DNA from: Anthoceros angustus
Lineage: Eukaryota > Plantae > Anthocerotophyta
Length of the DNA: 64,000 nt
Assembly: GCA_010909165.1 (NCBI GenBank)
Contig: VJWM01000107.1
Coordinates: forward strand, 682,001 to 746,000
Direction: 5' to 3'
Positions 1 through 64,000 of this stretch are shown here, piece by piece. The position numbers were made by a program, and so were the translations under genes. Position 1 is the first letter of the stretch. Every line of letters starts with the position of its first letter. The notes under the pieces were generated by a model. The model was not told the origin of the DNA. It did no database searches and was given only the letters and a program-made list of their open reading frames with translations.

Positions 1-1100
1 ACACGGTGTGGCTGTCCAGCGATGAGGAGCAAGACAACAGGCATAGAGACCATAGGCGCGCGACGTCCACGGGGAGGCACGAGGAAACGCAGGCAGCTAG
101 AGCGAAGTGGAGGTTTTGGGAGAGAGTCGCTCGGATCAGAGGCGTGGCCGGAGAGCGAGGGGGACCCCTATGGGCCGTAGGGCTAGGCAAAGAATCATGA
201 GGTAAGTAGCTGATTTTAGGGGAGCGCGACATCATAGGTCCGGGGTTTCCTTTTGGGTTAAGGGATAGGATGTTTTGAGCACTGCGGGCTATGGTTACTG
301 GATTGGTAGGGCGCTCGTGGTAGAGGCTACAATTTTTAGACCTTGGAGGGATGTCTTTGAGCAGCTAGATGTATAAGAGACCCTTTGTGTGTCTCTCTCT
401 TAACGACAATTCGGTGTGAACTTCCGTGTCGGACCAGCAAGGTTGATTGGAGCGTCGATCGATCGAATCGGTCGATTGGCCTTCTCGTCAAGAAGGCGGG
501 AAGATCCCAGACGGTCGAGGCGGACCAAGTTCCACCGGCTGAACGAAGGTGCCCGGCCAAGCAGCGTCTTGGAAAGGGGCAAGGAATTCTGCGGAAGGTT
601 GGGGTGAGATCCGACCAAGCCTGTGACCATCACCGCGCCTTTTTCCCTCCTTCCCTAAGCCGCCATTTTAAGGCGTGTTCAATTCTATAAGTGGTGAGGT
701 CTGTGTGGCCCGTGGTGAGGTCTGTGTAGCCTGAGAAAGGGAGCGAGAGGGAGTATTCATGTGTGGTATAGTGGGAGGTTTTTTTTGGAAAAAAGGGAAA
801 GGAGAGAAGTGTCACTTGAGGAGATGCAATGCTTTGAGGAAACAGGGAATGTTAGAAAGGGGAGAAGTGAGCGATGAGATCAGTGAGGGTCGACGCCGGA
901 GTGAGGCCTCGTGGTGTTCATGGACATGGTGCCTAATCCCTGGAATGTTCTGAGCGCGGTCTCCCTTGTGAGTGAATTAGAGTAGGTGCGATCTTAGGTG
1001 TGTGTGCGCGTGAGATCACAACCCTCAGAGACCACGCCAGGAGGAAGGGGTTTCCAAAGACCACCGCGCGCACACGCGAGTTGCGGTGGGGCCCGCCACA
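1..1100. mobile_element. Probable end of a large gypsy-type LTR (cut by window edge)
   Basis: Ends ...CCCGCCACA at 1100. A GA-rich block ~250-350 bp before the end mirrors the layout of the 4.9-kb LTR-like family read on the minus strand. No partner copy in the window. Confidence 0.3.
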
Positions 1101-1339
1101 ATGGTTGAATCAGCCACTACGGTGGCTGAACTCCCCCACTGCGGTGGCCGAGACTTCCACGGTGGTGGATTCAGGTATGGTAGCTGGTTCTGGTAGAGTA
1201 AGGATCGGTTGTGGTAGAGCTATGACCCATAGTTTTAGAACATCTTGACACAAAACCATTCCCTTGGGATCGAATCCTAGGACTATAACGACATAGAGGG
1301 TAAATGTGGCCTCTTTGCGCCTTCGGACGCAAAAACCCC

Positions 1340-1790
1340 ATTCCACAGCATTCAACATGGAAACTACGTCCATTGCTTCGTTACTCGTCATCTGAAAAGG
1401 TGTGTAGCCTGTGGAGCTCTGTACAGTGTTATTATAACAAAACTCTGCATCCTCAAGATAATCACTTTGGTCTCGCTGGTCTATCCGTATATAGTGTCGT
1501 AAGTATTCTTCTTGGATTCTGTTCACCCTCTTTGTTGATCCATTTGTATTTGGGTGGTACGCTGTGCTCAAATATAATTGCACTCCTAAGCTCTTCATAA
1601 ATTATTGCCAAAACTCTGCAGTAAATTTGCGATCTCTATCATTCACAATCTGCATAGGTAGTCCATATAACACATATACATGCTTCTTGAAGACAATGAG
1701 GATGATACAGCAAGATGAGCAGAGCCGCCAGAATCTTAAGTTACTAAACCTTGAACCGACTGCAGAAGCGGAGTGTCCAACGCGGGAGGC
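1340..1790 (-). pseudogene. Ty3/gypsy integrase core remnant
   Basis: Minus-strand peptides HVYVLYGLPMQIVNDRDRKFTAEFWQ and STAYHPNTNGSTKRVNRIQEEYLRHY...AEFCYNNTVQSSTGYTPF, broken by a stop. Confidence 0.85.
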
Positions 1791-2960
1791 CCACCTATGG
1801 TGAACTAGAACGATATCTCTGGAGTATAGATGTGCCAACCAACATGACACGCAGCCGGAGGCAGGCCTTCGTACACTATGCTCGCCCCTTTCGGATGTAC
1901 AATGGATGCTTGTTCAAGATAGAATCGAACGGAGTGGAGCGACGTTACCTGCAACTGGAAGAAACATAGGCCGTAATCAGAGGAATGCACGAGGGAGTTG
2001 GCGGAGGACACTATGCCATCCAGGTCACCGCCAAGAAGATTTTGGAGGCCACATACTGGTGGCCCACAATGTATGGGGAAGTACACCAGTTCGTCAAGCA
2101 GTGTGATGCTTGTCAGCGGATCGGGAAGCCAACCCCGGCAATACAATGGCTGTTGGTGCCTATTATGGCGCTGGCACTTTTTGAAAAATGGGGTATTAGG
2201 GCCAATACAATCAACGACAAGACACACCCAGAGGAGGTACATCCTGGTGGCAACGGACCATTGTACCAGGTGGGTAGAGACAGTGGCAACTCGGACGGAC
2301 TCCGCGAGTACTGTAGCAAAATTTATATACGAGAACATTATCACCAGGTACGGGTATCCATTGCAGCTGGTAAGTGACAGGGGAACCCATTTCCTTAATG
2401 ATGTGGTGGCCGCCATGACGGGGTACTTTGGCATAAACCATCGGAAGACGGCACCATACAATCCCAAAGTGACTGGATTGACGGAGAAGACCAACGGACT
2501 GATCTGCCGGATCCTGAAGAAGCTAACGATGAACTATGCTCATGATTGGGATACCAAGCTACCATCAGCTTTGTGGGCGTTTGGGACGGCAGAGAAGGTA
2601 ACCACCCAACGGATGCCCTATTATCTTTGTTATGGGCACTCCCCCATCATGCCAGTTGAGTTCGAAATACCCATTTTTCGAGTAATGATGGAGGGGCGCA
2701 TGTTAGAGGAGGAGAGCCAGTTGGAGCAGCTCTTGGGGTTCGTTCAGCACACGGAGGATAGGGAGGAGGCCCAACCAAAAATGCAGCTGGTGTAGAACCA
2801 GCACAGGATATGGCAAGACCGGAGGCAGCGCAATCAGGAGTATGTGAAGGAGGGGGACCTGGCCCTTCTTTATGACAATCGTTACATGCATTTTCCAAGG
2901 AAGCTTCACCTAAGATGGATGGGTCCACACCAGGTGTTGAAGGTGTAGGAGAACGGGTCT
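1790..2960 (+). pseudogene. Ty3/gypsy (non-chromovirus, Tat/Athila-like) integrase remnant
   Basis: HHCC zinc region (HEGVGGGH...YWWPTM...CDACQ), core YILVATDHCTRWVE...VSDRGTHF...TAPYNPKVTGLTEKTN, and C-terminal KLHLRWMGP; frameshifts and stops present. Confidence 0.9.
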
Positions 2961-3055
2961 ATTCAATTAAGGCAATCCCTCCTTTGGGTTTAAGGGCCAC
3001 GAGAGTTGCGTTGAGGCCAGGGCTGTTCTAGAAGCAAGGCAACCGGCAAGCCGGC

Positions 3056-4309
3056 ATGGCTCCCAAGAAGACGGCGGAAACTTTGGAGCCCTGGACATTG
3101 GTGGAGAGGAACATCACCACCAGGCGCTACCCCGATTTTTGCCCATGGCTGGAGGAGGCGGGCGAGCTCGTCTAGGAGTGGCACCTAGACATATTCCAGG
3201 CGGTTTGCACGTACAATAGCGTGACGCTGGTCCGGGAGTATGCCCAGAAGCTACTGGCGGTGGTGAACAAGTCCGTCCGTTCAAAGAGCTTGAGGGAAGA
3301 CCCTAGGCGATGGACAGTGGAGACACTCCGCGCCGTGTACAACCGGCCCACGGAGGAGGTCGGAGGGATGGTGCCGGAGCCCCTGAAAGGAAAGGGGAAG
3401 TTCGAAGCGATAAAGGCCGCACTCTTGAAGCAAGACACCCAGAGGTCCTCCAATGGGTGGTTGATGTCGGACGTGAAGGGCCGAGGGGTGAGGGCATTGG
3501 CCAAGATCATCGTCCACTGGAACATGCTCACCAAGGTGGACCACCTGGGGGACAACCTACTGGTGTTCCTGCATGCCCTCATGAGGGGGAAGCGGGAGGA
3601 CTGGGGGTGAATCATTTTTGCCCGGATAGCATAGGAGGCGCGTAAGCTGCGCAACGAGCGGCCCCCTCCATCGGCGCTGTCCCCTTTCATCTTGCATGTC
3701 TGGGGATACCACAACCTCTCGAAGGAGGGTGAGGAGGAGCGTGCGCTCCGCCGGGGGCTGACCCACCTGCTGATTGCAGGGAGGGACGATGAGGAGCAGG
3801 TCCCGAACAGCAGGCCGACAACGGAGCCCAAGACCCGGCGTACTCAGGAGGGGGAGGATTGGAAGGGCATCCTGGATGCCATTCGCTTCCGGTCCAGCCT
3901 TTGGAGCTAGCCTTTGGAGCTAGGGACGGACCCAGAGGTCCGACCTTTGGAGTTAAGGATGGACCCATTGGAGTCCGAAGAACCGAACCAGCGGCCTCAG
4001 AGCGAACGGACTCCGGTCCCTCCTCCGGCCAGACTAGTGGACGGGGGGCCCACCAGGGCGCAAGGGGGCAATGCCCAAACCCCGGAGCTGCTATCAGCAG
4101 AACCAGAGGAAGACTTGGTGGTGACAGTAGTTGTCAGTGCACCTCCAGGAGTGAGTCCTAACCAAGGTCGAGGTGAGACCTGGGCCCCTGCCGAAAGGCC
4201 CCTAGGGGTCAAGGATAATCAGGCTGGGCGCGCCTGCAGCACTAGGGTTGGGGATTGGGCTGCCAGGTGGGGAAGTAAGCAGGAGTCAACTGCAGCCCCA
4301 TTGCTGTAG
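3056..4309 (+). pseudogene. Gypsy accessory ORF downstream of integrase (MAPKK...), one frame with 4 internal stops
   Basis: ATG at 3056 (MAPKKTAETL). Track ORFs 3221, 3692 and 3914 are all in this frame; the only interruptions are TAG/TGA stops. Confidence 0.7.
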
Positions 4310-4633
4310 ACATACGTAGCCAGGCATAAGGATCTGGTATCCCTCTCGCGTGTGTAGGTCGCTGGCAGTAGGGCTCGTACCCGGGTTGAAATAAAGGCAC
4401 TGCCTTAGAGGCAGTATAAGAGGGGGGTTGCCACTCCTGTAATGCGATTTTTCTTGGGGGGTTGATGCTGTGTTGTGCATACTGACTTCTATGAGCCAAG
4501 CACCCGAATCACCAAGCGGGCGGGCTACCGCAGAGAGGATTATCCAGGTTTTGATGATGAACCCCCTAACGCGTAGAGGTGGTTGCAGGTGCAGAGGAAC
4601 CGCGACCCCTGCTCCTCCAGGGCGGGGCGTAGG

Positions 4634-4790
4634 TGACAAGTGAACCGAAGTGGACAAGGGAAGCCGGACGACCAGCTGAGGGCGTGGAAAACCCGGACAG
4701 GCTGGACCAGGTGAATGTGGATGCGGATTAAGCCAACAAAGGTTTAAGTAGCAAGTCTAGACGAGGTTAAGACAAAACCCGGCACCGTCA
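4634..4790 (+). mobile_element. Short putative 3' LTR of the plus-strand gypsy element
   Basis: TGAC...GTCA termini preceded by purine-rich GGGCGGGGCGTAGG; no 5' partner in the window. Confidence 0.45.
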
Positions 4791-5142
4791 TAGCCAGCAT
4801 ACTATGCTTGCCCAGAAATTGTCATACAACACATTCTTTGTCTATCTTTTATGACGGACCTAGCGGAAATGAAACCTTATCATATCCCTGTTGTCATAAA
4901 TCCGCTCATTTTGTAGTAGTGACCACCAAGCACGCTTGTAAGAGGTGCTTCACCGTTCAAATTATTGTCTGGAGCGAATCCGCCATCCCCATGATTGTGG
5001 CCAGCAAGTGAAGACATGTGGCGGAGTGCAGCCAAAGTTGTTGAAGACGTTTGGTATGAAGTTCATCTCGCAAAACTGAATTTGCTGTCAGCCCAAGACC
5101 AAGCCCACAAGTCAATTAACCAACACCGATGACACATCTCAT

Positions 5143-5340
5143 GTGAGATTGGCCAGTTGGTATGGTTCCGAGTTCGACCTCATAGGTATCCGTCTTTGGT
5201 GCCAGGAAAAGACAAATTGGCTTACCGGTTTGCACATACCCTTCAAGGTGCTTAGCAAAGTGAATGAGGTCACCTACAAGCTCGAGCTCCCAGCAAACTG
5301 GAGGATGTGCCAAACCTTTCTCATGAGTATGCAGAAGAAC
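5143..5340 (+). pseudogene. Gypsy integrase C-terminal (GPY/F-type) fragment
   Basis: PFKVLSKVNEVTYKLELPANWRM matches the GPF.V...V.Y.L.LP motif. Confidence 0.7.
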
Positions 5341-6921
5341 ACGATAAAATTGTAAGGGGGTGAATATACACGAAGGGGGCTTTCTGTACAATATACGCCA
5401 AAGGGGGTTCGCAATGGGTTGGGAAAGAGTGATTCACATGAAATTTATAATTACACACTGAAAAGTAAGGTGCCGACCTGATGGACGCCTCGCTTTCATG
5501 AACCCGCCAGTGTTTGTGCATGGTATTAGTAATGCCACACACCTCTCAAAGTGTTGAAATAGAGCCCATGAACCTCCCATTCCGGGTGGTCAATTGTACA
5601 AAGACTTTGGTCCTTTTCGAAGAGGACACCATGGTGGACCTAATACCCTATGCACCATTTCCAGTCGTGGCCTGTGAAACTTGAGAGGGTATGAAATGGC
5701 ATGGAAAGGGTGGTAGACAACCTCCCTATTTTATGCCACCTCCACATTTCCCCAAAATGATTTTGTGGGATGGGCGCCGGCCGGCTGGCGCCCACCCTTG
5801 TCCAGCCGATGTTGTACCAACCCCGGCTTGGATTGATAATTTGTACTGATGCCAACATCATAATTTTTGAAGGGGGTGAATAATCTCGAAGGGGGTTTTC
5901 CGTAAATAATCTCTGAAGGGGGTTTTTAATGGGCCCTAAAATGTTTTAAGGCATTAGGAAAACATCTCGAAAAAAGGTGTCACCCACTAAAGTTCCTACT
6001 TTCCATCCAAAGAATGTTTCCGAATGGTGGTTGCAAACTCGAACCTATGGGATTAATGCAAAGTAGGAACTAAGAAGGGGTTGCCGGAAGGGACGATCAG
6101 AATTTAGTTTTGGGAGGAAAATGTGGTTTAGTAAGGACACAACAAAAGCCATGGATGTGGTATTTCCAAAACACAGAACATTTGGAACTAGACGCTCAAC
6201 ATTCACTGGGACCCCGGACAAAACCGTGATTTCGGCCACTCATCACCGTAGTTCAATCCTTCGTCATCACTTGGTCCAGCCTCCAAAGATTGTCATCACT
6301 ATCTTGAGGCACTTTGACTCGCAGTCAGATGAAGTCCGCAACTCGCAGAGCTTATCCCTTATCGCTTTTTGTGTCCACCGCATACATGTTTCCGTCAACA
6401 CAAACCCATAATATGTGATGGCTATTTCATTCACAAACACCTCCGTATGTTTTTGGGTAATGGACCTTATTCCCTTTTTCCCCAAGATCGCACTGTATGG
6501 GTTGGCACTGACGACTATGTATTCCTACACATATCTCCTTCGTGACGATCTGTGCTCGGTCCGATACCGGATAAGAAAGTGAGGTCGTGGTGCATCTAGC
6601 TTGGCCAATGACTCTCCCAATCCGAATGGCCTATATGCGTGTCCATAGTGCACGACCCGCGTAAACATCCCTTCAAGATTTCCATTATGTCCCCATTCAT
6701 CCGCGCCATTCCCATGTTGCCTTCCGCATTTTGATATGCCCCCAAGTACATATCACGCGTGGAGGTCCCTCAATAATGCCTCATCTAGCAAAGCTTCATC
6801 CGCACTTGAAGTGGTCAGTCATATGATCCACTCCGCACGTGAAAACCACTTCCAAGGACGTAGCACTAGCCCAATGTTATTCTCCACAATGATAGCAATC
6901 TCCTTCCGGTCCACCCAAAAG

Positions 6922-9900
6922 GCTTCCCACCACTTGTACTCTTCAACCACCTATGGACGAAATCTTTTAAATGCAAATGGGCCACACTTTCCATCGGTGA
7001 TAGGATACCGCTGCCCTTCTTGTCCCCTAGCTTCACCAGCACGTAGGATGGTGCTAAGGGAGGCACTGGCCTCCCCATGCCACGCTCATGGCCGGCCGGC
7101 CGGCGCCTCCCCTAGCACACCACATAGTCGGGCCGCACATCTCGCCCATGGGCGGCCGGCCGGCGCCCGCCAGCAGCACATCCGCCCATGGGTGCCGGCC
7201 GCCCGCCAACACGCCCGCCTTCCATGGCGCACGCCCCCTAGCACACCCTACCCATGGGCGGCCGCCCCACCGCCCCACACGCCGTTATGGGCGGCCGGCC
7301 GGCGCCCATGGGCTCCTCATTGGCTGTCTTTAAGAAAATAAATATTTAACGGCTCAAGAGTATTGCAACTTGGGACCGTTGGTCAAGTGTTTGGGAAAAA
7401 AGTGTAGTAATGCATAGGTCTGATGTATGAAACCCGTATCTCTTCAGCTCAAGTTACATGTACCATACTCACCACCATTCATATTATGAACACTCGTTCT
7501 CATGTGAAAGCTCATAGATAGTCACGCCACACATATTATACCTATTCTACAAAGAAACAGAGATAGTGCGCAGAGGCAAACATGATACAAACTTTAGTGG
7601 TACATCACGAAAGTGTAGTGAAAGCAAGCTTGCAATTAAGAGAAAATGAATTAAGGGTCACAAGGCCATAAGGCATGAGTGTTTAAATACTAGGAAAGTG
7701 GCTCTTCGCTAGTGACTCTTCGCTGAACCTATGGCCTAGATTATTTAGTGTCCTACTTTATCTATAAAGTAGGACACTAAATAATATTAACGCTTACTAA
7801 TTATTTCTAACACCCCCTCATTGTGGAGTGATTTTCTAAACCAAGTGGTCACAAAGAGGCCACATTTACCCTCTTTATCGTTGTAGACTTGAGATTCGTA
7901 CCCAAGGGAGTGATTTCGTGTCAAGACAACCAAAACATAGCCAATCCAACCAAAACACACACGCCAAACATCTAGCGATGCAGACTACTACCTAACAACA
8001 CTCGGACTGTGGCTATCTTAGCCACGACCTGATGCCACCCGAACGGATGACCCGGTTAACTTAGCAACCGCCCTCTATTTCTAGCGAGGGGGTCCACCTT
8101 GGGATCAGTCGGCTATTAATAGGGTGGGTCCCAGTCGGATCCAAGTGGATAAAGCTGATCTCTCCTCTCTCTCTCTCTCTCTTACTCATCCACAAAGTTA
8201 GATCCACCAATCGTGATTACCGCCCCATAACTCCCTCCTCCTCTCACTCTTGCAAGATTTCTTCTGACTTCCTTGCCTCTCCAGCCTTTCAGCTCACCTT
8301 CCAGCTCCAGACCCGTGCTCTCACACCCCTTGAGGTGCCTCAGTCCCCACACTCTCCAAGTTTCCCCAGCCTCTTCAACTCTCCTTGTTCTCACACCTCA
8401 CCGCCCATTCAATCTCCACTTCCAGCTCACAGCTCCTCTCCAGCCCCTTACAAGGTTCTCATCCACCTTACAACCCTTCACCAACTCTCAAAATACTTGT
8501 TCATCTCCCAATCAATTCCATCCACTCACGGATCTTCAACCTCCACTCACGGCTCTCTTCAACAACACAAACATCACTTACAGACTTCTCCAGTCCTTCT
8601 TACTCCTCTCAAACAGCCAATCAGCAACTCTCCATGTCCAAAGATTCTCCACTTCTCTCAGCTCACTTTTCCTCTCATTTTCCAAACACAAGCCCACAGG
8701 CCTCCAACTCACTCAACTCCCCACACACTCCCGCCTTGTCTTCTTCTCTCTGCGACCTTGACACTGAAAAACTTAAACACAAGGTGAGTACTAGACAAGC
8801 AGAGAATGAGTAAAGGAGGGACAGCCTCCCGCTTCCCACCACTTGTACTCTTCAACCACCTATGGACGAAATCTTTTAAATGCAAATGGGCCACACTTTT
8901 CCATCGGTGATAGGATACCGCTGCCCTTCTTGTCCCCTAGCTTCACCAGCACGTAGGATGGTGCTAAGGGAGGGCACTGGCCTCCCCAGATGCAGTTTAC
9001 CGCGCCGCCTCCCTAGCACACCCTACCCATGGGCGCCCGCCAGCAGCACATCCGCCCATGGGTGCCGGCCGCCCGCCAACACGCCCGCCTTCCATGGCGC
9101 ACGCCCCCTAGCACACCCTACCCATGGGCGGCCGCCCCACCGCCCCACACGCCGTTATGGGCGGCCGGCCGGCGCCCATGGCTCCTCATTGGTGTCTTTA
9201 AGAAAATAAATATTTAACTCAAGAGTATTGCAACTTGGGACCTTGGTCAAGTGTTTGGGAAAAAGTGTAGTAATGCATAGGTCGATGTATGAAACCCGTA
9301 TCTCTTCAATTGTTACATGTACCATACTCACCACCATTCATATTATGAACACTCGTTCTCATGTGAAAGCTCATAGATAGTCACGCCACACATATTATAC
9401 CTATTCTACAAAGAAACAGAGATAGTGCGCGCCAGAGGCAAACATGATACAAACTTTAGTGGTACATACTGTCAGAAAGTGTAGTGAAAGCGGAAGCTTG
9501 CAATTAAGAGAAAATGAATTAAGGGTCACAAGGCCATAAGGCATGAGTGTTTAAATACTAGGGAAAGTGGCTCTTCGCTAGTGACTCTTCGCTGAACCCT
9601 ATGGCCTAGATTATTTAGTGTCCTACTTTATCTATAAAGTAGGACACTAAATAATATTAACGTTTACTAATTATTTCTAACACCCCCTCATTGTGGAGTG
9701 ATTTTCTAAACCAAGTGGTCACAAAGAGGCCACATTTACCCTCTTTATCGTTGTAGACTTGAGATTCGTACCCAAGGGAGTGATTTCGTGTCAAGACAAC
9801 CAAAACATAGCCAATCCAACCAAAACACGATACACACCAAAACATCTAGCGATGACCACTACTACCCTAACAACACTCGGACTGGCTATCTTAGCCACGA

Positions 9901-10692
9901 CCTGATGCCACCAAGAAGACTTGCTAACTTAGCAACCGCCTCTATTTCTAGCGAGGGGGGGTCCACCTTGGGATCAGTCGGCTATTAATAGGGTGGGTCC
10001 CAGTCGGGATCCAAGTGGATAAAGCTGATCTCTCTCTCTCTCTCTCTCTCTTACTCATCCACAAAGTTAGATCCACCAATGATTCCTCCCCATAACTCCC
10101 CCCTCCTCTCACTCTTGCAGCATTTCTTGACTTCCTTGCCTCGTCCAGCCTTTCAGCTCACCTTCCAGCTCCAGACCCCTGCTCTCACACCCCTTGAGGT
10201 GCCTCTCTCAGCCTCCCACACTCCAAGTTTCCCAAGAACTCTCTTCAACTCTCCTTGTTCTCACACCTCACCGCCCATTCAATCTCCACTTCAGCTCACC
10301 TCTCCAGTCCTTACAAGGTTCTCATCCAGACCTTCCCTTCACCAACTCTCAAAATACTTGTTCACCTCTCAATGTCCATCTCACTCACGGGATCTTCAAC
10401 CTCCACTCTCTCTCTTCAAGAACACAAACATCACTCAGACTTCTCCAGTCCTTCTTACTCCTCTCAAACAGCCAATCAGCAACTCTCCATGTCCAAGATT
10501 CTCCACTTCTCTCACTCACTTTTCCTCTCATTTTCCAAACACAAGCCCAGTGCCTCAACTCACTTGACTTCCTTCCTTCTCCACACACAGGCTCCCGCCT
10601 TGTCTTCTTCTCTCCTGCGACCTTGACACTCGAAAAACTTAAACACAAGGTGAGTACTAGACAAGCAGAGAATGAGTAAAGGAGGGAGCCTC
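6922..10692. repeat. Imperfect tandem duplication, unit ~1.9 kb (6922-8830 / 8831-10692)
   Basis: The same ordered blocks (GC-rich GGCCGGCC motifs, copia LTR, start of the big LTR) occur twice; differences are mostly small indels. Confidence 0.9.
7614..7812 (-). mobile_element. Copia-type LTR (minus strand) with polypurine tract; other copies at ~9480-9682 and 16071-16212
   Basis: Minus strand reads GAGGGGGTGTTAG (purine tract running into the LTR start) ... CACTACA. The left boundary is less certain. Confidence 0.65.
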
Positions 10693-11164
10693 CCGGCTTC
10701 CCGACCCCTTCCTCTTGACCTTGAGGACTCCCTCCAAGGAGACCACAAGGCTCCCTCCCTTGCTTTCCACCACTCTTGCGGATCCGCCACGATCCGGGCA
10801 ACTTGGTAGTCTTCTCCCTGGGAGGAACGTCAGGCTTACAAAGACCGGATCTGGAACCTCCCAAACCCCGGCCCCAAACACCGAGACTTAGGCCAACATT
10901 GCTTACATTTCATCAAGAGGGCCTCTTATACCCAAGATCACCCACAAAGCTTTCTTGCCAAAAATACCAATCCTCTTAGCCTACCAATCCTAGAGGCCTA
11001 TCTATCAATTCATCCACTATGAGAGGATAAGATTTACCTATAACACATGGGCCTTTAGCTATTTCAGGCCACTTACCCTATTACCTCTCCGGGCCTCCTA
11101 GCCCCATGTTCTCCTCTTGCTCTCCTCCCTCTTGGCTGGTTGGGCAATCTCTCCCATAAAATCT

Positions 11165-13137
11165 CTACCTCCTCAGCTGGACTCCTCTCTCTCTTGTGCT
11201 CGCCGCATAGTCCTGCACTCCTCCTCGGTGAGCTCTTGAATCTGGATGGGTCGGTGAGAGTTTCCTCCTTAAGAATCCAACCCATAGGTAGGATCCAAAG
11301 GTGCCAAGGCATGGATCAAGTACCTCCATGTCCCCTGTGCCCACAACAACATAAACTTTCGGAGACAATCTTCTCTCCAGCCAAGGAGAATCCGGGCACA
11401 TGGTTATCTTGATAAGCATCCTCAATCTAATGCACCATTGGGAAGTTAGACTTCTTAGGCGGTGCTTACCCGCTCCCCCGGCCTGCTTGTCCTCCTCCCG
11501 GGTCTTGCCCCTTCTTCCTTGTTGTAGCTGGTCTTGGAGCTGTTGCTCCCTTAGCAGTGCAGGTGTTGCTTCCTTAGCGGCTTTTGCTTGCTTAGCAACC
11601 TCCTCTGCTAACTCGACAGATTCTTCCATGGGAGGCTCCGCATCTTCCACGGTGGCTCTCCTTGCAATCCGGCCCTCTTGGCCTCTTTCCAACCTTTCCT
11701 TGCCTCGTCCCTCTCCTTCTTGGCGCCCAGAGGCATCCGCGGCCTGAACTTGATCCGAGATGACATTCTGCAGCCTCCCTATGGTGCTTTGTGCGTCCGA
11801 GAGCTGAACCATGAGGGTTTCTGATCCTTGGTCTTCCGCAACTCTTCTCGGACCTTCCTTAATTCCGCTTCCATGCTACCTAGGCGTCCCTCCAAGACCT
11901 CCTTCTCCTGCTTCATTCCCCGGAGCCTCACCGCCTCCCCTGCCCCCCTGCGCTAGAACCTAACAAAGAGGACGAGCTATCGGTCCTCCATCTCACCTAG
12001 TGCGTGCCATAGCTGAGACCTAGGGTGATGTTAGGCCCCAAACCCCAATGGGTTCCCTCCTTCCTATCTGCGAATCGACTCTCCCCGCGACCACTCCGGT
12101 ATACTTGAGGTCACCCTTGAGCAGTAGTGACTTTCTCGGGTCACTCGGGGCCAAAGGTTGGGCCGATTCCGCCTGTTGACCTGTTGCTTCCCTGGCCACG
12201 GGCTCTTGCGGAACTGGTGCTCCTCTGGCCTTTCCTTTATCCTGCTTCTGTCCAGGTGAGTTCCCAGTGCGTGCTCTTGTGGCTCTAGGAGTGGTTGGAG
12301 TCCCCTGTTGCTCAGCCCGACCTCTCTTGGTGCCTGTTGGGGTCTTGGCAACTCCAGCTGCTTTGTTAGCCACCGCGGCTGATGCCTTAGCAACTGCCAC
12401 ATTCCTCTTCATGGACACTTGGACTTCTCATCTTCACTCCCTGCATGGAGATGGCCTCTTCCTCGACTCCTCTTTGGGCTTCCTTCTTTCAAACACCGGC
12501 CTCATGGAAGGTGAGACCATCTCTATCCTCCAAAGAACTTGGCATGGTCAAAAATGTGGATTAAGAAGGAGATAGAGGGGGGTGATGGTAGGGTCAAGTG
12601 GTCCCTCTCCCCGCATCTTGTGTCATAGAACATCCTAGCCCAATCTATCTTGGACCCTCTCACCACCTCATAGAGAAAGACAAGAAATGGTCGACAATGT
12701 GCTCTAGCTTCTTAGTGAGTGAGAGCACAGGATCCACTTGGCTAATCCGCCAGCTCGGTCTAACTTGTTGGTGACCCAGCCATTCTCCACCCTAGACAAT
12801 GTGGGAGCAATGGCTTGTGCCTCCTGACTTTTGGGGAGATGGCTTCGAAAGGATCAATGATTATTCCACCACATTCCTCTTCAGCCTCATAGAGACTGGA
12901 ACAAGAATATTCCCCGGGGTTGGTTCTCGTGTTGCCTTCCCCTGTGGCCTTCTCCCTCATGTGCCCTGCACATTCCCGAACCAATTCTGGGCTACTGTAG
13001 CACCACTTTTTGTCCATGAAGGACAAGTGATGCTTGGCCACCAAGGAACCCGCTTTCACTCTCCAGTGCCCCATGTTGGGCCATTGAACCGTGGTAATGG
13101 CCTCAATGGCCACCGGAGTGGTCTTCTTAGGGGCCAT
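11165..13137 (-). pseudogene. Accessory ORF inside LTR-like copy 1 (MAPKKTTP..., coiled-coil-like C-terminus)
   Basis: ATG at 13137. Frameshifted peptides FEAI, NGWVTNK, RGSKIDWARMFYDTMR, then E/Q/K-rich VQLSDAQSTIGRLQNV. Confidence 0.7.
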
Positions 13138-14930
13138 GCTTCCCGAACTGTGACGTGGCTCCGAGTTTACGAAAGTAAGGAGTCCCGGCTATCTCGATGC
13201 ACCACCCCTGGCACTCCCCCACTTCAAGATTCCCGCCCCATCGCTCGTATCGCCTCTCGTGGCCGACTTCCCATCCGAAATTTCCGCTTAGCCCGCTTGT
13301 TGATCGAGCCAAACACACCGCCGCTTCCAACTTCACGATGGCAAGGGTGTCCTCCTCGAATTCACTCAAAGATTTTGGGAAGCACTGCACCAATTTATTC
13401 AACCTATCTTCCTCAGTGTCCCGTCAAGACCTCCTTCTCCTGCTTCATTCCACTGGAGCTCCTTGCTCTCCTGTTGTTCCCCTATGCTGTAAACCTAACA
13501 AAGAGGACGAGCTATCGGTCCTCCATCTCACCTAGTGCGTGCCATAGTGAGACCGGCTCTTGTAGGGTGATGTTAGGCCCCAAACCCTCGGGATGGGTTC
13601 CCTCCTTCCTATCTGGCGGCTCTCCCCTGCGACCACTTGGGGTATACTTGAGGTCACCCTTGAGCAGTAGTGACTTTCTCGGTCGGCTCGTGCCCAAGGT
13701 TGGGCCGATTCCTCCTGTTGACTGTGGCTTCCCGGCCACGGGCTCTGGAGCTGTGCTGCTCGGCCTTTCCTTTATCACCTTACATCCGGGTGAGTTCCAG
13801 CGTGCTCTTGTGGCTCTAGTGGTTGGAGTCCCCTGTTGCTCGGCCCGACCTCTCTTGGTGCTGTTGGGGTCTTAGCAACTCCAGTTGCTTTGTTAGCCAT
13901 GGTGATGCCTTAGCAACGCCACATTCCTCTTCATGGACACTTGGACTTCTCATCTTCACTCCCGGTGCCGGAGATGGCCTCTTCCTCGACTCCTCTTTGG
14001 GCTTCCTTCTTTCAAACCGGCCTCCGGGCATGGAAGGTGAGACCATCTCTATCCTCCGGCAACTTGGCATGGTCAAAAATGTGGATTAAGAAGGGAGATA
14101 GAGGGGCTGGGTGATGGTAGGGTCAAGTGGTCCCTCTCCACGCATCTTTGTGTCATAGAACATCCTAGCCCAATCTATCTTGGACCCTCTCACCACCTCA
14201 TAGAAAGACAAGAAAATGGTCGAATGTGCTCTAGCTTCTTAGTGAGAGTGAGAGCAGGATCACTGGCTAATCCGGCCCTCGAGGTCTGTTGGTGACCCAG
14301 CCATTCTCCACCCTAGACAATGTGGGAGCAATGGCGACAGCCTCCTGACTTTTGGGGAGATGGCTTCGAAAGGATCAATGATTATTCCACCACTTTCCTC
14401 TTGAGGCCTCTCATAGACTGGAACAATGAATATTCAGTGCGGGGTTGGTTCTCGTGTTGCCTTCCCTGGCCTTCTCCCTCATGTGTCCTGCACATTCCGA
14501 ACCAATTAAGGCTCTTGTAGCACCACTTTTTGTCCATGAAGGACAAGTGATGCTTAGCCACCAAGACCCCGCCCTTCACTCTCCGATTGCCCCATGTTGG
14601 GCCATTGGGTGTGGTAATGGCCTCAATGGCCACCGGAGTGGTCTTCTTAGGCCATGCTTCCCCGGCGTGGCTCGAGTTTACAGTAAAGTCCGGCTATCGC
14701 GATGCACCACCGCACTTCCCCACTTCAAGATTCTGTCCCTTGGTGTCGTCTCCTCGGGGCCGACTTCCCATCGAAAACAGCTGCTTGTTGGAGAATTCCC
14801 TGTGCTCCTTCTTTCGCTTCCAACTTCACGATGGCAAGGGTGTCTGCACATTCCTCGGCACTTGAAGCAGCGTCCCCCACAATTTTGATTCGCTATCTTC
14901 GGATTTTACGTGTCCGGCTTGTCGAATTGA
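11890..14930. repeat. Imperfect tandem duplication, unit ~1.5 kb
   Basis: 11890-13420 is repeated at 13425-14930; this stretch is single-copy in the 33-38 kb copy. Confidence 0.85.
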
Positions 14931-16259
14931 AACCTGTCACGATCCTTTGGCCACATGCACCGCCAAAGCTACCACCCCCTCCACTCAAATATGTGAGGTC
15001 CGGGGTATCCTGCAACCACGATTAGAGGTGCCTCGACCCCTTCTCTCCGCAGCTTCCGCACCCGCACCTCGATTATTCCAGCTGCCTCACCCATCGTATC
15101 ACCTGCTCCACCTCGACTACTCGTGAGATGCCACCCCTTATGGCCGTGACCACGCTCCCCGCCTCCGCCATACATCCTTCCCAACGCCTCCTAGGGTGCG
15201 CGCCACTGCACCCGGCCCACCTGTCCCGGCCTCACCCTACTTTCATCCATCCTGCGCTTCAGCCCACTTACTGGCTCTACCCAATTCGCCGCTCCTTCCA
15301 CCGATTCGCCGCTCCTTCCACCACTTTCCTCTTGAGGCGCATTGATTACTCCCCACCACTGTGTAACTTGCCACGCCTCTCCTTCCGTCGCCGCCGCTCC
15401 TTCCGTCGCCGCTCCTTCGTGCGCCTCCACTGCATCAGCTGCATCTGGCCCCATCATCGGCTCCTTCCACCGACCATAATTGCGCCAGGCTTAGCATCGC
15501 CTCCACCGCCTACCACGCATCCTCCGGCGTGTTGCCACTCAACTCGCCTTTTTTCTGAGCGTGCTTGTCACACAGGCACCTTCTGACTCGTGACCCCGCC
15601 TCAGGCCGTCGGCGCCCGCTAGTCTCCGACTCACGCTCCCGAGTTCCAGCGCCGCCTTTTTACTCAATTTCAAGATACCCTCGTCTTCCTTGTTGGACTT
15701 AATTGCTAATAGGACCCCACGTTACTTCCCGTTCGGGTATTTCCCTGTGATTTCGCCCAAATAGGTTTTCCAAATTTATCGGAAAATAACTCCGACTTGG
15801 TTGCTACCATAGCAACAGTTCTCGAGTCGGTTCTTTGTCATAGCAACAGTCCTAGCAACGGCCCTAGCAACTGCTAGCAACCGCCGAGCAGCCAACCCTC
15901 CAAGGTTGTCCGGATCAGACTAGACTCTCTTCCTCCTACTAGGCTCTAGTAGACCTTTCTTATTTTCTAACCGACTTCACATTCCAACTCCACACGATTC
16001 TCACAACTTAAACACAAAACAAAAAAAAACTCCTTTCCGAGGGGGTCTGAGTACCCATGTGGTCACCACAGGGTCACAAGGCCATAAGGCATGAGTGTTT
16101 AAATACTAGGGAAAGTGGCTCTTCGCTAGTGACTCTTCGCTGAACCCTATGGCCTAGATAAAGTAGGACACTAAATAATATTAACGTTTACTAATTATTT
16201 CTAACACCCCCTCTTAAACTTAATACCCTATTTAGGATAATTGATCCGGGGACGAGGGG

Positions 16260-17760
16260 ACTAGCGGGCTGCCAGGCGATTAGGTGAAGCTCTGAGCTTG
16301 ATCCGCCTGTAGCCGCTGGTACGTGGTGTACGGCGGGATATCTGGCTGGAGGACAAAGTGTTGAGTCCGCCTCTCACCAAAACTGAGGCCCTGAGAGCGA
16401 AATGAGTGTTGTGCAAACCGCGACAGTGATGTTGAGCTGACAGATCCGGATAGGTAGTCCCTTGACCACAGTGTCCGGGAGCTACCAGAAGCAGCGTTTC
16501 AGCGATCCGCAAGTTGAATTGCGGGCGCATGAGCTGGCTCATGGACATCAAGTTCTTTGCCATGGTGGGCACGAAGAGGACGTCTTCCGCAAAGATATGA
16601 GCCATCGTTGAGTTTGAAGGTGGTGTACCTTTGCCTTGTATCTCGCAAGTGGTTACGCCTCGCGTCAGCCTAACATGACCTTGTCACTCCGAGGCAAGTG
16701 TCAAGGTGGTGAACAGACCTCTGTCCTTGCAGATGTGTGAGGTAGCTCCAAAGTCGAGGTACCAACAGCCGTCGTCATTGACGGAGCTCGGCGAGCATGC
16801 GTGAGTATCTTCACTGTGCCTTGATCGTCCTTGACTCGACACTTGCAGCCGGTTTGGGTAACCGGGGCTCACCCGCCTTTTCTTCGGCACTCACGTGCCC
16901 AGTGTCCAGGTATGCCACACCAATTGCAATTACAGGCGTCTAGAGGAGCGTCTCCACGGCCCGACTGGTGGAGAGGTGCTCCTCGGTCTTCCTTTGTCCT
17001 TGGGTGGTTGGCCTCTGCGAGTTGGCTGCTAACACCTTATCCATCTTGTTCTTAGGAACGCCAGATGAGAAGGCTCGACTTTGCTCCTCCTGGAACAACG
17101 CACCGATCACTTCTTCCAAGGTGATGGTCGTTGTTGCACCAGAGGCAGTAGAAGCAGCTCGCAGAGGGCCGTTCTGACTAGTGACAAAGGTTTGGTAGGA
17201 GAGAGGAAGGGTTGTGACGAACTGCCAGCATCTACCTCCGACATCTTCTCTCCAGTCAGCGAGGTGAGCTGGGCTCTAAGGTGTCGGAACCTGCTGGTGT
17301 GCGCTGCCACCTTGTCTCCTTCCTTCATCTTCAAGGCGAAAAACTCTTGTCTAACTGCACAGAGTGTCATTAAGTTTTGGACCTTGTATGTCTTCTCCAA
17401 GTGGTTCCAGATCTCAGTGGCCGAGTTGTAGAACTCAACGTCTGGGACAAGATCTGCATCGAGTCCGCTGATGAGAACTGCTACCGCTATGGCATTGTAC
17501 TGGTCCCACTTGGCAATTTCTGCAGGAGTAGGTGCGGGTGTGGCTGCTGGATCCGGCTTCTTGTATGATCCGTCCACCGTACCCCACACGCCGCGTGCCA
17601 GCAAAGTGGTCTTCATCCTTACGCGCCAGGTGGGGTAGCCATCTCCTTTGAACCTGTCCGTCTCTCTGAGTTCTGAAGTAACTATAGGTGAACTCTTTGT
17701 CGCCAAGTGGACAGGAGGAGGGTGAGGAAGAAGGTTTAAGTTTGGGCTGGTGATTAACAT
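16260..17760 (-). mobile_element. Internally deleted Ty1/copia: gag, zinc knuckle and protease
   Basis: RFKGDGYPTWRVRMK...EIWNHLEKTY, CNWCGIPGHWAREC, WYLDFGATSHIC, VLFVPTMAKNLM; joins directly to a purine tract and LTR at ~16220 with no INT, RT or RNase H. Confidence 0.85.
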
Positions 17761-18859
17761 TCAACGCAGCATGAAAACTTGAGCTAAGTAGGATTACATA
17801 CACGTTGTAGCTACGATCCCCTCAAAATGAGTTCGTGGCATAAGAAACTAATTATGTTTAGAGGCGGAGAAATGGGAGAGTTTTGATGGAACGAATAACT
17901 AGAAAAAATTTGAAGGAATAATTATTGTTTATGTGTTGACTCATGCTAGGGTTATGTTACCTTAGTTTAGTTAACCTATCGATGTGTAAACTAGGTCTAG
18001 TCACCTAGTACCCTTTCGGTAGGGTTGTGACTCTTACAGTGGGCGTAACACTTGGTATCTTAATTAGGTTGTTTTAAGCATAAGCAAGTTACTCTTTTAT
18101 TTGATCTTTCAATTCAATCAATAATGTAATTGTGTTTTATTAATTCAATTCACATAAAATCTTCATGGTATCAGAGCAGGGATAGATGGAGATGCATCTA
18201 GTATGCACACAAAAATTTTCTGCATTAGAAGATGTGCAGAAAGATGTGTTTTATTATTGTTTTGAATAATAACATGTTCTTGAAAAGGAACTTTTTAAAG
18301 AAACATCAAGAAATGAATTTTGTGTTGTTTTTCTTTAAAAATCTATACAAATTCTTGCTGCATTAGGTAGCCATTCTAGCGTGCATTCATTGAATTGCTC
18401 CCTTGAGCAATTGCAATGAACATACACTAGAACAAATGCCCAATGGGCAAAATTATATATAGAAAAATACAAAAGAAATATAAGATGCAGATTCGCACTT
18501 ATAAAACACAAATCACGCTCGCACATGGCCAATTTAGATGCGCACAAGAAGTCATACACTACTCGTAATCATCCTAGGCAAAATAGGTCAAGAATTGCCG
18601 ATGGGCACACAATTGCTTCTCGGCATTTCGCATCCTACAATGGAGCCAACAAAACCAAAATAGACCTATGCAAATTGCTGATCCGAGAGACGATTTAATA
18701 CTATTGTGGAATTTCTCTATCCTCAAGAGCGTAACTGTGTTTACTCTTCCTCCAAGAAATCCACTAAATTTGCAGTGCGTGTACAAAGAGCTTTTGATGG
18801 AAACGGCAGCCCGTGGTTTCATCACAACTCAAGCTGCCACAAATGAGCCGACAATAATT

Positions 18860-21800
18860 TGGCGATTTATAGAGATAATGCAGATTAATTAAATCGATAA
18901 AATAATTACATCATTGATAATCAAGAAAAGAACCAAAGTGTTTATGAGACTTGGACAACTTAACTAAACCGAAAAGTCATGTCTGTTTCGCTAAAGGTCG
19001 CAACCCTAATGAAAGGGTATATATAACTTAAGCTAAGTTATATGTGTGACTAATAAGCTAACCCTAGGTTACTTAACATTATGATAACACCCTAAGTACT
19101 CATTACTTCATCACTCCCACTTGTTGAATGCATGTTAAGTACACTCCTTCCTTGTGCGGTCCCTTGTGAGCGTGAGCGTCACTTGAGCTTCCCTCCTTAG
19201 CGCCATTTACGCAGGAGCAATGGAGCGTGAGGATGAGATGCCTCGCCCGAGGTACGCTGGTATTTAAGCTGCGACTTACGCTTCCTGCGCCTCATTTCAA
19301 GATTCCAACTTTGGAGGAGGCGCTTGCGCTATGTCTTCTATCACAACACCATCGATGATGCCTCGGCCCAAGGCCATAATCGTGATCCCTTGGTCGATTT
19401 TCAGCTAGAACACCACAGGAGAAGCCCAAAGAACTCACTGTCTGCCGCTAAAGGTCCCCGCCGCCTAGGCGTCCAAGAGGGAGGCCACCGTATGCGGTAG
19501 AGGAAGGCGGCACGAGTGCCAGCTGCGATGCCTATGGGGCTTCTTCTCGCGGTGCCCCACGAACTAACAGTGTAAAGATTGCTGATGCAGAGAGGAGGTT
19601 CGACGAGGGTGAATATGCCTACTCAGATTGCGAGGCGATTCCACCCTTGCCATTTTCCTTCCCTGCCATAAGAGGGTATGATGAAGAGACGAGAGTTGTG
19701 TGCCCTGGAAACATAAAACACCCGGGATCGCCACTATGGTATCGATGTCGGGTGACCAGACATACTCAGGTCACGTGTGGAATACCGCACACAGCAGCCT
19801 TCTCATGAAGCGTTGATTTCCGCCTGCTTTAGCCCCTTCGCTTATTGTGCTCCCACTCGAGAAATTCTAACATCACATCACATCTTGTAGGACCGACATC
19901 CGCGGGAGGAGGAACGTCTCGAACTCAAGAATATCTTATCGTGAAAGAAAAGAGAAGAATACCCTCTCAAGGAGAAAGCTTCACCTCAAGAGCCGGATTC
20001 GAGAATCTGACGAGGAAAATAACAACATTGATGATTCGATGAAGCGAGCTTCAATCGGGATTAGGGCTAGGCCTTTTCTTTTGCTTTCGATCGCTTTGAG
20101 GAAGTCTTGCGACCTCCCGAGTCCCGGACTCTTTACATGTTTGTGGTGTAACTCTCGGCCTAGAGCCTTAGTCGATATCCGCAGGGTTGTTGGTATGTAG
20201 TCCAAGTATATTTTCCTGCCACCGCTCTAATGTAGTGATACTCGACTTCCACATGCTTTGTACGTGAGTGAAAGATGTGATTCTTTGCTAGAGCCATGGA
20301 GCCTTGGTTGTCTATAGATAGTGGTCATGTAGGTAGGTGAATTCCCATCTCCTGAAAAATTAACTTACACCACACTATCTCTTTTTGCACTGCCGAACTC
20401 TATACTCGGCCTCTGAGCAGCCACCGAGGTTGCTTCTTGGATGACCAACATATAGGTCCGCCAAAGGAGACCACATATCCAAACCGACTTTCTCGTGTCA
20501 ATGTCTCCAGATAGTCGAGTCAGAAAAGTCTCTAAGTCTAGAGTCTTTCCTTCCGTGCTCATACCTTAAGCCTACATCCGATGTTCCTTTCGGATAGCGA
20601 AACACCCGTTCAAACTCGCCAATGTTCATGGCACGGATGTTCAAGAAATTGGGATAAGGTTTTGAATATGCAACGTCGGCCTCGTGTTTGAAGCATAGAT
20701 AAGTTTACCTACCCCTTTTCTCAGTATGGCACATTTGCCATAGCATCCTTTTCAAATTATTTGTGGACACATTGACTTACTCAACTTCAATCCACTAGGT
20801 AAGGTGTTGATGTCGGTTTGGCATCTTTAAGGCCCATCTGCTCCACAGTTCATAAGGTATCTCACCGTCAAGGTAATAATTCTTCTATCTCTATCCCTTT
20901 GAATGTGAACACCAAGACTTCTTAGAGGTCCGAGATTTGTCATCTCAAATTTCGTGTTAGCGCAGTTGAGCTTGGTGATGTATGCTCCACTATTGCAAAG
21001 TACAATCAAGTCGCCCACATAGATCGCAAGGTAACAGACTACGTTGTCTCGATCAGAACGCTGCCGCCATCGCTGGCACTTTACAAAACCTAGTTCACGC
21101 AGCCTCATCCAGATCTGCTCCATTCCATAGCATCGCTTGAGCCCATACTGAGTTTTGATTAGCTTGAGGACATAGTCCTCTTTGCCTTTACTTCATAACT
21201 GGAGGCCGTATATATATCTCGTATCTAGCTTCCCATGTAGAAATGCTGCTTTCACATCAAACATATCTAACTCATAGTCTTTGTGGGTTGCACAAAGACA
21301 GGATAAAAGTTGCCATCTTGACAATCGGAGCAAATGTTTCCAAGTAGTCTAGGCCTGCACTTGGGAAAATCCTCCACGAGTCTTGCTTTATACCTATCAA
21401 AGGTACCATCACTTTCACTTTTAGTTTGAAAACCCATTTACATGAGACCATTTTATGTCTGGAGGTAACTTGGCTAGCTCCCAAGTCCGCTTTTGATCAA
21501 GGATTCATTGACTTGTATGGCCTTTTTCCATTCGGAAGATCAGTCTACTAAGTGCCTCCTCATATGAGTGTGGCTCGATGGGGTCCAAGAAAACAGAGTT
21601 GACTTGTCGCCCTAAAGTCATGTGACCGAGTAACTGAGGATGTCGTTCACGCTGTGGGTAGCGTCGTTGAGCAGTGGGTCTTGCTGCTCACGGTGTGTTT
21701 TCAAGATCCGTTGCTCAAGATCATCGATCACGCCGCTTCCTCCATATCTAAGTCCACATAAAAGGTAGAGGATCTGAGGATGCTGTATTTGATCAACGAT

Positions 21801-24800
21801 CCTCGAAATCTTGTTCTAAATTACGACAACGTGCTATGTCAAGTTCAGATCGTCGTGGATCCTCTTGTTCCCCCGCAGGAGCAACATCCTCGAAGATCCT
21901 CAAAATGCGAGACATCTTGTTCAAGATGTTCCCAATCATCTTGAGGCGTAATCGTCGAAGCTCCCACGCGAAACGGTTTTCATCAAAGGTAACGCCTCGG
22001 AGTAGATGACGTGATTGGTAGGCACATCATACAACTTGTATGCCTTGATGCCTTGATGTAACCTAACATCAGCAACTTTTGTGCTTTGTTGAATGCGCTT
22101 CCCCTGGGATGAAGGCATAGGCTACAACCAAAAGTCCTCAAATGCAAGATCTTGGGCTTATGTCCATAGAAGGCTTCATATGGAGTCATCCTCGACAAGA
22201 TTGGTAGGCAGCCTTTAGGTAAACAGAGAGGTTGTAAGGGCCGCCCAATAGGACAGAGGGAGGTGAGCATGGTTCAAGAAATTGGGATAAGGTGGTTGAA
22301 TATGCAACGTCTGGCCTCGTAGTGTTTGAAGCATAGATAAGTTTACCTACCCCTTTTCTATGGCACATTTGCCATAGCATCCTTTTCAAATTATTGTGGA
22401 CACATTGACTTACTCAACTTCAATCCACTAGGTAAGGGTGTTGATCGGTTTGGCATCTTTAAGGCCCATCTGCTCCACAGTTCATAAGGTATCTCGGTGT
22501 CAAGGTAATAATTCTTCTATCTCTATCCCTTTGAATGTGAACACCAAGAGACTTCTTAGAGGTCCGAGATTTGTCATCTCAAATTTACGTGTTAGCGCAG
22601 TTGAGCTTGGTGATGTATGCTCCACTATTGCAAAGTACAATCAAGTCGCCCACATAGATCGCAAGGTAACAGACTCGTTGTCGATCACATGTGCCGTTTC
22701 GCACTTTACAAAACCTAGTTCACGCACTCCTCATCCAGATCGCGTTCCATTCCATAGCGTTGCTTGAGCCCATACTGAGTTTTGATTAGCTTGAGGACAT
22801 AGTCCTCTTTGCCTTTACTTCATAACTGGAGGTCTGCATATATATCTCTGTATCTAGCTTCCCATGTAGAAATCGTTTTCACATCAAACATATCTAACTC
22901 ATAGTCTTTGTGGGTCACATAGGATACGAAAAGTTGCCATCTTGACAAGCTGGAGCAAATGTTTCCAAGTAGTCTAGGCACCGCACTTGGGAAAATCCTC
23001 GAATACGAGTCTTGCTTTATACCTATCAAAGGTACCATCACTTTCACTTTTAGTTTGAAAACCCATTTACATGAGACCATTTTGCGGCTGAGGTAACTTG
23101 GCTAGCTCCCAAGTCCGCTTTTGATCAAGGATTCGTACTCAGTATGGCCTTTTTCCATTCGACATCAGTCTACTAAGTGCCTCCTCATATGAGTGTGGCT
23201 CGATGGGGTCCAAAGAAAGCGAGTTGACTTGTGCGCCCTAAAGTCATGTGTTGATAACTGGAGGATGTCGTTCACGGTGGTAGCGTCGTTCGGAGTTGAG
23301 CAGTGGGTCTTGCTCACGCCGAGGTGCGAGTTTTCAAGATCCTGTTCGGCATCATCGGCATCGATCGCCGCTTCCTCCATATCTAAGTCCACATAAAAAG
23401 GTAGAGGATCTGGAGGATGGGGCTGCTGTATTTGATCAACAGCATCCTCGAAATCTTGTTCTAAATTACGACGCGCGTGCTCGTTCAAGGTCATCGTGGA
23501 TCCTCTTGTTCCCCACCTGCAGGAGCAACATCCTCAGTAAGATCCTCAAAATGCGAGACATCTTGTTCAAGATGTTCCCCCCAATCATCTTGAGGCGAGA
23601 ATCGCCGAAGCTCCCACGCGAAGCGGTTTTCATCAAAGGTAACGCTCACAGGTAGATGACGTGATTGGTAGGCACATCATACAACTTGTATGCCTTGATG
23701 CCTTGATGTAACCTAACATCAGCAACTTTTGTGCTTTGTTGAGCAGCTTTCTTCGCTTCTCCACAGGGATGAAGGCATAGGCTACACAAAAAGTCCTCAA
23801 ATGCAAGATCTTGGGCTTATGTCCATAGAAGGCTTCATATGGAGTCATCCTTCGACATTGGTAGGCTGTTCCTTAGGTAAACAGAGGTTGTAAGGCCCAA
23901 TAGGACGAGAGAGGAGGTGAGCATGGTTCAAAGAAGATGTCATCTCCGCAAAGTGAGGTTCATATGCTCACCACCCTGCTCGCTGAGGTGTATAGACCAC
24001 TTTATTAGCGCCAATTCCTTCATCTGCGTAAGGCCTCGGAATTCTTGTGAGGTAAATTCCCCACCATTATCCGAACGCAAGGTCTTGAGCTGCCCAGCTC
24101 AAAACTTCGGATAAGCTTTGAAGTGTGAAAAGCATTCACTTTTAGCTTTAAGGATATAAGCACGACAAACGTGTCGTGTCATCCGTGAAGGTCGAAAATA
24201 TTTCCCGCCGAGAAGTCTTTGACAAGGGGCCACAACTATGTGCACTAACTGTGACTTCCTGTGGAGGAGCCTTGTTTCTAAAGGCCGCTTGATGGCGTTT
24301 GCAAGAACACAGGTTCACATAAAGGTAAAGGCACTAATTTGCCAATAGGACCATCAAGATAGAGGTCACTAGCACACGCAACTTGTCATGTGTGGGTGAC
24401 CTAATCGAGCATGCCACAACTTAGACTTCGCTATCACAGTGCAGGCCGGGAGTCCTCATGTGTTAGATGGGACTGTACTCCACCCTTAGTGTGAAGACGA
24501 ACAGTCATGTTCAAGACCAGAGGCTAGAACTCGTTGGGATTAAAGGCATCTATGACCTTACACTGAAATGGAATGTAATGTGACCTATTGTCTATGTTTA
24601 AACGCCTAATGTAGATTAGATTGCGTGTCATCTCGTACAAAATAAACATCTAAGAGAGACAAAGACAGACTCAGATGGTACTGGCAATGAATAGTCCCCA
24701 TCCTGGAGAGACAAGAGACCTATTATCGCCAAGGTAGACAAACCGGTCCTGACTGTGAAGTCCGAAATGCGTTCTATCAAAACACATGTGAGCAAAGTGG

Positions 24801-27148
24801 CACTGGTCTAAGTACCACTGTGAATTGCCTAGCATTTGTCTTTGCCGACAAACATGTGGGTGCAAGGACCGGATTAGTATACTCCCGTCCCAACCATGAG
24901 GGTGATGGCGATGGTCGCTTCTTAACCACAACATTGGTTTCGCTTCCTCCTTTCGAGGTAAGCTCGCTAGCTTTTCCTGCATTCACGCTCCCGGTGACTG
25001 TGGATTTTGCACCGCTTGCAAGTCCCCGACTTCTTACTTTTCTTGTTTGCAAGGCCGAGTGGCCTCCTTGCGAGCCGCCACCTCGGACGAACCAGATCCA
25101 CCGCCTCGAGTATGGTCTTGCACCACCTCGCCCACGGTTGGAGCTGCCGCTTGCCAAAGACGCTCGCTTTGTCCTCCTCGTCGCCTCCTCTTCCGTGAGG
25201 GACCCAACAAGTTCTCGCAAATGTTAATTCGGTACTTTGAGGTCGGGCTGATTTGGCCACCGTAATTGGGATGCATGAATTGATGTCACAAAGTGTGACC
25301 ATGACGAGGCAATGATAGCAACAGTACAATGTCGATTTCATCCTTGATGGTTTCCTTGGTAGCATTTTCCAGTTTAGAGACCAAGGTTCTGAAAGTCATT
25401 ATATGTTTTTCCACAGATTCTCCTTCACGCATTTTACATTGCTGAAGGTTGTTGAGGGCTGACAGCTGATTTGCTGAGTTCTTTCCTGCGTACAGCTCCT
25501 CCAGGCGATCCCAGATTTCTGCAGCAGTCTCACAACCAGCAGTTTGCCTCATCATGTCTGCTGTGAGTCCACTTCTAATGAAATACATGGAAGATTCATT
25601 TCTGAGTTCTCGTGCTTCCTTTTGTGCTACAGTTTCACTCTCAGAAGCTGCATCTAAACCTTGTGTGGTTTTCCAGAGTTTTCTGTGTTGAAGTGCGCCT
25701 TTCATGCGCATGACCCAAATATCATACTGACGACCATCAAATCTATCCTTTTCTTTGAACCCTTCCCCACCTACAGATGAGGAGCCTGTATCTCCCATTG
25801 TAAGGGCTTATAAAGGGGTTTAAAGCTACTATCTATTGCCTCAGAGCAGATCTACAGGAGGTGAGCAAGTATGTTAACAGGTCTAATTACTTCATGTAAG
25901 CTAGATGCCTGCTGTGCCTCCTTTTCTGCAATCTGCTCCTTTCTTAATGTGAACCTATTGTAAGTGTAGGTTGCACATGAAGGACAGGAGTTGGGATCAT
26001 CAAAACCATTGTCGCAGTACGCTTGATTGATCTAACCGCAAAGTGCGAAATTCGTGGTTTTTCAACAATTCGCTTTAACAACACATGGATTTTATAATCC
26101 GTGGTACAACGCCCTTAGATCCTCAGAATCCACACTTACGCCAAAGAACACTCTTATTCAGTTTACATAACGCCTATCTACAAATAGGGCGTGAGATTCA
26201 ATTCGAAATAATGTGAAACTGCTTGTGTGGTGTGTGGTGAGGAAACCATTAGGGTTTCCACGTACATCTGCGAGCCTAGGACGCAACTCCGGAGGGTTGG
26301 CTTCGAACTTGCTCACGGGACCAACTAACAAATGTTGAAAGTCCGGGTATAGGGTGGAAACCAGAAATTGTAAGCCTCACGCACTGCAGGCCGCTCTGCC
26401 TTGATTGTGTGTCCACTCCTCGCTTTCTTGAATGCGCTCAACAATGTTTACGTAGTTAGGTTGTCCCCGAGTGGTCGATTGCGTTGGTTGACTCGCTCGG
26501 TCGAGGGCCGCCAGATTTGGCCTCGCTGTGCCATTTTAATGGCTTGTATTCGCCGTTAGAATGCTAAATTTATGCATTCGATTGTTATTTATCAATTTAC
26601 AAAAGCTATTTGCACTATCTAGCGGTGTTCTAGTGAAGTTCTATCGAATTGCTATAGGGAGCAATCAATAGAACTACATTAGAATGCAACTACTAGATTT
26701 GCAAAACAGCAATTTGTAAACAAGCAATTATAAAGAAAACAACCGAAATTTAAGTTCTTGATTTTATTTTGGGTTTCATTTCAAGAAAGCATTCTTAAAC
26801 ATAAAACAACCAAAACGCATGTTTGTGCATATCCCGAAATGCACAATTTGATGTGCATTCTTTAGAATGTAAATGCATCATCATGCTCGATACCATGACG
26901 ATTTATAGAGATAATGCAGATTAATTAAATCAGATAAAATAATTACATCATTGATAATCAAGAAAAGAACCAAAGTGTTTATGAGACTTGGACAACTTAA
27001 CTAAAGCGAAAAGTCATGTCTGTCGCTAAAGGTCGCAACCCTAATGAAAGGGTATATATAACTTAAGCTAAGTTATATGTGTGACTAATAAGCTAACCCT
27101 AGGTTACTTAACATTATGATAACACCCTAAGTACTCATTACTTCATCA
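18860..27148 (-). mobile_element. Full-length Ty1/copia with paired LTRs (26896-27148, 18860-19113) and TSD TAATT
   Basis: PBS TGGTATCGAGC at 26885-26895, purine tract AAGTGGGAG, gag 25290-25798, zinc knuckle, protease WYLD, integrase, RT (CKWVFKLK, YVGDL), RNase H; TAATT at 18855-18859 and 27149-27153. Confidence 0.92.
20640..23925. repeat. Imperfect tandem duplication, unit ~1.64 kb, inside copia RT
   Basis: The RT and late-integrase segment occurs twice, with indel-dominated differences. Confidence 0.9.
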
Positions 27149-28180
27149 TAATTAATCGCATCGAAGCAAATAACAGGATAGTGGACAGACGCTGCACACA
27201 AATTAATGGACACTTGTCTACAGCAAGCGTTGACTTACAGGATCTGAAGGAGCAAGTTGCACACTTGGACTACAAAGTGGTTATCTTCTTTGGCAGAGAT
27301 GCTCAAAAATCCGGTGTTCGGAAACACCTGTAAAGAAGTAAGACAAATCGTGAGAAGCTTCACTCACTTAACTCGTGTCCATCTTGCTCCACGTATGCCT
27401 ACAATAGGTTCGAGATGAGGAGCTCCAAAATTGCAGCTACGAGGAGGATCCGGGATCAAACACCGCAACGTAATCAACAAGCGTTATGAGCAGTGTGTCC
27501 GATCAGGACGTTTTTGGGGATATATTCAATACAGCTGAATTTGGACCTGAGGTCGAACAACAAGCCACAAATATGGCAAACGCACCCTCAACTCCAAACT
27601 ATGGAGGTAATGAATCCTTCAAGGAGAAGGATCGGTTCAATGGCAATGACTTTGACATATGGCAGATCCGGATGGAGGCCGTCCTCGAAATGAGGGGCCT
27701 GCTGAAACATGCAACCGGAAAGGTAGTGAAACCAGACGAGGGATCTTCGGGACATCGTGACAAGGGGGTGCTGTCTCGACCGAAGAGGGTTCCTATATTC
27801 CCCCCCTTAAAAAATTATCATGTTTGCCACATAGGATGCGATTCGGCGCCATCTGGCCGGCGTCAAATCACGTCATGCCCCACCTGCCCAGTGGAGCATG
27901 CTCACCATGGACAGTCATAGATGGACGGAATGCATTTGTAGGAAATAATTGAAACCTTTAACGGTGACCCTCCTTCTTCTGTGCATCTTTGCAGTAGCTT
28001 CTGTAGGAACAAGTGTTCGTGGATGCTGACCTTCAAGCTAGACAGCCTGCTTCAAACACATACAATCTCATAACAATGCTAGGTTCTGTTCGTGTGTCAT
28101 ATTTCCAACCTTGGTTTCATTCATGAACCGCAATTATCGAAGATTTTAGTTTAGATTTGTGGCGAAATCAAAGAGTGACC

Positions 28181-30607
28181 ACTAGGGTGCTCTAACTTAT
28201 GAAAAAGGCAAAGACAAAAAAGCAGTAATGCCAACTCCGCTCGATGCATACAGATTTTTCATCATTCCGCTATTAGAACAACTGCCGTAAACATAGAGAA
28301 TGACATAAGTCATGTACGCCCTAAGGTTTTTCCGCTACACAGTTTCCATCATCATCATCCATGTTGTCAATATCCGCCTCCTCCTCATATATTATCGACC
28401 CACCCTCCTGGTTCAATGAAGCCATCTCGTTTAGCTTCTCCTTTATAGCCCTTTTGTTGTTGGCGTATAAATGCTTCCGCGTAGTAAGGTTGAAATCATA
28501 GTATAATATTACTGCATCATTTATGTAGATCTCTTGTATATTTTTGGGGTACACGGCCTTTGACCCTGGCCTTGATGACCTGGCCCCGCGGTGCTTGGGC
28601 CCTTGTCCACGGACGATGTGCTCCTCAACATATCGTCCTTCGTAAGTGTCCGTATGTTCCGTCCTATACCAGTGGACTAGCAGACTCAGTCGTAAAGCAT
28701 TAGAGCGTGTTTTGTATCAATCACTTTCCAATGAATCTGTGTGTTTTTTTAGCATCACGTTGGTATGCAAGCATTGGTGAATGTGAACAATATCATCCTC
28801 CAGAGGGTCATCAAACTCATCATCATGAGTGTCAAGCGCATCTCTCGGGATGTCAACATCGTTAAATGCGTTGAGTTATGCGGTTATGGAATGAATGCTA
28901 ACTCCTCCTCCTCCTGCATAATAGGTTCAACTGAGGGAACACGAGAAGCAGGAATGGGAAATGGAGTGAGATAATCATTGCAGCCCTTTGTGCCCTCCAT
29001 CCAGCCCCGAAAAATGCCATCCCCCCGGACATACTCGACTATGTCCCTGAGGACCCCTTCTCCCTGGACCTCGCGGTTTTGCTCAGCTCTCTCTCTACGT
29101 CTTTCTTACGCGGTATGCAGGATGGTGTTTGAGCATCTTCGAGACCTTTTTCTCCCTGAAGACCCATCCAGCAGCTTTCATGCTCTTTTCATAAATTGCT
29201 GACTGGACGGAAGCGCCTCGAATCTCTAAAGTCCTTTCAGCTAGCAGGCGTCTATGGACAAGCACCGAGACTCTGGCGGGTGTCCACTCGCGGTTGGGGA
29301 AGCTTTCATGCGGCTCCTTAGTACTATTGCCTTCCCTTCGCTCCCTCCTCCGGCAACACCTTAGCCCCTACAATTTGTTAGATATATAACACACTAGGGT
29401 GCTCTAACTTATGAAAAGGCAAAGACAAAAGCGTAATGCCAACTCCGCTCGATGCATACAGATTTTTCATCATTCCGCTATTAGAACAACTGCCGTAAAC
29501 ATAGAGAATGACATAAGTCATGTACGCCCTAAGGTTTTTCCGCTACACAGTTTCCATCATCATCATCCATGTTGTCAATATCCGCCTCCTCCTCATCGCT
29601 ATTATCTGACCCACCCTCACTGGCTGGTTCAATGAAGCCACGCATCTCGTTTAGCTTCTCCTTTATAGCCCTTTTGTTGTTGGCGTATAAATGCTTCCGC
29701 GTAGTAAGGTTGAAATCATAGTATAATATTACTGCATCATTTATGTAGATCTCTTGTATATTTTTGGGGTACACGGCCTTTGACCCTGGCCTTGATGACC
29801 TGGCCCCGCGGTGCTTGGGCCCTTGTCCAGACGATGTGCTCCTCAACATATCCTTCGTAAGTGTCCGTATGTTAGTCCTATACGGTGGACTAGCAGACTC
29901 GATCGTAAAGCATTAGGCGTGTTTTGTATCAATCACTTTCCAATGAATACATGTGTTTTTAGCATCACGTTGGTATGCAAGCATTGGTGAATGTGAACAA
30001 TATCATCCTCAGGAGGTCATCAAACTCATCATCATGAGTGTCACCTCTCTGTGGGATGTCAACATCGAGTTAAATGCTGGTTGAGTTGTATGCGGTTATG
30101 GAATGAATGCTAACTCCTCCTCCTCACCGCATAATAGGTTCAACTGAGGGAACACGAGAAGCAGGAATGGGAAATGGAGTGAGATAATCATTGCAGCCCT
30201 TTGTGCCCTCCATCCAGCCCCGAAAAATGCCATCCCCCCGGACATACTCGACTATGTCCCTGAGGACCCCTTCTCCCTGGACCTCGCGGTTTTTGCTCTA
30301 GCTCTCTCATTACGTCTTTCTTACGCGGTAAAATGCAGGATGGTGTTGAGCATCTTGAGACCTTTTCTCCACTGACCCATCCAGCAGCTTTCATGCTCTT
30401 TTCTTTGCCGTGTACGGGAAGCGCCTCATTGAATCTCGAGTCCTTTATTCTTGAGGCTCGTCACTATGGACAAGCACCTGAGACTCTGTGGTGTCCACTC
30501 GCGGTTGGGGAAGCTTTCATGCGGCTCCTTAGCCGTGCTATTGCCCTTCAGTGCCGCTCCCTCCTCCAGCAACACCTTAGCCCCCTACAATTTGTTAGAT
30601 ATATAAC
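28181..30607. repeat. Imperfect tandem duplication, unit ~1.2 kb, including the copia insertion junction
   Basis: 28181-29390 is repeated at 29391-30607; both copies end in CAATT-TGTTAGATATATAAC. Confidence 0.9.
28321..28900 (-). pseudogene. C-terminal remnant of an unidentified, probably transposon-associated protein
   Basis: Continuous frame LVHWYRTEHTDTYEGRYVEE...QEIYINDAVILYYDFNLTTRKHLYANNKRAIKEKL with acidic flanks; second copy at ~29530-30100. Confidence 0.4.
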
Positions 30608-30795
30608 CTGCTAGGGTTAAATATAAATGCTTAGTTAGGATTAGTTACATTTTATATACTTATACTTCCTTGTGTCCTACCTTTTTTTTTAATTCCTTTT
30701 GTTCATTGGTCTTCTCTTCCCTCTTGCATGCTGGCTTGTGATTGTGTTGCGTGCACGAGGGTCCTCGTCATGGTACCAGAGCCTGACGATCGCTA

Positions 30796-31392
30796 TTGAC
30801 CTTTGTGGGCCTTTTGCCATGCGTCGCAAGAAGGAAATCCGAGAGACACACCCACAAATTCATCGTGAAGTACAATGGATTCTCCCAACCCGTGACGGCC
30901 CTTGGAGCCAAGCGTACCTCGGCAATCACGGATCGACTCTGCACATTAGCATGGCGGGGCCCAGAACAAAGGAATATCGGTGAGAGGCGCAATTTCGAAT
31001 TTGATTTTCAGACAACTCCAAGTTTTCAGAATCGACAAATTTATCGCAACAATTCCAGGAATACCAAATTGCAGGAGAAATTGCAAAATTTCGATTCAAT
31101 AGTTTCAGGCCATGACGAAAGTTTTTCTGACAAGTCTGTTCGAGCCACTGCAAAGCTGATTTCTAAACGAGTTGAGATACATATTTCACAACTGTGCTCT
31201 CGACAGGACCTATTTCTGGCAGCATTACAAGATCTGGAGAAACGTCAAGAGCATAGGATCAATCAGTGCAGTTTTGACATCGATCGGGCCAATCACCGTA
31301 TTACAGAATTACTGCACTCGATGGGGATTGCTCCAGCATCAAAGACTGTAATCTGCCCAGGGCATGTTGGCCCCTCTGATCCTGCAACTTGA
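30796..31392 (+). CDS. Extra 198-codon ORF between copia PBS and gag, function unknown
   Basis: Uninterrupted frame immediately after the PBS; coiled-coil-like AALQDLEKRQEHRINQ segment. Confidence 0.4.
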   Translation: MTFVGLLPCVARRKSERHTHKFIVKYNGFSQPVTALGAKRTSAITDRLCTLAWRGPEQRNIGERRNFEFDFQTTPSFQNRQIYRNNSRNTKLQEKLQNFDSIVSGHDESFSDKSVRATAKLISKRVEIHISQLCSRQDLFLAALQDLEKRQEHRINQCSFDIDRANHRITELLHSMGIAPASKTVICPGHVGPSDPAT

Positions 31393-33004
31393 TCCCCCTT
31401 CCACTGCATGGTGGAGGGAGAGCGGTTAGGGATTCTGCATGCGCGCATCCACAATTCCGAGGCGGATCGATTGCGAAGATGCCACAGCGGCCACATCCTC
31501 GGCTGCGATGGCGGTTATGATAGTTATCCAACCTTCCCTGCCACCAGACACACAAAACCTAATTGTCATTTCAGTTAGTTAGGTTTCCATTTCTAGATGA
31601 CTTTCTTTTCAGTTAGGGTATTGTACTCAAAGCAATGAAGATGCTTACCCCTGATTCCCCTATTCCTTAGTCTTTGCAGTAGTAGTTATAGCAGCAGTCC
31701 TCTATGCCTACCTCACAGCAGAAATAGATTAGCACCATGGCTCTCATACCACCTCCTCCACCACTAGGATTACCCGTTCCATCCTTTACAGCTGACCTGA
31801 AGGAGAAGGATCGCTTCAATGGGACCCGGTTCGATATCTAGAAAGTTCTTATGAAATCCACTCTGGTTGCGTGTGGCGTCTGGAACATGGTTGATGGATC
31901 CACACCAGACCCTGGTACACCAGCTAGTCCTGCAACACCAGGAACACTTGTCACATCCGGACAGAAAATGAGATGGGATCAGGCCAATAGTATTGATGTC
32001 GCCCTACTCATTGCTGGTCTGGATGCTGACCTTGTTCCTGAAGTGGAGTTCCTCGACAATGCACACGAGATATGGAGCCAGTTAGAAGGAACGTATAAGA
32101 TACAAAACATGATGACACTTCGTACTGTAAGAGCAAACTTTTGTAACCTTAGGCTCAAGGAAGGTGAGCCTGTTGCTGTCCACATTAGCAAGTTTAGACA
32201 CCTACATGCTCAGTTGGCCGGCCTCGGCAGCCCTGTACAGTGGATGATGTCTCTCAGTTCCTGATCAACCTACCTGCAAGCTTCCAGACATTTTTCACGG
32301 CGCAGAATGTCCCCACTCAGATTCCTGGCCAACTTGTATATGTAGGACAATTTTCCCCTTCCCTTAACGCAATCATTGGAGCTCTATTCTAAGAGGAACA
32401 AGGCCATCAAATTCGTGGACATGGTCGTCACAAGGGAGACAAGACAAACAAGATTTTTTCAACTACCTGGGGAGGTCGAGGTCGAGGTCGAGGAAGAGGC
32501 AGGGGGAGATTCCAGCTTATTCAGTCCACTCCTTGCAATGGCGCATCTTCCTCGACCCTCAAACGGCCAGGTAATTGTAACTGGTGTGGTTTACCAGGGC
32601 ACTGGGCTAGGGAGTGTCAGAAGAAGAAGGCCGGCGAGCCCCAATGTGCTTCCCCTCGTCCCTCAGCAAATGCCACCACACAGCACAGTCATCAGGACAA
32701 ACAGTCCTCAACATCTACAACTTCAGGCAAGCCAGTAGTTAAAATTCTCACTGTCTAGCTAATTGAATACTTTAGCGAGTGCCATAAATTGTTGCAACCT
32801 GGACTCAGGGCAACTGCCTACATCTGCAGAGACGAGTCTCTCTTTTCCAGCTTGACACTTACAGCTATTGCTGAGAAGGTGTATCTGGGTGATGAGAGTG
32901 TCGGGAGTAGTTTTTACAGGTCCTTGGTAGAGGTGTCTGTAAGTTTCCCCTGCATGATGATACTGTGTTAGCTTTACCAGACGTCCTGTATGTGCCCAAG
33001 ATGG

Positions 33005-36000
33005 TGTGGAGTGATTTTCTAAACCAAGTGGTCACAAAGAGGCCACATTTACCCTCTTTATCGTTGTAGACTTGAGATTCGTACCCAAGGGAGTGATTTC
33101 GTGTCAAGACAACCAAAACATAGCCAATCCAACCAAAACACGGACACCAAACATCTAGCGATTCTGAGACGGCTACTACCTAACAACACTCGGACACATG
33201 GCTATCTTAGCCACGCGACCTGTGCACCCAGCAGCGGACCGGTTGCTAACTTAGCAACCACCCTCTATTTCTAGCGGAGGGTCCACCTTGGGATCAGTCG
33301 GCTATTAATAGGGGTGTCAGTCGGGATCCAAGTGGATAAGGCTGACCTCTCTCTCTCTCTCTCTCACTCATCCACAAAGTTAGATCCACCAATCGATTCG
33401 CTCTCATAACTCCCCCCCTCTCTCACTCTTGCGGCATTTCTTGAGACTTCCTTGCCCCTCCCCTCGGCCTTTCAGCTCACCTTCCAGCTCCATCAGACCT
33501 TCCACTCTCAGTCCCTTGGGGTGCCTCTCAGCCTCCACACTCTCCAAGTTTCCCCGGAACTCTCTTCAACTCTCCTTGTTCTCACACCTCACGCCCCATT
33601 CAATCTCCACTTCCACTCCAGCTCCATCAGACCTTACAGACTTCTCCAGTCCCTTGGGGTGCCTCATCCCCCACACTCTCAAGTTTCCCCAGCTCTCTTC
33701 AACTCTCCTTGTTCTCACCTCGCCCCATTCAATCTCCACTTCCGACTCACAGCCTCAGTCCTTACAAGGTTCTCATCCAGACCTTTGACTTCACCAACTC
33801 TCAAAATACTTGTTCACTACCTCGCAATCATTCCATCTCATCCACTCACGGATCTTCAACCTCCACTCACGCTCTCTTCTTCAACACAAACATCACTTCA
33901 GACTTCTCCATCCTTCTTACTCCTCTCAAACAGCCAATCAGCAACTCTCCATGTCCGGCATTCTCCACTTCTCTCACTTCACTTTTCCTCTCATTTTCCA
34001 AACACACAAGCCCCTCCAACTCTTCCCTTCCTTTCCACACACAGGCTCCCGCCTTGTCTTCTCTCCACACCTTGACACTCACGAAAACTTAAACACAAGG
34101 TGAGTACTAGACAAGCTGAGAATGAGTAAAGGAGGGCCTCCCGGCTTCACCTTCCTCTTGACCTTGAGGACTCCCTCCAAGGAGACCACAAGGCTCCCTC
34201 CCTTGCTTTCCACCACTCTTGCGGATCGCCACAGATCTGGGCAACAGTAGTCTTCTCGGCGCGAGGCGGTGCCTTACGGCTGGATCCGGAACCCTCCCAA
34301 ACCCGTGCTCGGCCCCAAACACCGAGACTTAGGCCAACATTGCTTACATTTCATCAAGAGTGCCTCTTATACCCAAGATCACAGCGGCTTGGCGCTTGCC
34401 AAAAATACCAATCGGTCTTAGCCTACCAATCCTAGAGGCCTATCTATTAATTGTCCACTATGAGAGAGGATAAGATTTGATCTATAACACATGGGCCTTT
34501 AGCTATTTGAGCCACTTACCCTATTACCTCTCACAGGCCTCCTAGGCCGCCTAGCCCCATGTTCTCCTCTTGCTCTCCTCCCTCTTGGCTGGTTGGGCAA
34601 TCTCTCCCATAAAATCTCTACCTCCTCAGCTGGACTCCTCTCTCTCTTGTGCTCGCCGCATAGTGCAGTACTCCTCCTCGGTGAGCTCTTGAATCTGGAT
34701 GGGTCGGTGAGAGTTTCCTCCTTAAGAATCCAACCCATAGGTAGGATCCGGTGCCGTCAAGGCATGGATCAAGTACCTCCATGTCCCCCTGTGCCCACAA
34801 CAACATAAACTTTCGGAGACAATCTTCTCTCCAGCCAAGGAGAATCCGGGCACATGGTTATCTTGATAAGCATCCCTCAATCTAATGCACCATTGGGAAG
34901 TTAGACTTCTTAGGCGGTGCTTACCGCTCCCCAGCTGTTGTCCTCCTCACGGTCTTGCCCCTTCTTCCTTGTTGTAGCTCGGTCTTGGAGCTGTTGCTCC
35001 CTTAGCAGTGCAGGTGTTCTTCCTTAGCGGCCGGCGGTTGCTTGCTTAGCAACCTCCTCGGCTGTTGCCAACTCGACAGATTCTTCCATGGAGGCTCCGC
35101 ATCTTCCACGGTGGCTCTCCTTGCAATCCCGGCCCTCTTGGCCTCTTTCCAACCTTTCCTTGCCTCGTCCCTCTCCTTCTTGGCGCCCGAGGCATCCAGC
35201 GTTTCTGAACTTGCATCGAGATGACATTCTGCGGCTCCCCTATGGTGCTTTGTGCGTCCGAGAGCGAACCATGAGGGTTTCACGATCCTTGGTCTTCACG
35301 CAACTCTTCTCGGACCTTCCTTAATTCCTTCCATGCTACCTAGGCGTCCCTCCAAGACCTCCTTCTCCTGCTTCATTCCTGGAGCTCCTTGCTCCCCTGT
35401 TGTTCCCCTGCTGCTGTAAACCTAACAAAGAGGACGAGCTATCGGTCCTCCATCTCACCTAGTGCGTGCCATATGAGACCGTCTTGTAGGGTGATGTTAG
35501 GCCCCAAACCTCGGGATGGGTTCCCTCCTTCCTATCTGGCAGACTCTCCCCGCGACCACTTGGGGTATACTTGAGGTCACCTTGAGCAGTGGTGACTTTC
35601 TCGGGGTCACGGTGCCCAAGGTTGGGCGATTCCTCCTGTTGACTGTGGCTTCCCGCCACGGGCTCCTGAGCCAGTGCTGCTCTGGCCTTTCCTTTATCAC
35701 CTTACATCCGGGTGAGTTCCAGTCGTGCTCTTGTGGCTCTAGGAGTGGTTGGAGTCCCTGTTGCTCGGCCGACCTCTCTTGGTGCTGTTGGGGTCTTAGC
35801 AACTCCGGTTGCTTTGTTAGCATGGTGATGCCTTAGCAACCGCCACATTCCTCTTCATGGACACTTGGACTTCTCATCTTCACTCCCGGTGCCCGGAGAT
35901 GGCCTCTTCCTCCTCCTCTTTGGGCTTCCTTCTTTCAAACACCGGCCTCCAGGCATGGAAGGCTGAGACCATCTCTATCCCCTCCAGCAACTTGGCATGG

Positions 36001-37915
36001 TCAAAACGTGGATTAAGAAGGGAGATAGAGCTGAGGGACTGGGTGATGGTAGGGTCAAGTGGTCCCTCTCCACGCATTGTGTCATAGAACATCCTGGCCC
36101 AATCTATCTTGGACCCTCTCACCACCTCATAGAGAAAGACAAGAAAATGGTCAGCAATGTGCTCTAGCTTCTTAGTGAGTGAGCACAGGATCCACTGGCT
36201 AATCCGGCCATTTCGGTCTAACTTGTTGGTGACCCACCATTCTCCACCCTAGACAATGTGGGAGCAATGGCGACTTGTGCCTCCTGCACTTTTGGGAGAT
36301 GGCTTCGAAAGGATCAATGATTATTCCACCACATTCCTCTTGCTCTCATAGACACTGGAACAACTGAATATTCCAGCTGCGGGGGTTGGTTCTCGTGTTG
36401 CCTTCCCCTGTGGCCTTCTCCCTCATGTGTCTGCATTCCAAACCAATTAAGGCTCTTGTAGCACCACTTTTTGTCCATGAAGGACAAGTGATGCTTAGCC
36501 ACCAAGGAACCCCTTTCACTCTCCGATTGCCCCATGTTGGGCCATTGGGCGATGGTAATGGCCTCAATGGCCACGGAGTGTTCTTCTTAGGTCCCATGCT
36601 CCTTGTCTGTGGTGAGCCTAGAGTTCTGGTAAAGTGTCCGGCTACACGCCATTCGGACTTCCCACAAGCCTTACATGCGGTGTCGCCTTTTTGGTCGACT
36701 CCTCACTCGAAATTCTTCCAACCTGCGGTGAAGGATCCCCTAGGGGTAACTTCTCGCTCCTTGTACCCATCTCCACGATGGCGAGTGCCACGTGATTTTC
36801 TCTGGAATCCACCAACCTCCCTCCTACATCACAATTTGTCTCGCGGCCTTGCCCCTCGGCCGGTATCTCCGTGTCTCCACGACTGGGCGCGTCGACCACC
36901 CACGACACAGAAACCTGACACCACCTCGAATTGGAACCCTACTCCAATTCCACCATCAACATGCACTTTGCTCCGCTCAAGCCAATTCGCCTTCGGCCTC
37001 AAATATGTGAGTGCGGGGAGATCACCGCAACCGTGGTTAGGCGGTGACCCCACAGTGCGCCGCCTCCGCCCTTAATCCGCTCCCTTAGGGTGCGTGCCTG
37101 GTCGCACCCTACCTCGTGCACGCTCCCCTTCCTTCTTGGCAATTCCTCGGCCCCCTCGCCCCCGCTGCCTTCTAGTTCTTTCTGATGCCGGCCCGGCGCA
37201 CGCCTTGACCTTCTCCAGGCTGCTCGGCCCGATTATTCCCCCACCATTGGGATTTCTGATCGTGTCGGCTGCTGCTCCCTGCTTGCCCGCGCGCCCTGGG
37301 CTCCTCCACGGTCTTCGTTCCGGCTCCTCTCGCCGTAGCCTTGGATCTGCTGCCGTCTCCACGCCTCCTGCCCTTTCCATCCGCATCCGCCCCGGACTGC
37401 CATTCCACCCGATTCGGCCCTCTTGTGCGCTCGTCGCTGCACCTTCGTGACTCATTGCGGCCGCCTTCCTCCGCCTCCGTCCAGTCACGCTCGAGCTTGA
37501 GGTGTGGCGCCGCCTTGATCCCTTTCGCAAATATTCCTTGTCCCTTCCGCTTGGAAATAATAGGACCCCCCGTTACTTCCGTTCGGGTATTTCCAATGAT
37601 TTCGCTCAATTAGGTTTTCCGATTTATCGGAAAATAACTCCGACTTGGTTGCTACCATAGCAAGCGAGCTCCGTCGATTCTTTGTCATAGCAACAGTCCT
37701 GTTATGGCCCTAGCATGCGTTAACCGGCGGCCAACCCTCCAAGGTTACATCCGGGATCGGGACTAGACTCTCTTCCTCCTACTAGGCTCTAGTAGACTTT
37801 TCTTATTTCCTAACCTACTTCACATCCCAACTCCACACGATTCTCACAACTTAACCACAAAACAAAAAAAACACTCCTTTTCGAGGGGGGTCTGAGTACC
37901 CATGTGGTCACCACA
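33005..37915. mobile_element. 4,911-bp TG...CA unit with solo-LTR hallmarks, inserted in the copia protease-integrase linker
   Basis: TGTGG...CCACA ends; flanks GATGG / TATGG; removing it restores VLYVPKMAKNLM; no internal PBS, purine tract or LTR pair recognised. Confidence 0.85.
34618..36597 (-). pseudogene. Accessory ORF inside the 4.9-kb unit (MGPKK...), ~660 codons, frameshifted
   Basis: ATG at 36597; LTKKLEHIADHFLVFLYEVVRGSKIDWARMFYDTMR; colinear with the 11165-13137 copy. Confidence 0.7.
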
Positions 37916-40900
37916 TATGGCAAAGAACCTTATGTCACTAAGTAGACTCATGAAAATGAAGGATCTAGTCCTTACCATCTCAGAAGATACATGTTGTTTC
38001 TCTAGACATAGTGCCCCTGCCACTTGCATCTTCAAAGCCTCGCTTGATTCAGAACTATATCGCCTGGATATTTCTTGCATTCCAAGACAACACTCATACT
38101 CTACAACCATTGGCGCCTCATGTACACTGTGAACAGTCTGGCATGCGCCTTAGCCATGCTAATAGAACTAAAGCGATTGATATCTCTGGCGAGGTCAAGA
38201 ACCTCTTCCACGTTGCTTAAAGGATCTACCAATTTGTGAAGTGTGTACCCTTGCAAAGCAGCGGGAGACTCCCTTTCCAACGGCCCTGCACATCGATCAT
38301 CGTCAGTGCTGGATCTTGTCCATGCAGACATCTCAGGCAGATTGCAAGTATCTTCTCTTGGTGGAGCGAAATATCATCTTACCTTGACTGATGATTATAG
38401 TCGCTGTACATGGACTTATCAAATGCAAATTAAGAGTGATACCTGCCCAATATTCAAGGAGTGGCTCCTTATGACTCAGCGACAGATGAGTTGCCTACTG
38501 AAGCTCTTTCACACGGATAATGGTGGAGAGTTCACTAGTCATCCTTTCGCTGAGTTCTTGCAAGGAGAAGGAATCATTCATCAGCTAATTGTACCCTACA
38601 CACAACAGCAGAATGGGTAGCAGAGAGGAAGAATCAAACTCTCATGGGCATGACTCGCTCGATGCTGCTATGTCGGGGCTACCCTCTCCCTATTGGGCAG
38701 AGGCTGTTGTTACAGCCACATATATACTGAATCGGCTTACCTCCAACTCCATTCCGGGCAAAACTCCTTATGAAATGTTCTGGGGTCGTAAACCAAGTGT
38801 TCTAGATCTACACCTTCACACCTTTGGTTCCCGAGCATTTGCTTACATACCTGCTGAAAAGAGGCTCTTCCTCAAAAACAAAGCGAAGGAGCCGGCCGGC
38901 CGGCGCCTTCCCTTGGATTTGTTGTCTTTGTGTGTTGGAAACGGGTTTTCATGATAACTACTCGTTGGAAAACGGTCGACCTTTCTTGAAAACGAGGCAA
39001 AACGCATATTTCGGGACTGTGTGGAATGTGCTAAGAGGGTTTCCATGTCACAGAAGGGGGTTCGGATATTCACCCCCTTCGAAAGATATCGTGTTAACAT
39101 CATTACGCTAGAGATGTCAAAGCTAGAAATATCGTCAAGCCTATTATGTTCATACTGACGCCAATACAGCCGACATACTCACTAAGTCCCTTCCCAAACA
39201 CAAACACTACATACACCTTGACTGCTTGGGACTACTAGACTATTCCAGCTATCTCTAACTTGTAGGACCTAGAGTCCCCTACTCAGCTGACCTCCTGTTC
39301 CCGTCGTCTGCCCCTTGCCCTAACCTTTTTGTGTTCAGTGGGAGATGTCAATGTTCTGTGATAGGTTTTAGCCCCAAGCAGCAAACTCAAGACTGAATAG
39401 TAATTTCGATTCTTACCCCTGCCGATACGTATGTTGGGCAGGATACCCTTGTTCTTCCCTAATCTGCAGGTGTGATACATGACGCAAGTATTAAGATGCG
39501 CAGCGGCACAGCCCCCTCACTGGATGAAGCTCAACCTACTCTAGCTAGTCGTGAGAAGGCTGCAACAAATCTGCTATCAGTATGGAGTTACTGGACAGTC
39601 TCACCTTCAATCTTGTTTCCTCCATATAGTGCTATGATTTCGTTTTCCCTTGCCACCATATCCCTTAGCTCCTCTGTCCTCCTTTGCGTTCTCCAGAGTA
39701 TCTTCTTTGAAACTTCGTCATACTTCTTCTACGACTCCCGCAGCTCCTTCATGAGTTCATCCAGGCTTCGCGCCTCCTGGTCCTCCCTACCCTTCAGCTC
39801 CCGTCTCCTGCCTTGGGTTCAGGTTCAGCAATCTGTTCCTCTCTTCCAGCCTCTCCCTGCTGCTCAAGCCAGAGTTCTTGGACCGCACCATGGTGAAGCA
39901 TGAAGGAACTAAGATTGCTGTGATACAGACCAGCTAGAAGAGGCGAGGACTGTGAAGATGGAGGAGGCGTAATCCTTCCTCATCTCCTCTCTTAAGTCAG
40001 GGAGCTGTACAGATATGGCGAACATAGCCCTTACATTCTGACAGCGCAACTGAAGATTGACCCTTTTCAATGCTTATCGCTTGATTCGTATTTAACCCGT
40101 CGAGGTTAAGTGGGAGTGTTAGATATATAACCTGCTAGGGTTAAATATAAATGCTTAGTTAGGATTAGTTACATTTTACATACTTATACTTCCTTGTGTG
40201 CTACCTTTTTAATTCCTTTTGTTCATTGGTCTTCTCTTCCCTCTTGCATGCTGGCTTGTGATTGTGCTGCGTGCACGAGGGTCCTCGTAACAATTTGGCA
40301 TTGCTACTCCGAGGGGTTGTGAGTCAGTGGTGTTTGACATGCAGGCATGGCTTGACACCCACCCGGATTGGGTTGTTTTACAGGTGGATGTTGAAAACGC
40401 CGTCAATACCATTTCGAGGAGCGTCATCATCGAGGAGCTCAGGGACGCTGGTGGTGTCTTGGAGAGCCTTATACCTTTTGTCTGGTGCTTCTACGGGACA
40501 TCTTCTAATCTTTATTATCAATACAGGAACATGTCTTCGGGATTTGCTGTTTCTGTCTTAGAATCAGCCACAGGTACCAGTCAAGGTGATCGATCCTCTA
40601 GGCGGTGCCCTCTTTGCCATCGCGCACTACAAGGCCCTTTCGGTACACTTCCTTGCGTGGTCTTCCGCCGCGGGCGACTCTCACATCCTTGGGCCAGGAG
40701 ACAAGGTTCAGGAGGCCTTCTAGCTCTTCTCGCATGAGATTTCTTTGGTTGGCTTAAAAGTAAAGCTCTCTAAGTGTCGCGTTTGGTCCTCATTGGGTAT
40801 CCTCCTCACTTTGCAGTTCCCTGCTGGGGAGATTGCTCCGGCCTTGGGTCTACGGATTTTGGGGGTCCCCTTCGGCCCCCCTCACTTTATTGGGAGCTTC

Positions 40901-43816
40901 TTAGGCCAGTCTCTCGCGGAGGACTTGTCCCATGTCGAAGACCTCCCCCTGTTGGGATGCTCTGGTGGCCTTTGGAATTCTTTCCTCCTGCTTTGCTAGG
41001 CGCCCTGGTTACCTCATCCGCACGCTCCTCCCGACTCCAGTTCTCAGGTCTCGACTTCAGGGGTTTGAAAGGATTTTCTTCCTTTCTCGACGGATGATCG
41101 GCGGGATTTTCTTCCTTTCTCGACGGATGATCGGCGGGATTTTCTTCCTTTCTCGACGTTTATCTCTGATGGTTTCAGGGGGTTGCAGGCGTTGTTGCTT
41201 GAGAAGCAGCTTGGCCAGGCTTTCCAGTCCATCCTCTTGGACTCCTCCATCCCTAGGTTTACGAGAGCTCGGCTTCACTCTTGTTCTGGTAAGGGTGCAG
41301 GTGCTTGGCTTCTGGCTTGTCCATGTATACGGGGTTTTGTCATCGCACCAGCCACCTTCACCACTGAAGCGCGTCTTGCTGCCTTGATGCATGGCGTCTC
41401 CTTCTTACTTGCAAGTGCGTGCCTCGATGACTGGGTACCTCGTTGTCCCCATGGGGGTCATCCATCACAATGATATCTACTGATGTCATGTTTGCCATAG
41501 CTTGCAAAAGCGGCCACATGGCTTGGAGGGTACATTCTTCCAAGTCGCTCAATCAAGGTTAACTTGTACTTTGTCCGGTGACCAAGTTTGACGGTGGTTA
41601 CCGACCGCCTGTGACACTATCTACGATGTCATGTTTGCCATAGCTTGCAAAAGCGGCCACATGGCTTGGAGGGTACATTCTTCGAACAGGTCGCTCAATC
41701 AAGGTTAACTTGTACTTTGTCCGCGGTGACCAAGTTTCGGTGGCGGACGTGGTGGTTCTTGACCGCCTGTGACACTATCTACTGCCAGTTATCACTAACC
41801 GTCTGGTTAGCCGCCACGTGCGCTCTCAAGGTCAAAAAGTATAGCGGGATGCAAGCGGGCCACTTCTTTATTCCGCTTGCACTCGAAACGTATGGGGCAA
41901 CGGCTACGGACTTCGATCAATTTCTCCAGTCCTGTGCCAAGTCCTACCATTCCCGTAGGCATGGCGCGGAGTTGCCCCTTTCTTATTTCACAGCTTACTT
42001 CAGACATCGAGTCTCCATTGCCCTTCAAATGGCCATCTCGACGGCAATCCTTCACAAAGCGGCGACGGCAAGTGACGCTTCTTCCTCTTGCTCCGTCATT
42101 TGCAGGCCATTTGTTCTTCCTACATATGATGTTCTAGGAGCAGTAGGTAACTTTAGGTAAGGGCTTAGTTGCTCTTTTTGACCTTGACCCCCGAGGTCCA
42201 CCTTCATTGTCCCGTGCTGGATGGATTTTTCCCCATCGTTTTTTTTCCTCAATAAAACACTACTATCGTAATGGCCATTGTAAGTATTCTAATTGCAATA
42301 AGGACTTGTTTAATGGGAAAATATAGCCTCCACCAACCACCCTTATAGATATTTCTAATTGTAGTGAAAACATGTTTTATTACAAAAATATAACCTTGTG
42401 TAAGGACCCTAATAACTATTTGTAATTGTAGTAAAATACAGTTCTAATGGATTATTTCCAAATAAGGCCTTTTTGAGGGAGAGTTTTTATTCCTTAGTCT
42501 TTATATCTGTACGCCTTTATTTGAAAGAGAGTTCTGGTTTCTTGATACAAGGCCTCATTTCATAGAGAGTTTTGTATTCTCATTAGCGTACAGATTGTCC
42601 TCTGCACTGCACTCGATATGAGATATCATTCTACAATTTCACGTTAAATATACTATTGTGGATAAGAAGTAGGTACTAAAACTTGTCTAGTTACGAAGAG
42701 TTGTCTTTAGACTAAGTTCATTTTTAAAAATATGGATAATATTTTTAAAGAAAAATTACAGCTTTGTAGAAACAAATATACTAATTCTATCTAGGTAATG
42801 GACTTGAACCTGAATGACTTATTGATTTGAATTTTAATCAATCCCAGAATGCCCAGAATCCCAGAATTTGAGATTTCACCCTACTTTTTGGGCGCTCGAG
42901 GAAAAACCACACGCTAAAATGTTCTTGCTACCCTACGGTTTTCTGCCGCCGGTCCTTTCATATGAGATACATTCATGACCTCCCAAAATTGACCTTGTTT
43001 GTCATGAAGAATCATGGAGTGAAGGAGGCAGCATCGCAGCCTCCATAGCTGACTCCCGGTGAGCTCTCCGTTTGGAGAAGAACCGGGAGACAGAAAGGCA
43101 CTAGCTGATTTTCTCTTTATCAACCACGCCACTTCAACGGTTGGAACAACACTTGCCATGTGTCTCGTTTCACGAACGCGTTCCTGAGCCTGCGCAGATG
43201 GCGCTTGTTCTTGGCTCACTCAGTAAGCCACATTGACGTAATTGCTGGTTTAACGTTTCAGTGGCTGGCTTCATGTTTTGTAACGGTTGCTGGTGTTACT
43301 TTGCCTGAATCGATCGGAAGTTTGTAGGATGTGTCCTGGTTAGCCAGCCGGAGAATGCCCATCCCACAGCGCATCCGAGTACGTGCGCTGGTCACTTGCA
43401 AAGCCCGAGGTCACACCTGCATGGACACCCGAGCCCTTGTCCTAGTGCAGATACGAAGGGGCCATGGCTGGAATTGGTAGCGGAAAGGCTCCAGTGACAG
43501 CTCGTTCGGAAGCCCACGTCGAGGCGCATGAAACCTTCTTTTGACAGATTTTATAGACCATGAGGTCGACACCAAAAGATTTCCAAGAGCATTCACCCCC
43601 ATTTTTCCATCCAAGAAGCCGGAAACCCCGTCCTTGGTCATTCTGGGGCGAGCCTGAAACGAGGCCTGTCTGGAAGATGGACATGGTAGACTAATAAGAG
43701 TTGCTTCTCCGGGCGCTTGTTCCAATTCCCGATCAGCGCAGTTTGGTTCCAGCTCGGTTGAGAATGTCGGGGAGTGGGATGTTAGGAATCGTTGACTTGA
43801 AAACCCACAGGGCAGA

Positions 43817-43858
43817 CTAGGGCTAGGGCTAGGGCTAGGGCTAGGGCTAGGGCTAGGG
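43817..43858. repeat. (CTAGGG)7 hexamer array
   Basis: Seven exact units, read directly. Confidence 0.95.
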
Positions 43859-45121
43859 CCGGGCCCATAAAATAATGCACAGCATAGAATCCCGCACTTC
43901 ACGTGGCACGGGGCTCTGCTTCCCATTTTAGTTTTTTACTGCTGTCACATCTCGCCACCTGGCCTACTGCACATAAATGCAGGGGCTGCGCTCCTGGAAA
44001 AGAAAGTAGCAGTAATGCAAGGAATATCACCCAAAACGCACATGGCCCTACCATCCGGGCAGACTCCCATACAGCCCGTATGCGGTCCCTAAATTCCTGC
44101 ATCGCTGGTACAGGGCCTGGAAAAGGCTGAAAACCAGCTTGCAATGAGCTGTACGGATTATGTGGAATCCACCTTGTCTAGATGTTACCTAGTGTTTTCC
44201 ACGTTTTCTTAATTTGTATTAGGACGATATTATTTTATTGATTAAAACAGATAATTATTTTAAATTAAGAACAACGATCTTCCATAGGTATATATCTTTC
44301 AAAATACATGTAAGAATGAAATGACATGGATAAAAAACCTTTGATATCGTGTCTTTTCATTTAATTTGCATCTTGAACAATCTCACATGACAGCCAATCA
44401 AATGAGGTGTTTGGTTCCACGCGGAAAGCTTTCACCTCAATTTTGTTGTGAAAGGAAGCTTAACTTATAATTCTTGGAAACCTTCCAAAAGTGAACACAA
44501 CACCAAAACCCAGCGCCGGGTTCTTGGCTTAAAACCCTTGGAAAAGTGCTGGACATGTTTTGCATAATTGGGAGTAAGTGGCAATACCTGGTACTCGATT
44601 CTTGTTTTTGTATTGTAATCCAAAATGTAATGGAATCCTGACTCTATGAGTTCTTGGCTTAAAACCCTTGAGAGAGTGCTAGACATGTTTTGCATAATTG
44701 AAAATTAAGGAACAATACATGGTACTCAATTCTTGTTCGTATATTGTAATCCAAAATATGATGGAATCGTTATCCCTTTCTAAAGATTACCTAAATAGAT
44801 TATCCTTTCCAACAGGGTAGTATATGCATATAAAATATATAAATAAATTCATGCTTAGATTCGTGTATGAACAATGTCCCCAAACATTGAACTATGTCTT
44901 AAAGCAAAACCCTGAAATAAAATATTTGTGGCATTCAAGATATCAAACCCATAATCTTAACACAAAATTTTCTCAATCATGCAAAAGGTTTTAACAACTC
45001 AATGCTTTCATAAATTACTAAAGTAAAAAGAAAATCACAAAGAATCTCAATATTGTCATCAATGTTTGTAGGATGTAACATTCCAAGATAATTTGACTTC
45101 CAAAATTCAAAATATACCAAT

Positions 45122-46168
45122 ATGGCTCAAGGAGCTGCACCTATGGAATACAGACATTTAGGAACAACAGGTCTGAAGGTGAGCCAATTAGGATATGGCG
45201 CTTGGGTGAGCTTTGGAAATCAAGTAGACGCAGCTGCAGCTAAAGGAATTTTGGGAAAATGTAGAGAATTAGGAGTAAACTTCTTTGATAATGCTGAAGT
45301 TTATGCGGGTGGAAAAGCTGAAGAAATGATGGGGAAAGCCATTAAAGACCTAGGTTGGAAACGTTCTGATTTAGTGCTCTCTAGCAAAATATTTTGGGGA
45401 GGAACTGGTCCCAATGATAGAGGGCTCTCGAGGAAGCATATTATTGAAGGTGTGAAAGGCTCTTTAAAGAGACTTGATTTAGAATATTTAGATCTTATTT
45501 ACGCTCATAGGCCCGATAATAGCACTCCAATAGAGGAGACTGTGAGAGCATTCAATTGGGTGCTAGACCATGGTCTTGCTTTTTACTGGGGTACAAGTGA
45601 GTGGTCAGCTCAACAAATTACAGAAGCTTGGGAAGTTGCTAAAAGGCTAGATTTAGTTGGACCATCAATGGAACAACCTGAATATAACCTATTTTCTCGA
45701 GACAAAGTAGAAGTGGAATACTTACCTCTTTATGGGCACTATGGCCTAGGCTTGACCACATGGAGCCCTTTAGCTTCAGGTGTGTTGACAGGAAAATACA
45801 CAAAGGGCACAATTCCTCCAAACACTCGTTTTTCTCTTGAGAACTATAAGAACTTGGCTAGCAGATCTTTGGTAGACGAGATTCTCAGCAAAGTGGAGCA
45901 ACTCAAACCCATTGCAAAACAATTGGGCATCTCAATGGCTCAAATGTGCATTGCTTGGTGTGCCAGTAATCCAGATGTGAGTGCTATTATTACAGGAGCT
46001 ACCAATGAAACCCAAGTTGTAGAGAATTTGAAGTCTTTGGAACATCTTCCACTAATGACTCCCGAAGTGTTGGAGAAGATTGAGAATGTTGTGCAAAGCA
46101 AACCTCGTCGCCCTGACCAATATCGACGGCCATCTGCTCTAGGAGTCAAATCATCCGGTCAATTCTAG
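45122..46168 (+). CDS. KAB1: Voltage-gated K+ channel beta subunit (aldo-keto reductase family), single exon
   Basis: 348-aa intact ORF with GLKVSQLGYGAWVSFG, FFDNAEVY, GLSRKHIIEG, FYWGTSEW, EQPEYNL, TWSPLASGVLTGKY; closely matches plant KAB1. Confidence 0.95.
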   Translation: MAQGAAPMEYRHLGTTGLKVSQLGYGAWVSFGNQVDAAAAKGILGKCRELGVNFFDNAEVYAGGKAEEMMGKAIKDLGWKRSDLVLSSKIFWGGTGPNDRGLSRKHIIEGVKGSLKRLDLEYLDLIYAHRPDNSTPIEETVRAFNWVLDHGLAFYWGTSEWSAQQITEAWEVAKRLDLVGPSMEQPEYNLFSRDKVEVEYLPLYGHYGLGLTTWSPLASGVLTGKYTKGTIPPNTRFSLENYKNLASRSLVDEILSKVEQLKPIAKQLGISMAQMCIAWCASNPDVSAIITGATNETQVVENLKSLEHLPLMTPEVLEKIENVVQSKPRRPDQYRRPSALGVKSSGQF

Positions 46169-47494
46169 TTACAATTTTGAGAAGCTTTTCACATTTCCTC
46201 AACTTCTTTTGTGAAGCATGTGTGATCTCCTCAATTGCTGATAGAAGAGTTCGCACAAAGTGTTGTGCAATGATGCTCATGAATATGTAGCCCATCACAA
46301 ATGATGTGTGTAGAAGAAAACTTTGATCATGAATATGTAGCCCATCACAAATGATGTGTGTAAAAGAAAACTTTGATCGATGGATAGAACGTATGGATGA
46401 ATTGAGCTGAACCACATAACACTGTGGATGAGACACACCCTTCCTTCCTTCCTTCCTTCCTTTTGTAATATGAAATGGACATCTTTCGTAATTTCTAGGA
46501 CTCTTTCCACTGGTCCGGGTGTAGTAGGTCACCAACATGCCAGAGCTCGTGCAATTCGGTTAGAGGAGAACTGGGCGATGCGTGTTGCAGTAAGTGTGGA
46601 GGATGGAGAGGGTGGGCCAGGGAGGAGAGAGATGCCAGGTGACGAGGCTGGGGGCTGAAGGAATCGCTTGATCCATTGGCATGGAAAAGCGCCCTGGCGC
46701 AGCCGCAATCCATGGAAATCGGCGAAGTGCATCCTCGCAGCTCCAGCTTGCGCCCTTGTCGCGTTGCGATTCCTTGGGCTCGCAAATGACAATGGCGCGG
46801 ATCCGTGTTCCCGGGCCCCAGTCGTGGCACTGGGGCGCCCGCGCCTCTCTCCTCTCTCTCCACTCCGCACATCCTCAACTGCTCCTTCGGCTGACTTCCA
46901 CATCCTGCGCACTGCTCATTATGCCGTATCCTCTTACCAACACTCTCCCCTGCATTCCGCGCCCGGAATCTCCCTGCGCACCGGCAGCGACGTGCGGCCG
47001 CTGCTGTTTGCTGGGAGCTGCTGCCCACAGGAAGCCTTCGCTGTCGCAGGTTCGTTCTGCTCACTTCATCACCCCCTCTGTAGTCTGTACTGCCGCATCG
47101 CCTTGTCTTTATGTTTGTGGGTTCACGTCCTTGTCATGCCCCGCTGTGGGCTGAATGCTGAGGACCTTGAGCTTTGGGTTGTCGGCCCGCCCCGGACCGT
47201 TGTTTTGGCGAATCGGCCTCCGCGGCTTGTGATTTAGCGTAGGAATGCGTCCAGGCCCGATGGCGCACCAGCTTGTCCTTAAGATTTGGGATGTCTTTGA
47301 GACTTTCCAGATCCGGAGGTCTCGAAAGACTCCGAGCTAGCCCGAGGACCTGTGGTGGTAACTGAGAGCTGAGCCCTGCCTGCCTGAAAATGTCTCCACG
47401 ATCTGGGACTGGGACTGGGACTGGGACTGGGAATGGGAATGGGAATGGGGGCTGGGTTGGTGAGGGAATCGAGGTGGGGGAATTGGGGAAACGG

Positions 47495-50400
47495 ATGCAT
47501 TCCCCGATTCTGTCGCCCACAAGTGATTCATCTTCGCATGTTGATGGGCTTGAGGATGCTGCCGACGTAGAAGCTTATATCCGCCATCGTCGTAGGGCGG
47601 GTGCAGTGCAGCCAGACCAGAGCGCTGGTTCTGGCGAGACAGGTATGCTTGCGACCGGCTGCGGCGGCAGCTGGAGGTTGTGTTGTACGGTGGCTGAGGA
47701 CGGCGTGCATTGTTTGTACTCCAATTTGTGGCTGCAGGTGGGTGGATATGCAGCTACTGCGGTTGGGTCCCTTCTAGTCATCTTGTCAGTTCCAGTCAGA
47801 GGCTGAAGCACGAGGAGCATTGCGAGGGGGCGGCCGGTGTCCCTTTGTGGGTGGGAGAGGAGGGAATCAGTGAAGGTGGGTTTGGCAAGTTCAGGAATTT
47901 GAAGCTACGATGCAATTTTGTCCGAGTCCTGTTTTTGTCATTACTTCTTGTTGTTGAGGAGCTTGTTGCTTAGGAGGAGAACGTGCTTTGTGTCTCTGCA
48001 GATGTCCGGCCGGAGCTAGATATCAAGGGTAGTAACATGGAGGACAGCTCCGGAGATCCTCTCACCCACAACAGTGATGGGGAACATGGTGATGTCCAAG
48101 TGGAACTTCACTTCAGGAATGCTTATCACCCTGAGAGGCGCCTGTATGTGGATGAACACTACAAGCGTGAAGGTTCTGAGCATGATCCGGCTGCAGATGT
48201 CGAGCCGGAGCTAGATATCGAGGGTAGTAATATGGAGGACAGCCCCGGGCATCTGCTGTCCCCCACTAAAGATGGGAAACATGGTGATGTCCATGTGGAA
48301 CTTGGAATCAGGAATACTTATCATCCTGGGAGGCGCCTGTATGTGGATGAACACCACGAGCGTGAAGGTTCTGAGCATGATCCGGCTGCAGATGTCGAGC
48401 CGGAGCTAGATATCGAGGGTAGTAATATGGAGGACAGCCCCGGGCATCTGCCGTCCCCCACTACAGATGGGAAACATGGTGATGTCCATGTGGAACTTGG
48501 AATCAGGAATACGTATCACCCTGGGAGGCGCCTGTATGTGGATGAACACCACGAGCGTGAAGGTTCTGAGCATGATCCGGCTGCAGATGTCGAGCCGGAG
48601 CTAGAAATCGAGGGTAGCAATATGGAGGACAGCTCCGGGCATCTGTTGCCCCCCAATGGTGATGGGAAACGTGGTGATGTCCAAGTGGAACTTCACTTCA
48701 GGAATACGTATCACCCTGGGAGGCGGCAGTATCTGGATGAACACGACAAGCGTGAAGGTTCTGAGCATGATCCGGCTGCAGATGTCGAGCCGGAGCTAGA
48801 AATCGAGGGTAGTAATATGGAGGACAGCTCCGGGCATCTGCTGCCCCCCAATGGTGATGGGAAACGTGGTGATGTCCAAGTGGAACTTCACTTCAGGAAT
48901 ACGTATCACCCTGGGAGGCGGCAGTATCTGGATGAACACGACAAGCGTGAAGGTTCTGAGCATGATCCGGCTGCAGATGTCGAGCCGGAGCCAGATATCG
49001 AGGGTAGTAATATGGAGGACAGCTCCGGGCATCTGCTGCCCCCCAATGGTGATGGGAAACGTGGTGATGTCCAAATGGAACTTCACTTCAGGAATACGTA
49101 TCACCCTGGGAGGCGCCAGTATCTGGATGAACACGACAAGCATGAAGGCTCTGAGCATGATCCGGCCGCGGTAACCGTTTCATCTCCATCATCGCCTCAT
49201 TTTTCGTCATCGTCGTCATCTTCGTCCTCCTCGTCCTCGTCCTCGTCCTCGTCTATAAGTGGACATGACTTTAAAGGAAGCGCACATGGGGAAACGTGGG
49301 CTCACGGCATTTCGACTGCCGAGCATGTTGGCGAACAGGATGACACACGAGGTGATCAGGAATTGCAGCTTTCAGAGCACGAAGTTGAGCCGATTGCAGC
49401 AGAGCCACCGTGTGAGCTGCCGCCAGAGGAGGCTGAGTTTGACTTGGTTCCTGAGGGATCCGATTCTACTGATGCAACAGACCCTCTTGCAGAGGAAGCA
49501 GTACCAGAGCCAGCGGAGGATGAGACAGCTGGTGACGATGAACCACAAATTCCACAGGTATTTCAAGTGGAAGCGGGCACCACTCCTCCTGGTGGCGCCG
49601 TCGATCAGCCCACAGGGTTGGAACAAAGGGAGGATGGTGAGCTGAAAGCTGAAAGTCCTGACAAGGGACATGTTAGTGGTACCCCCTTGAGGAACTCCGC
49701 CGAAGATGATTCTTCCTACATCGTGGAAAGCCCTCGGGATCACCCGAGCTGGACGGATGAAGCCAGCTCCTCAAGAGATGTCGAAGCATATGAGGTGGAG
49801 AGGGTCATTCGGACTCAAAGAACCCACGACCTCATATGTCCCTTCTGCAGGCACAATGTGACTCACCGAGTTATCCTTCGCAAGCGGAAGAGGTTTTCTC
49901 GAGTTTCCCAGGACACCTGGGTGCAGGAATATGATTCTGGCTCAGCTCAAGAAGAAGAAGAACCCCCAGCGCAGGTTCCAGAGCCACCTGAGGCTGACAA
50001 GGCAAGCTTCTGGGGATGTCTATCCTGCTTCACCATCTTCATACCCCGATGTAAGTCCTCCTACTGCCCGTGTGTCCGTGCTGCAACGTCTTTCGGAAGA
50101 TGGCATGTAAACTACCAACCTCATTGCATGCAACAGGGGGGCAGGCGGTAGGCACAGAGCAGCCGGTTGATAGTACAAACGCATCTAGAACTTCGTCGGC
50201 CTGCCTTCCTCTCTTATTTCCCCCTTTCAAATGGAGATCCACTGATGCTCTTCCAGGTGAGCGACTATTGAAGCGCACTCAGAGTCCAGGCGCCCTTGTA
50301 GCCTTTCTAACTTCAAAAATGATCAAACAGAGCCCGGAGCGGATTCGGTTGGCCAGGAGGATGTTCGTGAGGCTGTGACTGATGTTGTTGCCAATGCCCC

Positions 50401-53400
50401 TGAAGGTGAAAGGGAAAATACTTCCTGCCTGAGTTTCCTCCCGGCCACCCTGACAAGTTTTGACCTTCCTGAAGATGTCGGAAGGAAGCGTGAAAAAGGT
50501 AGGAGCCTGTGTGCTGGTTACTCTCTCCCCAAGCTTGGGGTTCAGACTTCAGCGTATGGTTGGTTACTGCAAACTTTAGCTTTGCAGTACCTTCCCTGGA
50601 TTCGTCTGAGCAATGCTGACTTACTCGATGGAGACATAAGATACTGAAACCCTCAGTCGTACTGTGGGAAGTCGCCCCTGCAGAAGTTCCACCATCTGAG
50701 GTGGACGATGGCGAAAGGGCGTCGTGGTTTGGCTGTCTTCCAGCTACTCTGACAAGCCTCGACTTACCAGTACGCACTCCACCAGAACGCACTCCACCAG
50801 AACGAACTCAGGAGCCACAACAGGAAGCTCCCTTTGTTAGTATTGAAGTTTGTCCGAAACCTGGGGAACCGAAAAGTGAAATCGAGGAGGTTGTGGAGTC
50901 CCCTGCCCATATCACTCCGGTGGTGGTTGTCGTTGAGGAAGGGAAGCAGGCATCATGTCTGAGCTGCCTTCCATCTACATTCACGAGCCTGGACCTTCCT
51001 CCTCAAGTCGATGTCCACAACACGTTTGAGTACAGAGGTACCTGGGTGTCCGTGGCCGTTTTATCTGCTAATTCTGGCATGGTTTGCGAGACTTTTGCCT
51101 AGGACTGCTGTGAAGGATTGTGTCACTGTGCCTAGACTACGCTGCAGCTCCAAAATGCTGGTACTGGATAGGGTTACAGTGTAGTGATGTTTTAGAAGTA
51201 TGCAGGGATCTCACCATTAACTCCGCGAGGTCCTGTTTTTTGCAGATACTTCGAGGGAGTATGTTGAAGTGGAGAAAGCCTCCTGTTTGAGCTGCCTACC
51301 TGCTACTTTACTAAGCTCGGACCTTCCTCCTCCAGTGTTGAACAGAGACCTACCTCTACCTGCCAGTAAGTGTGAAATTAAGACAGTTCTGCTGCGAGTT
51401 TTCTGTGCAATAGCTTTCTCCTTTCGCACTGTTGTGTTTTTTTAGACTTTTGACTCGTTGTTATGCAGACACTCCAGAAGAGCAGGTAGTAGTGGAGAAG
51501 GTTTCTTGCTTAAGCTGCCTTCCAGCTACCCTGACAAGCTGGGATGTCCCACCTGAAGGTAAACAGCGGAGACAGTTTGGAACTTATTCTTAGACTAGCT
51601 TTAGCGTCTATTTAAGTCTGTCTGTTTATGGCAGAGCCTGAACTTGTGGGAGTCTATGTCCATCAACCAAGTGACGCTGATGGAGGCAGGGTTTCCTGCT
51701 TGAGCTGCCTTCCAGCCACTTTAACAAGCTTGGACCTTCCGTCCCCACGGCAGCAGGAGCTACGACCAGGTCAGCTTAACAGGGCAAATTTGAGAGGATG
51801 TCTTTTCTAGATTAATGCGAGGAGCCAAAGACAGGCTGGTAGTCTGGTACATGCCGTGCATCTCGAATATTAACCTGACGCATCACTGTCTTTCTGTGCA
51901 GTGGAGGTGCCATCTGTTGAAGAAAATGTCAGTTGTCTGGATTGCCTCCCCTCTACTCTCAAAAGCTTTGGTCCGCCTGCCTCGTGGAAACCAGATGGTG
52001 GGTTACGTTGAAAGCTGACGCTTTACATACAGTGTTCTTGGCCTTGGTCACAGGCATCGCTCACTCTGTACAGTCGTGTAATTCAGTCATGTGTTTGAAT
52101 GTGTGCCTTCAGATTGGCCACTGCTCCCAGTGCATCCTGTGGAGGAAAATGATTGCTGCGGAGGTAGTTGTTTCAGTTTCCTGCCTCCCACCTTCACAAG
52201 GCTTGATATTGTTCCGACTAAGCCAGGCGTACCAGGTGAACACATGAGAAGCATGTTGCAATGAGGTCATTCAGGGAAGATGATGTGTTGATCGAATCAA
52301 AGATTGTTACATAAGAATGCTGCGTGGTTTGTATGAATCAAAAGGAAAGAGAAGTCTCCAGGTTGGTTCAACATAAATTCATTTATAATTTTGACCTGCC
52401 ATGCTTGGAATCAAGATGCGGGTGTAATGGAATAAAAGTCTGTAACTGCTCCCAAGGCATGACTGATCGTCCCTGCATTCAGGGATGAGTGTTTGAATAG
52501 GCTTAGTGGGCTCAGGGACGATGTGAAGTTATGACCTGCTTGGACAATTCAGAAAATCTGAAACTGCAAGATTGTCACTTTGTTCGTTCGTGGAACATCG
52601 TTGCAGAGAGGCCTGGTCCTGACCGTGATGGAAAGGTTGTAGCAACAGTAGTGCCACAGCCTGAAGGGGAAGCATCCTCGTCGATGGTACCAAGAGACAG
52701 GTTTAAAGGTAAGAAGGGCTCTGGGAAGGGCAAGGAACTGTGGGGACGTATACAGGCAGGTATGGTGAGTTCCGGGCAGGATCCAGTAGACTTCTGGACT
52801 TCAGAAGCAAAAGGCAATCTTGCTGCAAGGTGGCCAACTCAATGGAAACCTCCATCCGCGATCACTACATGTGAGAGTGCTTCTTTGATGTTTACTTTCT
52901 CTTGTCTTTTACCCCCTTGTCTTTCACAAAGCAATGCATGGTCGATTGGGAAGTGGAAGAATGAAATGGGACTAATCACAAGGTCCTCGATGCGCAGTTG
53001 GGAACGAACCACCGGCTTGTGAGCAGATATCTTTCAAACCTCCTCAGACTATCTCCATCTCCCAAACTGTGGCAGTTCCTGTGGCAGTTCCTGTAGCAGT
53101 CCCTGTGGCAGTCCCTGTGGCAGTCCCTGTAGCAGTTCCTGTGAGCGAGCCATCTGAGGAGGCCGCCTTTAGAAAGCAAGTACTGTGCAGTTGCTTCCCC
53201 ATCTCGTGCACTTGCCTCCCAACGCCAAGTTTCTCATGGTTTTCACCATCTCCAGGTTCTTTCAGACAGCCCCGTGAGCTGCAAGGTTGTGCGCACTTGC
53301 TGTATGTGTCTCACTGTGTGCTTATGCTTCTTGCAGATTACGGGAGCAAGGACCTTCGACTGCCACTCATACCAAAGACAACAGTTGTTGTGAGGCCCGA

Positions 53401-54204
53401 TGAAGTGTCAGTTCAAGTACAGGGCGCTGATGCCTCTGACACAAGTGGAGCAGCTGTTACTGAACCAGCGCAAGCTGGAATCCTTCGACCAACAGAGGAC
53501 ACCTCAGATGGTATAGAAATCTTGAAGAGTATTGTATATGGCGGCCTTGATTCAACTATCACCAGCCTTGGAGTTGTTGCCTCTGCAGCTGGCGGGGAAG
53601 CCAGAACAAGTAGGCTTCTTGAGTCACTCCCACATGATGCTGGTTCCTCACACGCACTTGGTAGAATCCGTACTGACCAATATTGTTCCCTGCAGTCACC
53701 ATAGTTGCTATGGGCATCGCCAACGTTCTTGCAGGAATGTTAACTTTTTATGTCAAGGTTTGGCCACCCTTCACCTCATTCCATGCTTCCTGTGCTTCTG
53801 ACGTGCAGATGCCTTACGCTCGTGTCCCTTGGCAGGTTATGTCTCTTGACAGACAAACATTCAGGTCAACAATCGGCAAGCATTTCTTGCTAAATGGATT
53901 CATCGCTATTCTATCTTTCATCATTTTTGGCATGGCGGTACCAATTACTTTCGGGTTCTCATTCCGGGAAGTTGATGACAGAGATTACAAAGTCTATGCA
54001 ACATGTGCAGTGGCCATTGTCTCCATTACTCTCCTTGGATCTGCTAAGGCGTACATCTACAAGCTTGGATATTTTTCGACTCTCAGGAATCTGTTGTTAA
54101 CTGGATTCGCCTCCGCAGTTGCTGGGTACTTTGCAGGAGACTACATTGCTAAAATGCTGAGGAAGTATGGACTCCTACCTGAAGAACCTGGAGGGACAGG
54201 TTAG
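47495..54204 (+). CDS. MEBL: Membrane protein of ER body-like (VIT1/CCC1 family), multi-exon
   Basis: HDLICPFCRHNVTHRVILRKRKR, CLSCFTIFIP, IEILKSIVYGGL, MGIANVLAG, AILSFIIFG...FGFSFR, LLGSAKAY. A chain of phase-1 GT-AG exons stays in frame (47495-47642, 48002-50050, short exons to ~53760, final exon ~53841-54204). An alternative in-frame start exists at 47390. Confidence 0.88.
48002..49170 (+). repeat. Coding minisatellite, 6 x 195 bp (65 aa, His/Asp/Glu-rich)
   Basis: Units start at 48001, 48196, 48391, 48586, 48781 and 48976; they differ by substitutions only and the frame is kept. Confidence 0.95.
53069..53146 (+). repeat. 12-bp coding repeat (VAVP)n
   Basis: GTGGCAGTTCCT variants, ~6.5 units, inside a MEBL exon. 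Confidence 0.9.
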
Positions 54205-54929
54205 GAAACAGTCAACACCTGTAACGTAAAACGGTTCAGAATGTGCTAGAAGTTAGAAACTAGAACAGTGCCGCTGGGATCGGGTCTGGAACACTATGCA
54301 GATTCTGGCCGTCAGAACGCTCTCATAACCACAAGCACATGCTTATCAAACCACACCGCCAAGGAAGACTGGTAGCAATCAACAGCTGCACACACTCGGA
54401 CGCAGCTGAAAAGGAGGCTTACTCACTTGGGCAGCGAGAAGTCATTTCGCTTCCATTCGTTGAACAGAGCGTTGCAGTCGTCATTCCTCTTGGTGCCATG
54501 GAGTGACCTCCCGCCAAAGACGTACAGATGATTCCATGTTAGATCAAACCGAGCCACCAGCATTCTGCCGAAAGCAAGCGCGTTCCGTGAGGAGGAGGAA
54601 AGGGGGGGTGACAAGAGGAGGCCGGAGGAGGTCTCAAGATAGGCACGGGGGTGGGCCTCCTGATCGCAAAGTGCCATCACCGTCAGCTGCAGTGCACGGA
54701 TAGATTGCTGGGTCGCTGAACTTTACATTTTTCAATGCATATTATGCTTACAAGATCTCTGCACGCATCTAGAAATACTATCTTTAGTGAAAGGGAACAA
54801 CGTGGTCGATGTATCTGCTGCCGACAGTGTTAAGCTACAGAAAATCGAATAAACTTGGGATACTCAAGGACCCTGTCAACACCTCACAGGAACACTTCCT
54901 TCTGCACACACTACACAGCTGAACAGCTG

Positions 54930-55262
54930 CACACTTTCAGGGAAAACCATCCACCACCACGGTGACAAAATGATGGAAACGGAGGGAGGCAGCAGCATTG
55001 TAGGGGGATTGTAAGACCTTGTGAGATTGTTGGCCAGGGGTTACAGAAAAGGATAATTCTCGATCACTGCGGACGGCAAATTTCAAGTTGCTAAGATATA
55101 AAGTGCCTGCAACAGGCCCGGTAGGTGTACAGGGGTAGCACGCGCAGGTCTTGCACAACTCTTCATTTGCAGCAGCGCCAAACGTGGCTTTGAACAACCT
55201 GGAATCGCCCCAAAGCAAGAAGTTTCAACCCCACGATGGTTAGTCCTATCGCTGTCTCTGCA
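54930..55262 (-). pseudogene. GEM-like (GRAM domain) gene remnant
   Basis: LFKATFGAAANEELCKTCACYPCTPTGPVAGTLYLSNLKFAVRSDR matches the GEM core; a frameshift at ~55210 and a decayed C-terminus. Confidence 0.7.
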
Positions 55263-57063
55263 ACGTTTCCTCCAGAAGTGACTGACCAAAAAACGCAAAG
55301 TCAGTGCAACAAGCCTGATTAACAAAAACCTGCCACATTTCCGCAGATCTGAGGAAACAAAGAGAACCCCCCAGACCAGACCTTCCAAATACCCCTTCTA
55401 CGAACTTCTACTCTGAAAAAGAAACAAGGTATGCAGCACGAAGTCACGGTGATTCGCCATCTTCGTAGCCGCCACTGTCCATCTTTGTAGCCGACTCTGA
55501 TCCTCTCAGCGCCACTGAGTGGCCCTTCACAGCAGACGTGAGTTGTTTCCCAAGCGTATCTGCCAACACGAAATGGCTCCGGAACTCCATCATCCACCAA
55601 ATCCACCGGAGCTAGAACGATGCTTAACCCAATCCGAGAGTTCAGACAAAACAGGCCGAGAAGGTCCAGAAGGCATTGAACTGGTCCGAGACTGAAGATC
55701 TGACATTTCCCAGCGCTCGTAAGAAGCAGGTAATACAAAAATGTTCAGTTGATTGACACTCCAGTGTTTTGTTCACAAGTTTGTTCAGTTGAGCGCAAAT
55801 TTTGGGAATTTGGGGGGATGTAGGTAGGCATGCGTTGTACATATCAGGTGGGAGGGATGTATATGGGCTATCCGTGGTTTGACAATCGGAGAAGACGCCG
55901 GGTCCGGGCCTGCAGGCAGGGCCGCCCACTGCTGCTCGGGGTTGTGAAGCACCTGCCTAAGCATAATGATCTACATATGTACATACTGTTACAGTACGAC
56001 GGGATGGCACGCTCAAGTCGGGTGACGGGTAGGAGTCGATTCGGCTGGTGGTGCGTCTAGAAAGCCTTCGAACATCATATGTGCCGCCCGTGGGCCGGCT
56101 TTCATGACTCCAAGGCGCTCGGGGAACTCACCGGCCACAGTGTTGTTGGCCGGTAGAGTTCTAAACCTCGCCAGAAAATTTTCCATGACCGGTTTAGCAA
56201 GCCTGTGACCTTCTTGGGAGACCCTCCGAAACCTTCCGCACTTTGTTTTGTAGACGAGACGTCTCTCCCGTCCTTGGCATGTCTTTCCTGCAGCATCTGA
56301 GCTCCTGCAAAGGTGTCCCGATGCCTGATTGCCCCCAGCACCATCTGTACTCTTCACTCAGCTGCAGTAGCATCAGCCCCTGGTACAAATTTGTTTGTAG
56401 ATGGAAGTGGTAAGTTTTTCTTCCCCTGAGCTTAGCTTCATGCGCGTACTCCCCTTGTTGAGCTTGAATGCACTTGATGTGCATGTAAATGAACGCAGAC
56501 AAGCACTCCCCGCCGGTCACATCCAACACCTGAAGCCGAGGTCCCCGGACCAGCTTCAGCTTCAGAGCAGGAGCCAAGTCTGTCTTTCAGCTCATGCAAT
56601 GATGCCAGGAGAAAAGATTGACATGCTTGTCCATCAATTGGAAATTAGGCTTGCAGGCTCATAAATCTTGCAGTGCTGTTGAAGGAAAGGGATGCGACAT
56701 TCCGGACGAGTGCAGATCAGTTCAAGAAACACACTTGCCGCAGGGAAAAGTGCCCAGTCCTGGCAAGGAAAAGAACAGAGAGAGAGAAGCAGGTAGACAA
56801 AGCCTTCCCGGTCTTGGGACACTGCAACGTCATAAAAGAACGCTGAAAGTCCACGTGGCAGCCCTATCAAGACTGGACGACAAAACCAACAGCCAAGTAT
56901 TTAAAAAAGTGGAGAAGGCAAATTGAATGGCTTTACAGAGGTACATATACACAAGGCGTAGGACGGTCAAAAGACTGAACAGCTTCCACGGCAGGGAAGA
57001 AGGTGTGACGGAGTTATCTTGGAAAATAAATCCCATCTCCACACACTGGAATATTTTACACTT

Positions 57064-59056
57064 TTAAGGGGACGGGATGTTGCATTCAGAAACAGGGTCT
57101 ACAACTAGGTCGATCAGCAACTTGTAGCACTCGTTGGCAGCAACCTGTCCAAGAAACAAGTGGTGAGAACCTGTGAAGAGACCACATTAGCCACAGACGC
57201 AAAATGCAAGATGCGAACTTGATAATTCTGATGGAACTCATAGCACAAAAGTTGCGGTTAAAGATTCAGGACCCAAGTCCGCAGACAAGACCTCTTCTTT
57301 TTAAGACGTCAGCAGCACTCCCTTTGATATATGCCTTGCAATCCATCTCAGTTATTTGGTAGTAATTCATTTTACGGTTTGGTTCTTTTCAGGATGATAC
57401 CATGTCAACTGCCAAAGCCCTCCGAATTGAGGCCATATGTACAGCAGCTTGCACTGGTACTGTTTCGTCCAAAAGGCACTGGATCACACAAATGCTTACT
57501 ACGGATGGTTCATAAGCCAGAAACTCCTCTTCTGCAGGCATATATGAGGTCCAAGGCAAAGTATGTTGGTTATTGTTATGAAGTGACACATTTTCCATTG
57601 CTTCTTATCTTCTCTCACATTGGCAAGCAATTTCTGTCGTAACTTAGCTACTCTACAGCTAGCTCCAAGGTAAACTTCATTTGACAGCTTCAAAGCTTTG
57701 GGGGCTTTAATCAATAGCAGTAGCTTGTTACATCATAGGCACATCATGGAGTTTTGAGGTTAATTAGAGAGATGGAAATTCAGGTTGGGGAGTTGTGTGA
57801 GATGATAGTCGGTTACCTGGCAGTATTCCTCGAATAATCTCATCCGCTCGGCCTGCGACATCCATCAACCTGTGGTGAAATAATCCCAGGACTTGAAGAT
57901 CTGCAACGATACTGCCAACAAAGTCTGATGTAGTCACGCTTAGCATACGCCATCCTAAGGCCCTCAATACTTGTACCTCCGTCTTCAGAATGGTTTCCTC
58001 GTCATAGTCCAGCACTCCCAAACCCTGGATAATCATTCCAAATAAGCTCAAGTCAAAATTTCTTCTTGGGAGCTTGATCATAACTCGGTCCTTGCAGGTG
58101 GAATAATTGCACTTTCACATGCCAGAAGTGTGGACAGGTTTGGTGTAGCACTATCCTCCATCTTGGCTGCAATCCAGAAGCATGCCGCAGCAGCAAGCAA
58201 CATATCATCATTCTGCTCCTGCACATCAAGGAGGCTGACCTGTATCAAAACCTGGAATCCCACCCCTTCAGGCACGAAGCAACGGTGATGAGATTCCGAT
58301 CTCACCCACTCTGAGCACTTGTAGGACAGGAAACGGTCGAGGAAAGCTACCGCGTGAGCCGCAACCAAAGTGCTGAGCTGCAGCAAATTAGACAGCTGCC
58401 GCAAGTGGAAGACCAAGGGGATCAGAAACTCGAGATCACAAGCACCGCGCCCTCAGCTTTAATGCAAATCACGCTTCCCAAACCTTCAGAATGAGATGCA
58501 CGCTCTGCCGTCGAAGCTGTCCAGGATGTCCGCATCCACACCCGCTGGCCCCCACCATGCTCTGAACGTAGAAATCCGAGCACTTGTACAACGGCTGCGC
58601 CTCCTTCTCCAGCAGCAACGCTATCGATTCCTGAAAATCGCTACCCCGCGTGCTCTGCCTTGCAAGCTCAACACCGTCACCGCAGAAGCCGGGAACGAGG
58701 CCGCCGGGGCTTGGTCTCCCCGCCTGCTGCTGCGCCTCCCCGTGAATGCCATCATCGAACTCAAGCTGACGGCACACAGCTGGTCTTGGCAGCACAGAAT
58801 TGGACTGAAGGAAGTTCCCGCACGCTGCGATCGCAGACCCGTGCGCGCCACGCCGCCTTCTCCAACTAGAGCTCAATCTGGAACCGGCCGACGCAGACTT
58901 GCAAGGGCACGGATGGAACACGAGGCCGGACCCGAGGCGGAAGCCGCTGTCTCCCACAACATTCACCACACACATCGGACCCGGGTTCATATAACACTCC
59001 GGTACCCCCGAGAACACGAGCTTCTCGCCGCACAGCAGACTGGAAGGCGAATCCAT
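57064..59056 (-). CDS. CYCD: D-type cyclin, multi-exon
   Basis: N-terminal LLCGE (LxCxE), LLLEKE...RRQSVHLILKV, AVAFLDRFLS, IAAKMED, TILKTEVQVLRALGWRM, FLAYEPS, terminal ECYKLL exon ending TAA at 57064. Confidence 0.85.
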
Positions 59057-59611
59057 CTTCAGCCGCGCTCTTCCATTCTCACATGGACTGTGCGTAATGA
59101 CTGACTGATCAACGCATACACCAAATTGCTAAGCAGAGCGCGACGGAAATGACTAAAATTCGGGACAACAGGGTCACGAACGGAGATCGGAGCAAAGAGC
59201 AGGCTCAGGCGAGTCTGAAACAAAGAGAAGCTTGCGATCGACGTCTCCAATTTGAGCAAACCGTGGGAGTACAGCCACAGCCCGGCCAAGTGCGAGGAAC
59301 ACCAAGAAAGCACCGAAACTTCAAGTTCGCGGGACCCTGAAAGCAAAGAACATTCCAGTTGAACGTGCTTCGGGGAGAGCAGCACGCCGAGCCTGCGTCC
59401 GAACCGCGTTCGCAGCGTGGAGCTTTCACCCAAACCGCAGCCTTCGATCTCGGTCGCAAAACGCCATGTCTTGATCAGCAGGGCGGCTATGGAGAGGCGA
59501 TAAATTATAACTCCGTAAGCTTAACAGACGAAGACGTGAGAACCAGCCGGTTAGGAGCATGGTCAGTCTCTGCTGCGCGAAGGAGCATGATGTTGTGTCT
59601 TTGTGTGATTT

Positions 59612-62600
59612 CTACTCAGGATGGTGGTCATCCGCCGGGGTTCTTGGTGGAAGCGGCTCCCAATTAGGTTTCATGTCCCAGAAGAAATCGTAGTAGATGT
59701 GCCCCACGTTAATTTTCTCCTTGCAGCACCATATTCCGGTGTAGAGGTTCAGTCGTCTTCTGAATTTTTCTTGTTTCATCTGCCGCATTCAAGAACTGTT
59801 TACCAACAAGATCCAGCAGAGGGAACCGTAATCTGCACCAGAAGCAGCAAGGCAAGTTCTCACCGTGTCTTGGAACCCGATGAATGCCTGATCTATGGAA
59901 GAAAACTCCAGAACCTTGACTCTGCTGTAAGACGCGAATGCCGCCTTGATCTGCAGCAAATGAGAACAGGTGAGCTCGCAGTGCGATCCTGTTGCAGTTG
60001 CAATTCCACATGCGAATAAAACCTAATTCGCCGTACCTCGTCCTCGGTACTGTTCCTGGGAAGCACCATGGTATGGGGAACGGGGGCCGCTAGCTTCTCT
60101 TCACACTCACCAGAACCCCTGTCACAGAGTTCCACCTTCAGAACTGAGGACCTCACCTGCGCAATAGTAGGAGGTTGAGGGATCAGGGACAGACTGCCTG
60201 CAGATGGATTGCTAATATTCACCACAACACCAACCTTCTTGGGCACTCTGTGGTTTCGCAAGAAGGAGTATTCACGGAAAGGAGTCGCTGGTCCGAAATC
60301 CTCCTCTGGAAGCGTTTCTACCATTTTGTTAACCTGTTGTTGCAAGCAGAATCATGTTAGACCAAGGAATCAAACAACATGACGGTAAGCTGCAACTAGT
60401 GGGGGCTTACTTCAAATATGTGATCCATGGGACACAGAAACGGTTGGCTTGTCTTGGTGTTGGCAAGCACACCAGGGTGCCCGAACCATAGGCGATCCAA
60501 CCGGCAGTGGAGGATGGGCATCACCTGCAAGGCACCAAAGTAGCTGAGAGAGAGGAGCTTTTGCAACCACCACCGTGGAAAATGCCCTAGTCCAGCGCCC
60601 CCGACATGAGAGTAGCAAGGCATGCATACCAGCACCCGTTTTAAGATTGTTGCAATCGCAAGGGCAGTCCGGACTTGCACCAGCTGCACAGGAGCACGCA
60701 GAGAAGTTTAGACATGGTGACACCAGGATGAATGCACATCCTCGATAGTGTAGGGAAGCTTACTTGATAGTTCACCAGATTGAAGTGGCTGCGCACATCG
60801 TGCTTCCCATGGTGCAGCAGCTCATCAGGTAATTCTGGAGAATAGGTCAAGAACCCATCTGCAGAAGCACAGGAGGATACCCATCAGACGCACTCTGTCT
60901 GTCGAGGGTGCTGAGGGAAATTTTAAAGCTTGAGGAGCAGAAGAGGGAACCTGGAGAGTCATAGTAATCTGCTGTGTCATAGAACAGTCTCCCTTCACGA
61001 AGTCGATGCCGCTTGCCAGGTGTTCCGCCATACTGGAAGGTCGTGTGCACCGCATAAGGCACAAGACCCAGCTTTTCCGGTAAAGCCTGCGTGCGGCCAA
61101 GAGCGGAGTGCTCAACCAATTGAACGAACATGGCCAAAATGCATATCACCCCATGAAGCAGGAATCTACCTGCACAAAGTATGTGTGCCCACTGCAAAAG
61201 ATGCTGACGGGAAGAACACCGAGCTTCAAGGTCCCATCATAGGCATAAACCAGCCCGTCCCCCTGATCAATAGCAGGACCCAGCTTCTTCCTCATCAAGT
61301 CATTGAATCCGTTCTGATCCCACACTGAGTCATCCGCCGCAAGGATCTGCTGCCATTCCATAGCCATGGCTTTGGCTGCGGTGGTGGGACGCCAGTGGAC
61401 TATCCCGATGTTGTACGCACCCCAAGCTGCAGGAGGCAACACAACCAAGACCAACCACATCATCCCTGGCTCATGGAAGCTCCGTGCAGCACCCTTCATC
61501 TAGTAGCAGAGTGGTTCCAGGACATGGGTACCTGCCCGTACCTAAACAGAGGGCAGCGGCATGTCCTGGTCACTTGGCCCCTATATTTCAAGGCTGGAGC
61601 ACACCCAAGCAGAAGCATGTTTCTCACATAGGCAGCACGGATTCTGCTCTCAAGTGCAGAACGGTTTTCTCTGAGAGGAAGGTCACCTCACCTTTGTCCC
61701 AAACCTCAAGCCCATCATTCTCCACCGAGTGCACCAGCTCATCACTCGATGTCAACACATCCGCATCCGGGAATCGTGCCATGTACGGAAGCGGGTTCTG
61801 CACAAACCAGAACATTTGGGGAACTGTCACAACCCTTCCCCTGACAGCTCAACAGCTAGACAAGACCTGTCTTCCCACGATACCTGCAACCAGACCATGT
61901 CGGTATCGCACATGAGCAGCTCGTACCCCAATTCCAGGAAGGCGTTCACCAAGACGACCTTTTCACGCCCCATCTTGTGGAACTGCTTGCTACCCCACCC
62001 CACATCGATGGTGTTCATGTTGCTCCCCATGTCGAACACAGGCACGCCAGCCCAGAACAGGGACTCCAGCGTCTTGTCATCCATGGCACCTTCATTCCCA
62101 CCACTGCACGCATTACAATTACTTCACCAGACTCCACCCCGCACCCACACCACCACCTGCTTCACATCCCCACCGCAGAAGCAGCCCCAACTCACCCACA
62201 AGAATGTTGGTCACATTCAAGTCCGTCAAATGCTTCACCCAGGTCAGCACGAAGTCCGTGAAGGCATGGTTGGAGAAGGTCACCACAACCACATTCCTCT
62301 CCGCTCTGAACTCCACCAACTCCTTCCTCAGCCGAAACTCCTCCCTGGCAGGAAATTCCGTCTCCAGAGCAGGAACCTCCCAAACCGGCCTCCGCAACAG
62401 GCTATGCAGCCCAGCCCCCGGCCCAGACCCAGACCCAGACCCACCATTCTCCTGTTCCTCAGGATCCTTAGCCGGCCCCTTCCCAGCACCATCCTCCTCA
62501 TGGGCCTCCTCCTGCGCATCCGCAACCCCCGCGACCGCATCTTCCGACAGCAATGCGGTCCCAGCAGCCTCCCCCCGCTCGGCGATCCCGGAGTCCCTGC

Positions 62601-62875
62601 CAGCTTCTTCCAAGCGCACACCGAATCAAAACCCACCACGCGAAATCAGAACCCACAACGCAAAATCAAAAACCCACCACAGAAATCCAAGCCCCAGAGC
62701 AAATCCAGCAGGCGCGCGGAGGCAAGATACCAGGTTGCAGCACATCGACAGCGGCATACCCCGGCGGGCGCCAGCGGGCCAGCGCCTCCCAGTACAGCGG
62801 CCTCCCGATATAGAAGAGCAGCAGCGAGGAGGCGAGGACTATGGCGAGCCTGGAGCCCACCTGCAGCGGCTTCAT
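59612..62875 (-). CDS. XEG113: Extensin arabinosyltransferase XEG113-like (GT77), multi-exon type II membrane protein
   Basis: FVLTWVKHLTDL, GVPVFDMGS...GWGSKQFHKMGREK, LMCDTDMVWL, WDQNGFN, FCSGHTYFVQ, HTTFQYGGTPGKRHRLREG, CRLDRLWFGHPG, GIWCC...HIYYD; stop at 59612. Confidence 0.95.
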
Positions 62876-62883
62876 CCCGGCGT

Positions 62884-63469
62884 CCAGCCCCCGGCTCGCT
62901 GGTTCGCTCTCACTCAGGGCCGCGCCGGGCTGCGTGTCCCGGCGTCACGACCCGCCAGACTCGGCGCAACGGCAACGGCAACGGCAACGCCAATTCCGCC
63001 CTTTCTTGCCCAGGCATGCTGCGGCCACAAAAGCCCGTGCGCGCACCACATTCCCATCCACCGAGCCCCGCATCCCGGCCCCGCCCGCTCACCGGGCAGC
63101 TCCACCTCCTGCCACCCTCACATCCGCCATCGCCACCACCTGCTCGCCAGATCAGGCAGCCTGCCCGCTGCTTCCAGCCCCGGCTCGCTGGTTCGCTCTC
63201 ACTCAGGGCCGCGCCGGGCTGCGTGTCCCGGCGTCACGACCCGCCAGACTCGGCGCAACGGCAGCAGCAGCAGCAACGCCAATTCCGCCCTTTCTTGCCC
63301 AGGCATGCTGCGGCCACAAAAGCCCGTGCGCGCACCACATTCCCATCCACCGAGCCCCGCATCCCGGCCCCGCCCGCTCACCGGGCGGCTCCACCTCCTG
63401 CCACCCTCACATCCGCCATCGCCACCACCTGCTCGCCAGATCGAGCAGCCTGCCCGCTGCTTCCAGCCC
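62884..63469. repeat. 289-bp tandem duplication upstream of XEG113
   Basis: 62884-63173 vs 63174-63469; the copies differ by a few substitutions and a microsatellite swap. Confidence 0.92.
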
Positions 63470-64000
63470 CCGAGTCTCACTCGACTCCCCTCAGACGCAC
63501 CAGTCACTAAGCTCGACTTCAGTGCGCCAGCCCATCATTCTGTCCTGGGCCCCGTGTTGGTGGACGTTATTATGGGCACGTGCTTCAAAGCACCCGGCCC
63601 CCTCGGGGCCCTGGGCCGCCCCCGCCTTCTTCTACCATGGTCAAACCACGGATAGCCCGTGACCCATAATTACATGCTTCCCATCTCCACATGAATAAGT
63701 AGAGATGGGGTGAGCGGCGAGCCATCTCTGCTTGCAGCATGCATACCTGTGTACCATAGTGCAAGGTGTTGGATCCTTGAGGGCGCACGTCTCAATCCCA
63801 TTTCAACAACCCACTCCATGGCCACAACTCATTCACGATCACCCAGTGGAGATGGGAGCAATTCTAAGGCAGTCGCTGAGGGTGGTTGATATTTTCCGGG
63901 AGGGAGAGACACGGAACAATTCTGTCCCTCGACTCCCGCCTCCGTTGGAAGAGGGATGTTGATAGCTCGATATAGGCTTCAACGGGGCTGGTCATGACAG

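Follow-up and report, generated by a model that had tools for sequence, protein, structure and literature searches.

A 4.9-kb solo-LTR-like unit of Anthoceros angustus contains a broken, apparently gene-derived tract resembling an ORF behind a Ty3/gypsy integrase

The unit and its insertion site

The window, a 64-kb stretch of Anthoceros angustus DNA, contains a copia retrotransposon interrupted by a unit of 4,911 bp. For a gene of the host plant, liverworts and mosses supplied the best named matches. The main features of the locus are as follows.

30593 to 40288, plus strand: host copia element, with an LTR-like pair, PBS, gag and integrase
33000 to 33004, no strand: left target-site duplication (TSD), GATGG
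33005 to 37915, minus strand (assumed to be the sense strand): the unit, 4,911 bp, TGTGG…CCACA
37916 to 37920, no strand: right TSD, TATGG, a 4/5 match to GATGG

The initial annotation had described the unit by its TGTGG…CCACA termini, a near-perfect 5-bp TSD, restoration of the copia frame on removal, and the lack of internal gag or pol, PBS or LTR pair, and each of these descriptions held. TGTGG occupies positions 33005–33009 and CCACA positions 37911–37915, so that the ends read TG…CA and form a 5-bp inverted repeat, both in this copy (copy 1) and in the second copy described below. The two TSD sequences lie directly against these ends. Joining position 33004 to 37921 gave one continuous frame (…FPLHDDTVLALPDVLYVPKMAKNLMSLSRLMKMKDLVLTISEDTCCF…), and removal of the unit rejoined the copia frame exactly, with the junction between …LPDVLYVPKM and AKNLMSLSRLMK…. 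The host copia element has LTR-like ends at 30593–30768 and 40117–40288 that are 96% identical, an iMet-type PBS at 30771, gag at 31851–32261 and an integrase core that starts at 38243.

Inside the unit, no tested piece matched a gag or pol domain in the Pfam scan, and a search for an iMet-type PBS found none. Terminal direct repeats were absent, the local alignment of the two ends scoring no better than shuffles, and neither terminus occurred a second time internally in copy 1 or copy 2. A DNA transposon was ruled out, given the lack of a transposase, an inverted repeat of only 5 bp and a TSD of 5 bp.

Layout of the unit

We took the minus strand as the sense orientation of the unit because the gene remnant runs that way. 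Read in this direction, the unit would consist of 358 conserved bases, a variable module of ~1 kb, a gene of ~660 codons with a MAPKK-type start, purine-rich repeats and a TATA-like box.

37558 to 37915, minus strand: sense-5′ terminal 358 bp, common to copy 2 at 88% identity
36601 to 37557, minus strand: variable module of ~1 kb that precedes the ATG, with unrelated sequences in copies 1 and 2
34618 to 36597, minus strand: accessory gene remnant, ATG at 36597–36595 (MGPKKNT…), ~660 codons, with many frameshifts and stops
33400 to 34100, minus strand: purine-rich stretch with loose repeats that follows the gene remnant
33301 to 33310, minus strand: TATA-like TATTAATAG, from motif reading, ~300 bp before the sense-3′ end

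The span of ~660 codons was taken from the ATG to the stop that closes the longest C-terminal piece of copy 2. Copies 1 and 2 become homologous again 3 nt ahead of the ATG, and no integrase remnants were found upstream of it. Within the purine-rich stretch, positions 33483–33638 resemble 33617–33766, and the sense strand is 61% purine. We looked downstream of the gene for a relic PPT or inner LTR start; this whole region is purine-rich.

The TATA-like motif is a possible candidate for the U3/R boundary, and its position ~300 bp from the end would fit a long U3 with a short R-U5 behind it. No TATA-like box was seen near the other, sense-5′ end of the unit. Only the direction of the gene and this motif point to the orientation of the putative LTR.

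Copies and relatives in the window

The initial annotation had also reported a second copy with identical ends at 9692–16070, and we found there the first 130 and last 17 bases of the unit. In total, identical unit starts occur three times in the window and identical unit ends twice.

9692 to 16070, minus strand: copy 2, 6,379 bp, or 4,847 bp without its internal duplication
7822 to 8844, minus strand: partial third copy with the same end of the unit, in a tandem segmental duplication
1180 to 1346, plus strand (opposite orientation): diverged relative of the unit's end, with …CCACA at 1346

The internal duplication of copy 2 is 1.5 kb in size (11886–13280 and 13418–14776), and its gene remnant begins MAPKKTT at 13137. 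The ~1 kb at 14659–15706 is the part that is unrelated to the corresponding region of copy 1 (36601–37557). Copy 2 has no 5-bp TSD; it is bordered by CTCAT and GGGTC, which belong to a 168-bp direct repeat, and neither flank fitted a PBS or PPT when both strands were examined. The third copy falls in a 1.9-kb tandem segmental duplication, in which 6922–8844 resembles 8831–10710, and the diverged unit end adjoins a minus-strand integrase fragment at 1385–1601. No direct pair of units around PBS-gag-pol-PPT was present within the 64-kb window, and metagenome scans gave no match to the unit terminus.

The gene tract is broken in every copy

The tract from 36597 to 34618 had been annotated as a minus-strand ORF of ~660 codons. 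This could not be upheld, as the tract of copy 1 is interrupted by 19–29 stops per frame and its longest open run is 122 codons. The longest minus-strand ORF of the unit in the ORF listing is 152 aa, and the longest stop-free run, of 166 codons, lies upstream of the ATG. The tract of copy 2 is as broken as that of copy 1; in one of its segments the first 125 codons from the ATG are open, and this is the frame with similarity to the post-integrase ORF described below.

A consensus of several copies had been proposed as a check for one intact ORF, and here too the outcome was negative: the majority path through the three copies, which covers the first 1.26 kb only, did not improve on the openness of the individual copies, and the number of frame switches that it required fell within the shuffled-sequence range. 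Each of the three copies carries 15–23 private out-of-frame indels per 1.25 kb. Copy 1 has at least one frameshift, after …KKWCY, in common with a segment of copy 2, so the breakage may date back to their source copy.

Over 3 kb, the copies differ by 143 gap runs versus 125 substitutions, mostly indels of 1–2 bp, with transitions and transversions at about the same frequency and indel density about equal inside and outside the gene tract. Because these differences are unusually rich in small indels, assembly noise may have added to the breakage. The three window copies, all broken with assembly noise possible, gave no accessory ORF that stays open across most of the family; as assembled, each of them is a pseudogene from which a protein cannot be made.

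A related ORF follows a gypsy integrase

A second region of the window proved informative about the origin of the tract.

1970 to 3030, plus strand: Ty3/gypsy integrase fragment, with zinc-binding H2C2 domain, rve core and SH3-like tail
3057 to 4306, plus strand: accessory gene homologue, one 417-codon frame with a MAPKKT start, directly after the integrase

The frame at 3057–4306 begins ~30 bp past the end of the gypsy integrase on the same strand, in sense orientation. In-frame stop codons interrupt it at positions 3173, 3608 and 3908, with a fourth probably just before 3635. The initial annotation had connected the unit with an accessory gene of a gypsy lineage, and this was supported, in that the gene tract of the unit showed colinear protein similarity to this ORF at ~30% identity. 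The best match scored 43.9 bits (E 2e-8, 124 aa), and four more matches, one of 33 bits, followed in the same order; the best of 100 shuffled queries reached 25.8 bits, and single matches mostly score within the shuffled-query range. Both frames start with Met-Ala/Gly-Pro-Lys-Lys, and no similarity was found between the two at the DNA level. These comparisons indicate that the tract is gene-derived, though broken, and support the placing of the unit's gene and the 3057–4306 ORF in one family. The ORF at 3057–4306 has the internal location, between pol and the 3′ LTR, expected of an accessory ORF, whereas the tract of the unit lies between the TG and CA ends.

Searches for more distant relatives gave little. 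Pfam returned nothing above noise for 20 stop-free pieces taken from the tract and its homologue, and a 142-aa N-terminal piece had no match in a word-index search of proteins of 78–248 aa only. A full HMMER search of a 125-aa N-terminal piece against 1.84 billion representative proteins produced one match, a repetitive 3,454-aa bacterial-type protein that we rejected as a sum of weak matches, leaving no real relative among these representatives. For a 144-aa domain, the ESM Atlas yielded generic helical-repeat neighbours only, with low recognition, and AlphaFold2 without an alignment gave an all-helical model of pLDDT 43, which was unusable. The fragment alignment of the tract pieces was too poor for a profile.

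Two candidate identities were rejected. The motif …LVFLYEVVRGSKIDW… pointed to Pfam PF20167, the putative plant transposon protein domain; the pieces at 35883–36248 (minus strand) and 3176–3607 (plus strand) gave no match to it at E values up to 1. The Env-like ORF of Athila-type elements was discarded too, as the highest 19-residue Kyte–Doolittle mean in any piece was 0.96, and the gene is not env-like because it has no hydrophobic segment.

Origin of the unit

We consider it reasonably probable that the unit is a minus-strand solo LTR with a decayed accessory gene in its U3, and that it comes from a giant-LTR family related to Ty3/gypsy. The solo LTR reading of the initial annotation stands in so far as it best fits the TG…CA ends, the TSD, the precise excision, the lack of an internal pair and a multi-copy family with fixed ends; an intact gene was found in none of the three copies. 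It is plausible that the gene resides inside the LTR. An element with LTRs of ~4.9 kb would have inserted in the copia pol, and recombination between its two LTRs would have left the solo LTR behind. Plus-strand priming probably shifted upstream of the accessory gene so that the gene joined U3, from where it would be copied into both LTRs with each reverse transcription. A full element would then hold two copies of the gene.

A similarity that stems from composition, in a unit that is an ordinary non-coding long LTR, seems to us improbable. Base skew does generate long stop-free runs on both strands (plus-strand runs of 229 aa and 207 aa, for example), the majority of single matches do not exceed shuffled queries, and the database searches recovered neither a Pfam family nor, for the 125-aa query, a real relative. 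Composition would nevertheless have to account for two matches above the shuffled maximum, for the colinearity of all five, for the shared start, and for a partner ORF in the known position of gypsy accessory genes. We attach a similarly low probability to the view that the unit is not an LTR at all, but an element that multiplied after an internal deletion (5′ LTR start, accessory gene and 3′ LTR) or else in the form of another kind of integrase-mobilised unit. The related ORF is internal at 3057–4306, directly after the integrase and not obviously within an LTR, and the ~1 kb that precedes the ATG, unrelated between the copies, is what a junction product might show. Such an element should, however, present the LTR start again at its 3′ LTR, and neither copy repeats either of its termini internally; moreover, the same ends and layout are seen in two insertions at different sites.

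The state of the tract bears on a further alternative, in which the unit is the LTR of a non-autonomous LARD-like family, and the gene-like tract a one-off relic, dead in the master copy, that leaves the LTR effectively non-coding. The heavy frameshifting of all three copies, with their many private indels, the frameshift common to copy 1 and a copy 2 segment, the failure of majority voting to recover an open frame, and the near-equal indel density inside and outside the tract all favour this account. We nevertheless regard it as rather unlikely, since one segment of copy 2 is open for its first 125 codons in the frame with similarity to the post-integrase ORF, the restart of homology at the ATG suggests a module boundary, and some of the indel-rich differences may have a technical cause.

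The solo LTR with a gene in its U3 leads us to speculate further, and more tentatively, on a bolder history that may well not hold. A gypsy lineage of this bryophyte-grade plant may have moved a sense accessory gene into U3 by a shift of plus-strand priming; every LTR and solo LTR would then be a dispersed copy of a protein gene surrounded by a promoter-bearing LTR. Outside MMTV sag, such an arrangement is not known to occur. The window would then hold both states, internal at 3057–4306 and in the LTR at 33005–37915.

Comparison with known elements and significance

Very long LTRs of plant Ty3/gypsy elements, of the LARD/Sukkula type, measure ~4.5 kb in barley and are described as non-coding. 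The unit shares with solo LTRs of this type its TG…CA ends, 5-bp TSD, length of several kb, lack of gag and pol, and nesting in another retrotransposon; unlike them, it contains a recognizable remnant of a retrotransposon accessory gene.

The additional ORFs (aORFs) of plant LTR retrotransposons are placed in the internal region (review PMC7264820; Retand paper PMC11963269), and a word search of both papers turned up no ORF located in an LTR. The gene family described here resembles such aORFs as an extra, family-specific gene of unassigned function next to pol, but the gene of the unit sits inside an LTR-like block. A full-text phrase search of the literature for an ORF in an LTR returned no case besides the superantigen gene (sag) of MMTV, a protein gene that lies inside U3 and is therefore present in both LTRs of the provirus. 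MMTV is a vertebrate retrovirus and its protein is unrelated, so the likeness is an analogy of layout only.

If giant LTRs do hold the gene, the gene dose per element would be doubled, and the gene would outlast LTR–LTR recombination, the commonest route of element deletion. Thousands of solo LTRs could then be protein-coding or siRNA-generating loci, and the family would offer a clean natural example of LTR boundary movement. The case would also caution annotators that 'genes' of several kb predicted in the Anthoceros angustus genome may be LTRs. For the copy at 33005–37915, the practical message is modest: what was assembled is a dead remnant.

A precise insertion in a copia pol gene

The window is made up of nested plant retrotransposons, stacked on one another, together with a few genes. 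One plus-strand copia element (30593-40288) is interrupted by a unit of 4,911 bp, whose own sense is taken as the minus strand:

30771: iMet-type PBS of the host copia, after its short LTR
31851-32261: copia gag, upstream of the unit
33005-37915: the unit (copy 1)
38243 onwards: copia integrase core, downstream of the unit

The initial annotation had read this unit as solo-LTR-like, and the structural features on which it relied were all recovered. Position 33005 opens TGTGG and 37915 closes CCACA, the five flanking bases are GATGG on the left and TATGG on the right, a near-perfect TSD that matches at 4 of 5 positions, and joining 33004 to 37921 gives a single unbroken copia frame (…LPDVLYVPKMAKNLMSLSRLMKMKDL…). 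Given these TG…CA-type ends, flanks and the restored frame, the unit is a real, precise, integrase-type insertion in the copia pol gene, and a chance origin is ruled out.

All features that can be tested within the window are consistent with a solo LTR: the TG…CA ends form a 5-bp inverted repeat, copy 1 lies within a 5-bp TSD, and the ends are fixed across a multi-copy family. The unit contains no gag/pol, PBS or LTR pair, as had been claimed, and its ends do not recur inside it as direct repeats. It is unlikely to be an internal deletion product that arose once, since such a product would carry the LTR start twice and the layout is common to two insertions. No direct pairs of the unit around PBS-gag-pol-PPT were found in the 64-kb window, and metagenome scans for the unit terminus gave no matches.

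Copies of the unit and their flanks

Window self-comparison confirmed the second copy that had been reported (copy 2), which is ~88% identical to copy 1. Related sequences and a flank repeat also lie in the window:

1180-1346, +: diverged relative of the terminal 165 bp of the unit, in opposite orientation to it, beside a minus-strand integrase fragment
7654-7821, 9522-9691 and 16070-16213: 168-bp flank repeat around copy 2
7822-8844: partial copy with the same end of the unit, within a 1.9-kb tandem duplication of flank and unit start
9692-16070: copy 2

The three unit starts agree exactly in their first 130 bases, and the two unit ends in their last 17. The greater length of copy 2 is wholly due to an internal duplication (11886-13280 versus 13418-14776), without which this copy measures 4,847 bp. 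From the 358 bp at the sense-5' end to the start codon, copies 1 and 2 have unrelated sequence for ~1 kb; they regain homology 3 nt upstream of the ATG.

Copy 2 has no 5-bp TSD at its flanks. The 168-bp sequence abuts it on both sides, with two extra bases, AT, before copy 2; TTAA lies outside the repeats, and GGTCAC is common to the unit end and the repeat start (microhomology). This junction is not integrase-made, and the flank repeats look like a repair-type or replication-type duplication rather than integration. Two of the 168-bp repeat copies are 100% identical apart from an absent 22-24 bp, the lost piece being an arm of a perfect 20-bp palindrome. At the diverged unit end, the integrase fragment (1113-1601, minus strand; …STAYHPNTNGSTKRVN…YNNTVQSSTGYTPFQ) continues in one open frame into 1180-1346, with ~40 bp between the two.

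A probable gypsy accessory gene remnant within the unit

The tract of interest begins at an ATG at 36597 (MGPKKNT…) and runs on the minus strand to ~34618. Protein comparison related it to a frame downstream of a Ty3/gypsy integrase:

1970-3030, +: integrase fragment with Pfam-confirmed H2C2 and rve domains and an SH3-like end
3057-4306, +: accessory frame of 417 codons with an MAPKKT start, in one frame, a few in-frame stops being its only defects

The best match links the plus-strand frame at 3041-3412 to the N-terminal 125-142 codons of copy 2 (43.9 bits, E 2e-8, 30% identity across 124 aa); 100 shuffled queries scored 25.8 bits at most. Four further matches are colinear between the two, among them …LVFL(Y/H)…RG…DW and …LSPF(L/I)(I/L)H…; no DNA-level similarity between tract and frame was detected by window self-comparison. 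The frame begins ~30 bp past the integrase end and is the only homologue of the tract found. The tract is thus probably gene-derived, and the colinear match suggests descent from an accessory gene that gypsy elements carry on their sense strand, in line with the source first proposed; such descent argues that the sense of the unit is the minus strand. Our analysis shows a gypsy accessory gene family with one member in a post-integrase position and another inside a solo-LTR-like TG…CA unit.

The protein is an orphan. Pfam assigned no family to 20 stop-free pieces of the tract and the post-integrase frame, a word-index search with the 142-aa N-terminal piece (which sees proteins of 78-248 aa) gave no match, and an ESM Atlas look-up of the 144-aa domain returned nothing informative. 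An AlphaFold2 model of this domain, built without an alignment, was unusable (pLDDT 43). The single HMMER match of the 125-aa N-terminal piece among 1.84 billion representative proteins was rejected as a sum of weak matches to a repetitive protein, and an env-like identity was rejected for want of a hydrophobic segment. Judging from the translations, the N-terminal domain may be helical, the middle basic and of low complexity, and the tail charged and coiled-coil-like.

Decay of the reading frame

The open frame of ~660 codons originally described is absent: minus-strand ORFs of the unit reach at most 152 aa, and 34510-36597 holds 19-29 stops in each of three frames, with a longest open run of 122 codons. 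The copy 2 tract is equally broken, save for pieces of 236 and 125 codons. ORF length has little meaning in this unit: with a sense strand that is 61% purine, the opposite strand too contains long stop-free runs. Nor did a multi-copy consensus yield an intact ORF: over the first 1.26 kb, the majority path of the three copies is as broken as each copy alone.

Sequencing error could account for some of this damage. Over 3 kb, copies 1 and 2 differ by 143 gap runs versus 125 substitutions, and transitions are about as numerous as transversions. Four adjacent tandem duplications (1.2-1.9 kb, 87-92% identity) in repeat-rich parts of the window also differ mainly by 1-2 bp indels, again with transitions and transversions in about equal numbers:

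7162-8844 and 9032-10710
11886-13280 and 13418-14776
20639-22280 and 22272-23935
28180-29400 and 29392-30617

In contrast, indels are almost absent among the 195-bp coding repeats at 47996-49166, which differ through substitutions, and the window contains an intact host gene of 348 codons. The indel-rich repeats look like poorly corrected long-read sequence, and the four duplications may be artefacts of such reads or of gap filling. However, sequencing noise alone is insufficient to explain the breakage of the tract, since 1.25 kb is present three times with one copy 2 segment nearer to copy 1 than to the adjoining tandem segment, this segment and copy 1 have a frameshift in common, and the majority path is still closed. 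With copy differences dominated by indels and breakage beyond noise, these copies would give meaningless results in a selection test.

Proposed history of the unit

We propose a giant-LTR lineage in which plus-strand priming would have moved to a site upstream of the accessory gene. The U3 would thereby have engulfed the gene, reverse transcription would place it in both LTRs, and recombination between the LTRs would leave a single gene copy behind. A TATA-like box ~300 bp from the sense-3' end would put the start of the genomic RNA downstream of the gene, which would then depend either on a separate promoter within the variable 1-kb module or on expression from the 3'-LTR portion of the full-length RNA. 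Plant aORFs are located in the internal region in a review (PMC7264820) and in the Retand paper (PMC11963269), whereas the tract lies inside an LTR-like unit; a literature phrase search for an ORF within an LTR returned MMTV alone. If confirmed genome-wide, a gene inside a plant LTR would be a new variation on a known theme, of which 33005-37915 would be a decayed example that adds both gene positions within a single window.

Other features of the window

17107-17760 and 25286-25798, -: two more copia gag genes
18166: iMet-type PBS
18860-19113 and 26896-27148: 255-bp direct repeat pair, 98% identical, 8 kb apart
45122-46168, +: K+-channel beta-subunit/aldo-keto reductase gene, 348 codons
47983-54201, +: VIT-family gene, its long first exon with six 195-bp coding repeats, its VIT domain tail at 53683-54201

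The 255-bp pair may represent the LTRs of one minus-strand copia gag element. The K+-channel beta-subunit gene, intact and intronless among transposons, is perhaps a retrocopy. No identical protein was found in the collection searched. Its relatives mark the host as a land plant of bryophyte grade and not a crop: the closest match is an assembly-derived protein (85% identity), followed by liverworts (Calypogeia, Riccia) and Sphagnum at 74-76%, Selaginella at 72-73%, and most seed plants at lower values.
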